64,000 nt of DNA from Deinococcus sp. (GCA_965261005.1 OZ253376.1:1-64000), one strand, 5' to 3'; shown: positions 1 to 64,000, counted from the stretch's first letter. The notes: generated by a model not told the origin, from the sequence alone. Numbers and translations are program-made.

Positions 1-12
1 GTTCTCCTCTGC

Positions 13-1107
13 CTACTCCAGCTCCACGAAGCGCAAATCGAGTTCTGGCAGCCGCCGCGCGAAGTGCTCCAGCACATCCACCGCCCCCTCCAGGTCGCGG
101 GCGTCCAGCACCTCTACGGGGCTGTGGGTAAAGCGGTTGGCGACGGAGAGCGCGCCCGCCGGAAGGCCGTGCCCGATATGCTGCAAGGCGCCCGCATCGG
201 TGCCGATGCCCTTTAAAAGCTCGCGCTGAACTTCGAGGTTCGCGCGCTTTGCAGCTTCCAGCAGACCGCGCCGCACGGCGGGGTGGGCCAGCGTCGAGAA
301 GTCCATCACCTTGATGGCGGGTCCCGCGCCGAGCTGAAGGTGCCGCCCGCCCGTCTCGGGGGTGTCGTCGGCGGCGGTCATGTCGAGGGCCAGCGCCACG
401 TCCGCCGTTTGGGCGCGGGCGACGGCCTGGGCGCCGCGCAGCCCCACCTCCTCTTGCACGGTGAAGGCGGCAATCAGGGTGACGGGCGGCGGGGCGTCCC
501 GGTAACGCCCCAGCAGCGCGAGCAGCGCCGCGCAGCCGGCCCGGTCGTCGAGGGCGTGCGCGGTGTAGCGTCCGCTTTCCTTTCCCAGTTCGGTCAGCTC
601 GCCTACGAAGCCCACCGGGTCGCCAAGCTCCACGCCCATTCCGGCCACCTCGTCCGCCCCCCGCGCGCCGACGTCCACGTACAGCTCGGCGTACGGCGTG
701 ACCCGTCCCCGGTCGGCGTCACCCAGCAGGTGGGCGCTCTTGGTGCCGATCACGCCCAGCAGACGCCCCGCCTGTGTTCTGACCCACACCCGTTGGGCGG
801 GCAGGATGCGGTCGTCGGTGCCGCCGACCTTTTCGAGGCGCAAAAAGCCGTCCGGCGTGATCTGCCGCACCAAAAAGCCCACCTCGTCCAGATGGGCCGC
901 GATCAGCAGGCGGCGACTTCCCTGCGGCCCCTCCCGCACGGCGACGATGTTGCCAAAGGCGTCCACGCTGACCCGGTCGGCCACGCCCTGGGCCAGCCCG
1001 AACACGGCGTGCATCACGTCCTGCTCGGCGCCGCTGGGGCCGGTCAGGTTGACAAGTTGGCGCAGGTAGCTGATGACCAGGCTCTCTTCGTTCATGCGGC
1101 CCATCAT
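13..1107 (-). CDS. M42-family metallopeptidase (YsdC/FrvX-like)
   Basis: Motifs AHLDEVG, ALDDRAG, QEEVGLRGA, GTDAG and THSPVE; the real start may be ATG 1095. Confidence 0.9.
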   Translation of the reverse strand: MMGRMNEESLVISYLRQLVNLTGPSGAEQDVMHAVFGLAQGVADRVSVDAFGNIVAVREGPQGSRRLLIAAHLDEVGFLVRQITPDGFLRLEKVGGTDDRILPAQRVWVRTQAGRLLGVIGTKSAHLLGDADRGRVTPYAELYVDVGARGADEVAGMGVELGDPVGFVGELTELGKESGRYTAHALDDRAGCAALLALLGRYRDAPPPVTLIAAFTVQEEVGLRGAQAVARAQTADVALALDMTAADDTPETGGRHLQLGAGPAIKVMDFSTLAHPAVRRGLLEAAKRANLEVQRELLKGIGTDAGALQHIGHGLPAGALSVANRFTHSPVEVLDARDLEGAVDVLEHFARRLPELDLRFVELE

Positions 1108-1163
1108 AAAAGCTGGGCACCGAGGTTGGGCCGTACCAAGCTGAGCCGTGCCATGCTGGGCGC

Positions 1164-1940
1164 GTGACCACCTCTTCCCCGCCGCCCGTCGCCGTCATCA
1201 CCGGCGCCGCCCAAGGCATCGGCCGCCGAACCGCCGAGCTGTTCGCCCAGCACGGTTACGCCCTGATCCTCAACGACCTGCGTGAAGGTGAGACTTGGCA
1301 AGACCTGAGTACGCCCGTCGAGGTCGTGCTGGGCGACGTCAGCGCCGAGGATACCGCCGAGTGGCTCGCTGAGGTCGCCGTCTCGCGCTTCGGGCGGGTG
1401 GACGCGCTGGTCAACAATGCGGGAATCAGCAGCATCGCCCCCGCCGAGGAGACCAGCCCGGCGCAGTTTGGGCGGGTGTTGGCGGTGAACTTGCTGGGAC
1501 CGTTTTTGCTGTGCCGCGCTTTGGGGAAGATCATGCTGCGTCAGGGCGCGGGCAGCGTCGTGAACGTCGCCTCGGTCGCGGGTTTGCTGGGCGTCAGCGA
1601 CCGCGCGGCCTACAACGCCAGCAAGCACGGCCTGATCGGCCTGACCCGCACTTTGGCGGCCGAGTGGGGCGGGCGCGGGGTGCGGGTGAACGCCGTGTGC
1701 CCCGGCTGGGTCAGAACCGAGATGGACCAGCGCGACCTCGGCAGCGGCGCCTACACCAGCGCCGACATCGAGAGGCGGGTGCCGATGGGCCGCTTCGCCA
1801 CGCCGGACGACGTCGCGCGGGCCATCCTTTACCTGGCCGATCCGCAGGCCAGCCCCTTTGTCAACGGGCACGCCCTCAGCGTGGACGGCGGCTGGGCCAG
1901 CGACGGCAGCTGGGACAGCTTGCGGCTCAGCAAGCGCTGA
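1164..1940 (+). CDS. Short-chain dehydrogenase/reductase (SDR)
   Basis: TGAAQGIG, NNAG and YNASK motifs. Confidence 0.93.
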   Translation: MTTSSPPPVAVITGAAQGIGRRTAELFAQHGYALILNDLREGETWQDLSTPVEVVLGDVSAEDTAEWLAEVAVSRFGRVDALVNNAGISSIAPAEETSPAQFGRVLAVNLLGPFLLCRALGKIMLRQGAGSVVNVASVAGLLGVSDRAAYNASKHGLIGLTRTLAAEWGGRGVRVNAVCPGWVRTEMDQRDLGSGAYTSADIERRVPMGRFATPDDVARAILYLADPQASPFVNGHALSVDGGWASDGSWDSLRLSKR

Positions 1941-1955
1941 GTCTTCCTCGGCGCT

Positions 1956-4427
1956 TTATGGTGATGGCCGCCGCCCGTTCACATCGGCGCCGTAGCCGCT
2001 GTACAGCGGGATCACGCGCTCCGCGTTGTCCGGCCCCCCCTGCCGCCCGTAGGTGGCGACGCGCGGCAAGTCGCGGGTGACGCCGCCGCGCGTTTCGCGC
2101 ACGTAGACGGCGTGGTCGGCGAAGGCCGGGGCGTGGTAGAGCGAGGTCGTCACGCTCAGCGACGCGCTCGACTCGTTCACGATGTAGGCCGGACTGCTGC
2201 CCGGCACGCGCTGCCCGCCCAGGTAGTTGTAGCCGCCCAGCAGCTCACTTTGGCCGCCGTTCTTGGTCTCCAAAAAGGGACCCTGTCCCTCGGTCTTCAT
2301 GCCCAGAATCCACAGCGTTCCGCCGTTGTTGGTCGCCAGGGTGACGTTGGGGGACGCCTCGGGGTTGAACTGCCGCGCCCACACCTCCTGCTTGGTGAAT
2401 TCCCAGTGGGCGGCGGGGCCGCTGCTGTCGTGCGCGGTGGAGTCAATGTCGAGCAGGAACAGCGGCCCCGCCCCCGGCACGTTGCGGTAGGCGCCGTTCC
2501 GGCTGCCCCAAATCAGGCCGTGCGCGATCACCAGCGGTTTCTTGGAGGCGTCCTCGATGGCGACCGCCCCGTAGGGACCGTCCCCGCCGAAGTTGAAGCG
2601 CTCGAAGACGACCGCCTCGACGCCCTCCGCCGGTGTCTCAAAGCGGAACATGGCCTTGGGGCGGTCGCGGTTCGTGAAGGCGCTGTTCTTGGTGGCCGAA
2701 ACGTTCGAGAACATGCCGATCAGGTGGCGAATGGTGCCGCGCACGACCACGCTGTCGCGCAGGTGGTAGTCCCCCGGCGGAAAGTAGACGGTCGTCTTGC
2801 CGGGGTCGTCAATGGCGCGCTGGATGGCGTCAGTGTCGTCGCCGGGGGGGTCGCCGGGCCGGCGGTAATCCGCGACGTTGGCCCAGCGCGACAGGTCGTT
2901 GTCCCACGTCTCCGGCACCTCGCGCACCGGCAAGTTGAGGGTGCGCGGCGGGCTGGGAAAGCTGCTCAGCGCCGGGGCCGACATCCACTCGGTGTGCTGG
3001 GCGCCGGCGACGTCGCGGCCGTGGTCGCGGATGGCGACGCGGTAGCCCTGCGTGGCCAGGTTGCGGACCAGCAGGCTGCCCACGTTCTCGACGGCCGCGC
3101 CCCCGCCGCCGCCGCTCAGCTGGGCGTCAATCAGGGTGACCATGCCGCTGGCGTCGGTGTTCTGCACCGCCGGCGCGCGGTTGCGGCTGGTCAGCCCCCG
3201 CAGCGTGAGAACGTTGTGGTTGTTGCGCAGCCCGGCAACGCGCTGGCCGCTGAGGCTGACGTTCTCGAAGACCATCGAGTATTGGCTGCGCGCGACGTCG
3301 ATGCCGACGTCGAAGCCCTCGACGCTCACGTTGCGAATCAAAGCGGGACCGGGCCACGGGCGGGTCATGGCGACGCCGGCCGCGCCAAGGCCGTCGCCGG
3401 ACCGGACGGTGACGTTGTGCAAGCTGCCGGTGTTGCTGGCGAGAAAGTCCACCCCGACGGCGCCGGGGTTGCCGCTGCCGGTGTCCACGGTGAGATCGAA
3501 GACGTTATTTTCAAAAGCTTGGTTGCCGCCGCCCGTGTTCGCGTCGGCCGGATTCTGCGAGGCGGTCAGCAGCACGCCTCTCGGCGCGCCGGCGAAGCCT
3601 GGGCAGCGGTCTTTCAGCTTGATCACCGTGCCGCTCCGGCTCTGCCCCTGCAAGGTGCGAAAGGCGCGCCAAGCGCCGCCCCGGTCTTGCCACCTGAGGG
3701 TATTGCACACCAGGTAGGTGCCGTTTGGCAGGTAGACGGTGCCCGCCGTGTCGCTGAGGGCGCCCTGAATGGCGTCGGTGTCGTCGCTGACGCCGTCGCC
3801 CCTCGCGCCGTACACTGTCTTGACGTTCACCGCGCCGGAGTCCGGCGGAAACAGCTTGTCGTCGGGGCCGGCGGCGATCAGCTCATTCGTGGCCGCGACC
3901 TGAAAGGCCCAGCGCTGCGAGCAGTCGCCGTTGTCGGCGGACAGCCCCACGTCGCCGCTCGGCTTGTTGCCGCCCGCCGCGCTCAGCCGCCGATTCGGGG
4001 CGCTGCGGGGGGACAGCTTGAAGACGCCGCTTCCCAGCGCGATCAACCGCCACTGCTGCGTGTCCGCGCCGCTCAGCTGGGCTTGCTGCGCGCCCGCGCC
4101 GTCCGCCGCGGCCAGCGCCTTGCCGCTGTGCTGGGCGGTCAGGCGGTTGTAGCCGCCGCTCAGCTCCTGAAACTGCCAGCGCTGGTTGGGGATGTGAACG
4201 TTGCGCCCCAGGTTGACGCTTGCGCCGTCTACCTGGGCCTTTTGGGCGACTTGCAGCGCCCCGTCGCCGCAGAGGTTGCGCAGCTCGTAGACGCCGCCGG
4301 ATTGGGGCGCGGAGACCGCTTGGGGCCGTATGGGCAAGGCGGAGGGCCGCACCGGCGTCTGCGTTGGGGCGCAGGCCGCGAGCAAGATGAAGGGAAGGAC
4401 CGAACGCGCGCGCCGGACTGAAGGCAT
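1956..4427 (-). CDS. Lipoprotein: ricin-B lectin domain plus two Pectate_lyase_3-type beta-helix regions (GH55-like glycoside hydrolase)
   Basis: Lipobox LLAAC; QxW repeats (NQRW, TQQW, SQRW); GARGDGVSDDTDAIQ...VYLPNGTYL and DDTDAIQRAI...VYFPPGDY motifs. Confidence 0.8.
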   Translation of the reverse strand: MPSVRRARSVLPFILLAACAPTQTPVRPSALPIRPQAVSAPQSGGVYELRNLCGDGALQVAQKAQVDGASVNLGRNVHIPNQRWQFQELSGGYNRLTAQHSGKALAAADGAGAQQAQLSGADTQQWRLIALGSGVFKLSPRSAPNRRLSAAGGNKPSGDVGLSADNGDCSQRWAFQVAATNELIAAGPDDKLFPPDSGAVNVKTVYGARGDGVSDDTDAIQGALSDTAGTVYLPNGTYLVCNTLRWQDRGGAWRAFRTLQGQSRSGTVIKLKDRCPGFAGAPRGVLLTASQNPADANTGGGNQAFENNVFDLTVDTGSGNPGAVGVDFLASNTGSLHNVTVRSGDGLGAAGVAMTRPWPGPALIRNVSVEGFDVGIDVARSQYSMVFENVSLSGQRVAGLRNNHNVLTLRGLTSRNRAPAVQNTDASGMVTLIDAQLSGGGGGAAVENVGSLLVRNLATQGYRVAIRDHGRDVAGAQHTEWMSAPALSSFPSPPRTLNLPVREVPETWDNDLSRWANVADYRRPGDPPGDDTDAIQRAIDDPGKTTVYFPPGDYHLRDSVVVRGTIRHLIGMFSNVSATKNSAFTNRDRPKAMFRFETPAEGVEAVVFERFNFGGDGPYGAVAIEDASKKPLVIAHGLIWGSRNGAYRNVPGAGPLFLLDIDSTAHDSSGPAAHWEFTKQEVWARQFNPEASPNVTLATNNGGTLWILGMKTEGQGPFLETKNGGQSELLGGYNYLGGQRVPGSSPAYIVNESSASLSVTTSLYHAPAFADHAVYVRETRGGVTRDLPRVATYGRQGGPDNAERVIPLYSGYGADVNGRRPSP

Positions 4428-4517
4428 GCTCCATCCTGAAGCCTGGGGGCGTGGGTGTCGTGAGGGATTGGGGCGGCGGGCCGGTATGCCCAGGCCAGCA
4501 CGCTCAGGCCGGTACGC

Positions 4518-5387
<870 letters not shown>

Positions 5388-5599
5388 ATCCTAGAATATA
5401 TAAAATTAAGTTTCCAGAAAATGAGTATGTAAGTTCTTTTAATACTTAGCCTTGGCAAGGGCACTGGCTCGTCAACTCGCTTGAGAGTACAAAGCAGCTG
5501 GGCCTAACAAAATCACTTCCCCGTTATATATATTCTTAGCCACCCTTCTCCTTATGGTCCTGCCCGATGTGCAGGGCGCCCTTGACCCGCTCCACCCCC

Positions 5600-5916
5600 A
5601 AGGAGAACGTCTAGCACGACACCGTGTTCATCCACGGCCCGCCATAGCCACTGCTTGACCTCACCGACGTCAAGACAAAGCTCGTCCAGGTGCCACCGGG
5701 AACCCCAATAAGGTTCCCGGTGGCACCTGGAGCGAAAGGGACACTGAACTTGATGTACCAGGTTCACATAGTCTTACAGGTGATGGCAGCGCCTCGTTCT
5801 AGCAGCAGTCCTTCGACATCTCGGTAACTCAGGGTGAAGCGGTGGTACAACCACACCACGCAGCCAGTGACCGCGAGAGGAAACCGGTACCCAGAAAACT
5901 TCTGATTGCCACAACC
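5600..5916 (-). pseudogene. IS6-family transposase remnant (N-terminal part, disrupted)
   Basis: GYRFPLAVTGCVVWLYHRFTLSYRDVEGLLLERG and WHLDE...WLWRAVDEHGVVLDVLL lie in different frames. Confidence 0.85.
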
Positions 5917-5924
5917 TGTGAGGA

Positions 5925-7451
5925 TCACTCGAAAAACTTCAAGCTCCAGCCCGTATTGCTGTTGGGGCCGCCACAACAGCTGCGCGAGTAGGTGGTGTTG
6001 CCCCACCATACAAACGAACCGCTGTACCAAACACGTTTGTCCCAACCATAAGGTGTGCCGTTGGGTACCGCGTGGAACATGAAAGGGAAACGTGGTCCGG
6101 CGGGTGGACTGGTGGCCGGATCGCCATTGAGCAGGACAAAGCTGTGATGCCCAGGACCTTGGACGTTCAAGGTGGGGTCCCAGCCCGGCATCATCTGGCT
6201 GCGCTTGGAGCCGAATAAGCAACCGTTGGACTTGTACCAGGCCCACACGTTGGTCGGGTCACCCCCCGCGCTCAACCGCAAATCCGCCAAGCAGTAGTTG
6301 GGCGTCCAGCTTCCGTGGGCGGAGTACACGATGTGCAGCTGCCCGCTTGGGTCGATGATGGCTTCTGGCGACTCGTTGATTCCGTCCGACCTCTCCCACA
6401 CCTCGCGAGGCTGCGAAATGATGAAGCGGGAACCGGTGGCGGCGCTCGGGCTGCTCATGCGCGCGATGTAAAGGTTCTGCTCGCCGGCGCCGTTCGCCCA
6501 GCCCGACCACACGAAGTAGCGCGTGTTGTTGAAGAAAAAGGCGGTGCCGTCAATGGCCCAGCGGTCGTCTGGAAGGCTGACCCGTTTGGGCGCGCCGTAG
6601 CCGCTGCCAGGGCTGTTCGACTCGGCCACGTACATCCGGTGTTCCTCATTGGTGTTGCCCGAGGCGAAGTAGATGGAAAAGCGGCCGGTGCCCGGGTCCC
6701 GGATCAGCTCGGGCGCCCACAGGTTGGGCATGCCCTGAACGCCGCCAGTTGTTCCGGCGACGAGCGCCTGCCAGGTCTGCGGCCCTACCTCGCCGTCCAC
6801 GGTGAGGCCGTGGTCCTGTTGAAACTTCCTGACCGCCGCGTCGGTGATCGGGCCGAAGTCGCCCCCCACCGGGCTGTGCAACTCCGTCTGCGCCGCCTTG
6901 ACGGCGTTCCCGTGGTCGCCCAACTTCACCGATAGGATCAGTCTGCTCCAGGTGTTCGGTCCCACCACCCCGTCCGCCGCAAGGCCCCGCAAGGCTTGAA
7001 ACCGCTTCACCGCCGCCGTCGTGGCCGGCCCGAAGTCCCCGTCCACCGCCAAGCCGTAGCCCCGAGCGTTCAGCAGGTACTGCACCGCGCGAATGTCGTT
7101 CGCTTCCCCTTGGTGGGCCTTGACAACCGGCCAGGGATTGGGCGTCTGTTGCCCCGGGGCGGCCCAAATCAACGTCGACGGGGACTGGGCCAAGCCTTCA
7201 AGGCTGGTCGCCGAGCGCGAATAGATATTGCTGCCGTTGGATTGCACCGAGTAGTAGATGGCGCCCACCCGAATCACGCTCGGATCGGCGCCGGGGAAAA
7301 GCGCTTGTCCCTGGGCGCTTAAGCTCGGCCCGGGCTGGCGCCCTACGGCGGTTGTGGCCGTGGCGGTTGCGGGCGGTGACCCGGCCTGCGAGCAGGACAA
7401 AATCACCAAGGGAAACAGCAGCAAACCGAGAACGGCATGAACTTTGGGCAT
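5925..7451 (-). CDS. Lipoprotein GH43 glycoside hydrolase with two PG-binding domains inserted in the catalytic domain
   Basis: Lipobox ILSC; GADPSV, WAPEL, WAIDG, INESP and GPGH GH43 motifs; DGDFGP/DGVVGP repeats between ADPSV and WAPEL; GGAG RBS before ATG 7451. Confidence 0.85.
   Translation of the reverse strand: MPKVHAVLGLLLFPLVILSCSQAGSPPATATATTAVGRQPGPSLSAQGQALFPGADPSVIRVGAIYYSVQSNGSNIYSRSATSLEGLAQSPSTLIWAAPGQQTPNPWPVVKAHQGEANDIRAVQYLLNARGYGLAVDGDFGPATTAAVKRFQALRGLAADGVVGPNTWSRLILSVKLGDHGNAVKAAQTELHSPVGGDFGPITDAAVRKFQQDHGLTVDGEVGPQTWQALVAGTTGGVQGMPNLWAPELIRDPGTGRFSIYFASGNTNEEHRMYVAESNSPGSGYGAPKRVSLPDDRWAIDGTAFFFNNTRYFVWSGWANGAGEQNLYIARMSSPSAATGSRFIISQPREVWERSDGINESPEAIIDPSGQLHIVYSAHGSWTPNYCLADLRLSAGGDPTNVWAWYKSNGCLFGSKRSQMMPGWDPTLNVQGPGHHSFVLLNGDPATSPPAGPRFPFMFHAVPNGTPYGWDKRVWYSGSFVWWGNTTYSRSCCGGPNSNTGWSLKFFE
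6741..7135 (-). repeat. 395-bp double PG-binding cassette, copy 1
   Basis: Near-identical to 8276-8670 and 9655-10049. Confidence 0.95.
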
Positions 7452-7552
7452 CGGGTTCTCCAAAAAAGTGCGGCGCGTGATTTCCAGACATTTCCGAACC
7501 TCATCAGAAATGTTTCGAGCGGGAGGCCAGGCTTGCTCAAGCGGGCAGGCCC

Positions 7553-7688
7553 CATACGGGTGCCGTTCTGCCCAAGAGAGCGGGTCCGTTTTGGCCGAAG
7601 AGCGAGTGGGAAGAACATAGGGGTTTCGCGGTATGGAGTACAGGCGAGTGCTGTTCTCGCCTGTACGGAATGAAACGGAATCCGTATG
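7553..7688 (+). repeat. Deinococcus SRE-like miniature inverted-repeat element
   Basis: Terminal IR CATACGGGTGCCGTT...AACGGAATCCGTATG; internal similarity to 45416-45552. Confidence 0.7.
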
Positions 7689-7813
7689 AGCGGGCGCCCG
7701 GCGAGAGGGTGGCCTAAAGGTTCGAGGTTGCGCCTGTCCCGTGATGAACGTCAGTTGACCAGCGCTTTTTAAGTGTTCGGCCCTGTGTGAGGATCAGCGC
7801 GGGTGATGACGGC

Positions 7814-8839
7814 CTACAGACCGTTGCGGCGCAGGAAGTGCCAGCTGGGGTGGCTGTATTCCATAATTTTCCAAGCGCCGTTGACGAATCTCAGGGTCAA
7901 CGGTCTCGCGACCGTGCCCGTACTGGTGCCCTGTTCCTGGTAGGACATGAAGACATGGTTCGCTTGGTCAATCCACCTCACGAACAGAACGACGTGGTTC
8001 GCGGCGCCCGTCGCGCCGCCTGCGGCGCTGCTGTCAATGGCGTCGCCCGGCTGAAGGTCGTTCACGTTGCTGAACCCATACCCGTAATTCCAGAGGGAGG
8101 ACGTGTTGGCGCTGGTCGGCAGACTCCACGCCATGCTGATAAAGCCCGAGCAATCTGTTCGGTAATTTTCGAAATATCTGCTCATGCTGTACCGGACGTT
8201 GAGGTCCACCCAGTGCTTGCCGCGCGCCACAATGGTCGCCCGGTCGCCGCTGGCGGCTGGGGGCAGGGGCGTGGTGCCGCCAGTTGTTCCGGCGACGAGC
8301 GCCTGCCAGGTCTGCGGCCCTACCTCGCCGTCCACGGTGAGGCCGTGGTCCTGTTGAAACTTCCTGACCGCCGCGTCGGTGATCGGGCCGAAGTCGCCCC
8401 CCACCGGGCTGTGCAACTCCGTCTGCGCCGCCTTGACGGCGTCCCCGTGGTCGCCCAACTTCACCGATAGGATCAGTCTGCTCCAGGTGTTCGGTCCCAC
8501 CACCCCGTCCGCCGCAAGGCCCCGCAAGGCTTGAAACCGCTTCACCGCCGCCGTCGTGGCCGGCCCGAAGTCCCCGTCCACCGCCAAGCCGTAGCCCCGA
8601 GCGTTCAGCAGGTACTGCACCGCGCGAATGTCGTTCGCTTCCCCTTGGTGGGCCTTGACAACCGGCCAGGTGCTCAGCGCCTGCGCCGTCACAACCGCCG
8701 CGCTTTCGGGGGCGACGTCGGTCACCGTAGTCGTGTCCGCCGCTACAGCGTCCGTCACAGAAGCGCTCGGCACGCTGGGAGCTTGACCGCAGGCCGCGAT
8801 CAACAGAGCAGAGAATCCAAGAAGCCAGAACTTTTTCAT
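7814..8839 (-). CDS. Lipoprotein: 2x PG-binding domains plus NlpC/P60-like cysteine peptidase
   Basis: Lipobox LIAAC; YRTDCSGF, LQPGD and HVVLF motifs. Confidence 0.85.
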   Translation of the reverse strand: MKKFWLLGFSALLIAACGQAPSVPSASVTDAVAADTTTVTDVAPESAAVVTAQALSTWPVVKAHQGEANDIRAVQYLLNARGYGLAVDGDFGPATTAAVKRFQALRGLAADGVVGPNTWSRLILSVKLGDHGDAVKAAQTELHSPVGGDFGPITDAAVRKFQQDHGLTVDGEVGPQTWQALVAGTTGGTTPLPPAASGDRATIVARGKHWVDLNVRYSMSRYFENYRTDCSGFISMAWSLPTSANTSSLWNYGYGFSNVNDLQPGDAIDSSAAGGATGAANHVVLFVRWIDQANHVFMSYQEQGTSTGTVARPLTLRFVNGAWKIMEYSHPSWHFLRRNGL

Positions 8840-8864
8840 AGCAGCCTCGTTCTTCAAAACAGTA
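8236..8864 (-). repeat. 629-bp direct repeat (RBS, signal peptide, PG-binding cassette, linker), partner at 9615-10243
   Basis: Ungapped near-identity at offset 1379. Confidence 0.95.
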
Positions 8865-8932
8865 GGGTTTAGGGAGAGCCTGGGTGTGAAGGTTTGAAGT
8901 TGATCTTGGCTCGTCCCCGCTCGTGACGGGCG

Positions 8933-9082
8933 TCAATTGATCAGCGCCCGCCAAGTGTCCGGCCCCACCAGGCCGTCCGCGCTGAGCTTGCGGGCCGTTT
9001 GAAAGGCGCGCACCGCTCGCTCAGTCAGGTCGCCGGAATCGCCGTCCACCTTGAGAGGTTGCCCGTGGGCGTTCAGGGCGCT
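8933..9082 (-). pseudogene. Orphan PG-binding domain fragment (3' end of a lost gene)
   Basis: Manual translation [49 protein letters not shown], with no start codon. Confidence 0.75.
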
Positions 9083-9177
9083 TTATTCAGAGGACGTTCG
9101 GGGCAACGTTCACACATCGGGTCTCCAAAGATGAGAGGGGCGTGGGGGCGAGGCATAGCTCCACCCCCACATGGCTG

Positions 9178-10218
9178 TCAGCGCGGCCAGCCGCAGTGGA
9201 CGTGGGTGCTGTGGCCGGCGGCGCCAGGGCCGAGCACCTCGTTCGCTCCCGCGTTGCGGCAAAGCTGCATGAAGCTGCGGAAGTAGGGGTTGCCCGAGTT
9301 CACAGCCCGCCCACCAATGGTATCCACGTCAAAGGCCAGACCGGCATAGTGACGCGAGCCGGCGCTGTGCGATCCGCCGGCGATGGTCGTCACACGCATG
9401 CCGTAGGTATTCGAGATGGTGAGCATACCCCGCAGCATGCGGCTGTCCAAGTACACCCAGCCGCCCGGCGCGGTGCCATAGCTGCTGCGCCGCGCCGCGC
9501 CGCCTGTCGCCGTGTCGCGAATGTTGCTGCGCGCGTCGGCGCCGTCGTTGACGCCGGACACTTGTATGGTGTAGAGACTGATTTTGCTGCTGCCGAGAAT
9601 CTGCTGCGCCAAGCTCGCCCGGTCGCCGCTGGCGGCTGGAGGTGGGGGCGTGGTGCCGCCAGTTGTCCCGGCGACGAGCGCCTGCCAGGTCTGCGGCCCT
9701 ACCTCGCCGTCCACGGTGAGGCCGTGGTCCTGTTGAAACTTCCTGACCGCCGCGTCGGTGATCGGGCCGAAGTCGCCCCCCACCGGGCTGTGCAACTCCG
9801 TCTGCGCCGCCTTGACGGCGTCCCCGTGGTCGCCCAACTTCACCGATAGGATCAGTCTGCTCCAGGTGTTCGGTCCCACCACCCCGTCCGCCGCAAGGCC
9901 CCGCAAGGCTTGAAACCGCTTCACCGCCGCCGTCGTGGCCGGCCCGAAGTCCCCGTCCACCGCCAAGCCGTAGCCCCGAGCGTTCAGCAGGTACTGCACC
10001 GCGCGAATGTCGTTCGCTTCCCCTTGGTGGGCCTTGACAACCGGCCAGGCGCTCAGCGCCTGCGCCGTCACAACCGCCGCGCTTTCGGGGGCGACGTCGG
10101 TCACCGTAGTCGTGTCCGCCGCTACAGCGTCCGTCACAGAAGCGCTCGGCACGCTGGGAGCTTGACCGCAGGCCGCGATCAACAGAGCAGAGAATCCAAG
10201 AAGCCAGAACTTTTTCAT
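9178..10218 (-). CDS. Lipoprotein: 2x PG-binding domains plus M15/LAS-type Zn peptidase
   Basis: Same N-terminus as the 7814-8839 gene; SRHYAGLAFD and HVH Zn-ligand motifs. Confidence 0.82.
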   Translation of the reverse strand: MKKFWLLGFSALLIAACGQAPSVPSASVTDAVAADTTTVTDVAPESAAVVTAQALSAWPVVKAHQGEANDIRAVQYLLNARGYGLAVDGDFGPATTAAVKRFQALRGLAADGVVGPNTWSRLILSVKLGDHGDAVKAAQTELHSPVGGDFGPITDAAVRKFQQDHGLTVDGEVGPQTWQALVAGTTGGTTPPPPAASGDRASLAQQILGSSKISLYTIQVSGVNDGADARSNIRDTATGGAARRSSYGTAPGGWVYLDSRMLRGMLTISNTYGMRVTTIAGGSHSAGSRHYAGLAFDVDTIGGRAVNSGNPYFRSFMQLCRNAGANEVLGPGAAGHSTHVHCGWPR

Positions 10219-10243
10219 AGCAGCCTCGTTCTTCAAAACAGTA
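9615..10243 (-). repeat. 629-bp direct repeat, second copy
   Basis: Near-identical to 8236-8864. Confidence 0.95.
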
Positions 10244-10439
10244 AGATCTGCTGAAGGGGAAGTTTCCCCAGTTGACGTGGTGCCTACCATGTGGCCCTGC
10301 GAAGGAACAAACGGAGCTTACGTTTGTTGCTGGCCACCAATATGCCTCCTGCATAAACAAAGTACGGGCGAGCGTGCCGAGTTAACATCCCGCCGTGACG
10401 GGTCAGTTACTTTTGAAAAGCAAAGAGAGGTGGGGCCGG

Positions 10440-10461
10440 AGACCACGGCATGCCGTGGTCT
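10440..10461. promoter_or_regulatory. Perfect 22-bp palindrome (hairpin or operator)
   Basis: AGACCACGGCATGCCGTGGTCT abuts the stop codon of the 505-aa gene. Confidence 0.5.
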
Positions 10462-11978
10462 TACGTCAGGCCATATTGCGCCGCGTAGCGCTGCGCCGCT
10501 GCGGCCCAGCCATCCTGGTCCTCGCCGGCCAAGTCAGCGAGCGCGCCCAGGGTGCGCGCGACTTCCCAGGCCGTGACCAGCGCCGGCTCGCCGCAAGCGG
10601 TCAGCGCACGCTTGAGCCGCGCCCGCGCGGCCCGCAGCGCGCCAGAGGACGCGTTCGGGCCGCGACCGCCGTGCGCGATCAGGTGCAGCATGGCGGTCGC
10701 GGCGGTGCGGGTGACGCCGCCGATGCGCAGGCCCCTCGGGCTGGCCAGGGCCACGCGGCGCTCGCCGAGTTCCTCTGGCACGGCGCCGGGCGCGGCGGCC
10801 AGCACCGACACGGCGCGCGGGACAGCCTCCGGCAAGCGCGTCAGCAAGGTCGAGTTGGGCGCGACGCGCTCGCGCAGCAGCCACAGCGCCTCCTCGGCGG
10901 CGGCGAGGGCGTTGCAGTGGACCCCAACCAGTTGGGGCGCCAAGGTGAAAAGTTCGAGCAAACCGGCGTTGCGCAGCAAGCGCAGATCCCACTCCGAACG
11001 CGGCACAAAGGCCGACAGGATGTGCGTGAGGGCGCGCTCATGGGCGCCCTCACGCAAGTGCGCCCAGCCGTAAGCGAGTTGCCACTCCGCCAAGTGCCGC
11101 TCGCTGAGACCCGCTTGGGGCGGCGGCGAACCGCTGAGAATCAGCGCGGCGTCGAGCCGGAACAAACCGTCCAAGGCGCGCAGCCGCCCACGCGACAGCG
11201 AGTCTGGCTCCGCTTGCCAAATCGCCTTGCCTACCCCGCCGCTGGCGAGCTGGGTCACTTTCCGAAAGTGGCGCCCGAGCCTTCCGCAGGGCAGCGCTTG
11301 CCCGAGCCGCCCCGCCTCGGCGTAGCGGCCCTGGCGGCACATGAGCCGCAGCAAGCTGACCTGCGCCTCCATCCACGCCTCTTGTGAGGGGACGCTTTGA
11401 ATCAAGTCACGCAGTTCCCGCTCGCGCACGCCCGGTGACTGCTCGTGGTACAGGGCGGCGCAGTCCACGCGCAGCACCTCACATATGGCCGCGAAGCCTG
11501 GCATGCCGCTGGCCCGCGCCCGCGCCGCCGCCCTGGCGGCAAAACGCACTCCCCGCCGGTAGCGGCGCAAGCCCCAAGACGCAAACGCGACCGCGTAAAG
11601 CGCACGAACCCGCGCCTCGTCGGCGAGGGGTCCGGTCACCCCGGCAAGCTTGAGCGTGTTCGCACGCTCAAGGACGGCGTCGTAGTCACCCCAGGCCGCC
11701 AGAATGTGAAGCCGGATTGTCTCCACCAGCACGTCTTGCCCCTGGCCGTCCAGCGCCTGCACCGCCCAGTCCTTGCGGCCCGTTCGTAAATGCAGCTGGG
11801 CCAAGCGGGCCGCCACCAGCGGCGTGCGCGGCGCGCCTTCTAGGGCGGCAAACAGCGCGTCCGCGCAACTCGACTTACACAGCGCGTCCCAAGGAGCGCT
11901 GTGCAGCAAGCGGGCAAAATCGTCCGCACCGGGACGGGCAAACAACAGATCGTCTGAACGTTCTTTGGCGTTGAGCAT
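10461..11978 (-). CDS. Hypothetical all-helical (TPR-like) protein
   Basis: Long Ala/Leu/Arg-rich ORF with TPR-like segments (RQGRYAEA, EGAHERAL); AT-rich upstream region. Confidence 0.65.
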   Translation of the reverse strand: MLNAKERSDDLLFARPGADDFARLLHSAPWDALCKSSCADALFAALEGAPRTPLVAARLAQLHLRTGRKDWAVQALDGQGQDVLVETIRLHILAAWGDYDAVLERANTLKLAGVTGPLADEARVRALYAVAFASWGLRRYRRGVRFAARAAARARASGMPGFAAICEVLRVDCAALYHEQSPGVRERELRDLIQSVPSQEAWMEAQVSLLRLMCRQGRYAEAGRLGQALPCGRLGRHFRKVTQLASGGVGKAIWQAEPDSLSRGRLRALDGLFRLDAALILSGSPPPQAGLSERHLAEWQLAYGWAHLREGAHERALTHILSAFVPRSEWDLRLLRNAGLLELFTLAPQLVGVHCNALAAAEEALWLLRERVAPNSTLLTRLPEAVPRAVSVLAAAPGAVPEELGERRVALASPRGLRIGGVTRTAATAMLHLIAHGGRGPNASSGALRAARARLKRALTACGEPALVTAWEVARTLGALADLAGEDQDGWAAAAQRYAAQYGLT

Positions 11979-12115
11979 GCTGTGCGGAACCCCGCTGGGC
12001 GAATGGAGAGAAATTGAACAGCTATCCGAAGTTTTTCACGTCCTCATGCTAATTTTATGGCTAAGATATATACAGCGCATACAATGTTGTATTACACCGT
12101 CCGAGTACAGCGTCT

Positions 12116-12180
12116 CATACGGGTTCCGCTTATTTCCTCAACATCACAGAACCCGTATCTTTTCCCATCCGCTTCGCTGG
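12116..12180 (-). repeat. Truncated SRE-like element
   Basis: Minus strand reads GAAAAGATACGGGTT...AAGCGGAACCCGTATG, matching the other copies. Confidence 0.6.
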
Positions 12181-12229
12181 AAAACCTGTCAACGGTGTTA
12201 GCCACGCTCGCCACGTCGGCGCCGAATTC

Positions 12230-12710
12230 ACCGGCCAACAGCAAGCCGGGCGCCGCCATCAAAGCCCTCGACTTGGGCAGCGGCGTCACCTACAAGCTGC
12301 GAAACGCCTGCGGCGACAAGGACGACGGCGCCCCGCGTGGCTATACCACGACTTGAACGGTCCCAACCAACAGTGGACCGTCAACCGCCAGGGTGACGGC
12401 AGCTACTACCTGCTCTCCGTGAACAGCGGCGAGGCGCTGGGCGTGGAAAACGGGTCCGCCAATGACGGGGCCGGCGTGAAGCTTTATGACGACGACGGCA
12501 GCTGCGCCCAGCAGTGGAAGTTCATCGCAGTGGGCGGCGCGGGCACGGCACAGCCCACCCCTGCTCCCGTTCCGTAACATGGTTGCCAACGGACAATTCA
12601 GGGTGTGGGTTGGCAAGCCCGTCAACATCGCCGACACCTGAATGGTCCGAGGGAACGCCGACGTCAGCGTGTACAAGCTCGGTGCGGGAAACGAGTTCGG
12701 GGACGACGTC
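12230..12710 (+). pseudogene. Ricin-B domain plus start of a GH26-like domain, degraded (5' half)
   Basis: YKLRNACGDK, NQQWTV and GSCAQQWKF ricin motifs, then FRVWVGKPVNIADT*; frameshifts and stops. Confidence 0.65.
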
Positions 12711-12742
12711 AGAACGCATGCTCTGATCGGCCGCGACTTCTC

Positions 12743-12847
12743 TGTAGATATCAAGATATCAGCGCTGATTGGCACCCTCTGTCAGCGGTAAATGTCAGTC
12801 ATGCCACGGCGCAGTACGCAGTCCCTCAAACGATGGTGAATCGGGAA
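12743..12847 (+). repeat. Imperfect direct repeat A flanking the hydrolase gene
   Basis: GATATCAGCGCTGATTGGCAC..TCTGTCAG.GGTAAATGTCA..CACGGCGC.GTACGC shared with 14047-14132. Confidence 0.85.
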
Positions 12848-12863
12848 AAATATTGTGGTGCGA

Positions 12864-13919
12864 TCAACGCCGCAGCGTTGATTGAAGCCAGACGCCCAGC
12901 AATGCGAAATATGCCGGGGCATTCGGTGCGACATTGGCAGCGAAGCTCGCGTCGACCTGCTGCGCGGGTGGCACGTCCAACATCATCGCATGGTCTGCCC
13001 CGTCGATCACGCGCACCGTCGCCTGAGGGAAATTTGCAGCCTGGGCGCGGAGGGATTTCAGCGACACCGCGACCGGCACCCACGGATCAGCTTGCCCAAA
13101 AACGATGAGCGTCGGCACGCGAGAGCCGTCGAGCGCCCGCAAAGGATCGTTGCTGATCTGCTGCCGCCACTCGGGATCGTCGATGTTCCCCTTGATCCAT
13201 GTGTCGGCGTACCAGGGTTCTGCGCGGATGCCGGCTTCAGCCTCCTCGGCCTTGCTGCGCGGTTGTCGGCCTCGGACATATTCGTCTACCGCTGTACGAG
13301 CGCCCACTGCCCGGTCAATGACCGCCTGTGGCTTGCCTTGAATGCGCAGGATGTTCGCTACCGCGAAGTTCATCTGCACGTCGGCTGACGTCATTGGTCC
13401 GGAGACGGCGATCGCGAAGGCGGCTCGTTGCTCTTTCTTAGCGGCCATGATCGTCAGCCAGCCGCCCTGCGACAGACCCCAGAAGCCGATCCGAGCCGGA
13501 TCGATGTCACGCTCTCGTCGGAGCCTTACAAAGGCTGCCACGGCATCCTCGGCAAGCAGATCAAAGTTGCCTGGCGCCGCGCCGCCGCTGGTGGACGCGC
13601 CCGAACCCCGCCGATCGTAGAGGAACACCGCGATACCCAGCCGCGGCATAACTTCTGTCAGATGGCGGTAGAGCGGCATCGTGCGCAGCGGGGCCTGCGC
13701 GCCGTGCAAAGCAATCACGACCGCGCGCGGTCTTGTACCCTGCGGCACGAACAGCGTGCCGGACAGGCGTGCGCCGCGATTCTCAAACACGATGGAGCGC
13801 TGCTCAACGGGAGTTTCGGTCGGGACCGACCAAGGTAGTAGCGACGCTGTCTGCGCGCTGACAGAGGTCGCGATTCCTATGGTTGCCACACCACATGCTA
13901 CCAAAAGTAGCAGCCGCAT
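12864..13919 (-). CDS. Secreted alpha/beta-hydrolase (S9/S15-like)
   Basis: Signal peptide MRLLLLVACG; YDRRGSG, GLSQGG nucleophile elbow, DPWVP and GADH. Confidence 0.88.
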   Translation of the reverse strand: MRLLLLVACGVATIGIATSVSAQTASLLPWSVPTETPVEQRSIVFENRGARLSGTLFVPQGTRPRAVVIALHGAQAPLRTMPLYRHLTEVMPRLGIAVFLYDRRGSGASTSGGAAPGNFDLLAEDAVAAFVRLRRERDIDPARIGFWGLSQGGWLTIMAAKKEQRAAFAIAVSGPMTSADVQMNFAVANILRIQGKPQAVIDRAVGARTAVDEYVRGRQPRSKAEEAEAGIRAEPWYADTWIKGNIDDPEWRQQISNDPLRALDGSRVPTLIVFGQADPWVPVAVSLKSLRAQAANFPQATVRVIDGADHAMMLDVPPAQQVDASFAANVAPNAPAYFALLGVWLQSTLRR

Positions 13920-14046
13920 CAAACCCACCCTAACATTCTCCGGGCGCTTTGAAGACACTGAGAAATCCTGATCTACCAATAAGGCTGCTACCACCTGGGT
14001 TCCCGATTGGGAAGGTTGAGCGGGACAGCCGGGGGCGGAGCGAGAA

Positions 14047-14132
14047 TGTAGATATCAGCGCTGATTGGCACGGTCTGTCAGAGGTAAATGTCACGTCACG
14101 GCGCGGTACGCGGTTCCGCAAAGGATCGGGAA
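14047..14132 (+). repeat. Imperfect direct repeat B flanking the hydrolase gene
   Basis: Matches 12743-12847. Confidence 0.85.
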
Positions 14133-14287
14133 TTAGGAATCTGGTACGCTTCTCAAAAACTCCGTCCACCGATCAGCAACGAGCGCTGGGGGCCTATTTC
14201 TCGCTAGGTACGCGCGGATCGGTTGCCACCGTCCACTGACCGAACAGCGTCAGACCACACGATTTGGCCAAGGCAACAGAGGCATGA

Positions 14288-15751
14288 TTGTCGAGCTGGC
14301 AACGGCCCAAGGAGGACTGGCAGCCGGAACCGAACGGACCGCTGGCGCTCGCCGTGGACCTTGGCTTCAAAACGTATTGGGGCGGGCTGGAAGCGCAGCT
14401 CCGGGACGAGTTCAACAGCGTCAACGACCTCTTGAAGCGCAAGGAGCTGCCGGACGTGCGGCTTGATGGCGGACGGCTGCACGTCGCGGCTCTTGCGGCG
14501 GGCGTGCCCAGGGCGGCCGACGAACTCGGCGACCGACTGTACGCGCTCGTTCCCCGCATCAAGATTACGAGGCTACTGCTGGAGGTGGCCACCTGGACGG
14601 GTTTCGACCGGACCTTTACCCACCTGCGCGACGACACGCCGCCCGAAAACCGGTGTGGCGTGCTCACTGTGGTGCTGGCCGACGCCATCAACCTCGGCAT
14701 CACTGGCATGGCGGCCACCACACCGGGATACAGCGAGCGGCAGCTGGCCTGGCTCGCCGAGTGGTATGTGCGCGACGATACCTACCGCGCCGCGCTGGCC
14801 GCCATCGTCAATTTCCAGACCCGGCTGCCCCTGGCCCGTCTGTGGGGCGACGGCACGACCAGCAGTTCCGACGAACAGCGTTACCGGACGGGAGCGCACG
14901 GCCGCTCGACCGGCACGGTGAATGCTCGTTACGGCAACGAGCCGGGCATGACGTTCTACACCCACCTTGGCGACCAGTACACGCCCTTCCACACCAAGGT
15001 GAGTGCCACGAACGCGCGCGACGCCACCCACGTGCTGGACGGCCTGCTGTACCACGAAACCGATCTCGATATCGAGGAACGCTCGACCGATACACATGGC
15101 TACGCTGACCACGTATTCGGGATGATGCCGTTGCTGGGCTTCCGCTTCGCGCCGCGCATTCGTGACCTCGCCGACTTGCGGCTGTACACCCCCGGCAAGA
15201 TCGGGCCGTGGCAAGAACTAGAGGCGTTGGTGGGCGGCAAGCTGAACACCCGACTGGTCGAGGTGAACTGGGATGAGGTGCTGCGCCTTGCGGCCAGCAT
15301 CCGGGCAGGCACCTGTACAGCGTCCCTGATGCTGGGAAAGCTCGGCTCGTACGCGCGGCGCAGCAGTCTGGCCAACGCATTGCGCGAACTCGGCCGGGCA
15401 CAGCGCACGCTGTTCACGCTGGCGTGGTTGCAAAGCCCGGAGCTGCGCCGCCGGGTGCTGCGTGGCCTGAACAAGGGCGAGTCGCCGAACTCGCTCAAGC
15501 GGGCGGTGTTCTTCCGCCGTGGCGGCGAGGTACGTGACCGGCGGCTGGAGGCGCAGGCGCACCGGGCGAGCGGGCTGAACCTCGTGGCGGCGGCCATCAG
15601 TGCCTGGAACACTGCGCAGCTCGGACAGGTGGTGGAGAGGTTGCGCGAACACGGCGAGGACGTGCCGGACGAACTGCTCGCGCACGTCTCGCCCTTGCGC
15701 TGGGGCCGGATTGGTTTAACCGGCGACTACGTCTGGCCGGAGCAGCCGTGA
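14288..15751 (+). pseudogene. tnpA: Tn3-family transposase, C-terminal DDE half only
   Basis: SSSD, TDTHGY, RFAPRIRDL, LNKGE and HVSPL.W motifs; 487 aa versus about 1000 aa for a full TnpA. Confidence 0.9.
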
Positions 15752-15781
15752 TGATCTTGCACAATGGGGTGTTTGCGCAAC

Positions 15782-15819
15782 CTTAGCCTACGAAGACGTC
15801 CTGCTCGTGTCGGCTCCCC
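15782..15819 (-). mobile_element. 38-bp Tn3-family terminal inverted repeat (right end)
   Basis: GGGGAGCCGACACGAGCAGGACGTCTTCGTAGGCTAAG fits the 38-bp GGGG...TAAG pattern just after tnpA. Confidence 0.85.
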
Positions 15820-16290
15820 AGGTGGGGGAAGCGTCCCGGCACCCTCTACATTCGCTTTGCCCACGAAATGAACGGGTCTTGGGAGCCGTGGGCCGTGAAC
15901 ACGAACAACGACCAAGACTTCACCACCGCCTGGAAGCGCTACCGCAACATCCAAAAAGACGTCTTTCCCAAGGCCAAGCTGGTCTTCAGCGTCAACCGCA
16001 ACTCGGTCGGTTTGGGAATGGACTGGCGCAAGATCTTTCCCAGCAAAGATAACGTGGACGTCATGAGCGTGGACTACTGCAACAACCCGGTGGGGCCGGT
16101 GTGTTCCCAAAGCGATTGGGACGCCTCCATGTCGCAGACCGACGAATACGGCGTGCCCATCGGCCTGGAGCAGCACCGCAAGTTCGCCGACAGCGTGGGG
16201 CTGCCGCTGGCCATCTCCGAATGGTCGGGGAACGCCGCATAGACCGGCGACGCGCCCGCCTTTTTCGAAGGTGCCCAACGCGCACCAACT
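15820..16290 (+). pseudogene. GH26-like glycoside hydrolase, 3' half
   Basis: TLYIRFAHEMNGSW, DVMSVDY and PLAISEW motifs begin right after the Tn3 IR; internal stop at 16240-16242. Confidence 0.8.
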
Positions 16291-16299
16291 CTTCAAAGT

Positions 16300-17733
16300 T
16301 CAGCGCAAGAGACGGGACAACGCCCCCAGCAGCGACAAAGCCGGCGCCGGCCACACGCCCAGCAGCAGCGTCCCAAGGGTCGTCAGGCCCAGCGCCCAGG
16401 GATAGCCGGGCTGCTGGTGCAGCTTGGTCTCCCCTTCCGGCGCGCGCAGGTACATCTCCACGATGGGGCGCAGGTAGTAGGAGAGGCCGAGCAGCATGTT
16501 GAGGGCGGCGAGGACGGCCAGCCAGGTCAGCCCGCCAGCCAGGGCCACCTGAAGCAGCAGTACCTTGCCCAGAAAGCCGGCCAGCGGGGGAATGCCGGCC
16601 AGCGACAGCAGCGCGAGCGACAGCAGCGCGGCGGTGCCGGGGGCGGTTCTGGACAGGCCGCGCAAATCGCTCAGGGCGCCCGGCCCGCGCGTCCGCTCAA
16701 TCTGCGCGGTCACCGCGAAGGCGGCCAAGTTCATACAGGTGTAGGCGGCCAGGTAGTAGCCCGCCGCCGCCAAGGCGCCCTCCACCCGGCCGGCCACCGC
16801 CACGGCGATCAGGATGTAGCCCGCCTGCGCGATGCTGGAGTAGGCCAGCAGCCGCTTGAGGCCGCTTTGGCGCAGGGCCGCCAGGTTGCCCAGCAGCATG
16901 GTAACGGCGGCGAGGACGGCGATCAGCACCGGCCAGCCCGCCAGCCCGCCCGGAAACGCGGAGAGCAGCAAACGCAGCAGCCCCGCGAAGCCCGCGATCT
17001 TGGGGAGCACCGAGATCAGGCCGGTCACGGGCGCGCTGGCCCCGGCGTACACGTCGGGCGCCCAGAAGTGAAAGGGGACGGCGGTGACCTCGAAGGCGTA
17101 GCCGACCAGCACCAGCGAGAGCGCCGCCCAGACCCACACCGCGTCCGCCCCGACCAGCGCCGCGCCGATGGTCCGCAGCTCCAAGCTGCCGGTCAGGCCG
17201 TACAAAAAGGCCAGGCCGTAGGCCATCACCGCCAAGGCGACCGCCCCGTAGATGAAGTACTTGAGGGTCGCCTCGTTGGCCCGCTTCCCACCGCGCACCA
17301 AGCCCACCAGCAAATAAGAGGCGGTGCTGAGCATCTGCAAGAACAGCACGATCAAACCGAGGTCGAGGCTGCCCGCCAGCCCCACCCCGCCCAGGGTGGC
17401 GAAGGTCAGGGCCACCGGGGCGTGCGGCTCGGCGTCCCGCCCGTGAAAGTAGGCGGAGATGGGCAGCAGGGCCAGCAGCGCCGAACCGATGATCAGCAGC
17501 TTGAAGACGCTTCCGAAGCCGTCCAGGGCGTAGGTGCCGCAGAAGACCGCCTGATCGGGCAGGGCCAGGCTGTGAGCCGCGAGAATCAGCGCCGCGACCA
17601 GCCCGCCGGCGGCGAAGGTGGACGGCAGGGCGCGCCACTTGCCGCGCACCAGCCCCGCCAGCGGCACCAGCAGCAGACAGGTGAGGCCGAGGGCCAGTTC
17701 CGGGCCGATGGCCCACAAATCGAGGCAGTTCAC
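16300..17733 (-). CDS. nuoN: NuoN-like antiporter-type membrane subunit
   Basis: EATLKYFIYG, PFHFWAPDVY, LKRLLAYSSIAQAGY and GIPPLAGFLGK. Confidence 0.88.
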   Translation of the reverse strand: MNCLDLWAIGPELALGLTCLLLVPLAGLVRGKWRALPSTFAAGGLVAALILAAHSLALPDQAVFCGTYALDGFGSVFKLLIIGSALLALLPISAYFHGRDAEPHAPVALTFATLGGVGLAGSLDLGLIVLFLQMLSTASYLLVGLVRGGKRANEATLKYFIYGAVALAVMAYGLAFLYGLTGSLELRTIGAALVGADAVWVWAALSLVLVGYAFEVTAVPFHFWAPDVYAGASAPVTGLISVLPKIAGFAGLLRLLLSAFPGGLAGWPVLIAVLAAVTMLLGNLAALRQSGLKRLLAYSSIAQAGYILIAVAVAGRVEGALAAAGYYLAAYTCMNLAAFAVTAQIERTRGPGALSDLRGLSRTAPGTAALLSLALLSLAGIPPLAGFLGKVLLLQVALAGGLTWLAVLAALNMLLGLSYYLRPIVEMYLRAPEGETKLHQQPGYPWALGLTTLGTLLLGVWPAPALSLLGALSRLLR

Positions 17734-17734
17734 C

Positions 17735-19239
17735 TCAGCGCCCCAAGCTCGCCAGCACCGCCGCCGTTCCCTCGACCACCCGCAGCAGCGTGGCCGGCAG
17801 AATCCCCAGCAGCAGCGAGAGGGCCGCCAGCGGCACGGTCGCCCACAGCTCGTGGGCGTTCAAGTCCTTGATGGAGCGCAAATCGCTTGGCCGCTCGCCC
17901 ATCAGGACGTTCGAGAGGACGCGCAGGTACAGCCCGGTCGAGATGAGCAGGCCGACCACGGCGGCCAGCGCCAGCCACACGCTGACGCTCACGGTCGCCG
18001 CGATCACCTGGAACTCGGCCACGAAGCCCGACAAACCTGGCAGCCCCAGCGAGCCGAAGGCGAACAGGCCCAGCAAGCCACCGTAGCGCCGCAGGTTCAG
18101 CAGCCCGCCGAACTTGTCCAGGTCGCGCGTCCCGGTGCGGTGCTGCAAGACGCCGACCAGAAAGAACATGCCCCCCGTCAGCAGGCCGTGGCTGACCATC
18201 TGAAGGGCGGCGCCGTTCAGGGCGAGCTGCCGCACGGCCGCGTCGGCGCTGAGGCCCCAGACGCCCGCCGCCAGCATCACGTAGCCCATGTGGTTGATGG
18301 AGGTGTAGGCGACCAACCGCTTGAGATCGCGCTGCGCCAAGGCCGCCAGGGCGCCGTAAATCAGGGAGACGATCCCCAGGGCGGTCAAGAGCCAGCCATA
18401 CCTTTGCACCGTCCCCGGCATCAGCGGCAACAGGATGTGCAGCAAACCGAAGGCGCCCATCTTGAGCTGCGCGCCCGCCAGCATCACGCTGCCCTCGGTG
18501 GGGGCCTTGACGTGCGCGTCGGGCAGCCAGTTGTGCAGCGGCACGGTCGGCAGCTTGACGCCGAAGCCGATCAGGAGGCCCAGCATCACCCAAAAGGCCG
18601 CCGCCGTCCCCGCGTAGGGCTGCGCCGCCTGAACGGCCGCGATGGAGAAGCTGTGCGCCGCCGCGCCAGAACTTGATGAACCTAGGCCGGGCGTGCCCAG
18701 GTACAGCGCCAAAAAGGAGAGCAGCATCGCCAAGCTGCCCGCCCGGGTGTACAGAAAGAACTTGAGGGCCGCGTACCTGCGCCCCTCGCCGCCCCAGATG
18801 CCGACGATGAAGTACATCGGCACCAGGGCGATTTCAAAGAAGAGGTAGAACAGCAGCAAGTCCTGCGAGGAGAACAGCCCGATCAAGCCGGTGCCCATCA
18901 GCAGGAACAAAAAGGCGTGCTCCTTGACGCGCTCGCGCTCCGGCAGCACGTAGACCATCACCAGGGTCAGCAGCAGCGCGCTCAGCACGATCATGGCGAG
19001 GCCGACGCCGCCCAGCCGACGTCGTAGCTGGCGCCGATGGAGGGAATCCAACTGAGGGTGGTGCGCGCCTGCACAGAGCCTGTTCCCGCGTCAAAGCTGG
19101 CCCATAGCCACAGGCCCGACAAGAGCGTAAGGGCCGAGCCTACAAGGGCCGTCCAGCGCAGCAGCGCCGGGCGCGAGGCGGGCAGGGCCAGGATCAAGAG
19201 GCCGGTGAGGAGGGGCAAAAAGATGGTCAGGTTGAGCAC
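17735..19239 (-). pseudogene. nuoM: NuoM-like subunit with a 1-nt frameshift near 19016 (pseudogene or sequencing error)
   Basis: N-terminus VLNLTIFLPL...SYDVG in one frame; FFEIAL, KLPTVPLHNWLPDAH and GFVAEF in another. Confidence 0.85.
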
Positions 19240-19257
19240 GTGGTCTCCAGGAAAAAT

Positions 19258-19348
19258 GGGGTGTGGGATGCGGGTTGTAGGGTGTGGGAAAAGGTGCGGG
19301 GCAAGGGTTCGCCCTTCTTCACAACCCACACCCCACGTTCCACACCCC
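19258..19348. repeat. Heptamer-based G-rich/C-rich inverted repeat between nuoL and nuoM
   Basis: GGGGTGTGGG...GGGTGTGGG opposed by CCCACACCCC...CCACACCCC. Confidence 0.6.
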
Positions 19349-19354
19349 GTCCTT

Positions 19355-21325
19355 TCAGCGCCACAACATCGCCCCCAACGTCGCCGCCAGGACCCAGGCG
19401 AAGATGGCGAGGGTATAGAGGTAGACCTTGCCGCTCTCCAAGCCGCGCAAGCGTTGCCCCAGATTGCCGATCCAGCTTGCCAGCCTATCGGTCCCGAAGG
19501 CGAAGCCGCCCTCCTCGGCGCGGGCGCTCAGGTGCGCGCCGGAAAGGGTCAAATCGGCGACGGCCCGGCCGGAGGCGTCGAGGGCAGCTTCCGAACGCTG
19601 GACCCCGCCGCCCGAACGCAGCGCGGCGCGGCCGATGCCCCTCGCCCCACCGTCGAGCGCGCCCTCGGCGGTGTTCACGTCGCCGCTCAGGGCGAGGGCG
19701 GCGCGGCCCAGCCACCTGGCGGCCGCGTCAAAGCCGTTCTCAACGCTTTGCAAAAGGCGGGACGAGGCCATCGCCGCGTGCGCCGTGCCGACGGTCAAGC
19801 CTTCCAGCGCGGCCCCGAGAGCGCGCGGCCAGCCGCCAAGGGCGGGCGCGGCGCCCAGCCGAGCCGCCCGCACGCCGCCCCAAGCGAGACCCAGCAGGCT
19901 CGCGGCAATCGCGCCCAGGCGCCAGGGAAGCGGGACTTCCGGCGCCCCCGGAAAGGGCAGCACGCCGCCCAGCACCCCCCCGAACAGCGCGAGCACGGCC
20001 AGCGCCAAACCGGGCCAGCTCATCAGGGGGCCGACCTCGTGCGCCTTGGCATTTTCTTTTCTCGGCCAGAAGGTCGCCACGCCCGCCCGCGCGATGTAGG
20101 TGCCCGCCAAAAAGACCAGCAGCAGCATCAGGAGGCCCGTCCAAAGGCCGTTCTGGACCGCCCGTCCCAGGATGGCCTCCTCGCTGAAGTACGCCCCGAA
20201 GGGCGGAAGGCCGGTTAGCGTCAAGCCGGCGAGGGCGAAGGTCGCCGCCGTGCGGGGCATGGTCCGGCCCAGCCCGCCCAGCTTCCACATGTCCAGCGTG
20301 CCCGCCGCGTGCTGCACCGCCCCGGCGGATAAAAACAGCGCCGACTTGAACAGCGCGTGGACGCCCAAATGGAAGGCCGCCGCGAACGGCCCGCCCAGGC
20401 CGTAGGCGAAGAACATCTCGCCCAGCTGCGACACGGTGGACCAGGCCAGCACCCGCTTGAGGTCCGTTTGAACGGTGGCGACCAGCGCCGAGAACAGCGC
20501 GGTCAAACCGCCCACCCAGGCGACCGAGGCAAGCACGGCGGGGGCGGCGGCGAACAGAGGCTCCAGCCGCAGCAGCAGGTACACGCCCGCCGCCACCATC
20601 GTGGCCGAGTGCAGCAGCGCCGAGACAGGGGTCGGGCCAACCATCGCGCTGGGGAGCCAGGCGGACAGGGGCAGCTGCGCGCTCTTGCCGACGGCGCCGA
20701 TGAGAAAGAGGGCGGCCAGCAGGGTCAGCGTCGCGGCCGGGATGGTGTTCAGGTTGCCCAGCAAGGCGCCGATGTCGCTCGTCCCGGTGAGCCTCAGCGC
20801 CAGCAGCCAGCCCAGCAGCAAACCCACATCGCCAATCCTCGTCATCAAAAAGGCGCGCAGGGCCGCCTTGCGCGCGCCCTGCTGATCGTAGTGAAAGCCG
20901 ATCAAGAGGTACGACGCCAGCCCCACCCCCTCCCAGGCCGCGAACAAGAGGGCGAAGGAGTTGGCGAGAACCAGGGTCAGCATCGCCCCCAGGAAAAAGG
21001 CGAGCGTGGCGAAAAAACGCGGCCCCCCCTCCTCCCCGCGCAGATAGCCGACCGCGTAGACGCTTACCAGCAAACCCACGCCGGCGACCAGAAAGGCCAG
21101 CAGCTTGGAGAGGCCGTCGAGGGAGAGGCCCACGGTCAACTGGAAACCGGCGCTCTCGAACCAATTGCCTGAAAAGGCCGGGGTTCCACGGCCGATCAGC
21201 AGCAGGGCCAGCAGCGAGAGGCCGACGCCGAGCAGGTTCAGCCAGCCGGCGTGCTTTTTGAAGGGGACGATGACCAGGGACGCGGTGAGCGGCGCGAGCG
21301 GGACGGCCAGCAGCAGGGCGCTCAT
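19355..21325 (-). CDS. nuoL: NuoL-like antiporter-type membrane subunit
   Basis: WEGVGLASY, GKSAQLPL, PTPVSALLHSATMV and HALFKS motifs; start overlaps the nuoK stop. Confidence 0.88.
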   Translation of the reverse strand: MSALLLAVPLAPLTASLVIVPFKKHAGWLNLLGVGLSLLALLLIGRGTPAFSGNWFESAGFQLTVGLSLDGLSKLLAFLVAGVGLLVSVYAVGYLRGEEGGPRFFATLAFFLGAMLTLVLANSFALLFAAWEGVGLASYLLIGFHYDQQGARKAALRAFLMTRIGDVGLLLGWLLALRLTGTSDIGALLGNLNTIPAATLTLLAALFLIGAVGKSAQLPLSAWLPSAMVGPTPVSALLHSATMVAAGVYLLLRLEPLFAAAPAVLASVAWVGGLTALFSALVATVQTDLKRVLAWSTVSQLGEMFFAYGLGGPFAAAFHLGVHALFKSALFLSAGAVQHAAGTLDMWKLGGLGRTMPRTAATFALAGLTLTGLPPFGAYFSEEAILGRAVQNGLWTGLLMLLLVFLAGTYIARAGVATFWPRKENAKAHEVGPLMSWPGLALAVLALFGGVLGGVLPFPGAPEVPLPWRLGAIAASLLGLAWGGVRAARLGAAPALGGWPRALGAALEGLTVGTAHAAMASSRLLQSVENGFDAAARWLGRAALALSGDVNTAEGALDGGARGIGRAALRSGGGVQRSEAALDASGRAVADLTLSGAHLSARAEEGGFAFGTDRLASWIGNLGQRLRGLESGKVYLYTLAIFAWVLAATLGAMLWR

Positions 21326-21627
21326 CCCCTCAGGTCCTGGTAGTCGTCCACCTGCTGGCTTTGGCGGTTGCGGTAGAGCAGCATCATGATGGCGAGGCCC
21401 ACGGCCATCTCGATGGCGCCGACCGTCACGATCAGGATGGTGAAGATCTGCCCGCTGTAGTCGCCCGGCCGCACGAAGCGCCAAAAGGCGATCAGGTTCA
21501 GGCCGGTGGCATTCAGCAGCACCTCCACGCCCATCAGGACCATCACCGCCGAGCGCTGCGCGACCACCGTATAGATGCCGACGCCGAACAGGATGGCCGC
21601 CACGACCAAGTAGGCTGTCAGGTTCAT
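21322..21627 (-). CDS. nuoK: NuoK-like subunit
   Basis: Three TM helices with MGVEVLLN and AIEMAVGLAI. Confidence 0.9.
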   Translation of the reverse strand: MNLTAYLVVAAILFGVGIYTVVAQRSAVMVLMGVEVLLNATGLNLIAFWRFVRPGDYSGQIFTILIVTVGAIEMAVGLAIMMLLYRNRQSQQVDDYQDLRG

Positions 21628-22361
21628 GCGCCCACCGCTTCTTTGTCGGGTTCAGAAACCTCGATGGGCGTGGGGTTCTCGTCGGCGGTCACCAAGGCCG
21701 CGCGGTCCTCCTCCGAGGGGTGGCTGCCGGGGCGCTGGAGCATCACCGCGCCGAAGATGCCCAGCAGGATCAGCAAACCGGCGCCCTCGAAGGCCATCAT
21801 GTATTTGCCCATCAGGAGCGTGCCGACCTGCCGCGCCGGGTCGGGGTCGGGGGTCGCCAAGCTCTGCGGCCAGCTTGGGCGCCACAGCAGCAAAAAGACC
21901 AGCGCGGCGCCCACCAGGATGCCGAGAACCGCCGCCCAGGGCCGCGCGGGCGTCACCATGCTCATGTCCATGCCGCCCATGTCCGAGTCGCCGTGGTCCA
22001 TGCCGGGGTGGTCCATCTCGCCTTGTTGTTGATCGTCTTTCGGCTTCAGCCCCAAGCTGAACAGCCGCTCGACGGGCGACATCTGCATGCCGGCCATCAT
22101 GGCGCCGCCGGGGTCCACCGAGAACAGCAGCATGAACAGGATCATCACCAGCATCCCGCCGATGTACATCATCACTTGCAGCAGGCCGATCAAGTCGGCC
22201 GACAGCAGGATGAACAGCCCCGCCACGCCGATGAAAGACGACATCAAAAAGATGCCGCTGCGGAACATGCTCATGGTGGTCGCCATGCCCAGGGCGCCCA
22301 GCACGGCGATCAGGGAAAACAGGCCGAAGGCGGCCCACTGCACCCCCAAGTTGAGCGTCAT
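21624..22361 (-). CDS. nuoJ: NuoJ-like subunit with a Met/His-rich loop
   Basis: LQVMMYIGGMLVMILF and AFEGAGLLIL; insert EMDHPGMDHGDSDMGGMDMSM. Confidence 0.85.
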   Translation of the reverse strand: MTLNLGVQWAAFGLFSLIAVLGALGMATTMSMFRSGIFLMSSFIGVAGLFILLSADLIGLLQVMMYIGGMLVMILFMLLFSVDPGGAMMAGMQMSPVERLFSLGLKPKDDQQQGEMDHPGMDHGDSDMGGMDMSMVTPARPWAAVLGILVGAALVFLLLWRPSWPQSLATPDPDPARQVGTLLMGKYMMAFEGAGLLILLGIFGAVMLQRPGSHPSEEDRAALVTADENPTPIEVSEPDKEAVGA

Positions 22362-23242
22362 TGCGGCCCCACCCCCAGGAGAATCAAAGCGCCGACCAGC
22401 AGCACGTTCAACAATCCGGCGGGAATCAGGACGCGCCAAGCCAGTTTGAGCATTTGCGCGGTGCTGAGGGGCTTCACCAGCTTGCCCAGCCACAACATCA
22501 GGGCCATCAGGGCGAAGGTCTTGAGCAGCATCCAGAGGGGGGCGGGCAGCCACGGTCCCAGCCAGCCGCCCAGGTACAGCAGCGCGCCCATCGCCGCGAC
22601 CACGAACAAGAGGCCCGCCAGCGCCGCGCGCCATGCCAGCGCCTTCCAGCCGCCGACCGCGCCCAGAACGCCGCCGCCGATCTCCTGTGAAAATGGCTCG
22701 GAAAAGGGGGCGCGGTACGCCTGCATCAGGCCGGTGACGACGTACAGCGCGAAGCCGAGGGGTTGCAGAAGGGCGAACCACAGCCCCGACTGCGCCTCGA
22801 CGATGCGGACGGTCGAAAGCGAGGCCGCCATCATCAGCGCGCCCACGTAGGCGAGGCCGAGCGGAACCACGTAAGAAACCAGCTGCGCCGTGACGCGGTA
22901 AAAGCCCTCGACCGCGTTTCTGGTGCCCGCGCCCCAACCGCTCAGGGCCACGCCCAGCACCACGAAGTCCACCACCACGATGAAGTAAAAGGCGCCGATG
23001 CCCAGATCAGAGCCGATCAGGCGCGGGCCGAAGGGCAGCACGGCCGCCGCCAGCGTCACGCCGAACAGGGCGCTGAGGGGGCCGGCCGGGTACAGCCAGC
23101 GGTCGGCGTGCGGCAGGGCCACATCCTCGCGGGGGGTGTGGCCGACGGGCGGCGAAAGGGCCAGCTCCAGCCAGAGGGTCAGCGCCACGCCGACGGCCAA
23201 AGTCAGCAGCGTGAACAGCGCCCCGCCCCAACTGTTCAGCAC
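22358..23242 (-). CDS. nuoH: NuoH-like subunit, N-terminally shortened
   Basis: AQLVSYVVPL, SLSTVRIVEAQ, LQPLGF, RAPF and YLGGW; GTG overlaps the nuoA stop. Confidence 0.8.
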   Translation of the reverse strand: MLNSWGGALFTLLTLAVGVALTLWLELALSPPVGHTPREDVALPHADRWLYPAGPLSALFGVTLAAAVLPFGPRLIGSDLGIGAFYFIVVVDFVVLGVALSGWGAGTRNAVEGFYRVTAQLVSYVVPLGLAYVGALMMAASLSTVRIVEAQSGLWFALLQPLGFALYVVTGLMQAYRAPFSEPFSQEIGGGVLGAVGGWKALAWRAALAGLLFVVAAMGALLYLGGWLGPWLPAPLWMLLKTFALMALMLWLGKLVKPLSTAQMLKLAWRVLIPAGLLNVLLVGALILLGVGPQ

Positions 23243-23559
23243 TACTCCCACTCTAGCCCGCCCATACGCCAGGCGTAGGCCAGCCCGGCCAGCAAAATGG
23301 CGATAAAGACCAGCATGTCGAAAAAGGCTTCCAGGCCGATGCCCCGGAACACGACCGCCCACGGGTACATGAAGATCATCTCCATGTCAAAGGCGAGAAA
23401 GATCAGCGCGAAGGTGGGGTAGCCGAAGCGGTATTGCTTCCAGGCGGCGGGCAGCTCGAGTTTCTTGACCTTGGGCCGCCACACGGCGACCAGCAAGAGG
23501 GCCAGCCCCAGCATGAGCAGGGCGGCCAAGCCGACGGCGGCGTACATGCTGACGATCAT
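23242..23559 (-). CDS. nuoA: NuoA-like subunit
   Basis: FALIFLAFDMEMIFMYPW and AYAWRMGGLEW. Confidence 0.88.
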   Translation of the reverse strand: MIVSMYAAVGLAALLMLGLALLLVAVWRPKVKKLELPAAWKQYRFGYPTFALIFLAFDMEMIFMYPWAVVFRGIGLEAFFDMLVFIAILLAGLAYAWRMGGLEWE

Positions 23560-23593
23560 GCAAGACCTCGTAGGACGCGAAGCTTATGTTTTT

Positions 23594-23899
23594 TCAGGTG
23601 TACTTGAAGACTTCCATCAGCTCGTCCACGATCTCCTGCTCGTCGCCGCGTGCGCTGGCGGTGGCGACGTGCGCCTCCAAATGGCCGCGCAGCACCACGC
23701 CGGCCGCTCCCGTGAGGGCGCCCTGCACGGCCTTGAGCTGGCGCAACACGTCCACGCAGTAGGCGTGCGGGTCTTCGAGCTGGCGCTGAATGCTCTCCAG
23801 GTGGCCCCGCGCGATGGCGAGGCGTCGGGCCGCCTTTTTGCGGGCGTCCTCGGGCATGCAGAGGTGGTGTTCTCCGGCGGCGGCCGTCTCACCCTCCAT
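23594..23899 (-). CDS. csoR: CsoR-family copper-sensing repressor
   Basis: RRLAIARGHL, YCVDVLRQLKAV and GHLEAH (Cys-His-His type). Confidence 0.9.
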   Translation of the reverse strand: MEGETAAAGEHHLCMPEDARKKAARRLAIARGHLESIQRQLEDPHAYCVDVLRQLKAVQGALTGAAGVVLRGHLEAHVATASARGDEQEIVDELMEVFKYT

Positions 23900-24108
23900 T
23901 ACAGGTGGGCGATTCGCGCGCTGTACCCCTCTTCCGCCACGGCGTTGATGAGTTGCTGGGGGTCGAGATTGCCCTCTACGACGGCCTTGCCGCTTTTCAA
24001 ATCCACTTGGGCGTCCGTCACGCCGGGCACGCTCCTCAGGGCCTTGGTCACGGCAGTTTGGCAGTGGCCGCAGGTCATGCCGGAAACGTCGAGTTCGGTT
24101 GTATTCAT
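23899..24108 (-). CDS. copZ: CopZ copper chaperone
   Basis: GMTCGHC HMA motif; GGAGG RBS. Confidence 0.93.
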   Translation of the reverse strand: MNTTELDVSGMTCGHCQTAVTKALRSVPGVTDAQVDLKSGKAVVEGNLDPQQLINAVAEEGYSARIAHL

Positions 24109-24130
24109 GGGTCTTCCTCCGAAGGCAAAT

Positions 24131-24230
24131 CTACACCCACCCTGGGAGGAGTCAGCATAAATTGTGCCAGATGACTTCCTTAACGAGCTTTTCATTCTCC
24201 ATTTTGCCATCCACCCGGGGGGGAATGGGA
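24131..24230. promoter_or_regulatory. Putative CsoR operators upstream of copZ-csoR-nuo
   Basis: C-tract/G-tract pseudo-palindromes ACACCCACCCTGGGAGGAGT and CCATCCACCCGGGGGGGAATGG, like those at copA. Confidence 0.55.
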
Positions 24231-24461
24231 TAAACGTTGCGCCCGCACCTCCACGTTCGAGCGCGGCCCCGTGGCCGGCTGGACGCTGATCCTAAGCCCG
24301 ACCCCGGAAGGCGAGGTGCGGCAGCTCGGCTGAGCAAGAACCCATAAACCGGGTACCACGCTTGCTCCTCGTGACGTGTGGTCCCTACAGGCGCCAGAAG
24401 AATTCTTTTGAACGTGGGCCACGGCCGAGACCAGGTCGGCCGTGGTCACGAAGTACGCCGC

Positions 24462-25883
24462 CTACGGCAAACGGTAGGCATAGACAGCACCTTGGCCCAT
24501 GCCGAACTTGCTGGGCAGGCCGGCGCTGAAGTACAGCGTGTTGCCCACCACGCTGAGCGGCGCGCTGATCGAGCCGTGCGCCGAGCTGGTCCACACCTTT
24601 TGCCCGTCCGAGGCGCGGTAGCCGCGAATCTTGCCGTCGAGCGTCCCCACCAGGTACACATCGTTCGAGAGAAAGCCCGCCGTGGTCGTTCCCGCCGGCT
24701 GCGCCTTGAGGTCGGTCCACTTGGCCGTTCCCGTCGCGGGGTCGAGCGCCTTGATGGTGATGGGGTGCTGCGCGGGGTCGAGGTCATAGTTGTATGAGTT
24801 GTTGCTCCACACGTAGATGGTGGCGTCCGGTCCCACCGCCGCCTCCGCGTGGATGCCGCCGCCCTTGCTTCCGTAACCCACCGCCGTCTTCCAGACCAGC
24901 GCGCCCGTCTGCCTATCGAAGGCCCAGTAAATGCCGCTCTTGGAGCCGCCGCCCACCAATTGTTTCATCTGGCCGTTCACGTTCGCCGTAAACAGCTGCG
25001 GCCCCGCGCCGAAGTCGTAGTCCGGCCCGACCGGCTTGGCGGCCAGCCACAAGTCGTTGTTGAAGGTCTGCGTCACCCACTTGGTTTGGCCGCTGCGGGC
25101 GCCTACCGCGACCATCGCGTCCTCCATCTCGCCCGGCGCGCCGTTGTAGCTGTTGCCGGTCGTGAAGAACAGGGTGTCGCTGGCGGGGTCGAGGGCGAAG
25201 GAACTCCACATCGAGGTGCCGTTCTTGTCAGGGGTGGTCAGGTACTTTTCCCAGACGGTATTTCCCGTGCTGGTGTTGAGGGCCACCACCCGGCCGCGCG
25301 AGGTCGCCGTGTAAGGCTTGCCCATCTTTTCCATCATGCCGGAGATCGGCTCGTCCACCGAGGAGACGCCGATGTACGCCAGGCCGTCGGCCGGGTTGAC
25401 CAGCAGGTGGCTGACGCTGCCGGCGTACTGGTCCTGCGGGGCGAAGTCGGTCTTCCACAGCAGCTTGCCCGTATTCTTGTCGAGGGCGAAGGCGTAGCCC
25501 TCGACGCTGGCGACGATGTAGGCGTTCTCCGTCAGGGCGCCGGTGCCAGCGAAGCCATGCCAAGGCCATTCCTTGACCGGCGTCTCCAGCTTGGTCTTCC
25601 ACAGCTGCTTGCCCGTCTGGGCGTCGAGGGCGTAGGCGTTGCCGGCCCAATCGGCCACGAAAACCTTATTGCCGTCGAGTAAGGGCGTAGCAGAAACCTC
25701 GGCGCCCGGCCTGAAGCTCCAGGCCAGCTGCAAGCGCGACACGTTCTGGGTGTTCAGGGCCGTGCTGTCGCTGGCGTGGTCGTTGACAAACTCGTGGTTC
25801 GGCGCCGTCTGCGCCACGGCGAGCGGCGCAGTCAGCAGGGCCAGGCTGACGAGGTGGGCGGGGGTAAATCGAATGTGCTTCAT
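24462..25883 (-). CDS. Secreted PQQ-type beta-propeller protein (PVA-dehydrogenase-like)
   Basis: Signal peptide; repeated ALDxxTGKxxW tryptophan-docking motifs; TGNSY and DYDFG. Confidence 0.85.
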   Translation of the reverse strand: MKHIRFTPAHLVSLALLTAPLAVAQTAPNHEFVNDHASDSTALNTQNVSRLQLAWSFRPGAEVSATPLLDGNKVFVADWAGNAYALDAQTGKQLWKTKLETPVKEWPWHGFAGTGALTENAYIVASVEGYAFALDKNTGKLLWKTDFAPQDQYAGSVSHLLVNPADGLAYIGVSSVDEPISGMMEKMGKPYTATSRGRVVALNTSTGNTVWEKYLTTPDKNGTSMWSSFALDPASDTLFFTTGNSYNGAPGEMEDAMVAVGARSGQTKWVTQTFNNDLWLAAKPVGPDYDFGAGPQLFTANVNGQMKQLVGGGSKSGIYWAFDRQTGALVWKTAVGYGSKGGGIHAEAAVGPDATIYVWSNNSYNYDLDPAQHPITIKALDPATGTAKWTDLKAQPAGTTTAGFLSNDVYLVGTLDGKIRGYRASDGQKVWTSSAHGSISAPLSVVGNTLYFSAGLPSKFGMGQGAVYAYRLP

Positions 25884-25947
25884 AACTCCTCCTGAAAGTT
25901 GGTCTGGGGCTGTCTTGTAAACGCCGTCAACCTTCTCGACGTTGGTC

Positions 25948-26664
25948 TCAGTTCATGCGCCCCTGATTGGGCATCTGCTGAGCGGCGTCCTGGCCGATGC
26001 GCTCCAGCACCGGGCGCCGCGCGAGAATGATCAGGCCGAACCCGACCTTGGCCAGCAAATCGAGAATGGTGTAGAGGGCCGCCTGGGCGCCCTGACCGAT
26101 CAGCGCGAAACCCGCCGTGCCGAGAATCCACACCACCGGGTAGCCGATCCACAGGGCGGCGTTCATGTCGCGCAGGGTGGTGAACAGGCGCCGCTGATCC
26201 TCAGGACGGCCCTGCGCCTTTACGGTGAGGTCGCGGTACAGCAAAGCCAGCACGGCCAGAAAGCCCAGGCAGCTCACCGCGTACCAGATGTAGTTGGTCG
26301 GCTTGCTCGAAAGCTCGGCGATGGCCCCGGTGCCGATCATGAACACGTCTGACAACACCAGCGACAAGGTCAGGCTGGGCGGGGCGTGCACGCTGCGCGC
26401 GATCTGGCTGAGCAGCAGCGGCGTGGTCAATCCCCAGGTGACGTAACGAATCCAGGCGACCGGTCGGCCGTCCAGGGTGACCTCCCCCTGCCCGAGGGCC
26501 AGCATCAGGTACAGCGCCATGGCGATCAAGGGAACGGCGAACAGGCCCACGAGCGACTGCTTGGTGTACTCGTTGGTGGGGCGCAGGGTCTGGGTATAGA
26601 AGTAGAGCACGCCGAGCAACATGCCAAAAAAGCCGATCCAGCGCCACAAGGTCACCGCGTCCAT
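25948..26664 (-). CDS. Microbial (type 1) rhodopsin with a TTQ helix-C motif, probable anion pump
   Basis: Seven TM; RYVTWGLTTPLLLSQ, WIGYPVVW and DLLAKVGFG (retinal Lys). Confidence 0.93.
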   Translation of the reverse strand: MDAVTLWRWIGFFGMLLGVLYFYTQTLRPTNEYTKQSLVGLFAVPLIAMALYLMLALGQGEVTLDGRPVAWIRYVTWGLTTPLLLSQIARSVHAPPSLTLSLVLSDVFMIGTGAIAELSSKPTNYIWYAVSCLGFLAVLALLYRDLTVKAQGRPEDQRRLFTTLRDMNAALWIGYPVVWILGTAGFALIGQGAQAALYTILDLLAKVGFGLIILARRPVLERIGQDAAQQMPNQGRMN

Positions 26665-26870
26665 GTCAACACCTCATTTGGGAAAGTCGTAGTGACGTTG
26701 GCGAACAATGCCCGCCTTGGGTTGGTGACCACAGTGGGGCAGGCACACGCTGGCTGAAAGAGAAGCCTTGAGCGGCTATGGGCGAACGGACTCCGAACAT
26801 GACGTGGTTGCGCGCCTCCTCCATCCGACCTCCAGAGCTATCTTCAGGTGCATTCAGGATGCACCTCGGA

Positions 26871-26934
26871 CCATGCTTGAGGACGCCGTGTTCAGCTTCT
26901 GTAAAGGGCCTGCCAACCTTAAGTAGACTTCAAG
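26871..26934 (-). promoter_or_regulatory. Conserved promoter with tandem TTTACA-N5-TGAACA box (copy 1, upstream of rhodopsin)
   Basis: 32 of 36 nt identical to 33571-33606. Confidence 0.7.
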
Positions 26935-27040
26935 GCGACAGTTTGCTCTGGTCCACAAAGCGCCCGACCGTGAGGACAGCGGCGCCCGTTTTCGGCAGGG
27001 TCAGGTGGTGGCTGCGGCCAGGCCAAGCGGTCATCAACAC

Positions 27041-27073
27041 CTTTACAGGAACTTAACAGCGCCTCTCTAGCCT
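27041..27073 (+). promoter_or_regulatory. Tandem TTTACA-N5-TTAACA box and -10 (TAGCCT) upstream of DUF305
   Basis: CTTTACAGGAACTTAACA, with spacing similar to the other two boxes. Confidence 0.6.
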
Positions 27074-27091
27074 GAGGGAGAGGTGAACATT

Positions 27092-27700
27092 ATGCGAACG
27101 GCTGTTTTTACGACCCTGCTCCTGAGCGCCGTCCTGGTCTCTCCCGTCTCAGCCCAGATGAACTCAGCACAGATGAACCACGACACCATGAACATGCCGC
27201 AAAGCATGCCCGGCATGACCCACACGGGAACGGAGGCCAAGGACCTCGCGCAGCTGAAGGGCAAAGCCTTCGACCGCGCCTTTTTGTCCATGATGGTCGT
27301 CCATCATCAGGGCGCCATCGACATGAGCAAGGCCGTCGTCAACAACGTGAGGGACGCCCAGGTCAAGATGTGGGCGAACGACATCATCAAGGTTCAGCAA
27401 CAGGAGATCGGCCAGATGAACACCTGGCTCAGGGCACTCGGCGGCCCCGACAAGAGCGCGCAAAGCGGCATGGCGGGCGAGATGAACACCATGCTCGCGG
27501 TTCTCAAGCGGGACAAGGACAGCGACCGCGCCTTGGTCACGGGCATGTTGCCCCACCACGCCAGCGCGATAGAAATGGCCCGCGTCGCCCTGCAAAACAG
27601 CGACGACGCCCGAATCCTGGGACTCGCCCGTGAAATCATCCGTACCCAGGCCGACGAGATGTACGCCTACCGCCAGTGGCTGCTGAAAAGGGGAAGCTGA
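27092..27700 (+). CDS. DUF305 (CopM-like) exported metal-binding protein
   Basis: Signal peptide, Met/His-rich N-terminus, MVVHHQGAIDM and MLPHHASAIEM. Confidence 0.9.
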   Translation: MRTAVFTTLLLSAVLVSPVSAQMNSAQMNHDTMNMPQSMPGMTHTGTEAKDLAQLKGKAFDRAFLSMMVVHHQGAIDMSKAVVNNVRDAQVKMWANDIIKVQQQEIGQMNTWLRALGGPDKSAQSGMAGEMNTMLAVLKRDKDSDRALVTGMLPHHASAIEMARVALQNSDDARILGLAREIIRTQADEMYAYRQWLLKRGS

Positions 27701-27800
27701 GATTTGCAGAGAGCAGAGAGCCAAAGACAGACGCCCTATGCTCTCTGCGCTGTGGCCTCTGTCAACCCCACCCACCTACTGGTGATCTAGTAAACCCCAC

Positions 27801-28463
27801 ATGGCCCAGATCCTGATTGTGGACGACGATCCCGCCATTCTCGAAATTTTGCGCGCGTACCTGCTCAGCGAGGGCCACGGCGTGTTGGAGGCGGCGAGCG
27901 GCGACGGGGCGCGTGAACTCCTGCCGCGTGCGGACCTCGCCATTCTCGACTGGATGCTGCCGGGCGCGAGCGGCCTGGACCTGGCCCGCGAGGCGCGGGG
28001 CGTCGGGCTGGAACTGCCCATCCTGATGCTGACCGCGCGCGGCGAGGAGGCCGACGTGCTGCACGGCTTGGAGGGCGGCGTGGACGACTACGTGATCAAG
28101 CCCTTCAGCCCGCGCGAGGTCATGGCGCGGGTGCGGACCTTGCTGCGGCGGGTCGGCGTGCGGCACACGCTGACCAGCGGCGGGCTGTTCCTCGACGTGC
28201 GCGCCCGCCGGGCCACGCTGAACGGGCGGCCCCTTGAGCTTTCCAAGTTGGAATACGACCTGCTGACCACGCTCGCGCAACATCCCGGTCTGGCTTGGAG
28301 CCGTGAACGGCTGCTGGAACGGGTGTGGGGTGATGTTCCCGGCACCTCACGGGTGGTGGACGTGCACATCACGGGGCTGCGCAAAAAGCTCGGCGACGAT
28401 CCCGAACAGCCCCGCTACATCGAGACCGTGCGCGGTGTCGGCTACCGCTTCAGGGACGCGTGA
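27801..28463 (+). CDS. OmpR-family response regulator
   Basis: VDDD, LDWMLPG, KPF and ETVRGVGY. Confidence 0.95.
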   Translation: MAQILIVDDDPAILEILRAYLLSEGHGVLEAASGDGARELLPRADLAILDWMLPGASGLDLAREARGVGLELPILMLTARGEEADVLHGLEGGVDDYVIKPFSPREVMARVRTLLRRVGVRHTLTSGGLFLDVRARRATLNGRPLELSKLEYDLLTTLAQHPGLAWSRERLLERVWGDVPGTSRVVDVHITGLRKKLGDDPEQPRYIETVRGVGYRFRDA

Positions 28464-29470
28464 AGCTCTATGCCCGGCTGTTCCTGTCGCACCTGCTGGT
28501 CATTCTGGTCGCGCTCGGGGCGGTGCTGCTGCTCGCCGAGCTGCTGTCGCCCGCCTTTGTGCGCCACCACGTCGAGCAGATGGTGGCCCTGATCGGCCCC
28601 AGGGGCGCCGGGCTGCGCCCGGACCTTGAGCGCGGCGTGCGCGCGACCCTCACCTCGGTGCTGCTGGCGGCCGTGCCGCTCGCGCTGCTCGCCTCCGCCG
28701 TCACGGCCCTCTACTCCGCCCGCCGGGTGGTGGCGGGCGTGGCGCTGCTGCGCGACGGCAGCCACGCCATCGCCGCCGGCGACTACCGGCGGCGCCTACC
28801 CGAAGCGGGGCGCGTCGAGCTGATCTCCACCGTCGCCCACGAACTCAGGACGCCGCTCTCGACACTGCGCGGCTACGCCGAGGCGATGCGCGACGGCGTG
28901 CTGGCGCCCGAAATCGCCTCAGGCGCCATCGTGCGCGAGACGGCCGCGATGGAGCGGCTGGCACGCGACCTGAGCTTGGTGTCGCGCGTCGAGGCGGGCG
29001 CAGTCGAGCTGCACCTAACGGACTTCGCGCCGGGGGCGCTGCTCAGAACGGCCGTGGAGCGTTTTGGCAGCGCCTACGAGGAAAAGGGCGTGAGGCTGAG
29101 CGTGCAGGCTTCGGAACCCTTGCCGCACGTCACCGCCGACTTCGAGCGGGCCTCGCAGGTGCTCGCCAACCTGCTCGGCAACGCCCTGCGCCACACACCA
29201 TCAGAAGGTCAGGTCACCCTCAGCGCACATCTCATTCATGGCTCGGTCGCCTTTGGGGTGCGAGACAGCGGTGGGGGCATTGCGCCCGAACACCTGGGGC
29301 GGGTCTTCGAGCGCTTTTACCGCGTAGACCCCGCCCGCACGCGCGGCGAGGGCAGCGGGGTCGGCCTCACCATCGCGCGCGGCCTCGCCGATCGCATGGG
29401 CGGCGCGCTCACGGCCACCTCCGGCCCGGAAGGCAGCGCCTTTACCTTCACGCTGCTGGCGGCGCACTGA
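28460..29470 (+). CDS. Sensor histidine kinase with a partly deleted HAMP domain
   Basis: Two TM; RHHVEQM sensor loop; AHELRTPL, NLLGNA, DSGGGI and GVGL. Confidence 0.9.
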   Translation: MKLYARLFLSHLLVILVALGAVLLLAELLSPAFVRHHVEQMVALIGPRGAGLRPDLERGVRATLTSVLLAAVPLALLASAVTALYSARRVVAGVALLRDGSHAIAAGDYRRRLPEAGRVELISTVAHELRTPLSTLRGYAEAMRDGVLAPEIASGAIVRETAAMERLARDLSLVSRVEAGAVELHLTDFAPGALLRTAVERFGSAYEEKGVRLSVQASEPLPHVTADFERASQVLANLLGNALRHTPSEGQVTLSAHLIHGSVAFGVRDSGGGIAPEHLGRVFERFYRVDPARTRGEGSGVGLTIARGLADRMGGALTATSGPEGSAFTFTLLAAH

Positions 29471-29503
29471 TACGATTTCCGGTCGTCTGGCTCGAAAAGA
29501 GGC

Positions 29504-29524
29504 GGGCCGGAGTCGCTCCGGCCC
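29504..29524. terminator. Hairpin between convergent genes
   Basis: GGGCCGGAG-TCG-CTCCGGCCC. Confidence 0.5.
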
Positions 29525-29551
29525 ACAGGGGTCACGGGTATCTTCAGGCGC

Positions 29552-29974
29552 TCAGTTCATGACGCTCAGCAATTGCTGGCAGGCCTGCTCGCAGCGGTGG
29601 CACGACTCGGCGCACACGCCGCAGTGCGCGTGGTGCCCCTTGTGCTTCTCGCACTCGGCGCCGCAGGCTTGGCAAGCGGTCAGGCAGGACTGCAACTGGG
29701 CGCGCAGCACGGTCATGTCCGGCTCGGTCTGGCGAACCAGGGTGCGCCCGGTCGTGGTGCAGATGTCGGCGCAGTCGAGGTTGAGCCGGATGCAGTGGAT
29801 CACCATCTGCACGTCGCTTTCGGCGAGGCAGGCGTCGGCGCAGGAGGTGCAGACTTGGGCGCACTCGAAGCAGGCGTCGATGCACTCCTGGAGCGCCTGC
29901 CGGTTCTGAATCTGGGCGCCATTCGGGTGGGTGTCGAGCATGCGGCTCACGGCCTGGGTGGTAGGACTGGTCAT
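29552..29974 (-). CDS. Four-helix-bundle Cys-rich copper storage protein (Csp3/DUF326-like)
   Basis: Repeated CxxC and CxxxC (CAQVCTSCADACL, CQACGAEC, CAESCHRCEQAC). Confidence 0.9.
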   Translation of the reverse strand: MTSPTTQAVSRMLDTHPNGAQIQNRQALQECIDACFECAQVCTSCADACLAESDVQMVIHCIRLNLDCADICTTTGRTLVRQTEPDMTVLRAQLQSCLTACQACGAECEKHKGHHAHCGVCAESCHRCEQACQQLLSVMN

Positions 29975-30047
29975 GGTGATCTCCTTAAAAGGTCGAGAAG
30001 CGTGGGTCGAAAGGACTACGAACGGCAGGCTACACGAACCTCACCTC

Positions 30048-31292
30048 CTACGGCAGGCTGGCCGCCGGGGCGCGCTGCGGGGTCACGTCCTCGACGGTGA
30101 GCAAGGCGCTCACGGCGTCCTGGGTAGCGGCCGGGACGCCCCGCCCGACGATCCAGCCGAAGTTGTACACCTGGGTGCTGGGGTGGGTGCGGGTCGGGCG
30201 GATGACGTTCAGGTAGCCGCGCACGCTGGACGCCAGCGTTCCGTCGGGGTTGGTCAGGATCAGCGGCGCGTGCTTGCCCATGTGCGACAGCACGCCGCTG
30301 GTCACGACCTCGCGCCAATTGGCGGGGTTACCCACGACCACGTTGTGGCCCGCCTCGGCGATGCCCCAGCCGAGCGAGCGGTTTTCCTGCCCGAACCACC
30401 AGCCGAGCCGCCGCCCGCTGTCCTTGTAACCGGCCCAGCGCGCACTCATCTCCTGCGGCGTGGCGCCGGGAAGGCGCTGCACGTGCCCGTACTGGGACAA
30501 GTCGGCCATCACGTCCGCCCCGACCACCTCCGGCGGCGCGAAGACGTAGATGTAAGGATAGTTCGGCGCGCGCCGCCTCAGCATGTCGCGCGTGGCCTGC
30601 GGCACGCCCTGCGGCGTCACTCACGCGAGGCCGTCCCCGGCGTGCGCGTTCCAGTTAGCGGCGGGCATCGCGAACTCGGGGGCCTGGGTCGCGCCGATGA
30701 GGACCAGGTCGCGGTGGTCGGACTCCATTACCGCGATGTACTCGTCGAGCACCTCGGCCAGGTTGACGGCGTCCGCCGCGTAGATGCGCCGGGTCTCGAA
30801 GCCCAGGGCGCGCACCTCGCGCGCGACGTTCTCGCCGATGTTGCCGACCAGGTAGACCTGGACGTTGTTGTCCATCGCCACGCCCTGCGGGTCGAGGCGT
30901 TTCAGCTCGGTGCGGATCGCTTCCGGCAGACCGTTGGCGGTCACGAACAGCATGGGGGCATTGACCGGCATGTGCTGTAGGCGCGTCGCCGTGATGGCCG
31001 CCAGCGGATCGTCGTCGCGCACCAGGACCACCCCGCCCGGCTTGTCCTGGTCCTGGGTCGCGGCGTAGATCGCCTGCGAGTAGGCGACGGGCGCCGCGTC
31101 CGCGCCCACGTTCGACAGGCGGGCGGTGGTGCCGGTCAAGCGCAGCAGGGTCTGACTGGCCTGCGTCTCGGTCGTGCGCGTCAGCGGCACGAGGCGACCC
31201 TCCTCGCGCGCCCAGGTCGCGACGAACCAGGTCCACGACAAGATCGCGAGAGCGGCGATTAGGCCCCCCGTGAAGGTCCAGATCGGTTTCAC
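30048..31292 (-). pseudogene. Membrane-anchored cell-wall-binding-repeat-2-like protein split by an in-frame TGA at 30621-30623
   Basis: ORFs 30621-31292 and 30048-30620 are contiguous and in frame; NAPMLF and HAPLIL repeats. Confidence 0.7.
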
Positions 31293-31293
31293 G

Positions 31294-32982
<1,689 letters not shown>

Positions 32983-33014
32983 GGTCACGCCGCCGGAACC
33001 GGGCCGGGCCAGGC

Positions 33015-33524
33015 TCACGCGCGCTCCGCCGGGGCGGCGTCCGGGGTCGCCAGCCCGCCCCACTCCATCGCCACGTGGCCGAGCTGCTCATCATCGCTCT
33101 GTATCGCGACGAGGACGGGCTGCATCGGCAGAGAACCGTGCTGCGCCTGTAGCTTGAGATGCCCTTCCTGAACGGTGTGCGCCGCGACCGGGCGCAGCGT
33201 GAGCAGCCCGCCGATGAGGGCGCCCGCGCTGCCACCCAGAACGGCGAATAGGACCGTGGGCGCGCCTATGGGGGCGGCGAAGATCGGCCCCAGGCGCGGC
33301 AGGGCCAGCGCGAAGTTCTCGGCAAAGGCGCCGATCAAACCGAGCAGGGCGCCGCCGATAAGGGCGCCGATCCAGACGGCGGCGTGGCTGCCGTGCGAAA
33401 ACAGGTTGACGCGCTCTGGCAAGTCCACCCGGTGGCCCAGCTCGCGGGCCTGCTGTGCGAAGCCCCAGGCGGCTTCGGGCGAAGGGAATTCGAAGGTCGT
33501 GCGGTCGTGCGAAGCGGCGTTCAT
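33015..33524 (-). CDS. Hypothetical membrane protein
   Basis: GAGGAGG RBS; Gly-zipper TM hairpin; first gene of the operon. Confidence 0.7.
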   Translation of the reverse strand: MNAASHDRTTFEFPSPEAAWGFAQQARELGHRVDLPERVNLFSHGSHAAVWIGALIGGALLGLIGAFAENFALALPRLGPIFAAPIGAPTVLFAVLGGSAGALIGGLLTLRPVAAHTVQEGHLKLQAQHGSLPMQPVLVAIQSDDEQLGHVAMEWGGLATPDAAPAERA

Positions 33525-33570
33525 CCGTCCTCCTCAAGCTGAATTTGGGCGCAGTTTGAGGCGCCCGAAG

Positions 33571-33634
33571 CCATACTTAAGGGCGCCGTGTTCAGCTTTT
33601 GTAAAGCGCTGGGAGACCTTAAGCGACTTTAAAG
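33571..33634 (-). promoter_or_regulatory. Conserved promoter box, copy 2
   Basis: Matches 26871-26934 without gaps. Confidence 0.7.
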
Positions 33635-33996
33635 AGGGGAGCGTTGAGGAGGAGCAGGGTGAACGTGTTGTCGTTTCTGGCCTCGCCGTGGATCGTGCGA
33701 CTGCTCAACGTCAGCTTTTGGCAGGAATACTGAACCGAGTCAGCGAACCGAGGACTTTGGGCGCCACCTTCGTGGTGCTGCCGACCTTCAAGACCACGCC
33801 CGAAGGCGTCACGGGCGAAGTCGGCACATAACGGCGGTCGTGGGGCGCAGCCTCAAGAGAAGCTGATCCACCGGCCAGGACTCGCTCAAGTCCTTTGCCC
33901 GGGTGCGTTCATGAGGACGTCATCGCTCGGGCAGAAATCAGCGCTGCAATGGACGGTACCGTTTCCACACGGCAGATTCACTCCAAAGGAGAAGTC

Positions 33997-34914
33997 ATGT
34001 TCTACCACGACAAGAAGCTTCAGTATACCGTGCGCGTGGATACGCCCAGCCCCATTTTCGCCAAGATGTTGCAGCAAGCCATCGGCGGCGTGGAGGGCGA
34101 GATTCGTGTCTGCTTGCAGTACCTCTTTCAGGCTTGGGGGTCGCGCGGCCCCACCAAGTACCGTGACATGCTGCTCGAAACCGGCACCGAGGAGATGGGC
34201 CACGTCGAGATGCTCGCCACCGCCGTCGCCCTCAACTTGGAGGGATCGCCCAGCTTCGTGCAGGAACAGGCCGCCGCGGGCAACCCGATGGTCGCCGCCG
34301 TGATGGGCGGCATGGACCCGCGTCAGTACCTCTCGGCGGGCATGGCGGCCCTGGCCACCGACTCGAACGGCGTGCCCTTCAACGGCTCGCACGTCTACGC
34401 CAGCGGCAACATCGCCGCCGACATGTACGCCAACGTGACCGCCGAGGCCACCGGGCGCGCCCTGGCGACGCGGCTCTTTTCCATGACCGACGACGCCGGC
34501 ATGAAGGACATGCTGCGCTTTTTAATCGCGCGCGACACCATGCACCAGCAGCAGTGGCTGGCCGTGATCGAGGAACTCGGCGGCTACGAGGGCGTGCTGC
34601 CGATTCCCAACTCGTTTCCGCAGAGCGAGGAGTTGCAAGACGTCAGCTACAGCTTTTTCTCCACGGCGGTGGACGGCATCGAGCCGCCACAGGGCCGTTG
34701 GACCAGCGGGCCGAGCCTCGACGGCAAGGGCGAGTACGACGTGAAGCGCTGGCAGCCGCAGGGTCAGGAACCCAAGCTGGCGCCTCCTACACGCGAGGCG
34801 TGGGCCGAGACCCAACAGCTCAGCGGCGGCCTCACGGGCGTCATCAAGAACGTCGCCAACAAGGTTGAGGGCGCCGTCGAGCGTCTGACCGGGCGCGATT
34901 CCAGCGCCGACTGA
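33997..34914 (+). CDS. Manganese catalase
   Basis: GGVEGE, TEEMGHVEM, NVTAE and RDTMHQ; AAGGAG RBS. Confidence 0.93.
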   Translation: MFYHDKKLQYTVRVDTPSPIFAKMLQQAIGGVEGEIRVCLQYLFQAWGSRGPTKYRDMLLETGTEEMGHVEMLATAVALNLEGSPSFVQEQAAAGNPMVAAVMGGMDPRQYLSAGMAALATDSNGVPFNGSHVYASGNIAADMYANVTAEATGRALATRLFSMTDDAGMKDMLRFLIARDTMHQQQWLAVIEELGGYEGVLPIPNSFPQSEELQDVSYSFFSTAVDGIEPPQGRWTSGPSLDGKGEYDVKRWQPQGQEPKLAPPTREAWAETQQLSGGLTGVIKNVANKVEGAVERLTGRDSSAD

Positions 34915-34947
34915 TCTGGCCAGTCGAGGGGGCGCTTAGCCCTTCAC

Positions 34948-35196
34948 CTACATCAGACTATCGCGCAGCAGGGTCTTCAGGTTGGGGCGCTGCTGCGCGA
35001 ACGTGCCGTAAAAAAACTGATCGCCGACCACCGTGATGGGCGCGACGCGCACCCCGTACTGGGCCTTGGCCTCGTCGGCCACGGCGCCTTGGGTCAGGTC
35101 GCGCTCCTCAAAGACGACGCTCCTCGCCTTCAACCAGCTTTTCAGGGCCGCACAGTCCGGACAGGCGGGGGTCGTGTAGAGAATGATGTTGGGCAT
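34948..35196 (-). CDS. Glutaredoxin-like (NrdH-type) protein
   Basis: CPDC motif and VAP cis-Pro; GGAGG RBS. Confidence 0.85.
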   Translation of the reverse strand: MPNIILYTTPACPDCAALKSWLKARSVVFEERDLTQGAVADEAKAQYGVRVAPITVVGDQFFYGTFAQQRPNLKTLLRDSLM

Positions 35197-35291
35197 ACAG
35201 GAGCCTCCGAAACAGGAGAGGGAGTGAACCTGAATCCACTCTCCTGGGTGTAGGGCGGCGCTCAGATGTTTCCGAGCACCTTCCCGGCGGG

Positions 35292-35501
35292 TCAGCCCCG
35301 AGCCACCTGCGCGCCGTAGCCCTCTTCCTGCACGGCATTCACCAGCTGCTGTGGATCGGGATTGCCCTGCACGACGGCCTTGCCGCTCTGCAAGTCCACC
35401 TGCACGCCCGTCACGCCGGACACGCTCTTCAGGGCCTTGGTCACGCTGCTTTGACAATGCCCGCAGGTCATGCCGGAAACGTCGAGTTCGGTCTCGTTCA
35501 T
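35292..35501 (-). CDS. copZ: CopZ copper chaperone (second copy)
   Basis: GMTCGHC; close paralog of 23899-24108. Confidence 0.93.
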   Translation of the reverse strand: MNETELDVSGMTCGHCQSSVTKALKSVSGVTGVQVDLQSGKAVVQGNPDPQQLVNAVQEEGYGAQVARG

Positions 35502-35524
35502 GTTTGAACCTCCATCCCCACGCT

Positions 35525-35658
35525 ATACCCACCCCACGGGGGTGTCAAGGAATTCGCTTATAAAAGCTTTACCAGTCGTGTTATCCCCTGCTCAAGTTCG
35601 CCAAGGCAGTGAAGAAAGGCTATACTGAAAGCATAATTTACCCCCCTGGGGGGGATAA
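35525..35658. promoter_or_regulatory. Divergent copZ/copA promoter with two CsoR-type operators
   Basis: ATACCCACCCCACGGGGGTGT and TTACCCCCCTGGGGGGGATAA. Confidence 0.7.
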
Positions 35659-35671
35659 GTGGAGGTTTGGG

Positions 35672-38185
35672 ATGCTGAAGACTATAGAACTCGGCGTGGG
35701 GGGGATGACCTGCGCCTCGTGCGTGGGGCGGGTGGAGCGGGGGCTGAAGAAGGTAGAGGGGGTCGAGGGGGCCAGCGTCAACCTCGCCACCGAGCGCGCG
35801 ACCGTCACCTATGACCCGGAACAAGTCGAACCGAGCGTTTTGCTCGACAAGGTGCGGGACGTGGGCTACGAGCCGCGGGTGGGCGAAATCGAGTTGGGCG
35901 TCCAGGGCATGACCTGCGCCAGCTGCGTGGCCCGGGTCGAGCGCGCCCTGGGGAAGGTGGACGGCGTGCTGTCTGCCGGCGTCAACTTGGCGACCGAGCG
36001 CGCGACCGTCACGTACCTGCCGGCCAGCGTGAGCGCGGGGCAGCTGAGGGCGGCGGTGCGTGAAGCCGGCCATGAGGTGCTGGAAGATCAGGCGGGCACG
36101 GACCGCAGCGACCAGGAGCGCGCCGCGCGCGAGGAGGAGCTGGCCCGCCTGCGCCGCTCGGTGCTCTTCAGCGCCGTCTTCGCCGTGCCGCTGCTGATCC
36201 TGGCGATGCTGCCGATGCTCTACGCGCCACTGGAAACGGCGCTGACGGCCCGCCTGGGGCCGGGCCTGATGTGGATCATGCTGGCCCTGGCCGTCCCGGT
36301 GCAGTTCGGCCCCGGCTTACGCTTTTACCGCCTGGGCTGGAAGAGCCTCGTTCACCGCTCACCCGACATGAACAGCCTGGTCATGATCGGCACCAGCGCG
36401 GCGTTCTTCTATTCCCTCGTCGTCACCGTGGCGCCCGGCCTCTTCCCTGCCGGCACGGCGCACGTCTATTACGAGGCCAGCGCGGTCGTCATCACGCTGA
36501 TTCTGCTGGGCAAGTACTTCGAGGCCATCGCCAAGGGGCGCAGCAGCGAGGCCATGAAGAAGCTACTGGGCTTGCAGGCGAGAACCGCGCGGGTACTCAG
36601 GAACGGTCAGGAGTTGGAGCTGCCCACCGACGAGGTCCTGGTCGGCGATTTGATCGCGGTGCGGCCCGGCGAGAAGATTCCGGTGGACGGCCGGGTCATG
36701 GGCGGCAACAGCTTCGTGGACGAGAGCATGATCACGGGCGAGCCGGTGCCCGTGAAGAAGCAGGCTGGGGCAAAGGTGGTCGGCGGCACCATCAACCAGA
36801 ACGGCGCCCTCCAGTTCGAGGCGACCAAGGTCGGCGCGGACACGGCGTTAGCGCAAATCATCAAGCTGGTCGAGACCGCGCAAGGCAGCAAGCCGCCGAT
36901 TCAGGGCTTGGCGGACAGGGTGGTGGCGGTCTTCGTTCCGGTCGTGCTGGGCGTCGCGGCGCTCACCTTCGTGCTGTGGCTGATCTTCGGTGGGGCTTCA
37001 GCGCTTTCCTTCGCGCTCGTGACCACGGTGGCGGTCCTGATCATCGCCTGCCCGTGTGCGATGGGATTGGCAACGCCGACCAGCGCGATGGTGGGCACCG
37101 GCAAGGCCGCCGAGTTGGGCGTGCTGTTCAAGGGGGGCGCGGCGCTCGAAAGCTTGCAAGGGCTGGACGTGATCGCCTTTGATAAGACCGGCACCTTGAC
37201 CGAGGGCAAGCCGACGCTGACCGACTTCGGGTTGGCCCCTGGCTTTGACCGCGCCGAGGTCCTGAAGCTGGTCGCCGCCGCCGAGGGGCAGAGCGAACAT
37301 CCCATCGCCCGCGCCATCGTGGACGCCGCGAAGAAAGAGGGCGTCCAGCTCCTGACGCCGGAAAGCTTCGAGGCTGTGCCGGGCTTTGGGCTGGAGGCGC
37401 GGGTGGACGGTCGGCTGGTGCGGGTGGGCGCCGACCGCTACATGAAGAAGCTCGGTTTAAGCGTGGACGAATTCGCCGCGCAAGCCGCTCAGCTCGGCGA
37501 CGGGGGCAAGAGTCCCCTCTACGCCGCCGTGGACGGGCGGCTCGCGGCCGTTCTGGCGGTGGCCGACCCGATCAAGGAGGGATCTATCGAGGCGGTGCGG
37601 GCGCTGCACCGGCAGGGCCTCAGGGTCGCCATGATCACCGGGGACAACCAAAGGACCGCCCACGCCATTGCAAGCCAACTGGACATTGACACGGTGCTGG
37701 CTGAGGTCTTGCCGGGGGGCAAGAGCGACGCCGTGAAAGAACTTCAGGGTCAGGGCAACAAGGTGGGCTTTGTCGGCGACGGCATCAACGACGCGCCGGC
37801 CCTGGCGCAATCGGACGTGGGCCTTGCCATCGGCACCGGCACCGACGTGGCCGTCGAGACGGCGGACGTGGTGCTGATGTCGGGCGACTTGCGCGGCGTG
37901 CCGAACGCCCTCGCGCTCTCACGGGCGACCCTGCGCAACATCAAGCTGAATTTGGTGTGGGCCTTTGGCTACAACATCATTCTGATTCCGGTGGCGGCGG
38001 GCGCGCTGTACCCGGCCCTCGGCTGGCTGCTCTCCCCCGTGCTGGCAGCGGCGGCGATGGGGTTTTCGAGCGTCTTCGTCCTCAGCAACGCGCTCAGGCT
38101 CAGGGGCTTTCGGCCCCCGCTCGGCTTTGGACCCGCTTCCAAGGCGTCCAAAGAAGGTGGCGCGCCTTCGGCGGCGCGCGCCTGA
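35672..38185 (+). CDS. copA: Cu(I)-exporting P1B-1 ATPase
   Basis: Two GMTCASC, TGE, CPC, DKTGT, GDGIND, YN and MGFSS motifs. Confidence 0.96.
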
Positions 38186-38248
38186 CGGCGCCGCCTAGCG
38201 GAATTCGTAGAATTCAGGCCGCCCAACCGGAACGCTCACGTCCCGTCC

Positions 38249-39832
38249 TCACGCGGATTCGGCGACGCGCACGCCATTCTTACCCGCGCGCTTGGCCGCG
38301 TACATGGCGTCGTCGGCCCGCTCGATCAGCTGCTCCGCACTCAGGGCGTGATCCGGCCAGGACGCGACGCCGACCGAGGCGGAGATGGGCAGGCCGTTCA
38401 TGTCGCGCTGAATCAGGGTGGCGAGCTTTTCGGCGACAAACACGGCCGCCCGGACGTCCGTAACCGCGGTCAGCACGGCGGCAAACTCGTCCCCCCCGAG
38501 ACGCGCGGCCGTGTCCCCGGCGCGCAGCGCGCTTTTGAGCGTTCGCGCGACGCCCCGAAGCACCTCGTCACCTGCCGAGTGCCCCAGGGTGTCGTTGATG
38601 GCCTTGAATCCGTCGAGGTCGACGTTAATGAGAACGACCCTACCGCCCTGCTGGCGGGCGTCCTCCAGCGCGGCGCTCAAGCGCTCCTCAAACAGGATCC
38701 GGTTGCCGAGGCCGGTCAGCGGGTCGCGGCGCACGGCGCGGGTGAGCTGCCGCTGCTCGCGCTGAAGGTCCACCACGCGGGTGCGCGCCTCCTCAGCCTC
38801 ACGGCGGAACACTTCCTTTTCGAGCTGCGCGCTGAGCATACCGACTTGGTGTGCGGTCGCCTGCGAATTCATGGTTTTGTCGAGGTCGTGGTAGGACCGG
38901 AAGTGTGACAAGGCGAGGCTGGGCTGACCAGCCAATTCGTACGCCGCGCTCAGGTCGCGGTGCGCGCTTCTGCGCTCGCTGATGGCGTCCAGCTCCAGCG
39001 CGATCTTCAGGGCGGCGTGCAATGAGGTGAGGGCGGAAGCGACCAAACCGCCGATCAGCCGCCCCTTTCCCAGCGTCGCATGCGCCAGCCCTTCGAGCGC
39101 CCGCTCTCCTCCCTGTTGCGCGCCATCAAACGCCGTCGCCGCCAAGGCGCAGGCTTGTTCCCAGCTCCCCAACAAGTTGCGCGCGTCGGCCTCGGCGATC
39201 AGGGCGTACAGCTCAATCTGGCGCATGCTGGCCGCACGCGCGCGCGCGGCCACGTCGCCTAGTCGGGCCAGCGCGCCCTCGGCGTCACCCAGCGCCACGA
39301 GGAGCTGGGCGAGGTTGTAGTCCACGTTGATGATGGCCCGCTCGTCGCCGCCCCGCTCGGCAAGCACGGCCGCGCGTTCCAAGATCGCTCTCGCCTTGTG
39401 CTGATCGTCCATCTCGCTGTAAAGCAGACCCAAATTCGAGAGGGTGCGCAGCTCGCCGCTCTCGTCGCCCAGGGCCTTGCGCGCGCTCACCTCCTGAAGC
39501 AGCGCGCCCGCCGCCGCCGCCAAGGTGCCGGCCCGAAAGTGCGCGCTCGCCTGGACCCGGAGCATCTCGGCGCGGGTCAGGTCGTGACCCAACTCAAAGG
39601 CGAGCCGCTCGGCGGGGACAGCGCTGGTCAGGGCCGCCGCGTGCTGACGCTCCCTGAGCGCGACGTAGGCGTGCAGGGCCAAGGCGGACAACGCTGCCTC
39701 CGGCCCTTCCCCTCTTGCCAACAACCCCGCCTCGGCGGCGGCCAAGTCCACGTCCGCCGCGCGCCGGGTCAAGCCCTCCCAGGTCTCGCCGCCGACCAAG
39801 CCTGCCGTCATGGTCCCATCATGGCGGGCCAC
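38249..39832 (-). CDS. TPR-domain diguanylate cyclase
   Basis: N-terminal TPR repeats, coiled coil, DPLTGLGNR, RAGD I-site and intact GGDEF. Confidence 0.9.
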   Translation of the reverse strand: MARHDGTMTAGLVGGETWEGLTRRAADVDLAAAEAGLLARGEGPEAALSALALHAYVALRERQHAAALTSAVPAERLAFELGHDLTRAEMLRVQASAHFRAGTLAAAAGALLQEVSARKALGDESGELRTLSNLGLLYSEMDDQHKARAILERAAVLAERGGDERAIINVDYNLAQLLVALGDAEGALARLGDVAARARAASMRQIELYALIAEADARNLLGSWEQACALAATAFDGAQQGGERALEGLAHATLGKGRLIGGLVASALTSLHAALKIALELDAISERRSAHRDLSAAYELAGQPSLALSHFRSYHDLDKTMNSQATAHQVGMLSAQLEKEVFRREAEEARTRVVDLQREQRQLTRAVRRDPLTGLGNRILFEERLSAALEDARQQGGRVVLINVDLDGFKAINDTLGHSAGDEVLRGVARTLKSALRAGDTAARLGGDEFAAVLTAVTDVRAAVFVAEKLATLIQRDMNGLPISASVGVASWPDHALSAEQLIERADDAMYAAKRAGKNGVRVAESA

Positions 39833-39912
39833 CCCTCTCGGAGTTCTTACAGCCGGAGGCCGGGACCAGGCGTTCGGCGACGGCTGGGCGCGAAAAGAGG
39901 TGGCGAACCTTT

Positions 39913-40155
39913 TCAGACGCTTTGGGGCGTAAAACCCCTGCTGTTGCGCGAGGGGGCCTCGGCACTGAAGTCATCGGACCAGGAGCCTTTCAAGGGCGTG
40001 TAGCCCTTCAAGGGCGCTCCTACCTGGGCGGTTTTGACGCCGTCGGTCCAGATGCTCTTGTGGGGCGTCGTTTGGGCGTTCAGGGTGGCGCCGGGCGGGA
40101 CGGCGGCGAAGGGCAGGACCGCGAGGGCCAGCAGGACCAGCTTCTTGTTCAACAT
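39913..40155 (-). CDS. Small secreted peptide with internal repeats
   Basis: GGAGG RBS; signal-like MLNKKLVLLALAVLPFAA; TPHKSIWTD, APLKGY and TPLKGSWSD repeats. Confidence 0.7.
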   Translation of the reverse strand: MLNKKLVLLALAVLPFAAVPPGATLNAQTTPHKSIWTDGVKTAQVGAPLKGYTPLKGSWSDDFSAEAPSRNSRGFTPQSV

Positions 40156-40331
40156 GGTGAAACCTCCGAACTCAAGTTAGCGTGGACTTTCTCACAAAAA
40201 TCTTACAAAGTAGGGACTATCCGACAAACGCCCACTCACATCGGCGGCCAGCGTTCAAAGCCCGGCTCGGTGTAAAGCGCGAACTGGCTCGGGCCGAAGA
40301 GCTACAGATTCTGAAGAGTTCCGCAACCTCG

Positions 40332-40474
40332 GAACGGCGCCTTCCAGTCCAAGGCGACCAAGGTCGCGGTGGGCACAGCGCTCGCGCAGATCATCAAGCT
40401 GGTCGAGACCGCGCAGGGGTCCAAGCCGCCGATTCAGGACTTGGCGCACAGGGTGGTGGCCATCTTCGTTCCGG
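40332..40474 (+). pseudogene. Fragment of a second copA
   Basis: [30 protein letters not shown], similar to copA at about 36800-36940. Confidence 0.8.
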
Positions 40475-40591
40475 CCCCACCGACCGACGCAGCAGCAAGA
40501 ACAAAGTCAGCTGGGTTTCAACCGCACAAAAAGAAGTCGAGGGGCAGCCTCTTTAAGGAGCAACGGCAGGAGAACTGGGAACGGGCGCGGC

Positions 40592-40742
40592 TACGGTTGG
40601 TGGCGGAACAAGTTATGCAAACTCAAGATGAGTTGAGGACGAACCCGAGCGGAGCGAGTACAAGAAATTACGGGACGGCGACGATAGAAATCTCTGTTGG
40701 TGCTCTCCAAGCATAGGTTGCAATCAAAGCAATCCCGTGTGA
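40592..40742 (+). repeat. Degenerate SRE-like element
   Basis: CCGAGCGGAGCGAGT core similar to 45457 onward; ends AATCCCGTGTGA. Confidence 0.4.
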
Positions 40743-40844
40743 TCTAGAGCTTTCCACACCTGGCAGAAGATAGTGTGTCAGGCAGTTTGACATTCAGGCT
40801 AGCTGTCGGGGAGATCGACTCTGTTGAGGTTAAGTTGCCAGAAC
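40743..40844 (+). mobile_element. Possible IS6 right-end remnant
   Basis: SRAFHTWQKIVCQAV* resembles IS6 transposase C-termini and is followed by IR-like AAGTTGCCAGAAC. Confidence 0.4.
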
Positions 40845-41720
40845 TGCGCGGAAGGCGGCCACGTCGCGGCGGGGCGCGTTGCCAAACATGCGCGAATACT
40901 CGCGGCTGAACTGCGAGGGGCTTTCGTAGCCCACCGCATAGGAAGCCGTCTCAGCGTTCATCTCGCCCGCGATCATCAGGCGGCGGGCTTCCAGCAAGCG
41001 CAGTTGCTTTTGGTATTGCAGCGGCGTCATGTCGGTCAAAGCCTTGAACTGGCGGTGAAAGGCCGACGAACTGAGCTGGGCGGCGGCGGCCAGGTCTTCC
41101 CCCCGGACGGCTTCTGCGAAGTGTTCGCGCAGGCGGTGAATGGCGCCGATGACCCGCTGGGTATGGCTGCCGGATAGGGCAATGCTGGCAATCTGGCCGC
41201 CGTGAGGCCCGCTCAGCAGCCAGTAGTACAGTTCGCGCGTCAGCAGCGGCGAGAGCGCCGAAATCGCCTGGGGCGTCCCCAGAAGCCGCATCATCCGCAA
41301 CACGGTGTCGGTGAGCGGGCCTGGCACGTCGCTGACGAAGACGCTGCCATACGCCTCGCTCTCCGCGCCCAGCGGCGTCCCCAGGCTCTCCAGGACCTCG
41401 CGCATCAGGGTCAGATCAAACTCAAGCGCCACCGCCAGATACGGCTCACGGGGGCTGGCGTCGATCACCTGACTGACGGCGGGCAGCTCCACGTTGACCA
41501 CCAGGGCCTGCCCGGCACGGTATTCAAAGCGCTTGCTGCCGAACATCGTCCGCTTTCTGCCCTGCACCACCAGGCACAGCGAGGGCTTGAAGATGAGGTG
41601 TGAGGGTTTCTTGCCGTGGTTGGAGCGCAAAATTGCCAGCCCCTCAATGGCGGTCAAGAATGGACTCTCTCCGGGCTGCTCGGCCACGAAGCTTCTCACC
41701 GCTTCCAGCAAGTTGTCCAC
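40830..41720 (-). CDS. AraC-family regulator (AraC_N/YqhC type)
   Basis: PSLCLVVQGRK; TPLQYQKQLRL and VGYESPSQFSREY. Confidence 0.92.
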   Translation of the reverse strand: MDNLLEAVRSFVAEQPGESPFLTAIEGLAILRSNHGKKPSHLIFKPSLCLVVQGRKRTMFGSKRFEYRAGQALVVNVELPAVSQVIDASPREPYLAVALEFDLTLMREVLESLGTPLGAESEAYGSVFVSDVPGPLTDTVLRMMRLLGTPQAISALSPLLTRELYYWLLSGPHGGQIASIALSGSHTQRVIGAIHRLREHFAEAVRGEDLAAAAQLSSSAFHRQFKALTDMTPLQYQKQLRLLEARRLMIAGEMNAETASYAVGYESPSQFSREYSRMFGNAPRRDVAAFRAVLAT

Positions 41721-41873
41721 AGTTCCTGGACCTCCAGTTCAGCCAACGGCAAGGATACCCCGCCGAGCAGGAATGGGCAAGAATGCGGCGGGTTCCGGCA
41801 TTCAACCGCGGCGGCGCCGGTTCTACCATGATTGAGCAAAAGGACGTTCAGCACGAACGTTTGAGGAGGAAGT

Positions 41874-42653
41874 ATGCCAGCAGAAAGCACCGACAACACG
41901 CCATCCAGAATTGCCGTCGTCACGGGCGGCAGCCGGGGACTGGGCCGCAATACCGTCTTGAGTTTGGCTCAGCGCGGCGTCAACAGCATTTTTACCTATA
42001 ACTCTAGTCCCGAAGAAGCTCAAAACGTGGTGGCCGCCGCCGAGGAGGCTGGGGCCAGGGCCGCCGCGCTGAAACTGGATACCGGCGATTCCAGCAGCTT
42101 TGACGGCTTCGTGGCGGACGTGCGCTCCACGCTGGCCGGGTGGGGCGCGGAGCGCTTCGATTACCTGGTCAACAACGCCGGGATTTCGGACCACACCCCC
42201 TTTGACCAAGTCACCGAGGAACTGCTCGACCGGGTCTACAGCGTCAACTTCAAGGGCGTGTACTTCCTGACCCAGAAACTCTTGCCGCTCATGAGCGACG
42301 GTGGCCGGATCATCAATATCTCCACGGGCGTGACCCGCGTCGTGAATCCGAACAGCAGCACCTACGCCACGATGAAGGGGGCGCTGGAGGTGCTGACCCG
42401 CTACCTCGCCTCCGACCTCGGCCCGCGCGGGATCACGGTCAACACCGTCGCGCCCGGCGCGGTGGCGACCGACTTCAGCGGCGGCGTGGTGCGCGACAAT
42501 CCAGAAATCAACAGTATGGTCGCGTCCGTGACGGCGCTCGGACGGGCCGGCGTGCCGGACGACTTGGGGCCGATGATCGCCTCGCTGCTGTCGGACGACA
42601 ACCGCTGGGTCAATGCCCAACGCATTGAAGTCTCCGGCGGGATGCTTCCCTGA
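41874..42653 (+). CDS. SDR oxidoreductase
   Basis: [12 protein letters not shown] and YATMK. Confidence 0.93.
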
Positions 42654-42816
42654 GCTGAGCCTCCATCGGGTTTCTTTAAAAGGCCGCCTTCCTGCGCTTG
42701 GTGGGGCGGCCTCCGATGTTGGGACTTGTCTTGAAGAAATGCGACATCCGCCGCCCGTCCAAACAGACGACGCACCCCGGCCTGACTTCTGCCCCCACTT
42801 CTGCCAAAGTGAAGCC

Positions 42817-43635
42817 GTGCATTACCGCGAGTTCCCGCCCGACGCCCGCCTGAGCCATCTGGTGCGGGCCTACTTACAGATGGACGACTACCGCGAGGTC
42901 GGCCAAGAGGAACACCGCTTCATGCCGGAGCGCTTGGTGCGCCTGACCTTCTACGCCGGGTCAACTTGGCGCGGTTCGGTGACGGGCGGCGACCTCACGC
43001 CGATGCCGAGCGCGTCGCTGACGGGCCTGACCCTGACGCCGCTGCGGGCGGTGTCGCTCGGCGCCACCAAAGCGCTGGGCGTGGAACTGTATCCCTGGGG
43101 AGCGCGGCAACTCTTTGGCTGGGACTTCCATATGTCCAGCCTGGATTTGAGCCTGAAGCATCCCCTGCTGGCCCGCGCCGTCGAGGCCCTCTTGGGCCTC
43201 GACGCCTGGGATGAGGCGCGGCAACTGCTGGAAGACTGGCTGCTGGGACTGCTCTCGGAGCGTGGGCAAGAGCTGAAGGCTGGCGCTGGGGCCGCCGTAG
43301 AACTCTACAAAAGTCTGGGGCAAACCAGAATAGGCACGCTGGCCGAAAAACTCAACTTGAGTCCCCGGCAATTGGAACGGCAATTCGTGGCGGAAGTCGG
43401 GGTGGGCGCCAAAACTTTGGCGCGCCTGATCCGCTTCGAGGAAGTCCGCAATCGTCTGTGGCGCGATCCCCAGCTGCCGCTGGCACAACTCGCCTATGAA
43501 CTCGGCTTCGCCGATCAGGCGCACCTCACGCGGGAATTCAAGGCGCTCTCCTTCATGACGCCGCGCAGCTTCGGGCAGTTCGTGCAGCTCGACAGCCACC
43601 GGCCACACACCCAGCCGGACGCTGACGCCGGGTGA
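42817..43635 (+). CDS. AraC-family regulator
   Basis: [10 protein letters not shown] and [12 protein letters not shown]. Confidence 0.88.
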
Positions 43636-43716
43636 GGTCGGGTAGCTTGGCGAAACGCGCGGGCCAGCGCGCCCGACCGTCTTGTCAACAACATTTGGAA
43701 CTTCTAGGGTGAGAGC

Positions 43717-44118
43717 GTGAACAAGTCGGACGTGAGTCAGGGCCAGTCGGCAGCAGAACTCATCTCGCGGAGAATCGCCGAACTCGGGGATTGGCGCGGG
43801 GAAACCCTCGGAAAAGTGCGCGAGCTTATTCAGGCCGCAGACCCGGAGATCGTCGAGGAGTGGAAGTGGGGCGTTCCGGTTTGGTCGCGCGGGGGCATCA
43901 TCTGTACGGGCGAAGTCTACAAAAAGGCCGTGAAGCTGACTTTCCCGAGGGGCGCGGCCTTAAGCGATCCAGCCCGGCTCTTCAACGCGAGCCTGGGCGG
44001 CAAGGCGCGCCGCGCGATTGACATTCACGAGGGCGAGGACGTTGACGGGTCCGCCTTGCAGGCGCTCGTTCGCCAAGCGGTCGCCCTCAACGGTTCTGGC
44101 CCGCCGAACCCCAGCTGA
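43717..44118 (+). CDS. DUF1801 (YdhG-like) protein
   Basis: EEWKWGVPVW and RAIDI. Confidence 0.85.
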   Translation: MNKSDVSQGQSAAELISRRIAELGDWRGETLGKVRELIQAADPEIVEEWKWGVPVWSRGGIICTGEVYKKAVKLTFPRGAALSDPARLFNASLGGKARRAIDIHEGEDVDGSALQALVRQAVALNGSGPPNPS

Positions 44119-44176
44119 TTTTTGGCGCGTCGCTTTTGTTCAAGACCCGCCACTCTCGGGCGTCTAGCCTGAACGC

Positions 44177-45418
44177 ATGACTGAATCTCTCGACCTCCCC
44201 GCCAAGAAAGCCCCGCTCCTCTTCCTGCTGGTTACCGCCTTCCTTTTCGCCACCGGCATCAGCCTGATCTTTCCAGTGCTGCCGTTTATCGTCGCCAGAT
44301 ACGTGCCGCAAGTCTCGCAGCAGGCCGCCGTCATCGGTTTGCTGGGCGCGGCCTACGCCTTCATCTCGTTCTTCTCGGCGCCGGTGCTGGGCACGCTCAG
44401 CGACGCCTACGGACGCCGACCGATTTTAATTCTCAGCCTGACGGGTTCGGCCATCGGCTACATTCTCTTCGGCATCGGCGGCAGTTTGTGGGTGCTGTTT
44501 ATCGGGCGCGTCATCGAAGGGCTGTTCGCGGGCGGCTTCGGCGCACTCTTCGGCTACGTCGCCGACATCACGCCAGAAGAGGAGCGCGGCAAGGTTTTCG
44601 GGCAGATCGGCGCGACGACCGGCGCGGCCTTTATCCTCGGCCCGGCGATTGGCGGCCTGGCCTCGCACCTCAGCCTCGGCGCCCCGATGTTTCTGGCGGC
44701 GGGCGTGTCGCTGCTCAACATGCTGTGGGGCCTGTTCGTGCTGCCGGAAAGTTTGCCGATCTCACGGCGCAGCAAGCACTTCGACGCCTCGCACCTCAAT
44801 CCGCTCAAGCAACTTTCCGGGGCACTCGCGTATCCGGCGGTGCGGCGGCTGGTCACCGTCAGCGTCATGTTCTTGCTGCCGCTGTCCATCATCCAGGTCA
44901 CGTTGGCGCTGCTGGGGCGCGACACCCTCGGCTGGGGGCCGTCGCAGGTCAGCACGCTGTTTATCATCATCGGCGCAACCGACATCGTGGCGCAGGGCGT
45001 GGCGCTGCCGTTTCTCATCAGGGCGTTTAAGGAACGCGGCGTGGCCGTCCTGGGCCTCTCGCTGGGCGCCGTCGGGATGCTTGGCATGGCCTTGCTGCCC
45101 GTTTTCCCACACGCCGCGCTGCTGTACGTCAGCACCCTGGCCTTTGCCGTCGGCGAGGGGATTTTTACCGCCGCCCAGAACACCCTGATCTCCATTGCCG
45201 CGCCCACGGACGCGCAGGGCCAGGTACAGGGCGGGGCGGAGGCGTTCGGCTCGCTGGCGCAGGTCGTGGGGCCGCTGGGCGGCGGGCAACTCTACTCACG
45301 CCTCGGCCCCGGCGCGACCTACGGCACGACGGCGGCGCTGGTGCTGGCGGCGCTGGGGTTGCTGCTGGGGCAGAAGCCGCTGGCCGCAGGCGAGGGACGG
45401 GCGCCGGAGGTGGGGTGA
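44177..45418 (+). CDS. MFS efflux transporter (TetA/DHA1-like)
   Basis: Motif [12 protein letters not shown] and motif C GPAIGG; about 12 TM. Confidence 0.9.
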
Positions 45419-45552
45419 TAAGAATTCCGAAAATTTCCGTACAGTACGGAAATTTTCCGAGCGGCGCGAGGAGGAAAGAGATACGGGTTTCGCGGTCTGG
45501 AGCACCATCGGGCGCTTTCTCGGGTGTTGTACAACGTTGCGGAATCCGTATG
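45416..45552 (+). repeat. SRE-like element with an internal 14-bp-arm palindrome (45429-45457)
   Basis: GAAAATTTCCGTAC-A-GTACGGAAATTTTC; ends GCGGAATCCGTATG. Confidence 0.75.
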
Positions 45553-45639
45553 GCACCTTCGGCCGCTTGAGGTCTTGGCGCGTTGATCGGCCCATCCCCA
45601 CACTTGCAAACGGCCGCATAAGTGGATACACTTTGACTA

Positions 45640-45670
45640 GTTCGATATACCTTACTCGGGTATATCGAAC
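45640..45670. promoter_or_regulatory. Operator-like inverted repeat
   Basis: GTTCGATATACC-N7-GGTATATCGAAC just before the RBS of the CMD gene. Confidence 0.7.
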
Positions 45671-45687
45671 AACATGGAGGTGCAAGA

Positions 45688-46068
45688 GTGGACAATCTCC
45701 GCTACGAGCAGGGCCTGGCCGTCTACGCCAGCCAATTCCAGATTCCGCCCGCAGAGGTGGAAGCATGGTTCGCCGAACACGCCGGTGAGCGTGCGGGGAG
45801 AGAAGCGATCCTCTCGGCGGCGGGCGCGTGGGTTGACGACGAACTCAGTTTGCGCGACCGCAGTCTGGTGGTGGTCGCCGCGCTGATCACCCAAGGCGGG
45901 GCCGAGCCACAGCTGCGCGTGCATACCCGCTGGGCCGTCCAGCACGGCTGCACGCGGGCGCAACTTGAGGCGCTCGCCACCCTCCTCGGCGTTTACGCGG
46001 GCTACCCGCGCGCTGGGGCCGGGCTGACGATTGTGCGCGACGAACTCGCCAAGCTTGAGGCTCAGTAA
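45688..46068 (+). CDS. Carboxymuconolactone decarboxylase-family protein
   Basis: LSLRDRSLVVVAAL, QLRVH and YAGYP. Confidence 0.85.
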   Translation: MDNLRYEQGLAVYASQFQIPPAEVEAWFAEHAGERAGREAILSAAGAWVDDELSLRDRSLVVVAALITQGGAEPQLRVHTRWAVQHGCTRAQLEALATLLGVYAGYPRAGAGLTIVRDELAKLEAQ

Positions 46069-46082
46069 CGACCGGCGGGACG

Positions 46083-46125
46083 GCCAGACGCCAGATAGCC
46101 AGATGCCAGATAGCCAGACGCCAAG
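46083..46125 (+). repeat. Short tandem repeat of about 3 x 15 bp (GCCAGAYGCCAGATA)
   Basis: Read directly from the sequence. Confidence 0.8.
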
Positions 46126-46186
46126 CGACCGCCGCCGTTTATCAGGAGCACGGACCACAGCGGTCCACCAGATGGAGGAGACCATT

Positions 46187-47080
46187 ATGAGCGACGCGAA
46201 CACAGCCCAACCCGGCATCAATCCGCAGGCTCCGCCCCCCATGGTTCATGGCAGTCCCACCCAAGTCGCCGACGGCGTGTTTGTCATTTCCGACGGCCGG
46301 GTGCCGCTCGTCCCGAACATCGGCGTCATCGTCGGCGACCGGGCCGCGCTCGTCGTTGACTGCGGCCTGGGACCGAGGAACGGCGCGATCACGCACCAGA
46401 TCGCCAGAAGCCTCGCGGGCGATAAGCCGCTGTTCCTGACCCTCACCCACTTTCACCCCGAGCACGGCTTCGGCGCCCAGGCGTTCCGCGATTCGACGAT
46501 CCTCTACAACCGCGCGCAGCACGAGGAATTCCGCCAAAAGGCCGGCGGCTACCTGGAGCAATTCCGCCACTTTGGCGGGGCGGTCGCCGAGCAGCTCGAA
46601 GGTGTGGAGTTCGTCGATCCACAGGTGGTCTACGACGGCGGCGCCGATCTCGACCTCGGCGGCAAGCTGGTGCAGCTGAGAGCGGTCGGCCCGGCACACA
46701 GCCGCGGCGATCAGACCATCTGGCTGCCGAACGAGCGCGTCCTGTTCACCGGCGACCTCGTCGAGGACCGCTTCTACCCGATCCTGCCCTTCATCCCGCC
46801 GTACGACGTGGATGTCGATGTCCGCCGCTGGATCACCAGCATGGACGAACTTCAGGGCTGCGGCCCACGGGTCGTCGTCCCCGGTCACGGCGAGCTCGGC
46901 GACGCCGGCCTGCTCGCGGTCACGCGCGGGTATCTGACCCTGCTGCGGTCGGAGACGAAGCGGCTCGCCGCTGAGATCATCGCGGCCCTCGACTCGCAGT
47001 TCCGCACCCGCTACCCGGACTGGGACACGTCCGAGCCGTGGAGAATCGCGACCGGCGTCCAGGCCGTGCTCGCGGAGTGA
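46187..47080 (+). CDS. MBL-fold metallohydrolase
   Basis: THFHPEH, AHSRGD, FTGDL and PGHG. Confidence 0.9.
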   Translation: MSDANTAQPGINPQAPPPMVHGSPTQVADGVFVISDGRVPLVPNIGVIVGDRAALVVDCGLGPRNGAITHQIARSLAGDKPLFLTLTHFHPEHGFGAQAFRDSTILYNRAQHEEFRQKAGGYLEQFRHFGGAVAEQLEGVEFVDPQVVYDGGADLDLGGKLVQLRAVGPAHSRGDQTIWLPNERVLFTGDLVEDRFYPILPFIPPYDVDVDVRRWITSMDELQGCGPRVVVPGHGELGDAGLLAVTRGYLTLLRSETKRLAAEIIAALDSQFRTRYPDWDTSEPWRIATGVQAVLAE

Positions 47081-47203
47081 GGCGGCCGGAATCCTGGGCG
47101 CGTCTCTGATGAAAGTTGAGGTGCACGTCGGAGAGCCAGCCGCGTTCGCCCTAACCCGCCATGTTTGCCTCATACCGCGATTTTTACAAAGGGAGAAACC
47201 AAC

Positions 47204-47647
47204 ATGTCAGACGTACACCTGATTGCAGCCGACGGCGGCGAACCGCTCAAGATCGGTCAGACACGGATTCGCGTGCTCGAGGATGGATCACGCACCGACA
47301 ACCGGATCGGCGCGCTCGCGTCCATGTTGCCCGCCGGCGTCTCCGGGCCGCCGCAACACCGCCACCTCATGCACGACGAGACGTTTCTCGTCACCAGTGG
47401 CACCCTCCGGTTCATCCTTGGTGACACGCATCAGGACGCCAAGGTCGGCGACTACGTCGTCGTGCCCGTCGGGGCGCCGCACACGTTCGCCAACGTCTCC
47501 GACGCGCCCGTCGAGTTCTTGAGCACCTTCACGCCGGCCTACTACGTCAACTACTTCCGCGAAATCGCAGCGCTTAGCGCCGAGGGTCGGCCGAGTCCTG
47601 AAGCAGCCCTCTCGGTGATGCTGCGGTATGCGACCGTGCCCGCCTAA
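47204..47647 (+). CDS. Cupin-domain protein
   Basis: PPQHRH..HDETF and PVGAPHTF. Confidence 0.88.
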   Translation: MSDVHLIAADGGEPLKIGQTRIRVLEDGSRTDNRIGALASMLPAGVSGPPQHRHLMHDETFLVTSGTLRFILGDTHQDAKVGDYVVVPVGAPHTFANVSDAPVEFLSTFTPAYYVNYFREIAALSAEGRPSPEAALSVMLRYATVPA

Positions 47648-47752
47648 CGGCGAAGCGCGACTCGTCACCCCGATGAGGACACGTCCGAGCTATGAAAAGT
47701 TGCGACCGGCGTGCAGACTTTTCTTGCATAATGACGTCACCAGGAGAAGCTC

Positions 47753-48502
47753 TTGACCCCCGCATTGATCCATTCGAACGCGCCGTCGCTGGTCCGCGAC
47801 GGCCTAAGCGTCGCCGCGGTGCACGACGGCCTGAGGAAGGCGATTTTGCGCGGCGAGCTGGAGCCGGGCACCAGTGTCTCCCAGGCACAACTGGCCGACG
47901 TGTTCGGCGCGGGGCGCACCCCCCTCCGCGAGGCCCTGCGGATGCTGCAAGGCGAGGGGCTGGTGATCGCCGCGCCCAACCGGCAAATGCGGATCGCGCC
48001 CTTGTCGGCGGAGAACTTCGAGGAACTCTTGATCGCGCGCTTGGCGCTGGAGACCGTCGCGATTCGCATCACGGTGCCCACCCTCACCTCAAGCGACCTC
48101 GCCGCGCTTGAGGGCTATCTGGCGCAAATGGAGCACTACCAGAAAGTCGGCGATCAGGCTGGCCTGCGGGGGCCACACCGGGCGTTTCACCGCGCCCTGG
48201 TGGCTGGTGTCGGACCCCGCGTCAGCGCCGAGATCAGCGAGTTGACCGACCACGTGGAGCGCTACCGGGTGCGTTACGGCACATTTGGGGGTTGGGACGA
48301 CCGCCGCGCCGAACACCGGGCCATTCTCGATGCCGCCGCTGCCGGCGACGCCGACCTCGCCGCCGACCGCCTCGCCGAACATTACGTGCGAACCGTCCCC
48401 CTCGTGTTCAGCGCCCTCGACCGCGACCACGATCTCGGCCGACTGCGCACCACCCTGCGGGCCGTCGCGCCGGGCGCCGAAGCGGCCCTGAAGGACGGCT
48501 GA
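47753..48502 (+). CDS. GntR/FCD transcriptional regulator
   Basis: GRTPLREALRML and FH...EHRAIL. Confidence 0.9.
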   Translation: MTPALIHSNAPSLVRDGLSVAAVHDGLRKAILRGELEPGTSVSQAQLADVFGAGRTPLREALRMLQGEGLVIAAPNRQMRIAPLSAENFEELLIARLALETVAIRITVPTLTSSDLAALEGYLAQMEHYQKVGDQAGLRGPHRAFHRALVAGVGPRVSAEISELTDHVERYRVRYGTFGGWDDRRAEHRAILDAAAAGDADLAADRLAEHYVRTVPLVFSALDRDHDLGRLRTTLRAVAPGAEAALKDG

Positions 48503-48638
48503 TACGGACTCCGCAACGCCCTCTTGAATCCCAACCATCCCGGCTTCTTTGCCGCCGTGACGCCCGGCGAGGTGCGCGACCTCGATTGGGACCCGCGTCT
48601 GCTCAGCCCGATGGGCGGCCGAAGCGGTGAGCGGCATT

Positions 48639-49829
48639 TCATGGGTTTGATGTCCGCGCGACCGAGTTGGGCAGGAAGAACACCCCGTCGGTTTGCCCGA
48701 GGTGTTCGGGTTCCAGGGCAGAGTAGCGAGTCCCCGCCGTGTCCGTTCTTTTCGTCAGCGACGGGGGAAGCTTGGGGAGCAGGGCTGGGGTGGCGTACAG
48801 GTAAGGCGAGCTGGTCCGTTGGCTGAGCCACCCTTCCAGGGTGCCCGGCTGGGGCGCGGGCAGGCCCTCACCCTCACCGCAGGACATGGCGATGAAGACG
48901 TACTGCTGGCCCATTCGCAAGGTGAGGTGCGCCCCGGCGGGCCACCACTCCATCCGCGCGGTCCCGAGCTTCATCCGGCTGGCGCCGCGCCCCAGGTGCG
49001 AGTTGTGGGCGAAGACCAATGTGGGGCCGCGCGGCGCTTCCCGCTCGGCGATGGCGCTGAGGTTGCCGGCCATCATCACAGCTCGCAGCGCCATCATTCG
49101 TGAAACGCGCTGCGGTGAGCTGTCCGCCATGTTGGCGTGGTAGCGCAAGAGGCCCAGGGCCGTCCGGGCGTGCAGGCGGGCGTGCCACAGGGCGTCGGCC
49201 TGAAGGATCAGGCGGGGCGTCTCCATCTCCAGCAGGGCCAGCAGGTCGTCGGCGAGCGCCCACAACTGCCAAGCGTCCCCCGTTCCGCCGACGGACTGGG
49301 CGGGGTCCAGCGCCGCCGCCGGGTTGGTCCAGCGGGCGTCATCGCCACACAGGCAGATGATGGTGGCCTCGTCCGCCGGCAAGTGGATCATGTGCTCGGC
49401 CAAGAAAGCGTGCAGCGCGAGCAGGGCGTGCTTTGGGCTGGCCGCCCACCTGTTCTCGATTGGCGGGTCAAAGCCGTAGAAGTGCAGCATGTCGGCCTCG
49501 CCGCGCCCGGCGTTGAACTGGCGCGTCCAGGCGACCAGCTCGCGGTTGGCCTGCATCTCGCCAAAACCGTGGCTGAAAGCGTGCCGCATGACTTCGTCCA
49601 GCGTGTCTTGGCCCGACATGACGTGAGCGTTCGCCCGCAACCCGGCGATCACGTCACTTTCGATGGCGATGGAGCGGAAGCCGTGCTGCTCCACCAGCGT
49701 TTGGAAGATGCGGTTGCGCCACGCCGGAAAGGCAGAGACGCCGTGGGTCGGTTCGCCCAGCGCCAAGAGTTGTGGCGTGGTGGGCAAGCTGCTCAGAAAG
49801 GAGGTGAGGGCGGCACCCGGCTCGGTCAT
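48639..49829 (-). CDS. Erythromycin esterase-family protein
   Basis: LGEPTHG, AIESD, FYGFD and FAHNSH. Confidence 0.85.
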   Translation of the reverse strand: MTEPGAALTSFLSSLPTTPQLLALGEPTHGVSAFPAWRNRIFQTLVEQHGFRSIAIESDVIAGLRANAHVMSGQDTLDEVMRHAFSHGFGEMQANRELVAWTRQFNAGRGEADMLHFYGFDPPIENRWAASPKHALLALHAFLAEHMIHLPADEATIICLCGDDARWTNPAAALDPAQSVGGTGDAWQLWALADDLLALLEMETPRLILQADALWHARLHARTALGLLRYHANMADSSPQRVSRMMALRAVMMAGNLSAIAEREAPRGPTLVFAHNSHLGRGASRMKLGTARMEWWPAGAHLTLRMGQQYVFIAMSCGEGEGLPAPQPGTLEGWLSQRTSSPYLYATPALLPKLPPSLTKRTDTAGTRYSALEPEHLGQTDGVFFLPNSVARTSNP

Positions 49830-49950
49830 GTCTCAGCCGGTCTGCGGCATCTGGTTTGGCATGCTGTGCTCCTTTGCCGAAGGGCGCGCCCGCTTTGACT
49901 CCCTCAGCATTCCTGTGGAGCATGTGTGGAGGGTTACGGGTTTATCTTCA

Positions 49951-51264
49951 TCAAAACTTAATCCGCCGTGCCCCAAGCACAAGGCTGTCGAGAAAGGCGT
50001 TGCGGAACTTCCCCCCCGGATCGAAGGCGGCGCACAATTCCCGAAAGTCGGGCAACCTCGGGTAGAGCGCCTCCAGCTCGGCAAATCCCATCACGAAGAC
50101 CTTGCCCCAGTGCGGGCGCGCGCCGTAAGGCGCCAGGGCCGCCTCAACCTCCCCCAGCACTTCTCGCACCGCCGGCTCGTCCCGGCGCCAGGTGAAGTGA
50201 AAGGCGGCGCTGTCCCGCCCATAGGCCGGGCTGAGCCACAGGTCGTCGGCGGCCACCGTGCGCACTTCCGAGACCAGCAGCGCGGGCGCCAAGCGCTCCC
50301 CGAGGGCGAATAAAGCTTTCATGGCGGCGGGCGCGGCTTCCCTGGGCACGAAGTACTCGCTTTGCAGCTCCTCGCCGCTGCTGGGCGTGTGCGAAAGGCG
50401 AAAGTGCGGCAAACGCTCGAACCACGGCCCCGGAACGCCGAGCTGCGGGGTGCAGCTCGCGGCGGGCAGGCCGGGAATGGGGTGGTGCTCCCCCGTGGCG
50501 AGACGGGCGCCGAACCACGCGGGCGCGGGCGTGAAGGGCTTCTTCTGGTCCACGCGGCGCTTGAGCCAGGCCGTGTGAAAGACGTCCCCCCGCCAAGCGG
50601 TGAACAGGCTGACGCTGTCCGCCGCCGCCGTGACGGCCTCGAAGTTGGCCGCCACCTCCTCCAGGGACAGGTTCTCGTACACGTCTTGACGCACGTCGTA
50701 GGTCGGCTCCAGGTCCAGGGTAAGCTCCGTCACCACGCCCAGGGCGCCGAGGGACACGACCGCGCCGTTCCAGCGTTCGCCCGACGTTTCGCGCGACAGT
50801 TCTATAAGCCCGCCGTCCGCCGTCACCAACTCCAGGCTTGAGACCGCCGCCGCCAGCCCCTTCACCCGGTTGCCCGAGCCGTGCGTCCCCGTCGCGCAGG
50901 CTCCCGCGACGCCGATGTGCGGCAAGGACGCGAGGTTGGAGAGCGCAAAGCCGCGCCCGTGCAGAAAGCGGCCCAGTTCCCCGTAGCGCGCCCCGCCCTC
51001 GACCGTGACGGTGCGCCCGGTTTCGTCAAGGTTCAGGACGCGGTTGAGGTGTTCGAGCGAGATCGAGTCGCCCCGCGTGTCAGCAACCGAGCTGAAGGAG
51101 TGGCGCGTGCCCAGCACCTTGACCTTTTCGGCCCCGCGCACGGCGGCCAGCACCTCCTCCACGCTGCGCGGGCGGTGCCAGCGCGCCGCGTGGTACGCCA
51201 AGTTGCCGCCCCAGTTGCGCTCCCGCGCCGCCGGGTCATCTGGAATGGTTTCCGGAAGGGTCAT
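49951..51264 (-). CDS. FAD-linked alditol/xylitol oxidase-like protein
   Basis: NWGGN, GTRHSF, ATGTHGSG and RPHWGK. Confidence 0.88.
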   Translation of the reverse strand: MTLPETIPDDPAARERNWGGNLAYHAARWHRPRSVEEVLAAVRGAEKVKVLGTRHSFSSVADTRGDSISLEHLNRVLNLDETGRTVTVEGGARYGELGRFLHGRGFALSNLASLPHIGVAGACATGTHGSGNRVKGLAAAVSSLELVTADGGLIELSRETSGERWNGAVVSLGALGVVTELTLDLEPTYDVRQDVYENLSLEEVAANFEAVTAAADSVSLFTAWRGDVFHTAWLKRRVDQKKPFTPAPAWFGARLATGEHHPIPGLPAASCTPQLGVPGPWFERLPHFRLSHTPSSGEELQSEYFVPREAAPAAMKALFALGERLAPALLVSEVRTVAADDLWLSPAYGRDSAAFHFTWRRDEPAVREVLGEVEAALAPYGARPHWGKVFVMGFAELEALYPRLPDFRELCAAFDPGGKFRNAFLDSLVLGARRIKF

Positions 51265-51311
51265 GAACAGGGCCATGCTACCTGATCCCATGTGGCGCGC
51301 CTCACGCTTCT

Positions 51312-52316
51312 TCAGGTCGGCTTGCCCTCGGCGGCGCCCACCTCATCGCGCGCCAGCGTCGGCCGGCTACCGTTTTCGCGCAGCCAGGCCAGCAGCTGGC
51401 GCAAGCTGGCGGTCGCGAGGCCGATGGAGGTGTCGGCCTGGCCGTAGTAGACGTGCAGCGTGTCGCCGTCGTCTTGCAGCGTCGTGCCGCAGGGAAAGAC
51501 GACGTTGTCCACGTCGCCGACCCGCTCGGTCAGGTCGCGCGGCCCGAAGCACCACGGGTCGCTCCTTAAGAGGCAATGGTCGGGGCGCGCGAGGTCGAAC
51601 AGCGCCAGGCCGTTGCGGTACAGCACGCCCGAGCCGGTCGTCTTGACGCCGTGGTAGATCACCAGCCAGCCTTCCGGCGTCTCGATGGGCGGGGCGGACA
51701 AACCGATCTTGCGCGCGTCCCACCACGCGCCTGCCCGCGCCTCCAAAATGGTGCGGGTGCTGCCGAAGTGGCGCAAATTCTCGCTGTAGGCGAGGTTCAT
51801 GTTGGCGCTCATAACCGTGACGGGGCGGTGAATGGCCGCCCACTGCCCGTCAATGCGGCGCGGAAACAGCGCGGCGTCCTTGTCCTCGGGGGAAAAGATC
51901 AGGCCGCGCCGCTCGAAGGTCTCGAAGTCGTGCGTCAGGGCCAGCGCCACGCCCGGCCCGTTGCGCGAGTAGGCGGTGTAGAGAACGGCGTAGACGTCCT
52001 CCTCGGGCAGGTAGGTCACGCGCGAATCCTCGACGCCCCACTCCTCCTCGGGGTGGTCGGGGTGCGGCGCCAGGGTCGGCTGTGCATCAATTTGCCAAGC
52101 GCTCACCCCGTCGCGCGAGCGCGCCGCCGTCAAATGTGACAGGCCGCGAAAGTCCTCTACGCGGCACAGCAGCAGCGTCGAGCCGTCCTTTAAGCGGGTC
52201 GCGCCCGCGTTGAATACGGAGTTGGCCGGGTAGGGCCAGTCGGCGGCGGTCAGGATGGGGTTATCGTCGGCGCGGCGAAACAGGACGGGCGCGCGCTTGC
52301 GGCCAGGAAGCGTCAT
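51312..52316 (-). CDS. GH130 glycoside hydrolase/phosphorylase
   Basis: VFNAG, GVEDSR, DKDAALFP, GDVDNVVFPCG and YYGQAD. Confidence 0.9.
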   Translation of the reverse strand: MTLPGRKRAPVLFRRADDNPILTAADWPYPANSVFNAGATRLKDGSTLLLCRVEDFRGLSHLTAARSRDGVSAWQIDAQPTLAPHPDHPEEEWGVEDSRVTYLPEEDVYAVLYTAYSRNGPGVALALTHDFETFERRGLIFSPEDKDAALFPRRIDGQWAAIHRPVTVMSANMNLAYSENLRHFGSTRTILEARAGAWWDARKIGLSAPPIETPEGWLVIYHGVKTTGSGVLYRNGLALFDLARPDHCLLRSDPWCFGPRDLTERVGDVDNVVFPCGTTLQDDGDTLHVYYGQADTSIGLATASLRQLLAWLRENGSRPTLARDEVGAAEGKPT

Positions 52317-52348
52317 GCGGCCACGCTAACACGCCGCCCCAGGGGGGG

Positions 52349-53425
52349 TTATGAAATGGACCGGGTAGGAATGGACCGGGTGGCCAGCACCTCCTGGTAG
52401 GCGCGCAGGTACCCTTCCACCATGCGCTCCCGCGAGAAGTTGGCCTCGGCGTGGGCGCGCACGGCGGCGCGGTCGAGTTCGGGCAGGGCGCGCACCCGTT
52501 CCACGGCCTGCACCTCGCCGTCCACCAGAAAGCCGCTGACGCCGTCCACGATCAGCTCCGGCATGGCGCCGCGCCGGTAGGCGACGGTCGGCGTGCCGCA
52601 GGCCATCGCCTCGGCGACCGAGAGGCCGAACGGCTCGTCGAAGTGGATCAGGTGCAACAGGCCCAGCGCGCCGCCCAGCAGCGCGTCGCGCTCCTGCGGC
52701 CCCACCGAGCCGACGAAGCGCACGTCCTCACCGAGGTGCGGCTCAACCTCACGCTCAAAGTAGGCGCGGTCCTGCACGATGCCGGCCAAAACAAGAGGCC
52801 GCCCGGCGGCGCGCGCCACCCGGATGGCGTCGGCCGTCCCTTTGTCCGGGTGGATACGGCCGAAGAACAGCAGGCACTCGCCGGCCCGGGACCGAAAGTT
52901 GAACTCCGCGAGGTCGAGGCCGTGGTGAACGGTGGCGAGGTAGCTGAGGTCCGGGTGGCGGTCCGCCCGCGAGATGCTCACAAAGTGCGTTCGCCCGTTG
53001 TAGGCGCGGTAGGCGGGCAGGATGCGCTCCCCCGAGAACCCGTGAATGGTGGTGATGGTCGGCGTCCCCACCAAGCTGGCGTAGGTCAGCGGCAAAAAGT
53101 CGTAGTGGTTGTGGATCAGGTCGAACTCGCCCGCGCGCCCGAAGGCGTGGGCCAGGTGCAGCCCTTCCCACACCTTGGCGTCCATGCCGGGGGTCTCCTC
53201 ATAAGGCGTGGGCACGACCGCGCTGAGGCTGGCCGTGGTGAGCGAGTCCGCCGTGGCGAACAGCGTCACCTTCACGCCGGCCGCCACCAAACCCTCGGTG
53301 AGCAGCGAGACCACCCGCTCCCACGGCCCGTAGTGGCGCGGCGGCACCCGCCACGCGATGGGGGCCAGCATGCCGACGCGCAGCGGACGGCCGTGAAGCG
53401 GGTGGCGGGCCAGCGGGTGAATCAG
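52349..53425 (-). CDS. GT4 glycosyltransferase (start uncertain)
   Basis: VPPRHYGPWE, GRIHPDKG and EPFGLSVAEAMACG. Confidence 0.88.
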   Translation of the reverse strand: MIHPLARHPLHGRPLRVGMLAPIAWRVPPRHYGPWERVVSLLTEGLVAAGVKVTLFATADSLTTASLSAVVPTPYEETPGMDAKVWEGLHLAHAFGRAGEFDLIHNHYDFLPLTYASLVGTPTITTIHGFSGERILPAYRAYNGRTHFVSISRADRHPDLSYLATVHHGLDLAEFNFRSRAGECLLFFGRIHPDKGTADAIRVARAAGRPLVLAGIVQDRAYFEREVEPHLGEDVRFVGSVGPQERDALLGGALGLLHLIHFDEPFGLSVAEAMACGTPTVAYRRGAMPELIVDGVSGFLVDGEVQAVERVRALPELDRAAVRAHAEANFSRERMVEGYLRAYQEVLATRSIPTRSIS

Positions 53426-55683
53426 TCGCCGCCGATGATCTGCCGCGCGCCATCCAGGGCGGTTCCCGCCGCGACAGCCCCCAATTCTGCGGCCCCCAAT
53501 TCCGCCACGCTGAGCCACAGCGCCAGGGTGCTCTCGGCGCCCTGGTTGGCGTTGGCGCGGTCGCGGTGGAGGCCGTCGCGGCTGCCGCCGGTCGCGGCGT
53601 CGTGCAGCGGCAGTTGCAGCGCGTTGCGGCCCAGCAGCCACTCGGCCGCGCGCCGGGCAAAGGTGAGCCACGGCGCGTCGCCGCATGCGCGGTACGCCTC
53701 CGCGCTCGCCGCCACCGCCGCGTAGGCTTCGATGGGCTGGCCGTCCCACAGCGGGCGCGCCTCGCCGCTGCGGTACAGGCGCTCGGAGCCGACCGGCAAA
53801 AAAGCGCCGTCTGGCCCGCTCTGCTGCTCTTCGAGCCAGCGCAGCGCCCCGAGACCAAGCTCCAGCGCGTCCGCGTCCCCGAACACGCGGCCGTAAGCGA
53901 TCAGGCCGTGGGGCAGCTTGGCGTTGCTGTAGCTGAGGTACGGCTCGAACCAGGGCCACGTGGGCGTGGCCATCTCTGCATACAGCCGCCGGAGATTGGC
54001 CGCGTAGCCGCGCGCCAGCGCCGCGCGCCCCCCGTCGTAGCCCACGTGCTCGGCGTGGTCCGAGAGGGCGATCAGCGCGAGGGCCTGTGCCCGCGGGCTT
54101 TCCAAGTTCTCCAGGGCGCCCCAAGCGCGGCCCAGCACCTCGCCCGCCGCGCCGCGCAGGCCGGAATCATTCAGCCGGTGCGCCGCCGCCGCGAGGGCGC
54201 GCACCGCTCGCGCCTGCGCGTTCTCGCCGCCCACGTCGTCCAGCCAGCGGCGGTCGTAGCTCATGAAGTTGTGGAACTTGCCGTTTTCAGGATTCAGGGC
54301 GAAGTGCAAAAAGCCAAGGTAGCGCCGGGCGAGGTCGGAGGCGCGGGGATCACGCTGCGTGAGCGCGACCAGGTGCAGGGCGCGGGCGTTGTCGTCGGTG
54401 GTGTAGCCCTCGTGCGGGTTGGCGACCGCGACCGTCGCGTGCTGCAAGATGCCGGTGCCGTCGGTCAGGGCGGCGACGTGCGCCAAGGTCAGCTTTGGCA
54501 GCGCCAGCGGACGCGCGGGCAGGGCGCGGGCGCGCAGGGCCGCCCCGAACAGGTCGGCGTAGGCCGCGCCCACCGAGGGCCAGCGCATCCCCTCGCCGTA
54601 GGCGCGGGCGCGCGCCTCTATCTCGGCGCGGCGCCCGGGGTCATCCAGCAGGGCAGTCAAGGCTGCGGCCAACGCCGCCGGGTCCCGGAACGGCACCAGC
54701 ACGCCGCGCCCGTCCGCCAGCAGCTCCTCGGCGTGCCAGTACGGCGTGCTGATCACCGCCTTGCCGCTGCCCAGCGCGTAGGCCAGCGTGCCGGACGTGA
54801 TCTGCTCGCGGTTCAGGTAGGGGGTCAAGTAGACGTCCGCCGCCGCGAGAGAACGGGTCAGCTCCTCCAGGTCGCTGAACTTGTCGTCGAAGCGCAGGTG
54901 ATCCGAAACGCCCAACTCGCTTGCCAATTGGACCAGACTTTCGCGGTACGCCTCGCCCTCGCGCTCGCGCAGGTTCGGGTGGGTGGCGCCCAGCACCAGG
55001 TAAGTCAGCTCGGGATGAACCGCCACGACCTCGGGCAGGGCGCGAATGGCGGTCTCGATGCCCTTGTTGGGGGACAGCAAACCGAAGGTGAGAACCACCG
55101 TGCGCCCGGACAACCCCAGCCGCGCCTTTTCGGTCTCCCTGTCGGCCGTCACGTCGGGAATGCCGTGCGGAATCAGCGCGATCTTTTCCCCCGGCACGCC
55201 CTGAGCGCACAGAAAGTCCACCGCCCGCGCGCTCATCACGACCAAGCGGGCCGACAGCGCCGTCAGCTCCTCGACCACGGCCAATTGCTCGGGCGTGTAG
55301 CGCTCCAGCACGGTGTGCAGCGTGGTCACGATGGGGACCTTCACGCGGCGCAGCAGCGTCAGCAGGTAGCTGCCCGCCGGCCCGCCGTAGATACCAAACT
55401 CATGCTGCACGCACAGCACGTCTATGTTCATGGCGTTCAGCTCGTCCGCCGCCCGCGCATACTGGGCGAGGTCATCCTGCTCAATGGTCAGGCGCACCCG
55501 AGACGGGTAGGCGTAGGTATGCCCGTCGTTCATGGCGACCACGAACACGTCGGCGTCCGGGCGCGCCCCCCCAATGGCGTCCGCGAGGTCGGCGCTGAAG
55601 GTGGCGATGCCGCATCGGCGCGGCGTGTGGTTGCCAAGAATGGCGATCCGGTGGTGAAGTTCGCTGCGGCGCGGTGAGGTCAT
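53422..55683 (-). CDS. GT4 glycosyltransferase fused to a C-terminal alpha/alpha-barrel-like domain
   Basis: CGIATF, QHEFGIYGG, GLLSPNKG and SGTLAY; GYTTDDNARAL and NQGAESTL. Confidence 0.88.
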   Translation of the reverse strand: MTSPRRSELHHRIAILGNHTPRRCGIATFSADLADAIGGARPDADVFVVAMNDGHTYAYPSRVRLTIEQDDLAQYARAADELNAMNIDVLCVQHEFGIYGGPAGSYLLTLLRRVKVPIVTTLHTVLERYTPEQLAVVEELTALSARLVVMSARAVDFLCAQGVPGEKIALIPHGIPDVTADRETEKARLGLSGRTVVLTFGLLSPNKGIETAIRALPEVVAVHPELTYLVLGATHPNLREREGEAYRESLVQLASELGVSDHLRFDDKFSDLEELTRSLAAADVYLTPYLNREQITSGTLAYALGSGKAVISTPYWHAEELLADGRGVLVPFRDPAALAAALTALLDDPGRRAEIEARARAYGEGMRWPSVGAAYADLFGAALRARALPARPLALPKLTLAHVAALTDGTGILQHATVAVANPHEGYTTDDNARALHLVALTQRDPRASDLARRYLGFLHFALNPENGKFHNFMSYDRRWLDDVGGENAQARAVRALAAAAHRLNDSGLRGAAGEVLGRAWGALENLESPRAQALALIALSDHAEHVGYDGGRAALARGYAANLRRLYAEMATPTWPWFEPYLSYSNAKLPHGLIAYGRVFGDADALELGLGALRWLEEQQSGPDGAFLPVGSERLYRSGEARPLWDGQPIEAYAAVAASAEAYRACGDAPWLTFARRAAEWLLGRNALQLPLHDAATGGSRDGLHRDRANANQGAESTLALWLSVAELGAAELGAVAAGTALDGARQIIGGD

Positions 55684-55970
55684 GGCACTTCCATTTCTGT
55701 GATCGGCCGCTTCGGTGGGAAACGGCGCAACATGTCTATCAGTCTGAACGCCGAGTGTGCGAAATCTCATGAGAAGACGTAAAGCAGGCTTTAGCGATAG
55801 GGCGCCCGTGAAAGCTAGACCGACACTCCCTTCCGCCGCTTCCGACGTCCAACAAGGGGTCGATGTCGCGTGTCCGGAGAAGCACACCCTGACTTTGCGC
55901 GTGAGCGGCGGCGCGAAGTTGACGCTGGACGGCGCCCGGGTGGATTTGGGACGCTGAGCGCCCTTTCCCA

Positions 55971-56408
55971 TCACCCCGGTTGAGGATGGGTCCAGGGATC
56001 GTAGACGGCAACGGGAAAGGGGGCGAAGTCGGCGACGTTGCGCGTCACCAGGGTCAGGCGGTGAACGCTGGCGGTGGCGGCGATCAAGGCGTCCACGGCG
56101 ACGCCGGTGCGGGCGCGGGCGGCGGGCAAGGCCATCAAGCGGCCCCACTCGGTCACCACGCTCAGGTCAACGGGCAGAACACGGCCTCGATAATCAGGCA
56201 GCAGGCGAGCGTCAAGCCAGCTTCGCAAATCGCGGGCACGGCGGGTGTCGCCCGCCAAAGTGATCCCAAGCTCTATCTCGCCGACCGTCATGATGCTGAG
56301 GTGCATGTCGTGCAGAGAATGGGCCTCCAGAAAGGCGGTCAAGCCCGCATGACGCTGTGGCTTGGTGGCCTCGCTGACCACATTTGTGTCGAGGAGATAG
56401 CCGCTCAC
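55971..56408 (-). CDS. vapC: PIN-domain toxin
   Basis: LLDTNVVSE, DALIAATA and LVTRNVADF. Confidence 0.92.
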   Translation of the reverse strand: MSGYLLDTNVVSEATKPQRHAGLTAFLEAHSLHDMHLSIMTVGEIELGITLAGDTRRARDLRSWLDARLLPDYRGRVLPVDLSVVTEWGRLMALPAARARTGVAVDALIAATASVHRLTLVTRNVADFAPFPVAVYDPWTHPQPG

Positions 56409-56665
56409 CAATCGAGGTCGCGGGCGTCTGCGCGCGGGTGGCGGTCGAGTCCGAGGTCGGCGAGGTCAACATCGAGGTCTGGGGCGCCCTCGAAGGTGTC
56501 AAGGGCGCTCCGAACGTTCCCCGTCAAGCGGTCATACTCCTCCGGCGACAGCAGCACGCCCGCCCGCTTGCCGTGGCGCGTGACGACTTGCGGCTCATGC
56601 TCGGCGTCACGGATCAGCTGCGACAGGTGCGCCTTGGCGTCCTCCAGCTTCCAGGTTTTGGTCAT
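56405..56665 (-). CDS. Phd/YefM-family antitoxin
   Basis: DAKAHLSQLI...PQVVTRHGK; overlaps the toxin start. Confidence 0.9.
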   Translation of the reverse strand: MTKTWKLEDAKAHLSQLIRDAEHEPQVVTRHGKRAGVLLSPEEYDRLTGNVRSALDTFEGAPDLDVDLADLGLDRHPRADARDLDW

Positions 56666-56754
56666 CCCCTCCCCTTTCTGGTTGTTCTGTCCAGATTCTA
56701 CAGCGTTGGTCGGGATTCAAGCGGCCAGCCCGCGCCCCGGCGTAGAGTCAGGTC

Positions 56755-57741
56755 ATGAAGATTCTGTTCGTCGGCGGCAGCGGCATTATCAGCTCGGCCT
56801 GCTCGCGCCTCGCCGCAGCGCGCGGCATGGAGCTGTACCTGCTCAACCGGGGCCAAAGTGAGCGCCCGGTCCCGCAGGCAGCCCACCTGTTGCGGGGCGA
56901 CATCCGCGACCGGGCCTCGGCGGAGGAAGCGCTGGGCGACCTCAGCTTCGACGCGGTGGTGAACTGGGTCGCCTTCACGCCGGAGCACGTCCAGGCCGAT
57001 ATGGACCTGCTCAGGGACCGGACGGGGCAGTACGTCTTCATCAGCTCGGCCTCGGCCTACCAGACGCCGCCGGCCAGCCTCCCCATCACGGAGTCCACCC
57101 CGCTGCGCAACCCTTACTGGCAATATTCCCGCGACAAGATCGCCTGCGAGGAGTTGCTGACGCGGGCCTACCGCGACGAGGGCTTTCCCATGACCGTCGT
57201 GCGGCCGTCGCACACCTATGACCGGACGCTGTTGCCGATGGACGGCGGCTACACAGTCGTGGACCGCATGCGGCGCGGGAAACAGGTGATCGTCCACGGT
57301 GACGGCACCTCGCTGTGGACCCTGACCCACCACGACGACTTCGCGCTGGGCTTCGTCGGGTTGCTGGGCAACCCGCACGCCCTCGGCGAGACCTACCAGA
57401 TCACCTCCGATGAGCTGCTGACCTGGAACCAGATCTTCGAGATCGTGGCGCACGCGGCGGGCGCGCGGGCCAGGATCGTCCACGTCCCGTCGGAGACCAT
57501 CGCCGCCTACGACCCTACCTGGGGCGCCGGCCTGCTGGGCGACAAGACCCACAGCGTCATCTTCGACAACGCCAAGATCAAGCGGGCCGTGCCCGAGTAC
57601 ACGGCGACCATCCCCTTCGCGCGCGGGGCCGGGGAGATCATGGCTTGGCACGACGCCGATTCGGCGCGGCAGAAGGTGGACGGGGACTTGGACCAGTTGA
57701 TGGACCGGATCATCGCCGCGCAGGAGGGCGCGCGGCCGTGA
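56755..57741 (+). CDS. NAD-dependent epimerase/dehydratase
   Basis: GGSGIIS, ISSASAY and YSRDK. Confidence 0.9.
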   Translation: MKILFVGGSGIISSACSRLAAARGMELYLLNRGQSERPVPQAAHLLRGDIRDRASAEEALGDLSFDAVVNWVAFTPEHVQADMDLLRDRTGQYVFISSASAYQTPPASLPITESTPLRNPYWQYSRDKIACEELLTRAYRDEGFPMTVVRPSHTYDRTLLPMDGGYTVVDRMRRGKQVIVHGDGTSLWTLTHHDDFALGFVGLLGNPHALGETYQITSDELLTWNQIFEIVAHAAGARARIVHVPSETIAAYDPTWGAGLLGDKTHSVIFDNAKIKRAVPEYTATIPFARGAGEIMAWHDADSARQKVDGDLDQLMDRIIAAQEGARP

Positions 57742-57793
57742 ACATGGTGGGCGGCGTTCAGCTCGGCACCTAAAGCGTCCACCACCGTTCGCG

Positions 57794-58606
57794 TCAGCCC
57801 TGGTCTGTCGGGGTTGTCTCGCCCATACCGCCTTCGGCCAGCGTATAGACGGCGAGCTTGAGGGCGGGGTCGTCGTTGGCCTGAAAGGTCGCGTATTCGT
57901 AGCGCAGCCGGCCCTCCGACGCATGGTGCAGGCACTTCTGGCCCGAGGTCGCCGGGCGAACGTCGTGGTCTTCCCACCAGGCGGCGAATTCGGGACTGCC
58001 TTCCCGCAGCTCCCCGATCAAGTCGAGAAAGGCCCGGTCCTCGGCCCACAGGTCGAAGGTGGCACGGAACTGGGCCACCATGCGCCGGCCCTCGTCCGCC
58101 CAGCTCGACCCGAACAGCCGCTTGGCCCTGGGGTTCAGAAACATATAGACCAGGATGTTGCCCTCCACCTCATTCGGCTCCTCAAACCCAAACAGGGCCT
58201 GCGCGGCGGCGTTCCAAGCCAAGAGGTCCCAGCGCCGCCCGGTGACATAAGCCGGCCCGGGCAAACTGACCACCAAGCGCCGAATGGCCTCAGGCACCTG
58301 CTCGCGCGCGAAGGCCCGGCGCGCGGGGTCGCGGGCCAGCGCGTTCAGGTGGACCCGTTCGGCCTGGCCGAGGCGCAGCGCGCGGGCGAGGGCTTCCACC
58401 GTGGCGGCCGACGGCCTCACGGCGCGGCCTTGTTCCAGCCGGATATACCAGTCCACGCCGATGCCCGCGAGTTCGGCGACCTCCTCGCGCCGCAAACCCG
58501 GCGTCCTGCGTCTGCGCCCGCCCGCAAGGCCCACGGCCTGAGGGGTCAGCTTTTCGCGCCGCGACCGCAGAAAGTCGCCCAGTCCAGTTCGAATCGCGTC
58601 CGCCAT
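57794..58606 (-). CDS. XRE/MmyB-like transcriptional regulator
   Basis: RRRTPGLRREEVA, WYIRLEQGR and SPEFAAWW. Confidence 0.92.
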   Translation of the reverse strand: MADAIRTGLGDFLRSRREKLTPQAVGLAGGRRRRTPGLRREEVAELAGIGVDWYIRLEQGRAVRPSAATVEALARALRLGQAERVHLNALARDPARRAFAREQVPEAIRRLVVSLPGPAYVTGRRWDLLAWNAAAQALFGFEEPNEVEGNILVYMFLNPRAKRLFGSSWADEGRRMVAQFRATFDLWAEDRAFLDLIGELREGSPEFAAWWEDHDVRPATSGQKCLHHASEGRLRYEYATFQANDDPALKLAVYTLAEGGMGETTPTDQG

Positions 58607-58712
58607 TGCCCCACTGTAGCGCCAAGGTAGGACCCCATGGTCCCAGGATCATCCCGGGCCTGGACGAAGGCGGACGGCCTGAGAAAATATGTCCAGCACA
58701 AGGAGGCTCAAA

Positions 58713-59792
58713 ATGAAAGCTGCCGTGTTGAACGCCTTCGGCTCGCCCCTGGTGACCGAACAGACACCCGACCCCGTGTTGGGCACGGGCGAGGTCATCG
58801 TGGACGTCGTGGCGGCCCCGGTGCTGCCTTACATGAACGAGGTGCTGAGCGGCCAGCGCCAGTACCTGCTGGACCTTCCGCAGGTGCCGGGCGCTGGGGC
58901 CATCGGCCGGGTGCGCGCCCTCGGGCCGGACGCGACACACCTGAGGGTGGGCGACTGGGTGCTGTGCGACCCCACCGTGCGCTCGCGCGACGACGCGCTG
59001 ACGCCCGACATCACCTTGCAGGGCCTGAGCGCCCGCGGCGAGGGCGGCCTGAAGCTGCAACGCTATTACCGGGACGGTTCCTTCGCCGAGCAGATGCGCT
59101 TACCCACCGAAAACGCCATTCCCATCGGCGAGATCAACCCGGCAGACGCGGGGCGCTGGTGCGCGGTAAGCACGGCCCTGGTCCCTTACGGCGGGCTGCT
59201 CGCGGCGGACCTCCAGGCGGGCGAGACGGTGCTGGTCAGCGGGGCCAGCGGGCACTTCGGCGGCGCGGGCGTGGCCGTGGCCCTGGCAATGGGCGCGGGA
59301 TGTGTCGTCGCGCCGGGCCGCAACGAACGGGCGCTCGACGACCTGACGCGGCGCTTCGGGCCTCGTGTGCGGACCGTGCGGCTTTCCGGAACCGAGGAGG
59401 AGGACCGAGAGAAGATGCGCCAAACCGCCCCCGGTCCCATCGACTGCGTGCTGGACATCCTGCCGCCCTCGGCTCCGACCACGGCGGTGCGGGCCGCCGC
59501 GATGACGGTGCGCCAGGGTGGCCGGGTCGTGCTGATGGGCGGCGTCGGCATGTTGGGCGGGGAGGGACTGAACCTGCCCTACCCCTGGATCATGCGAAAC
59601 AACATTCGCGTCATCGGCCAGTGGATGTACCCGAGGGAGGCGAACGTCCGCCTGACCGCCCTGATCAGCGCCGGACTGCTGCAGCTGGACGAGTTCGAGG
59701 TAACGACCTTCAGTCTGGACGACGCCAACGCAGCCGTCGCGTTCGCGGCGGAAAACGGCGGCCCCTTCAGGATGACGGTAATTCAACCCTGA
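58713..59792 (+). CDS. MDR (zinc-binding alcohol dehydrogenase-family) oxidoreductase
   Basis: GroES-like N-terminus; GASGHFG; AAGGAGG RBS. Confidence 0.85.
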   Translation: MKAAVLNAFGSPLVTEQTPDPVLGTGEVIVDVVAAPVLPYMNEVLSGQRQYLLDLPQVPGAGAIGRVRALGPDATHLRVGDWVLCDPTVRSRDDALTPDITLQGLSARGEGGLKLQRYYRDGSFAEQMRLPTENAIPIGEINPADAGRWCAVSTALVPYGGLLAADLQAGETVLVSGASGHFGGAGVAVALAMGAGCVVAPGRNERALDDLTRRFGPRVRTVRLSGTEEEDREKMRQTAPGPIDCVLDILPPSAPTTAVRAAAMTVRQGGRVVLMGGVGMLGGEGLNLPYPWIMRNNIRVIGQWMYPREANVRLTALISAGLLQLDEFEVTTFSLDDANAAVAFAAENGGPFRMTVIQP

Positions 59793-59951
59793 GCACGGGG
59801 CCTGAGAGCGGATTGGGCGGGAGGACGAGCGGGAGAACGTCAGCAAAAATCGGCCCCGCATCCGAAAACGGCGCCAACCCCGCCCGCGAAACCCCATCAA
59901 CCTTGCTTTTTGTCGGGCGAAGTGTGAACATGCGGCCAGAATTCCTGTAAC

Positions 59952-60699
59952 TGCTACGACGCGCCCTGCCTGCACGCCTGCCTGACCCACATCGACATCC
60001 CGACCTTTATCCGCAAGATCGCCACCGACAATTTGCGCGGCTCGGCGCGCACCATTTTGGAGTCGAACTTCCTGGGCGGCACCTGCGGGCGGGTCTGCCC
60101 GGTCGAGGAGCTGTGCGAGGGGACCTGCGTGTTGAACCAGGAACACGTCAAGCCCATTCAGATCGGGCGGCTTCAGCGTTACGCCGTGGATGAGCTGTGG
60201 GCGCCCACCGGCCACAAGGTCGCGGTGGTGGGCGGCGGGCCGGCGGGCCTTTCCTGCGCAGCGGAACTCGCCAAGCTGGGCCACGCGGTCACGCTGCTGG
60301 AGGGGCGGTCCCTCGGCGGCGGGCTGTCCACCTACGGCATCGTCGTGCTGCGCGAGCCAATCGAGGTGGCGCTGCGCGAGGTGGCGTCGCTGCGCCGCCT
60401 GGGCGTGGACGTGCGCGAGAACAGCGCCATCGAGACGGCCGAAGAATTTGAAACGCTGCTGGAAGGCTTCGACGCGGTCTTTCTGGCGCTCGGGCTGGGC
60501 GCGGTGCCGGCGCTGGGGATGCCAGGGGAGGAGCACGCGCAAGACGGCCTGGCGTTCATCGAGGCCAGCAAGCTCGACCCCGAACATCTGCACGTCGGTC
60601 AGAACGTCGCGGTGATCGGCGCGGGCAACACCGCCGTGGACGCGGCGACCATCGCCGCCCGCCTCGGCGCGCGGACGACCATGATTTACCGCCGGGGCG
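59952..60699 (+). pseudogene. preT: PreT/GltD-like Fe-S flavoprotein fragment
   Basis: CYDAPC, CGRVCPVEELCEGTC, GGGPAG and GAGNTAVD; no start codon; ends at YRRGE. Confidence 0.75.
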
Positions 60700-61883
<1,184 letters not shown>

Positions 61884-61886
61884 GCC

Positions 61887-62486
61887 TCATTCGCACAGCC
61901 GCCGTGCCCGGACCAGCGCTCCGAGCGCGCTCACGGCCGCTTCCGGACGCGGGCCGAAGTTGACCGCGCTGGGATGTGGGCAGCTCAGGACTTGAAACGC
62001 TGGGGACGACCCGTCGGCCACGAACGGCCAGCCCCGCTTGGCTCGGTCGCCCAGCAAAACCACCGCCCGCAACTTTGGCAGCAGGCTCAACAGTTCGCGG
62101 GTGGCGGGGGCAGCTTCTCGCAGCTGCCGCTCCGTTGGCGCCACCACGCCGTCCCCGCTCAGCTGCCACGGCACGCTGTTCCAAAGCAGGACCTTCTTGC
62201 GGTTCAGCCCCGCCAATCTCAAGAGGCAGCTCATGTTCTCGGCGGTCGCGTCCGGGTTGTCGAGCGAAACAAAGCCGGTCGAGCTGACCTTCGGCCCCGG
62301 TGACTCCAGCAGCAGCAGGATGAACGCGCTGACGCCACCGCTCGCCGGGTCGAAGTCGGGCGCCCACAGGCCCGAGCTTTGACGGAGCCGCCCGGCGAAG
62401 GCCGTCAGCGGCGCAATGTGCGCCTCGCTGAGCTGCTCACGCCGCGCCGCGAGAACCGGCGGGTCGGCCAAGGTTCGGGTCTGCAT
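61887..62486 (-). CDS. Uracil-DNA glycosylase-superfamily protein
   Basis: LLESPG, WNSVPW, VLLG and PHPS. Confidence 0.85.
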   Translation of the reverse strand: MQTRTLADPPVLAARREQLSEAHIAPLTAFAGRLRQSSGLWAPDFDPASGGVSAFILLLLESPGPKVSSTGFVSLDNPDATAENMSCLLRLAGLNRKKVLLWNSVPWQLSGDGVVAPTERQLREAAPATRELLSLLPKLRAVVLLGDRAKRGWPFVADGSSPAFQVLSCPHPSAVNFGPRPEAAVSALGALVRARRLCE

Positions 62487-62513
62487 GGGTTGAGTCTAGG
62501 CCGAAGGCGGCCC

Positions 62514-63221
62514 CTACAGCGCCGTCAGCTCCCGCACGCTGACGAAGTTCGGGACGCCCAGCGCGCGGGCGCGCTGGGTGGCCGCGCGGCGGTGGTGCGG
62601 CCTGAGCGCGTAGTCGAGAGCGAACACGTCCAGGTTGTGCGCCCGCACCCGCTCCAGCATCGCCCCGGTGTAGGCGAGTTCGTCGGGGCGCAGCTCGCGG
62701 TAGCCGTCTTCCCAGGACGTGGTGAACGACTCGATCAGCACGCCGTTGACGGCGCGGCCCAGTTCGGGCAGCAGATCGAAGCCGCGGTTGGCCAGCAGGT
62801 ACGCTGCCGGAAAGCATTTTCGCAGCGAACGAACCGCGCGCAGCAGCGGCGTCCGCTCGGTGGGAAACAGCACGCTGCCGTCCAGGGTGTCGAGGAACAG
62901 CCCGCTGCAATGCTCCAAGTACTGCCCGGCCTGGTTGTGCAAGTGCGCGCGCCAAGCGGGGTGGCCGACCTTGACGTACCAGGTGTTCCAGGCGGGGTTG
63001 CGCCGCCTGCGCGACCACGCCGACGGCTCCGGGTTGGGGTCCTCACCCACGCTGAGGTACGCGAGAACGTTGACCCCCTGCGCGCGCAGCCACCGCAACT
63101 CGTGTCCCTGGTAGTGGGCCGGCTGCACCACAACCGTGCGGTACGCCACCAGCTTGCTGATGTGTTCGTGGCCGTAATAGACCGCGAAGGATTTTTTGGG
63201 CGTCTCGGAAAGGCTGGGCAT
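62514..63221 (-). CDS. GH114/PelA-like endo-alpha-1,4-polygalactosaminidase
   Basis: AYLSVGED, GLFLDTLD, ANRGF, LIES and ALDY. Confidence 0.82.
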   Translation of the reverse strand: MPSLSETPKKSFAVYYGHEHISKLVAYRTVVVQPAHYQGHELRWLRAQGVNVLAYLSVGEDPNPEPSAWSRRRRNPAWNTWYVKVGHPAWRAHLHNQAGQYLEHCSGLFLDTLDGSVLFPTERTPLLRAVRSLRKCFPAAYLLANRGFDLLPELGRAVNGVLIESFTTSWEDGYRELRPDELAYTGAMLERVRAHNLDVFALDYALRPHHRRAATQRARALGVPNFVSVRELTAL

Positions 63222-63291
63222 GCAATGGCCTCCAAAATGGCGTGGGCGTCCAGGGTGGACCGACTTTCGCGGTCCGCCCCGGAGCGCTTTA

Positions 63292-64000
63292 TTACTTGAG
63301 CGCGACGGTCAGGGACTGGCCGGGCGCAAGAGTCCAGCTGGAGACGGGCCGCCCGCCGTAGACCGTGGTCGCGCCGCCGGTCAGCCCGCTGACAAAGGCG
63401 GCGCCGCCGTTTGGCGAGGTCAAGGTGACGGTCCCCGCGCCGTAATTCACCAAGGCGCGCACGTTGCTCTTCATAAAGGTGGTGCGGCGGCTCATGTAGG
63501 CGCCCAAGTCGTCCCACTTGAGGGTGTTGAGCGGCAGGGTGCTGTAGCGGTTGTACTTGGTGAGCAGCGCGTTTTCCCAGTCACCGGCGACGCTCTTGCC
63601 GGGGGCGTACTGGTACAGATTGGCGGTGTGCATGTAGTGCGGGTAGGCGCCGCCGGCCAGCACGTGGCTGAGGGCGATGTCGGTCTCCTTGTCGAGGATT
63701 TCGGCGTAGCTGAGGGCGTGGTCCCAGTACGCGAAGGTGCCGCCGGGGCCGTACACCGAGTTGTACGACGCGCTGATCTCGGTCGGGTTGGCGGCGTCGT
63801 AGAACATGTTGGTGGGCCAGCGCGGCACCAGCAGAATGCTCGGCTTCAGGGGATGGAAGATGCCGCAGCCCGCGCAGCTCGGGTCCCACTGGCTCGCCAC
63901 CGAGTGGTTGGAGGCCAGGTAGCGGACGCCCGCCTTTTCGGCCGCCTGCAAAAAGGCGGGATTGGAGGCGCTGAGGCCGTAGTCGGTCTTGGGACCGTCG
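63292..64000 (-). CDS. Agd3-like carbohydrate deacetylase, C-terminal part (runs off the window)
   Basis: LVPRWPTNMFY and PHYMHTANL motifs; next to a GH114 gene. Confidence 0.7.
   Translation of the reverse strand, partial: DGPKTDYGLSASNPAFLQAAEKAGVRYLASNHSVASQWDPSCAGCGIFHPLKPSILLVPRWPTNMFYDAANPTEISASYNSVYGPGGTFAYWDHALSYAEILDKETDIALSHVLAGGAYPHYMHTANLYQYAPGKSVAGDWENALLTKYNRYSTLPLNTLKWDDLGAYMSRRTTFMKSNVRALVNYGAGTVTLTSPNGGAAFVSGLTGGATTVYGGRPVSSWTLAPGQSLTVALK

Follow-up and report, generated by a model that had tools for sequence, protein, structure and literature searches.

Organization of the copZ-csoR-nuo' operon

The window analyzed is a stretch of 64,000 nucleotides from Deinococcus sp., in which the minus strand between 16300 and 24108 carries the genes copZ-csoR-nuoA'-H'-J'-K'-L'-M'-N' as a single tightly coupled operon. 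The operon is located on the second replicon (311 kb), and the chromosome of the same genome harbors a complete nuoA-N operon. The first gene, copZ (23899..24108), whose start was picked from a GGAGGA ribosome-binding site, encodes a 69-aa HMA copper chaperone with an MTCGHC motif (Pfam HMA, 2.1e-17). Its stop codon overlaps the ATG of csoR (23594..23899), which encodes a metal-sensing repressor with a Cys..His..His pattern (Pfam PF02583, 9e-21). After a gap of 34 nt follows nuoA' (23242..23559; 105 aa, Oxidored_q4/NuoA), the TAG of which overlaps the GTG of nuoH' (22358..23242; 294 aa, NADHdh/NuoH). The next genes on the minus strand are nuoJ' (21624..22361; 245 aa, Oxidored_q3/NuoJ), nuoK' (21322..21627; 101 aa, Oxidored_q2/NuoK) and nuoL' (19355..21325), with overlaps of 4 nt at each of the H'/J', J'/K' and K'/L' junctions. 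NuoL' is an antiporter-like subunit of 656 aa and is assigned to the Pfam family Proton_antipo_M, as are the antiporter-like NuoM' (17735..19239) and NuoN' (16300..17733; 477 aa). These junctions leave no space in the operon for nuoB-G or nuoI. A preliminary description of this DNA had claimed both the co-orientation of these genes with overlaps or short gaps and the absence of nuoB-G and nuoI from their usual positions, and Pfam assignments and inspection of the junctions, including the nuoA/nuoH and nuoH/nuoJ overlaps, bear this out. The gap between nuoL' and nuoM' (19240..19354, minus strand) contains a long GC-rich hairpin followed by AUUUUU (-54.3 kcal/mol, z -3.4).

In the record, nuoM' is broken by a 1-nt frameshift (a 1-nt deletion) behind position 19014, which was not mentioned in the preliminary description. 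An independent assembly (contig X1, depth 45) has one extra G behind 19014 and is otherwise identical to the record over 16000-24097. With this G, nuoM' is open and encodes an intact product of 501 aa. The apparent frameshift is therefore an error of the record.

Conservation and remodeling of a membrane arm

The seven genes nuoA'H'J'K'L'M'N' were found in identical order in all 56 related loci, as far as the contigs reach, and this recurrence makes the pattern far beyond chance. No further conserved gene of the module was detected across the 56 loci. Matches to canonical NuoB, NuoC, NuoD, NuoE, NuoF, NuoG or NuoI within 10 kb of the module were obtained in 0/56 loci; as a positive control, the same queries found these subunits in 24 canonical loci, a narrow comparison set consisting of Solirubrobacterales loci and the nuo operon of this genome. 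The module occurs in at least nine phyla, where it is conserved, patchy and plasmid-borne, and dN/dS values between 0.09 and 0.27 were obtained in 19 usable comparisons. The NuoH' proteins form a clade with an SH-aLRT support of 100, and all seven proteins align to solved complex I/NDH-1 chains.

A decaying leftover of a duplicated nuo operon might be suspected from the frameshift in the record and from a Tn3 transposase fragment that lies immediately downstream of the cluster. However, the frameshift is missing from the assembly at depth 45, the seven genes are intact in at least nine phyla, and their dN/dS values indicate purifying selection, so that decay is ruled out. Homologs that normally keep nuoBCDI, which the preliminary description had regarded as the mark of a decayed operon, did not turn up in any of the 56 loci.

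The NuoH' protein carries YRAPFSEPFSQE at the place of NRTPFDLPEAEQEL in the canonical, chromosomal NuoH. It has no counterpart of the canonical N-terminal loop (R34-K67, chromosomal numbering), and the loop behind the conserved TM1 Glu is ~25-35 residues shorter than in the canonical protein. In the same numbering, the invariant residues E161, E211, D218, E221, E225, E233, E246, E249, R301, R306, R308 and D310 are replaced, and the substitutes for the lost invariant charged residues are mostly apolar. Family-wide, almost none of the invariant charged residues that make up the quinone site and the E-channel are left in NuoH'. In NuoA', the segment between TM1 and TM2 is shortened, the K..Y-E-S/C-G loop being lost throughout the family, and TM2 reads F-D-M-E-M-I-F-M, in which the carboxylates are retained and family-invariant Met residues are added. 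Because this loss of NuoH' residues and of the NuoA' loop is family-wide, the module is not a dehydrogenase. This agrees with the preliminary description, which had noted that NuoH lacks the N-terminal loop and the FDLPEAE motif and NuoA the YECG loop, and had concluded that the complex is not a respiratory dehydrogenase.

Approximately 23 family-invariant methionines have been gained in NuoA', NuoJ' and NuoK', and the membrane carboxylates are retained. Met accounts for 5.9% of NuoA' (1.9% in the canonical subunit), 8.5% of NuoJ' without its insert (1.4%) and 5.3% of NuoK' (3.5%), and no Met enrichment relative to the canonical subunits was observed in NuoH', NuoL', NuoM' or NuoN'. NuoJ' contains 15 family-invariant methionines that are absent from the canonical protein, D58 and E60 of NuoA' are flanked by invariant Met, and NuoK' keeps both membrane glutamates (E35 and E73) with the invariant M29, M32 and M74 beside them. 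Among the antiporter-like subunits, NuoM' retains the full canonical Glu/Lys/Lys/Glu set, and NuoL' retains the TM5 Glu, the TM7 Lys, the TM8 His and the C-terminal extension, with the TM12 Lys changed to Glu. In 100% of the family, NuoN' has Gln in place of the TM5 Glu and Glu in place of the TM7 Lys; the lysines of TM8 and TM12 are retained.

The loop between TM3 and TM4 of NuoJ' harbors a His/Met/Asp-rich insert (21957..22046, minus strand) that contains MDHPGMDHGDSDMGGMDMSM. Its place is defined by the alignment of NuoJ' residues 11-79 and 142-213 to residues 11-79 and 99-169 of NdhG. Across the family the insert, as delimited for the analysis of its composition, is 6-170 aa long (median 54) and consists of 14% His, 10% Met and 23% Asp plus Glu; in the related loci L012 and L085 it is recognized as the Pfam domain HMBD (PF19335, E 4e-14). 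By homology, and following the topology of complex I, the loop would face the cytoplasm, at the docking side of the peripheral arm in complex I.

This placement also bears on the idea that the module serves as an alternative membrane arm for the chromosomal NuoBCDEFGI head and forms a second complex I isoform under copper stress. Cyanobacterial NDH-1 swaps membrane subunits, and a canonical NuoD is present elsewhere in 6/6 host genomes tested (this one, whose sole NuoD is that of the chromosomal operon, and 5/5 others). However, the surfaces for docking and for the Q site are gone: NuoH' has lost its N-terminal loop, the TM5-6 loop acidic residues and R301/R306/R308/D310, and NuoA' its TM1-2 loop. 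Moreover, the E-channel glutamates of NuoH' are now apolar, and the NuoJ' loop on the predicted docking face is filled by an insert of 20-190 aa, which makes a second isoform very improbable.

Copper genes and candidate CsoR operators

Upstream of copZ, two candidate CsoR operators were identified by sequence on the minus strand, in line with the CsoR-type operators that had been proposed earlier. The first (24208..24229) is a C-tract/G-tract pseudo-palindrome. The second (24134..24155), likewise a C-tract/G-tract site, is located between a -35-like CTGACT and a -10-like TGTAGAT and is nearly a copy of the copZ2 operator (35523-35549). Comparable sites are present upstream of copZ in L004, L024 and L040, and the second candidate operator matches those of L004 and L040. 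The csoR gene is the sole CsoR-family gene of the genome (a single genomic match). The best PDB match of its product is 3aai, the 'copper homeostasis operon regulatory protein' of Thermus (2e-27), and the Cys and H-x3-H/C positions are in register with both 3aai and 2hh7 of M. tuberculosis.

The same copper island contains a copMRS-like operon (27083..29470, plus strand) encoding a DUF305 protein, a response regulator and a histidine kinase, DUF305 being the CopM family (PMC4335983). It is followed by a gene for a DUF326 protein of the Cys-rich four-helix-bundle type (29552..29974, minus strand), by a second copZ that is 76% identical to copZ1 and has the above operator in its promoter (35298..35549, minus strand), and by a gene for a CopA-type P1B ATPase with two HMA domains (35609..38185, plus strand).

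The preliminary description had suggested searching for a co-occurrence of headless nuo clusters with copper genes. Copper-panel genes were found beside 23 of 45 dereplicated loci versus 0/24 in the narrow canonical set, and 22 of the 45 had no copper-panel gene within 10 kb. The copper link thus extends beyond this genome. In this genome copper-panel matches occur in 37 of 1622 segments of 14 kb, which corresponds to an enrichment of ~20-fold. Pfam families in the flanks comprise CopZ, CsoR, HMA-ATPases, multicopper oxidases, CopB, CopCD, CusF, DUF411, DUF326 and DUF305. On a conjugative Rhodopseudomonas plasmid, the module lies beside DUF305, a CusA/CzcA RND pump and metal repressors. A fusion of copZ-csoR to the module was found only here and in L040.

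Arsenic genes adjoin the module in L012, L014 and L031, and CDF or Zn genes in L019, L030 and L031. The module might handle another metal or work in another direction, as an exporter of Zn, Ni, Co or Cd or in copper uptake for cuproenzymes. CDF, ZnuABC and DmeF genes and RcnR-type repressors near some loci point this way, as does the His- and Asp-rich insert, since His/Asp-rich loops are found in Zn/Ni/Co transporters too; moreover, the Thermus CsoR of the Cys-His-His type also responds to other metals. On the other hand, Cu(I)/Ag(I) sites such as those of CusA, Ctr1 and PcoA/CopA typically feature Met-rich TM stretches and MDH/MxM repeats, the most frequent neighbors (CopZ, MCO, CopB, CopCD, CusF, CopM/DUF305) are copper-specific, and de-repression of CsoR at high copper would fit export. 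A different metal or direction is therefore decidedly unlikely.

Proposed function and relation to known systems

Taken together, the restriction to membrane subunits, the methionine-lined helices, the putative metal-binding loop and the predicted copper regulation suggest that the module probably exports copper by means of the proton gradient instead of respiring. More specifically, we give an even chance to a stand-alone complex of seven subunits that acts as a PMF-driven Cu(I)/H+ antiporter and has no quinone-reducing head. Such a complex would descend from a complete complex I membrane arm that no longer binds the head. A rise in cytoplasmic Cu(I) would release CsoR from both candidate operators and allow transcription of copZ-csoR-nuo'. 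Next, Cu(I), possibly delivered by CopZ, may be captured at the NuoJ' loop rich in His, Met and Asp (an HMBD in some members). The route of the ion would be the former E-channel, made up of NuoA', NuoJ', NuoK' and the altered NuoN', along conserved carboxylates predicted to be ringed by family-invariant methionines, and the ion would leave to the outside in return for protons entering through the intact antiporter-like NuoM' and NuoL', in a Mrp-like cation/proton antiport driven by the PMF. The substrate Cu(I) (perhaps Ag(I)), the direction of export, the coupling ion and what CopZ contributes are all deduced from sequence features. The preliminary description had likewise proposed a repurposed antiporter-like complex that may move Cu or maintain pH/PMF under Cu stress, and the sequence analysis supports this reading. 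Several observations count against the proposal: a CopA ATPase is already encoded 12 kb away, which leaves no obvious need for another exporter, 22 of the 45 loci have no copper-panel gene within 10 kb and some of them adjoin genes for arsenic, for CDF or Zn, or for Na+/H+ exchange, the fusion to copZ-csoR is limited to this operon and L040, and His/Asp-rich loops are shared with Zn/Ni/Co transporters.

The proposed exchange invites comparison with Mrp (CPA3). Both would be redox-independent complexes of NuoL/M/N-like and NuoK/J-like subunits that exchange a cation for protons; for the module, exchange without redox input is suggested by the missing redox module. In contrast, Mrp has MrpE/F/G and no homolog of NuoH or NuoA, the module has seven Nuo-family genes only, with neither MrpE/F/G nor an MrpA with a fused MrpB-like domain, and Mrp transports Na+/K+ whereas a soft metal ion is proposed here.

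Operons of nuoAHJKLMN were reported earlier as 'partial NDH-1' in Salinispora, marine Streptomyces and Kocuria, where they were inferred to be horizontally acquired, with NuoJ annotated as hypothetical, and were read as a marine-adaptation H+/Na+ pump (PMC3314556, PMC4018334, PMC6676996, PMC6002675). This speculation points in the same direction as a general Mrp-like Na+/K+/H+ antiporter, or a pH/PMF device, that rides on stress and metal islands and uses the His/Met loop as a regulator or sensor. The subunit logic is indeed that of Mrp, NuoM' and NuoL' are intact, Na+/H+ exchanger genes adjoin the module in L025, L035 and L052, and in roughly half of all loci no copper gene lies close by. However, ~23 invariant methionines around the carboxylates of NuoA', NuoJ' and NuoK' would be needless for a hard cation, HMBD domains occur within the NuoJ' loop, copper genes are ~20-fold above the base rate of this genome, the operon studied here is predicted to be under CsoR control, and the named hosts are mostly not marine. 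We consider such a device unlikely, though not strongly so.

The partial operons, which may or may not belong to the same clade, share the same seven genes and the lack of peripheral-arm genes with the module. Among the NuoH' matches there was no named actinomycete isolate, and no close NuoH' was found in 400 other sampled Actinomycetota genomes. PMC3314556 uses neither 'copper' nor 'metal' in its main text, and in the sections of these reports that describe the operons no link to a metal is made. The preliminary description knew of no system of this type; this stands as far as characterization is concerned, but the partial nuoAHJKLMN operons of the three actinomycete genera were on record before, as putative marine-adaptation genes.

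If Cu(I)/H+ antiport holds, the module may represent a new class of metal efflux, in which a redox-headless membrane arm acts as a Cu(I)/Ag(I):H+ antiporter with a Met-lined E-channel fed by the cytoplasmic His/Met or HMBD loop of NuoJ'; this broader claim is tentative, at slightly less than even chances. The class would have reached at least nine bacterial phyla by way of plasmids and islands of metal resistance, and the customary reading of the partial NDH-1 operons as genes for marine adaptation would then have to be revised.

The likeness to complex I is evident from the Pfam matches of all seven proteins (NuoA, H, J, K, L, M, N), from a gene order that equals nuo minus B-G and I, and from the charged TM residues, most of which are retained in the antiporter-like subunits. 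Unlike complex I, the module has neither Q module nor N module in 56/56 loci, lacks the NuoA loop and, in NuoH', the residues of the Q cavity and the E-channel (PFDLPEAE, N-terminal loop), is Met-enriched in NuoA', NuoJ' and NuoK' with a putative metal-binding insert in NuoJ', and has the TM5/TM7 Glu/Lys pair of NuoN' changed to Gln/Glu. In DAB/MpsAB and the Cup modules of cyanobacterial NDH-1MS, antiporter-like subunits of complex I were likewise recruited to a non-respiratory vectorial task; as outlined for those systems, one NuoL-like subunit or a headed NDH-1 is used, whereas here the whole membrane arm would act alone.

The Thermus copper operon is laid out as copZ-csoR-copA. As in Thermus, copZ and csoR lead the operon, candidate GC-tract operators overlap the promoter, and CsoR, closest to 3aai, shares the Cys..His..His pattern, but seven nuo' genes instead of copA follow copZ-csoR, and copA is found 12 kb away behind the second copZ. 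The seven proteins showed no homology to P1B ATPases, CusCBA RND systems or CopB/CopD, Pfam assigning them to Nuo families only, and the sole element in common with known copper exporters is the HMBD in the NuoJ' loop of L012 and L085.

Organization and distribution of the module

The window constitutes the first 64 kb of C2, the second replicon (311,557 bp) of a 3.27-Mb genome with 67% G+C, and the nearest relatives of its genes are found in Deinococcus. Pfam searches identified on the minus strand copZ (HMA, 23899-24108), csoR (PF02583, 23594-23899), nuoA' (23242-23559), nuoH' (22358-23242), nuoJ' (21624-22361), nuoK' (21322-21627), nuoL' (19355-21325), nuoM' (17735-19239) and nuoN' (16300-17733), where primed names denote this arm-only module and its relatives and unprimed names canonical complex I. 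The junctions are 1-4 nt overlaps or short gaps: the TAG of nuoA' overlaps the GTG of nuoH', ATGA-type overlaps occur at H'/J', J'/K' and K'/L', and only 34 nt separate csoR from nuoA'. The nuoA/nuoH and nuoH/nuoJ overlaps claimed in the preliminary description were thus both recovered, and the operon has no space for nuoB-G or nuoI. A complete canonical nuoA-N operon, carrying the only NuoD of the genome, is located on the chromosome (C1:119541-134000). The nuoL'-nuoM' spacer (19240-19354, minus strand) folds into an extended GC-rich hairpin (-54.3 kcal/mol, z -3.4) with AUUUUU behind it; it may serve for attenuation within the operon or for RNA processing or stability, or may represent a REP-like repeat. 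Directly behind nuoN' lies a Tn3-family transposase fragment (14288-15751, plus strand; DDE domain 4.9e-139, N-terminal part missing), which is a mobile-element boundary.

In the record, a 1-nt deletion near 19000-19015 breaks nuoM' into two reading frames. An independent contig from the public sequencing run X1 (depth 45 over 16000-24097) differs solely by one additional G behind 19014, with which nuoM' reads through over 501 codons, and both halves lie in one frame in all relatives. Thus, the break is a record error or a private variant, and decay of a nuo operon, against which the X1 contig and the intact frames of all relatives speak, can hardly account for the module. Similar single-base errors may affect other genes of this assembly. 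For all seven genes, dN/dS values of 0.09-0.27 were obtained against three relatives (19 usable comparisons); two nuoN' rows were left out, one against L034 (stop codon) and one against L004, where the dN of 2.64 is an alignment artefact, as the proteins are 83% identical.

A 90%-clustered protein collection yielded 476 NuoH' relatives of ~298 aa, which are 65-80% identical across named Deinococcus, Alphaproteobacteria and Noviherbaspirillum. Scanning one genome per species gave 56 close loci (NuoH' 53-81% identical) and 24 distant ones (33-38%), whose gene content was determined by tblastn with the window proteins and the chromosomal Nuo proteins as queries. At every close locus, as far as its contig extends, A'-H'-J'-K'-L'-M'-N' follow one another in this sequence on a single strand, and no canonical NuoB, C, D, E, F, G or I was detected within 10 kb of the module at any of the 56. 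The distant loci, most of which bear the label Solirubrobacterales, contain ordinary nuoA-N operons; these peripheral-arm (head) subunits were detected there, showing that the queries were sensitive enough. Clusters lacking nuoBCDI, a genome search for which had been suggested beforehand, are therefore the norm among the homologs, and the opposite outcome, homologs that normally keep these genes, was not found. Very probably, the module encodes a membrane complex that functions on its own and does not serve as a respiratory dehydrogenase. Use of the module as an alternative arm for the chromosomal head appears very unlikely; canonical NuoD was present in all five other host genomes tested, which does not discriminate on independence from the canonical head.

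By record titles and tree, the module occurs in nine phyla, namely Deinococcota, Pseudomonadota, Chloroflexota, Actinomycetota, Cyanobacteriota, Verrucomicrobiota, Vulcanimicrobiota, Ignavibacteriota and Thermodesulfobacteriota. The phylogeny proposed in the preliminary description was run for NuoH', and 41 dereplicated members formed one clade in a quick IQ-TREE analysis (SH-aLRT 100, stem of 0.8 changes per column). The distribution is patchy: one of four genomes of the window's genus and 11 of 364 of its phylum carry the module. At E<=1e-40 it was also found in three of 72,556 PLSDB records, including a conjugative Rhodopseudomonas plasmid. Deinococcus marmoris and D. saxicola (G044, G068) harbor the whole module in two copies on different contigs (L005/L006 and L007/L008), preceded by a C39-like peptidase, DUF326 and DUF305. 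A sister subfamily, L085 and L086, shares the seven-gene layout with NuoH 37-41% identical. Its two loci (L085:2478-9450 and L086:1913-8752) are likewise arm-only with Met-rich A, J and K subunits; L085 has a heavy-metal-binding domain (HMBD) in its NuoJ loop and a CDF gene downstream, and L086 is followed by genes for YtkA-like and PCYCGC-motif proteins.

Changes in the quinone site, the antiporter-like subunits and NuoJ'

Between 32 and 42 dereplicated family members were compared column by column with 10-25 canonical sequences, taken from the Solirubrobacterales loci and the chromosomal operon of the window genome. NuoH' has kept its fold, aligning to residues 71-321 of E. coli NuoH (E 1.4e-33), and has lost nearly all invariant acidic and basic residues of the quinone cavity (Q site) and the E-channel. 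In chromosomal numbering, E161 is replaced by V, E211 by Q, E221 by F, E246 and E249 by L, R301 by G, R306 by P, R308 by S and D310 by A, and D218, E225 and E233 have given way to varying residues. The loop R34-K67, which follows TM1, is missing and the canonical PFDLPEAE reads PFSEPFSQ, bearing out the claimed absence of the N-terminal loop and the acidic motif. The same applies to NuoA', in which the TM1-2 loop with K and Y-E-S/C-G is gone and the Asp and Glu of TM2 are kept. Both membrane Glu of NuoK', E192 of NuoJ' and all four canonical charged residues of NuoM' are retained. NuoL' has kept the TM5 Glu, TM7 Lys, TM8 His and K327, with the TM12 Lys changed to Glu, and in every NuoN' the TM5 Glu is replaced by Gln and the TM7 Lys by Glu.

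Family-invariant methionines that are absent from the canonical proteins were found in NuoA' (five: M59, 61, 64, 82 and 99; TM2 reads F-D-M-E-M-I-F-M), NuoJ' (fifteen, among them M26-40, M64/65 and M73/77) and NuoK' (three: M29, M32 and M74, next to E35 and E73). The Met content is accordingly raised in A' (5.9 vs 1.9%), J' without its insert (8.5 vs 1.4%) and K' (5.3 vs 3.5%) and the same as canonical in H', L', M' and N', so that the enrichment is confined to the subunits forming the E-channel in complex I. Among PDB chains, NuoA', NuoJ' and NuoK' match cyanobacterial or chloroplast NdhC, NdhG and NdhE better than bacterial Nuo chains, and the best match of NuoH' is E. coli NuoH; judged from these sequences, the family may have originated near NDH-1-type complexes.

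All 50 full-length NuoJ' homologs carry an insert between TM3 and TM4 (53 were translated, of which L023, L052 and L054 did not read through). It is variable in length and rich in His, Met, Asp, Glu and Gly, and almost always terminates in G-M-D-M-S-M-(V/T)-T-P or something closely similar. In 40 dereplicated members the variable part comprises 6-170 residues (median 54), of which 14% are His, 10% Met, 14% Asp, 9% Glu and 19% Gly; the insert of the window reads ..MDHPGMDHGDSDMGGMDMSM.. In L012 and the sister-subfamily locus L085, the insert includes a Pfam domain for heavy-metal binding (PF19335, E 4e-14, which passes the curated cut-off). Residues 11-79 and 142-213 of NuoJ' align to 11-79 and 99-169 of solved cyanobacterial NdhG, which places 62 residues in NuoJ' where NdhG has 19. 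Complex I topology presumably puts this loop position on the side where the peripheral arm docks, and together with the positive-inside pattern this suggests a cytoplasmic location of the NuoJ' loop.

Copper neighborhood and CsoR

In the window, the module belongs to a copper island. Directly upstream of the module, a secreted PQQ-type beta-propeller is encoded (24462-25883, minus strand); a 76% identical protein is encoded directly upstream of the module in L004 (L004:7954-9384), the closest related locus. A rhodopsin of the bacteriorhodopsin family (25948-26664, minus strand; Pfam 1.7e-51) is encoded between the copper operon and a copMRS-like operon and is absent at L004. Its helix C reads R-Y-V-T-W-G-L-T-T-P..S-Q, which by bacteriorhodopsin numbering we take to be Thr/Thr/Gln vs the Asp/Thr/Asp of proton pumps. 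The copMRS-like operon (27083-29470) encodes a DUF305 protein, a response regulator and a histidine kinase. Further genes encode a DUF326 protein (29552-29974), a DUF4396 protein (31294-33063), a second CopZ (35298-35501) and a CopA-type ATPase with two HMA domains (35609-38185). A Mn catalase and a glutaredoxin are also encoded within 27083-38185, and DUF4396 follows the module in L023 too. The copper-binding CopM, encoded in the copMRS operon of Synechocystis, belongs to the DUF305 family (PMC4335983).

Flanks within 7 kb were surveyed with Pfam on 405 ORFs of at least 90 aa at 46 dereplicated loci, after 11 near-identical loci had been dropped. Copper-related families comprised CopZ/HMA, CsoR, HMA- or HMBD-bearing P-type ATPases, multicopper oxidases, CopB, CopC-CopD, CusF, DUF411, DUF326 and DUF305. 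No flanking family was universal, and hence the conserved unit is the seven genes alone. A panel of 12 copper proteins, whose CopA query may also match non-copper P-type ATPases, matched flanks at 23 of 45 dereplicated loci (window excluded) vs none of 24 canonical nuo loci, which upholds the suggested co-occurrence with copper genes; the base rate in the window's genome is 37 of 1622 14-kb windows (2.3%). On the Rhodopseudomonas plasmid the annotated order is DUF305-A-H-J-K-L-M-N, beside a two-component system, a CusA/CzcA RND pump, two CsoR/RcnR-type repressors and DmeF. Other flanking families were arsenic genes, CDF, ZnuABC, MerR regulators, Na+/H+ exchangers, MBL-rhodanese fusions and type I secretion or MacB-type ABC systems. 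Transport of another metal than copper, or in another direction than export, is unlikely.

No second CsoR-family gene occurs in the genome. Among solved proteins, the CsoR of the window is closest to 3aai (E 2e-27), the 'copper homeostasis operon regulatory protein' of Thermus, with which it shares the Cys and H-x3-H positions, whereas M. tuberculosis CsoR has H-x3-C there. As to the CsoR-type operators claimed upstream of the operon, two candidate sites were found by eye and with a C3..G3 pattern: C-tract/G-tract pseudo-palindromes upstream of copZ at 24134-24155 and 24208-24229, which an inverted-repeat scan missed because their arms are short and imperfect. The proximal candidate is located between -35-like and -10-like hexamers, is almost identical to a near-consensus site before the second copZ (35523-35549) and resembles sites before copZ in L004, L024 and L040. 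A generic sigma-70 scan detected no promoter in 15800-24500, and terminator-like matches in the same scan were at shuffled expectation (8 found, mean 7.8). Direct fusion of copZ-csoR to the module was observed only in the window and L040; in L024 the pair is located 2.6 kb upstream, and in L004, L005 and L006 csoR is encoded downstream on the opposite strand, next to copZ in the case of L004.

Candidate function and earlier reports

The absent redox head, the dismantled Q site, the intact M' and L', the Met-embedded carboxylates of A', J' and K', the altered N' ion pair, the putative metal-binding loop on the face predicted to be free, the copper genes and the predicted CsoR control all fit a Cu(I) exporter driven by the proton motive force. 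With moderate confidence, we propose from these sequence features that the module may export Cu(I) and perhaps also Ag(I). Export would work in a manner similar to the Mrp antiporter: M' and L' would be intact proton-translocating subunits, the former E-channel would be the metal path, and the metal-binding J' loop would lie on the face left free by the absent head. The preliminary description of a copper-linked membrane arm without a hydrophilic arm was a real observation, and its interpretation has been supported and sharpened.

Its statement that no such system had been characterised holds as far as characterisation goes. Full-text literature searches (partial or incomplete complex I, headless complex I-like complexes, nuo with copper resistance) returned no study of such a complex as a metal system. 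The existence of arm-only operons is known: 'partial NDH-1 operons' with nuoA, H, J, K, L, M and N were described for Salinispora in 2012, then for Streptomyces from sponges and for Kocuria, and were taken to be horizontally acquired, putative H+ or Na+ pumps for marine adaptation (PMC3314556, PMC4018334, PMC6676996, PMC6002675). The words 'copper' and 'metal' do not occur in the main text of the 2012 paper (PMC3314556), and in the part available of a 2025 preprint such cases are binned as 'Nuo-partial' or 'incomplete' without analysis. These operons comprise the same seven genes and might belong to the same clade as the window module. A search with actinobacterial NuoH' gave no named actinomycete isolate among its matches, six proteins of the representative search, second-tier ones included, led at cluster level to a single generic name (NADH-quinone oxidoreductase subunit H) with no organism attached, and 400 other Actinomycetota genomes sampled contained one canonical-like NuoH match only (36-38% identity). 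The literature's reading corresponds to a general Na+/K+/H+ antiporter, in which the metal loop would be regulatory; we consider this rather unlikely. New findings are that the Q site has been lost throughout the family, that the E-channel subunits are Met-lined and that NuoJ' carries a His/Met or HMBD loop, as well as the copper neighborhood and the predicted CsoR control of the module.

If Cu(I) export is correct, bacteria would possess, in addition to P1B ATPases, RND pumps and CopB/CopD-type proteins, a fourth major way of exporting copper, one that runs on the proton gradient and has taken over its entire machinery from respiration. The module would also be a natural experiment on what the membrane arm of complex I is capable of without a quinone site, pointing to the residues that determine ion specificity in the E-channel and in the first antiporter-like subunit and bearing directly on how complex I couples its two arms. 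Partial nuoAHJKLMN operons, read as marine-adaptation genes, would gain a testable function. Annotation pipelines name the arm-only genes NADH-quinone oxidoreductase subunits, and current resistance-gene catalogues would miss such a mobile metal-resistance determinant.

At L020, L021, L022, L011, L024 and L055, which are deltaproteobacterial and other loci, the flanks contain MBL-rhodanese fusions or rhodanese and sulfur-transport genes together with HlyD-ABC-MacB systems, which hints at a sulfur or persulfide connection at the rhodanese-flanked loci.
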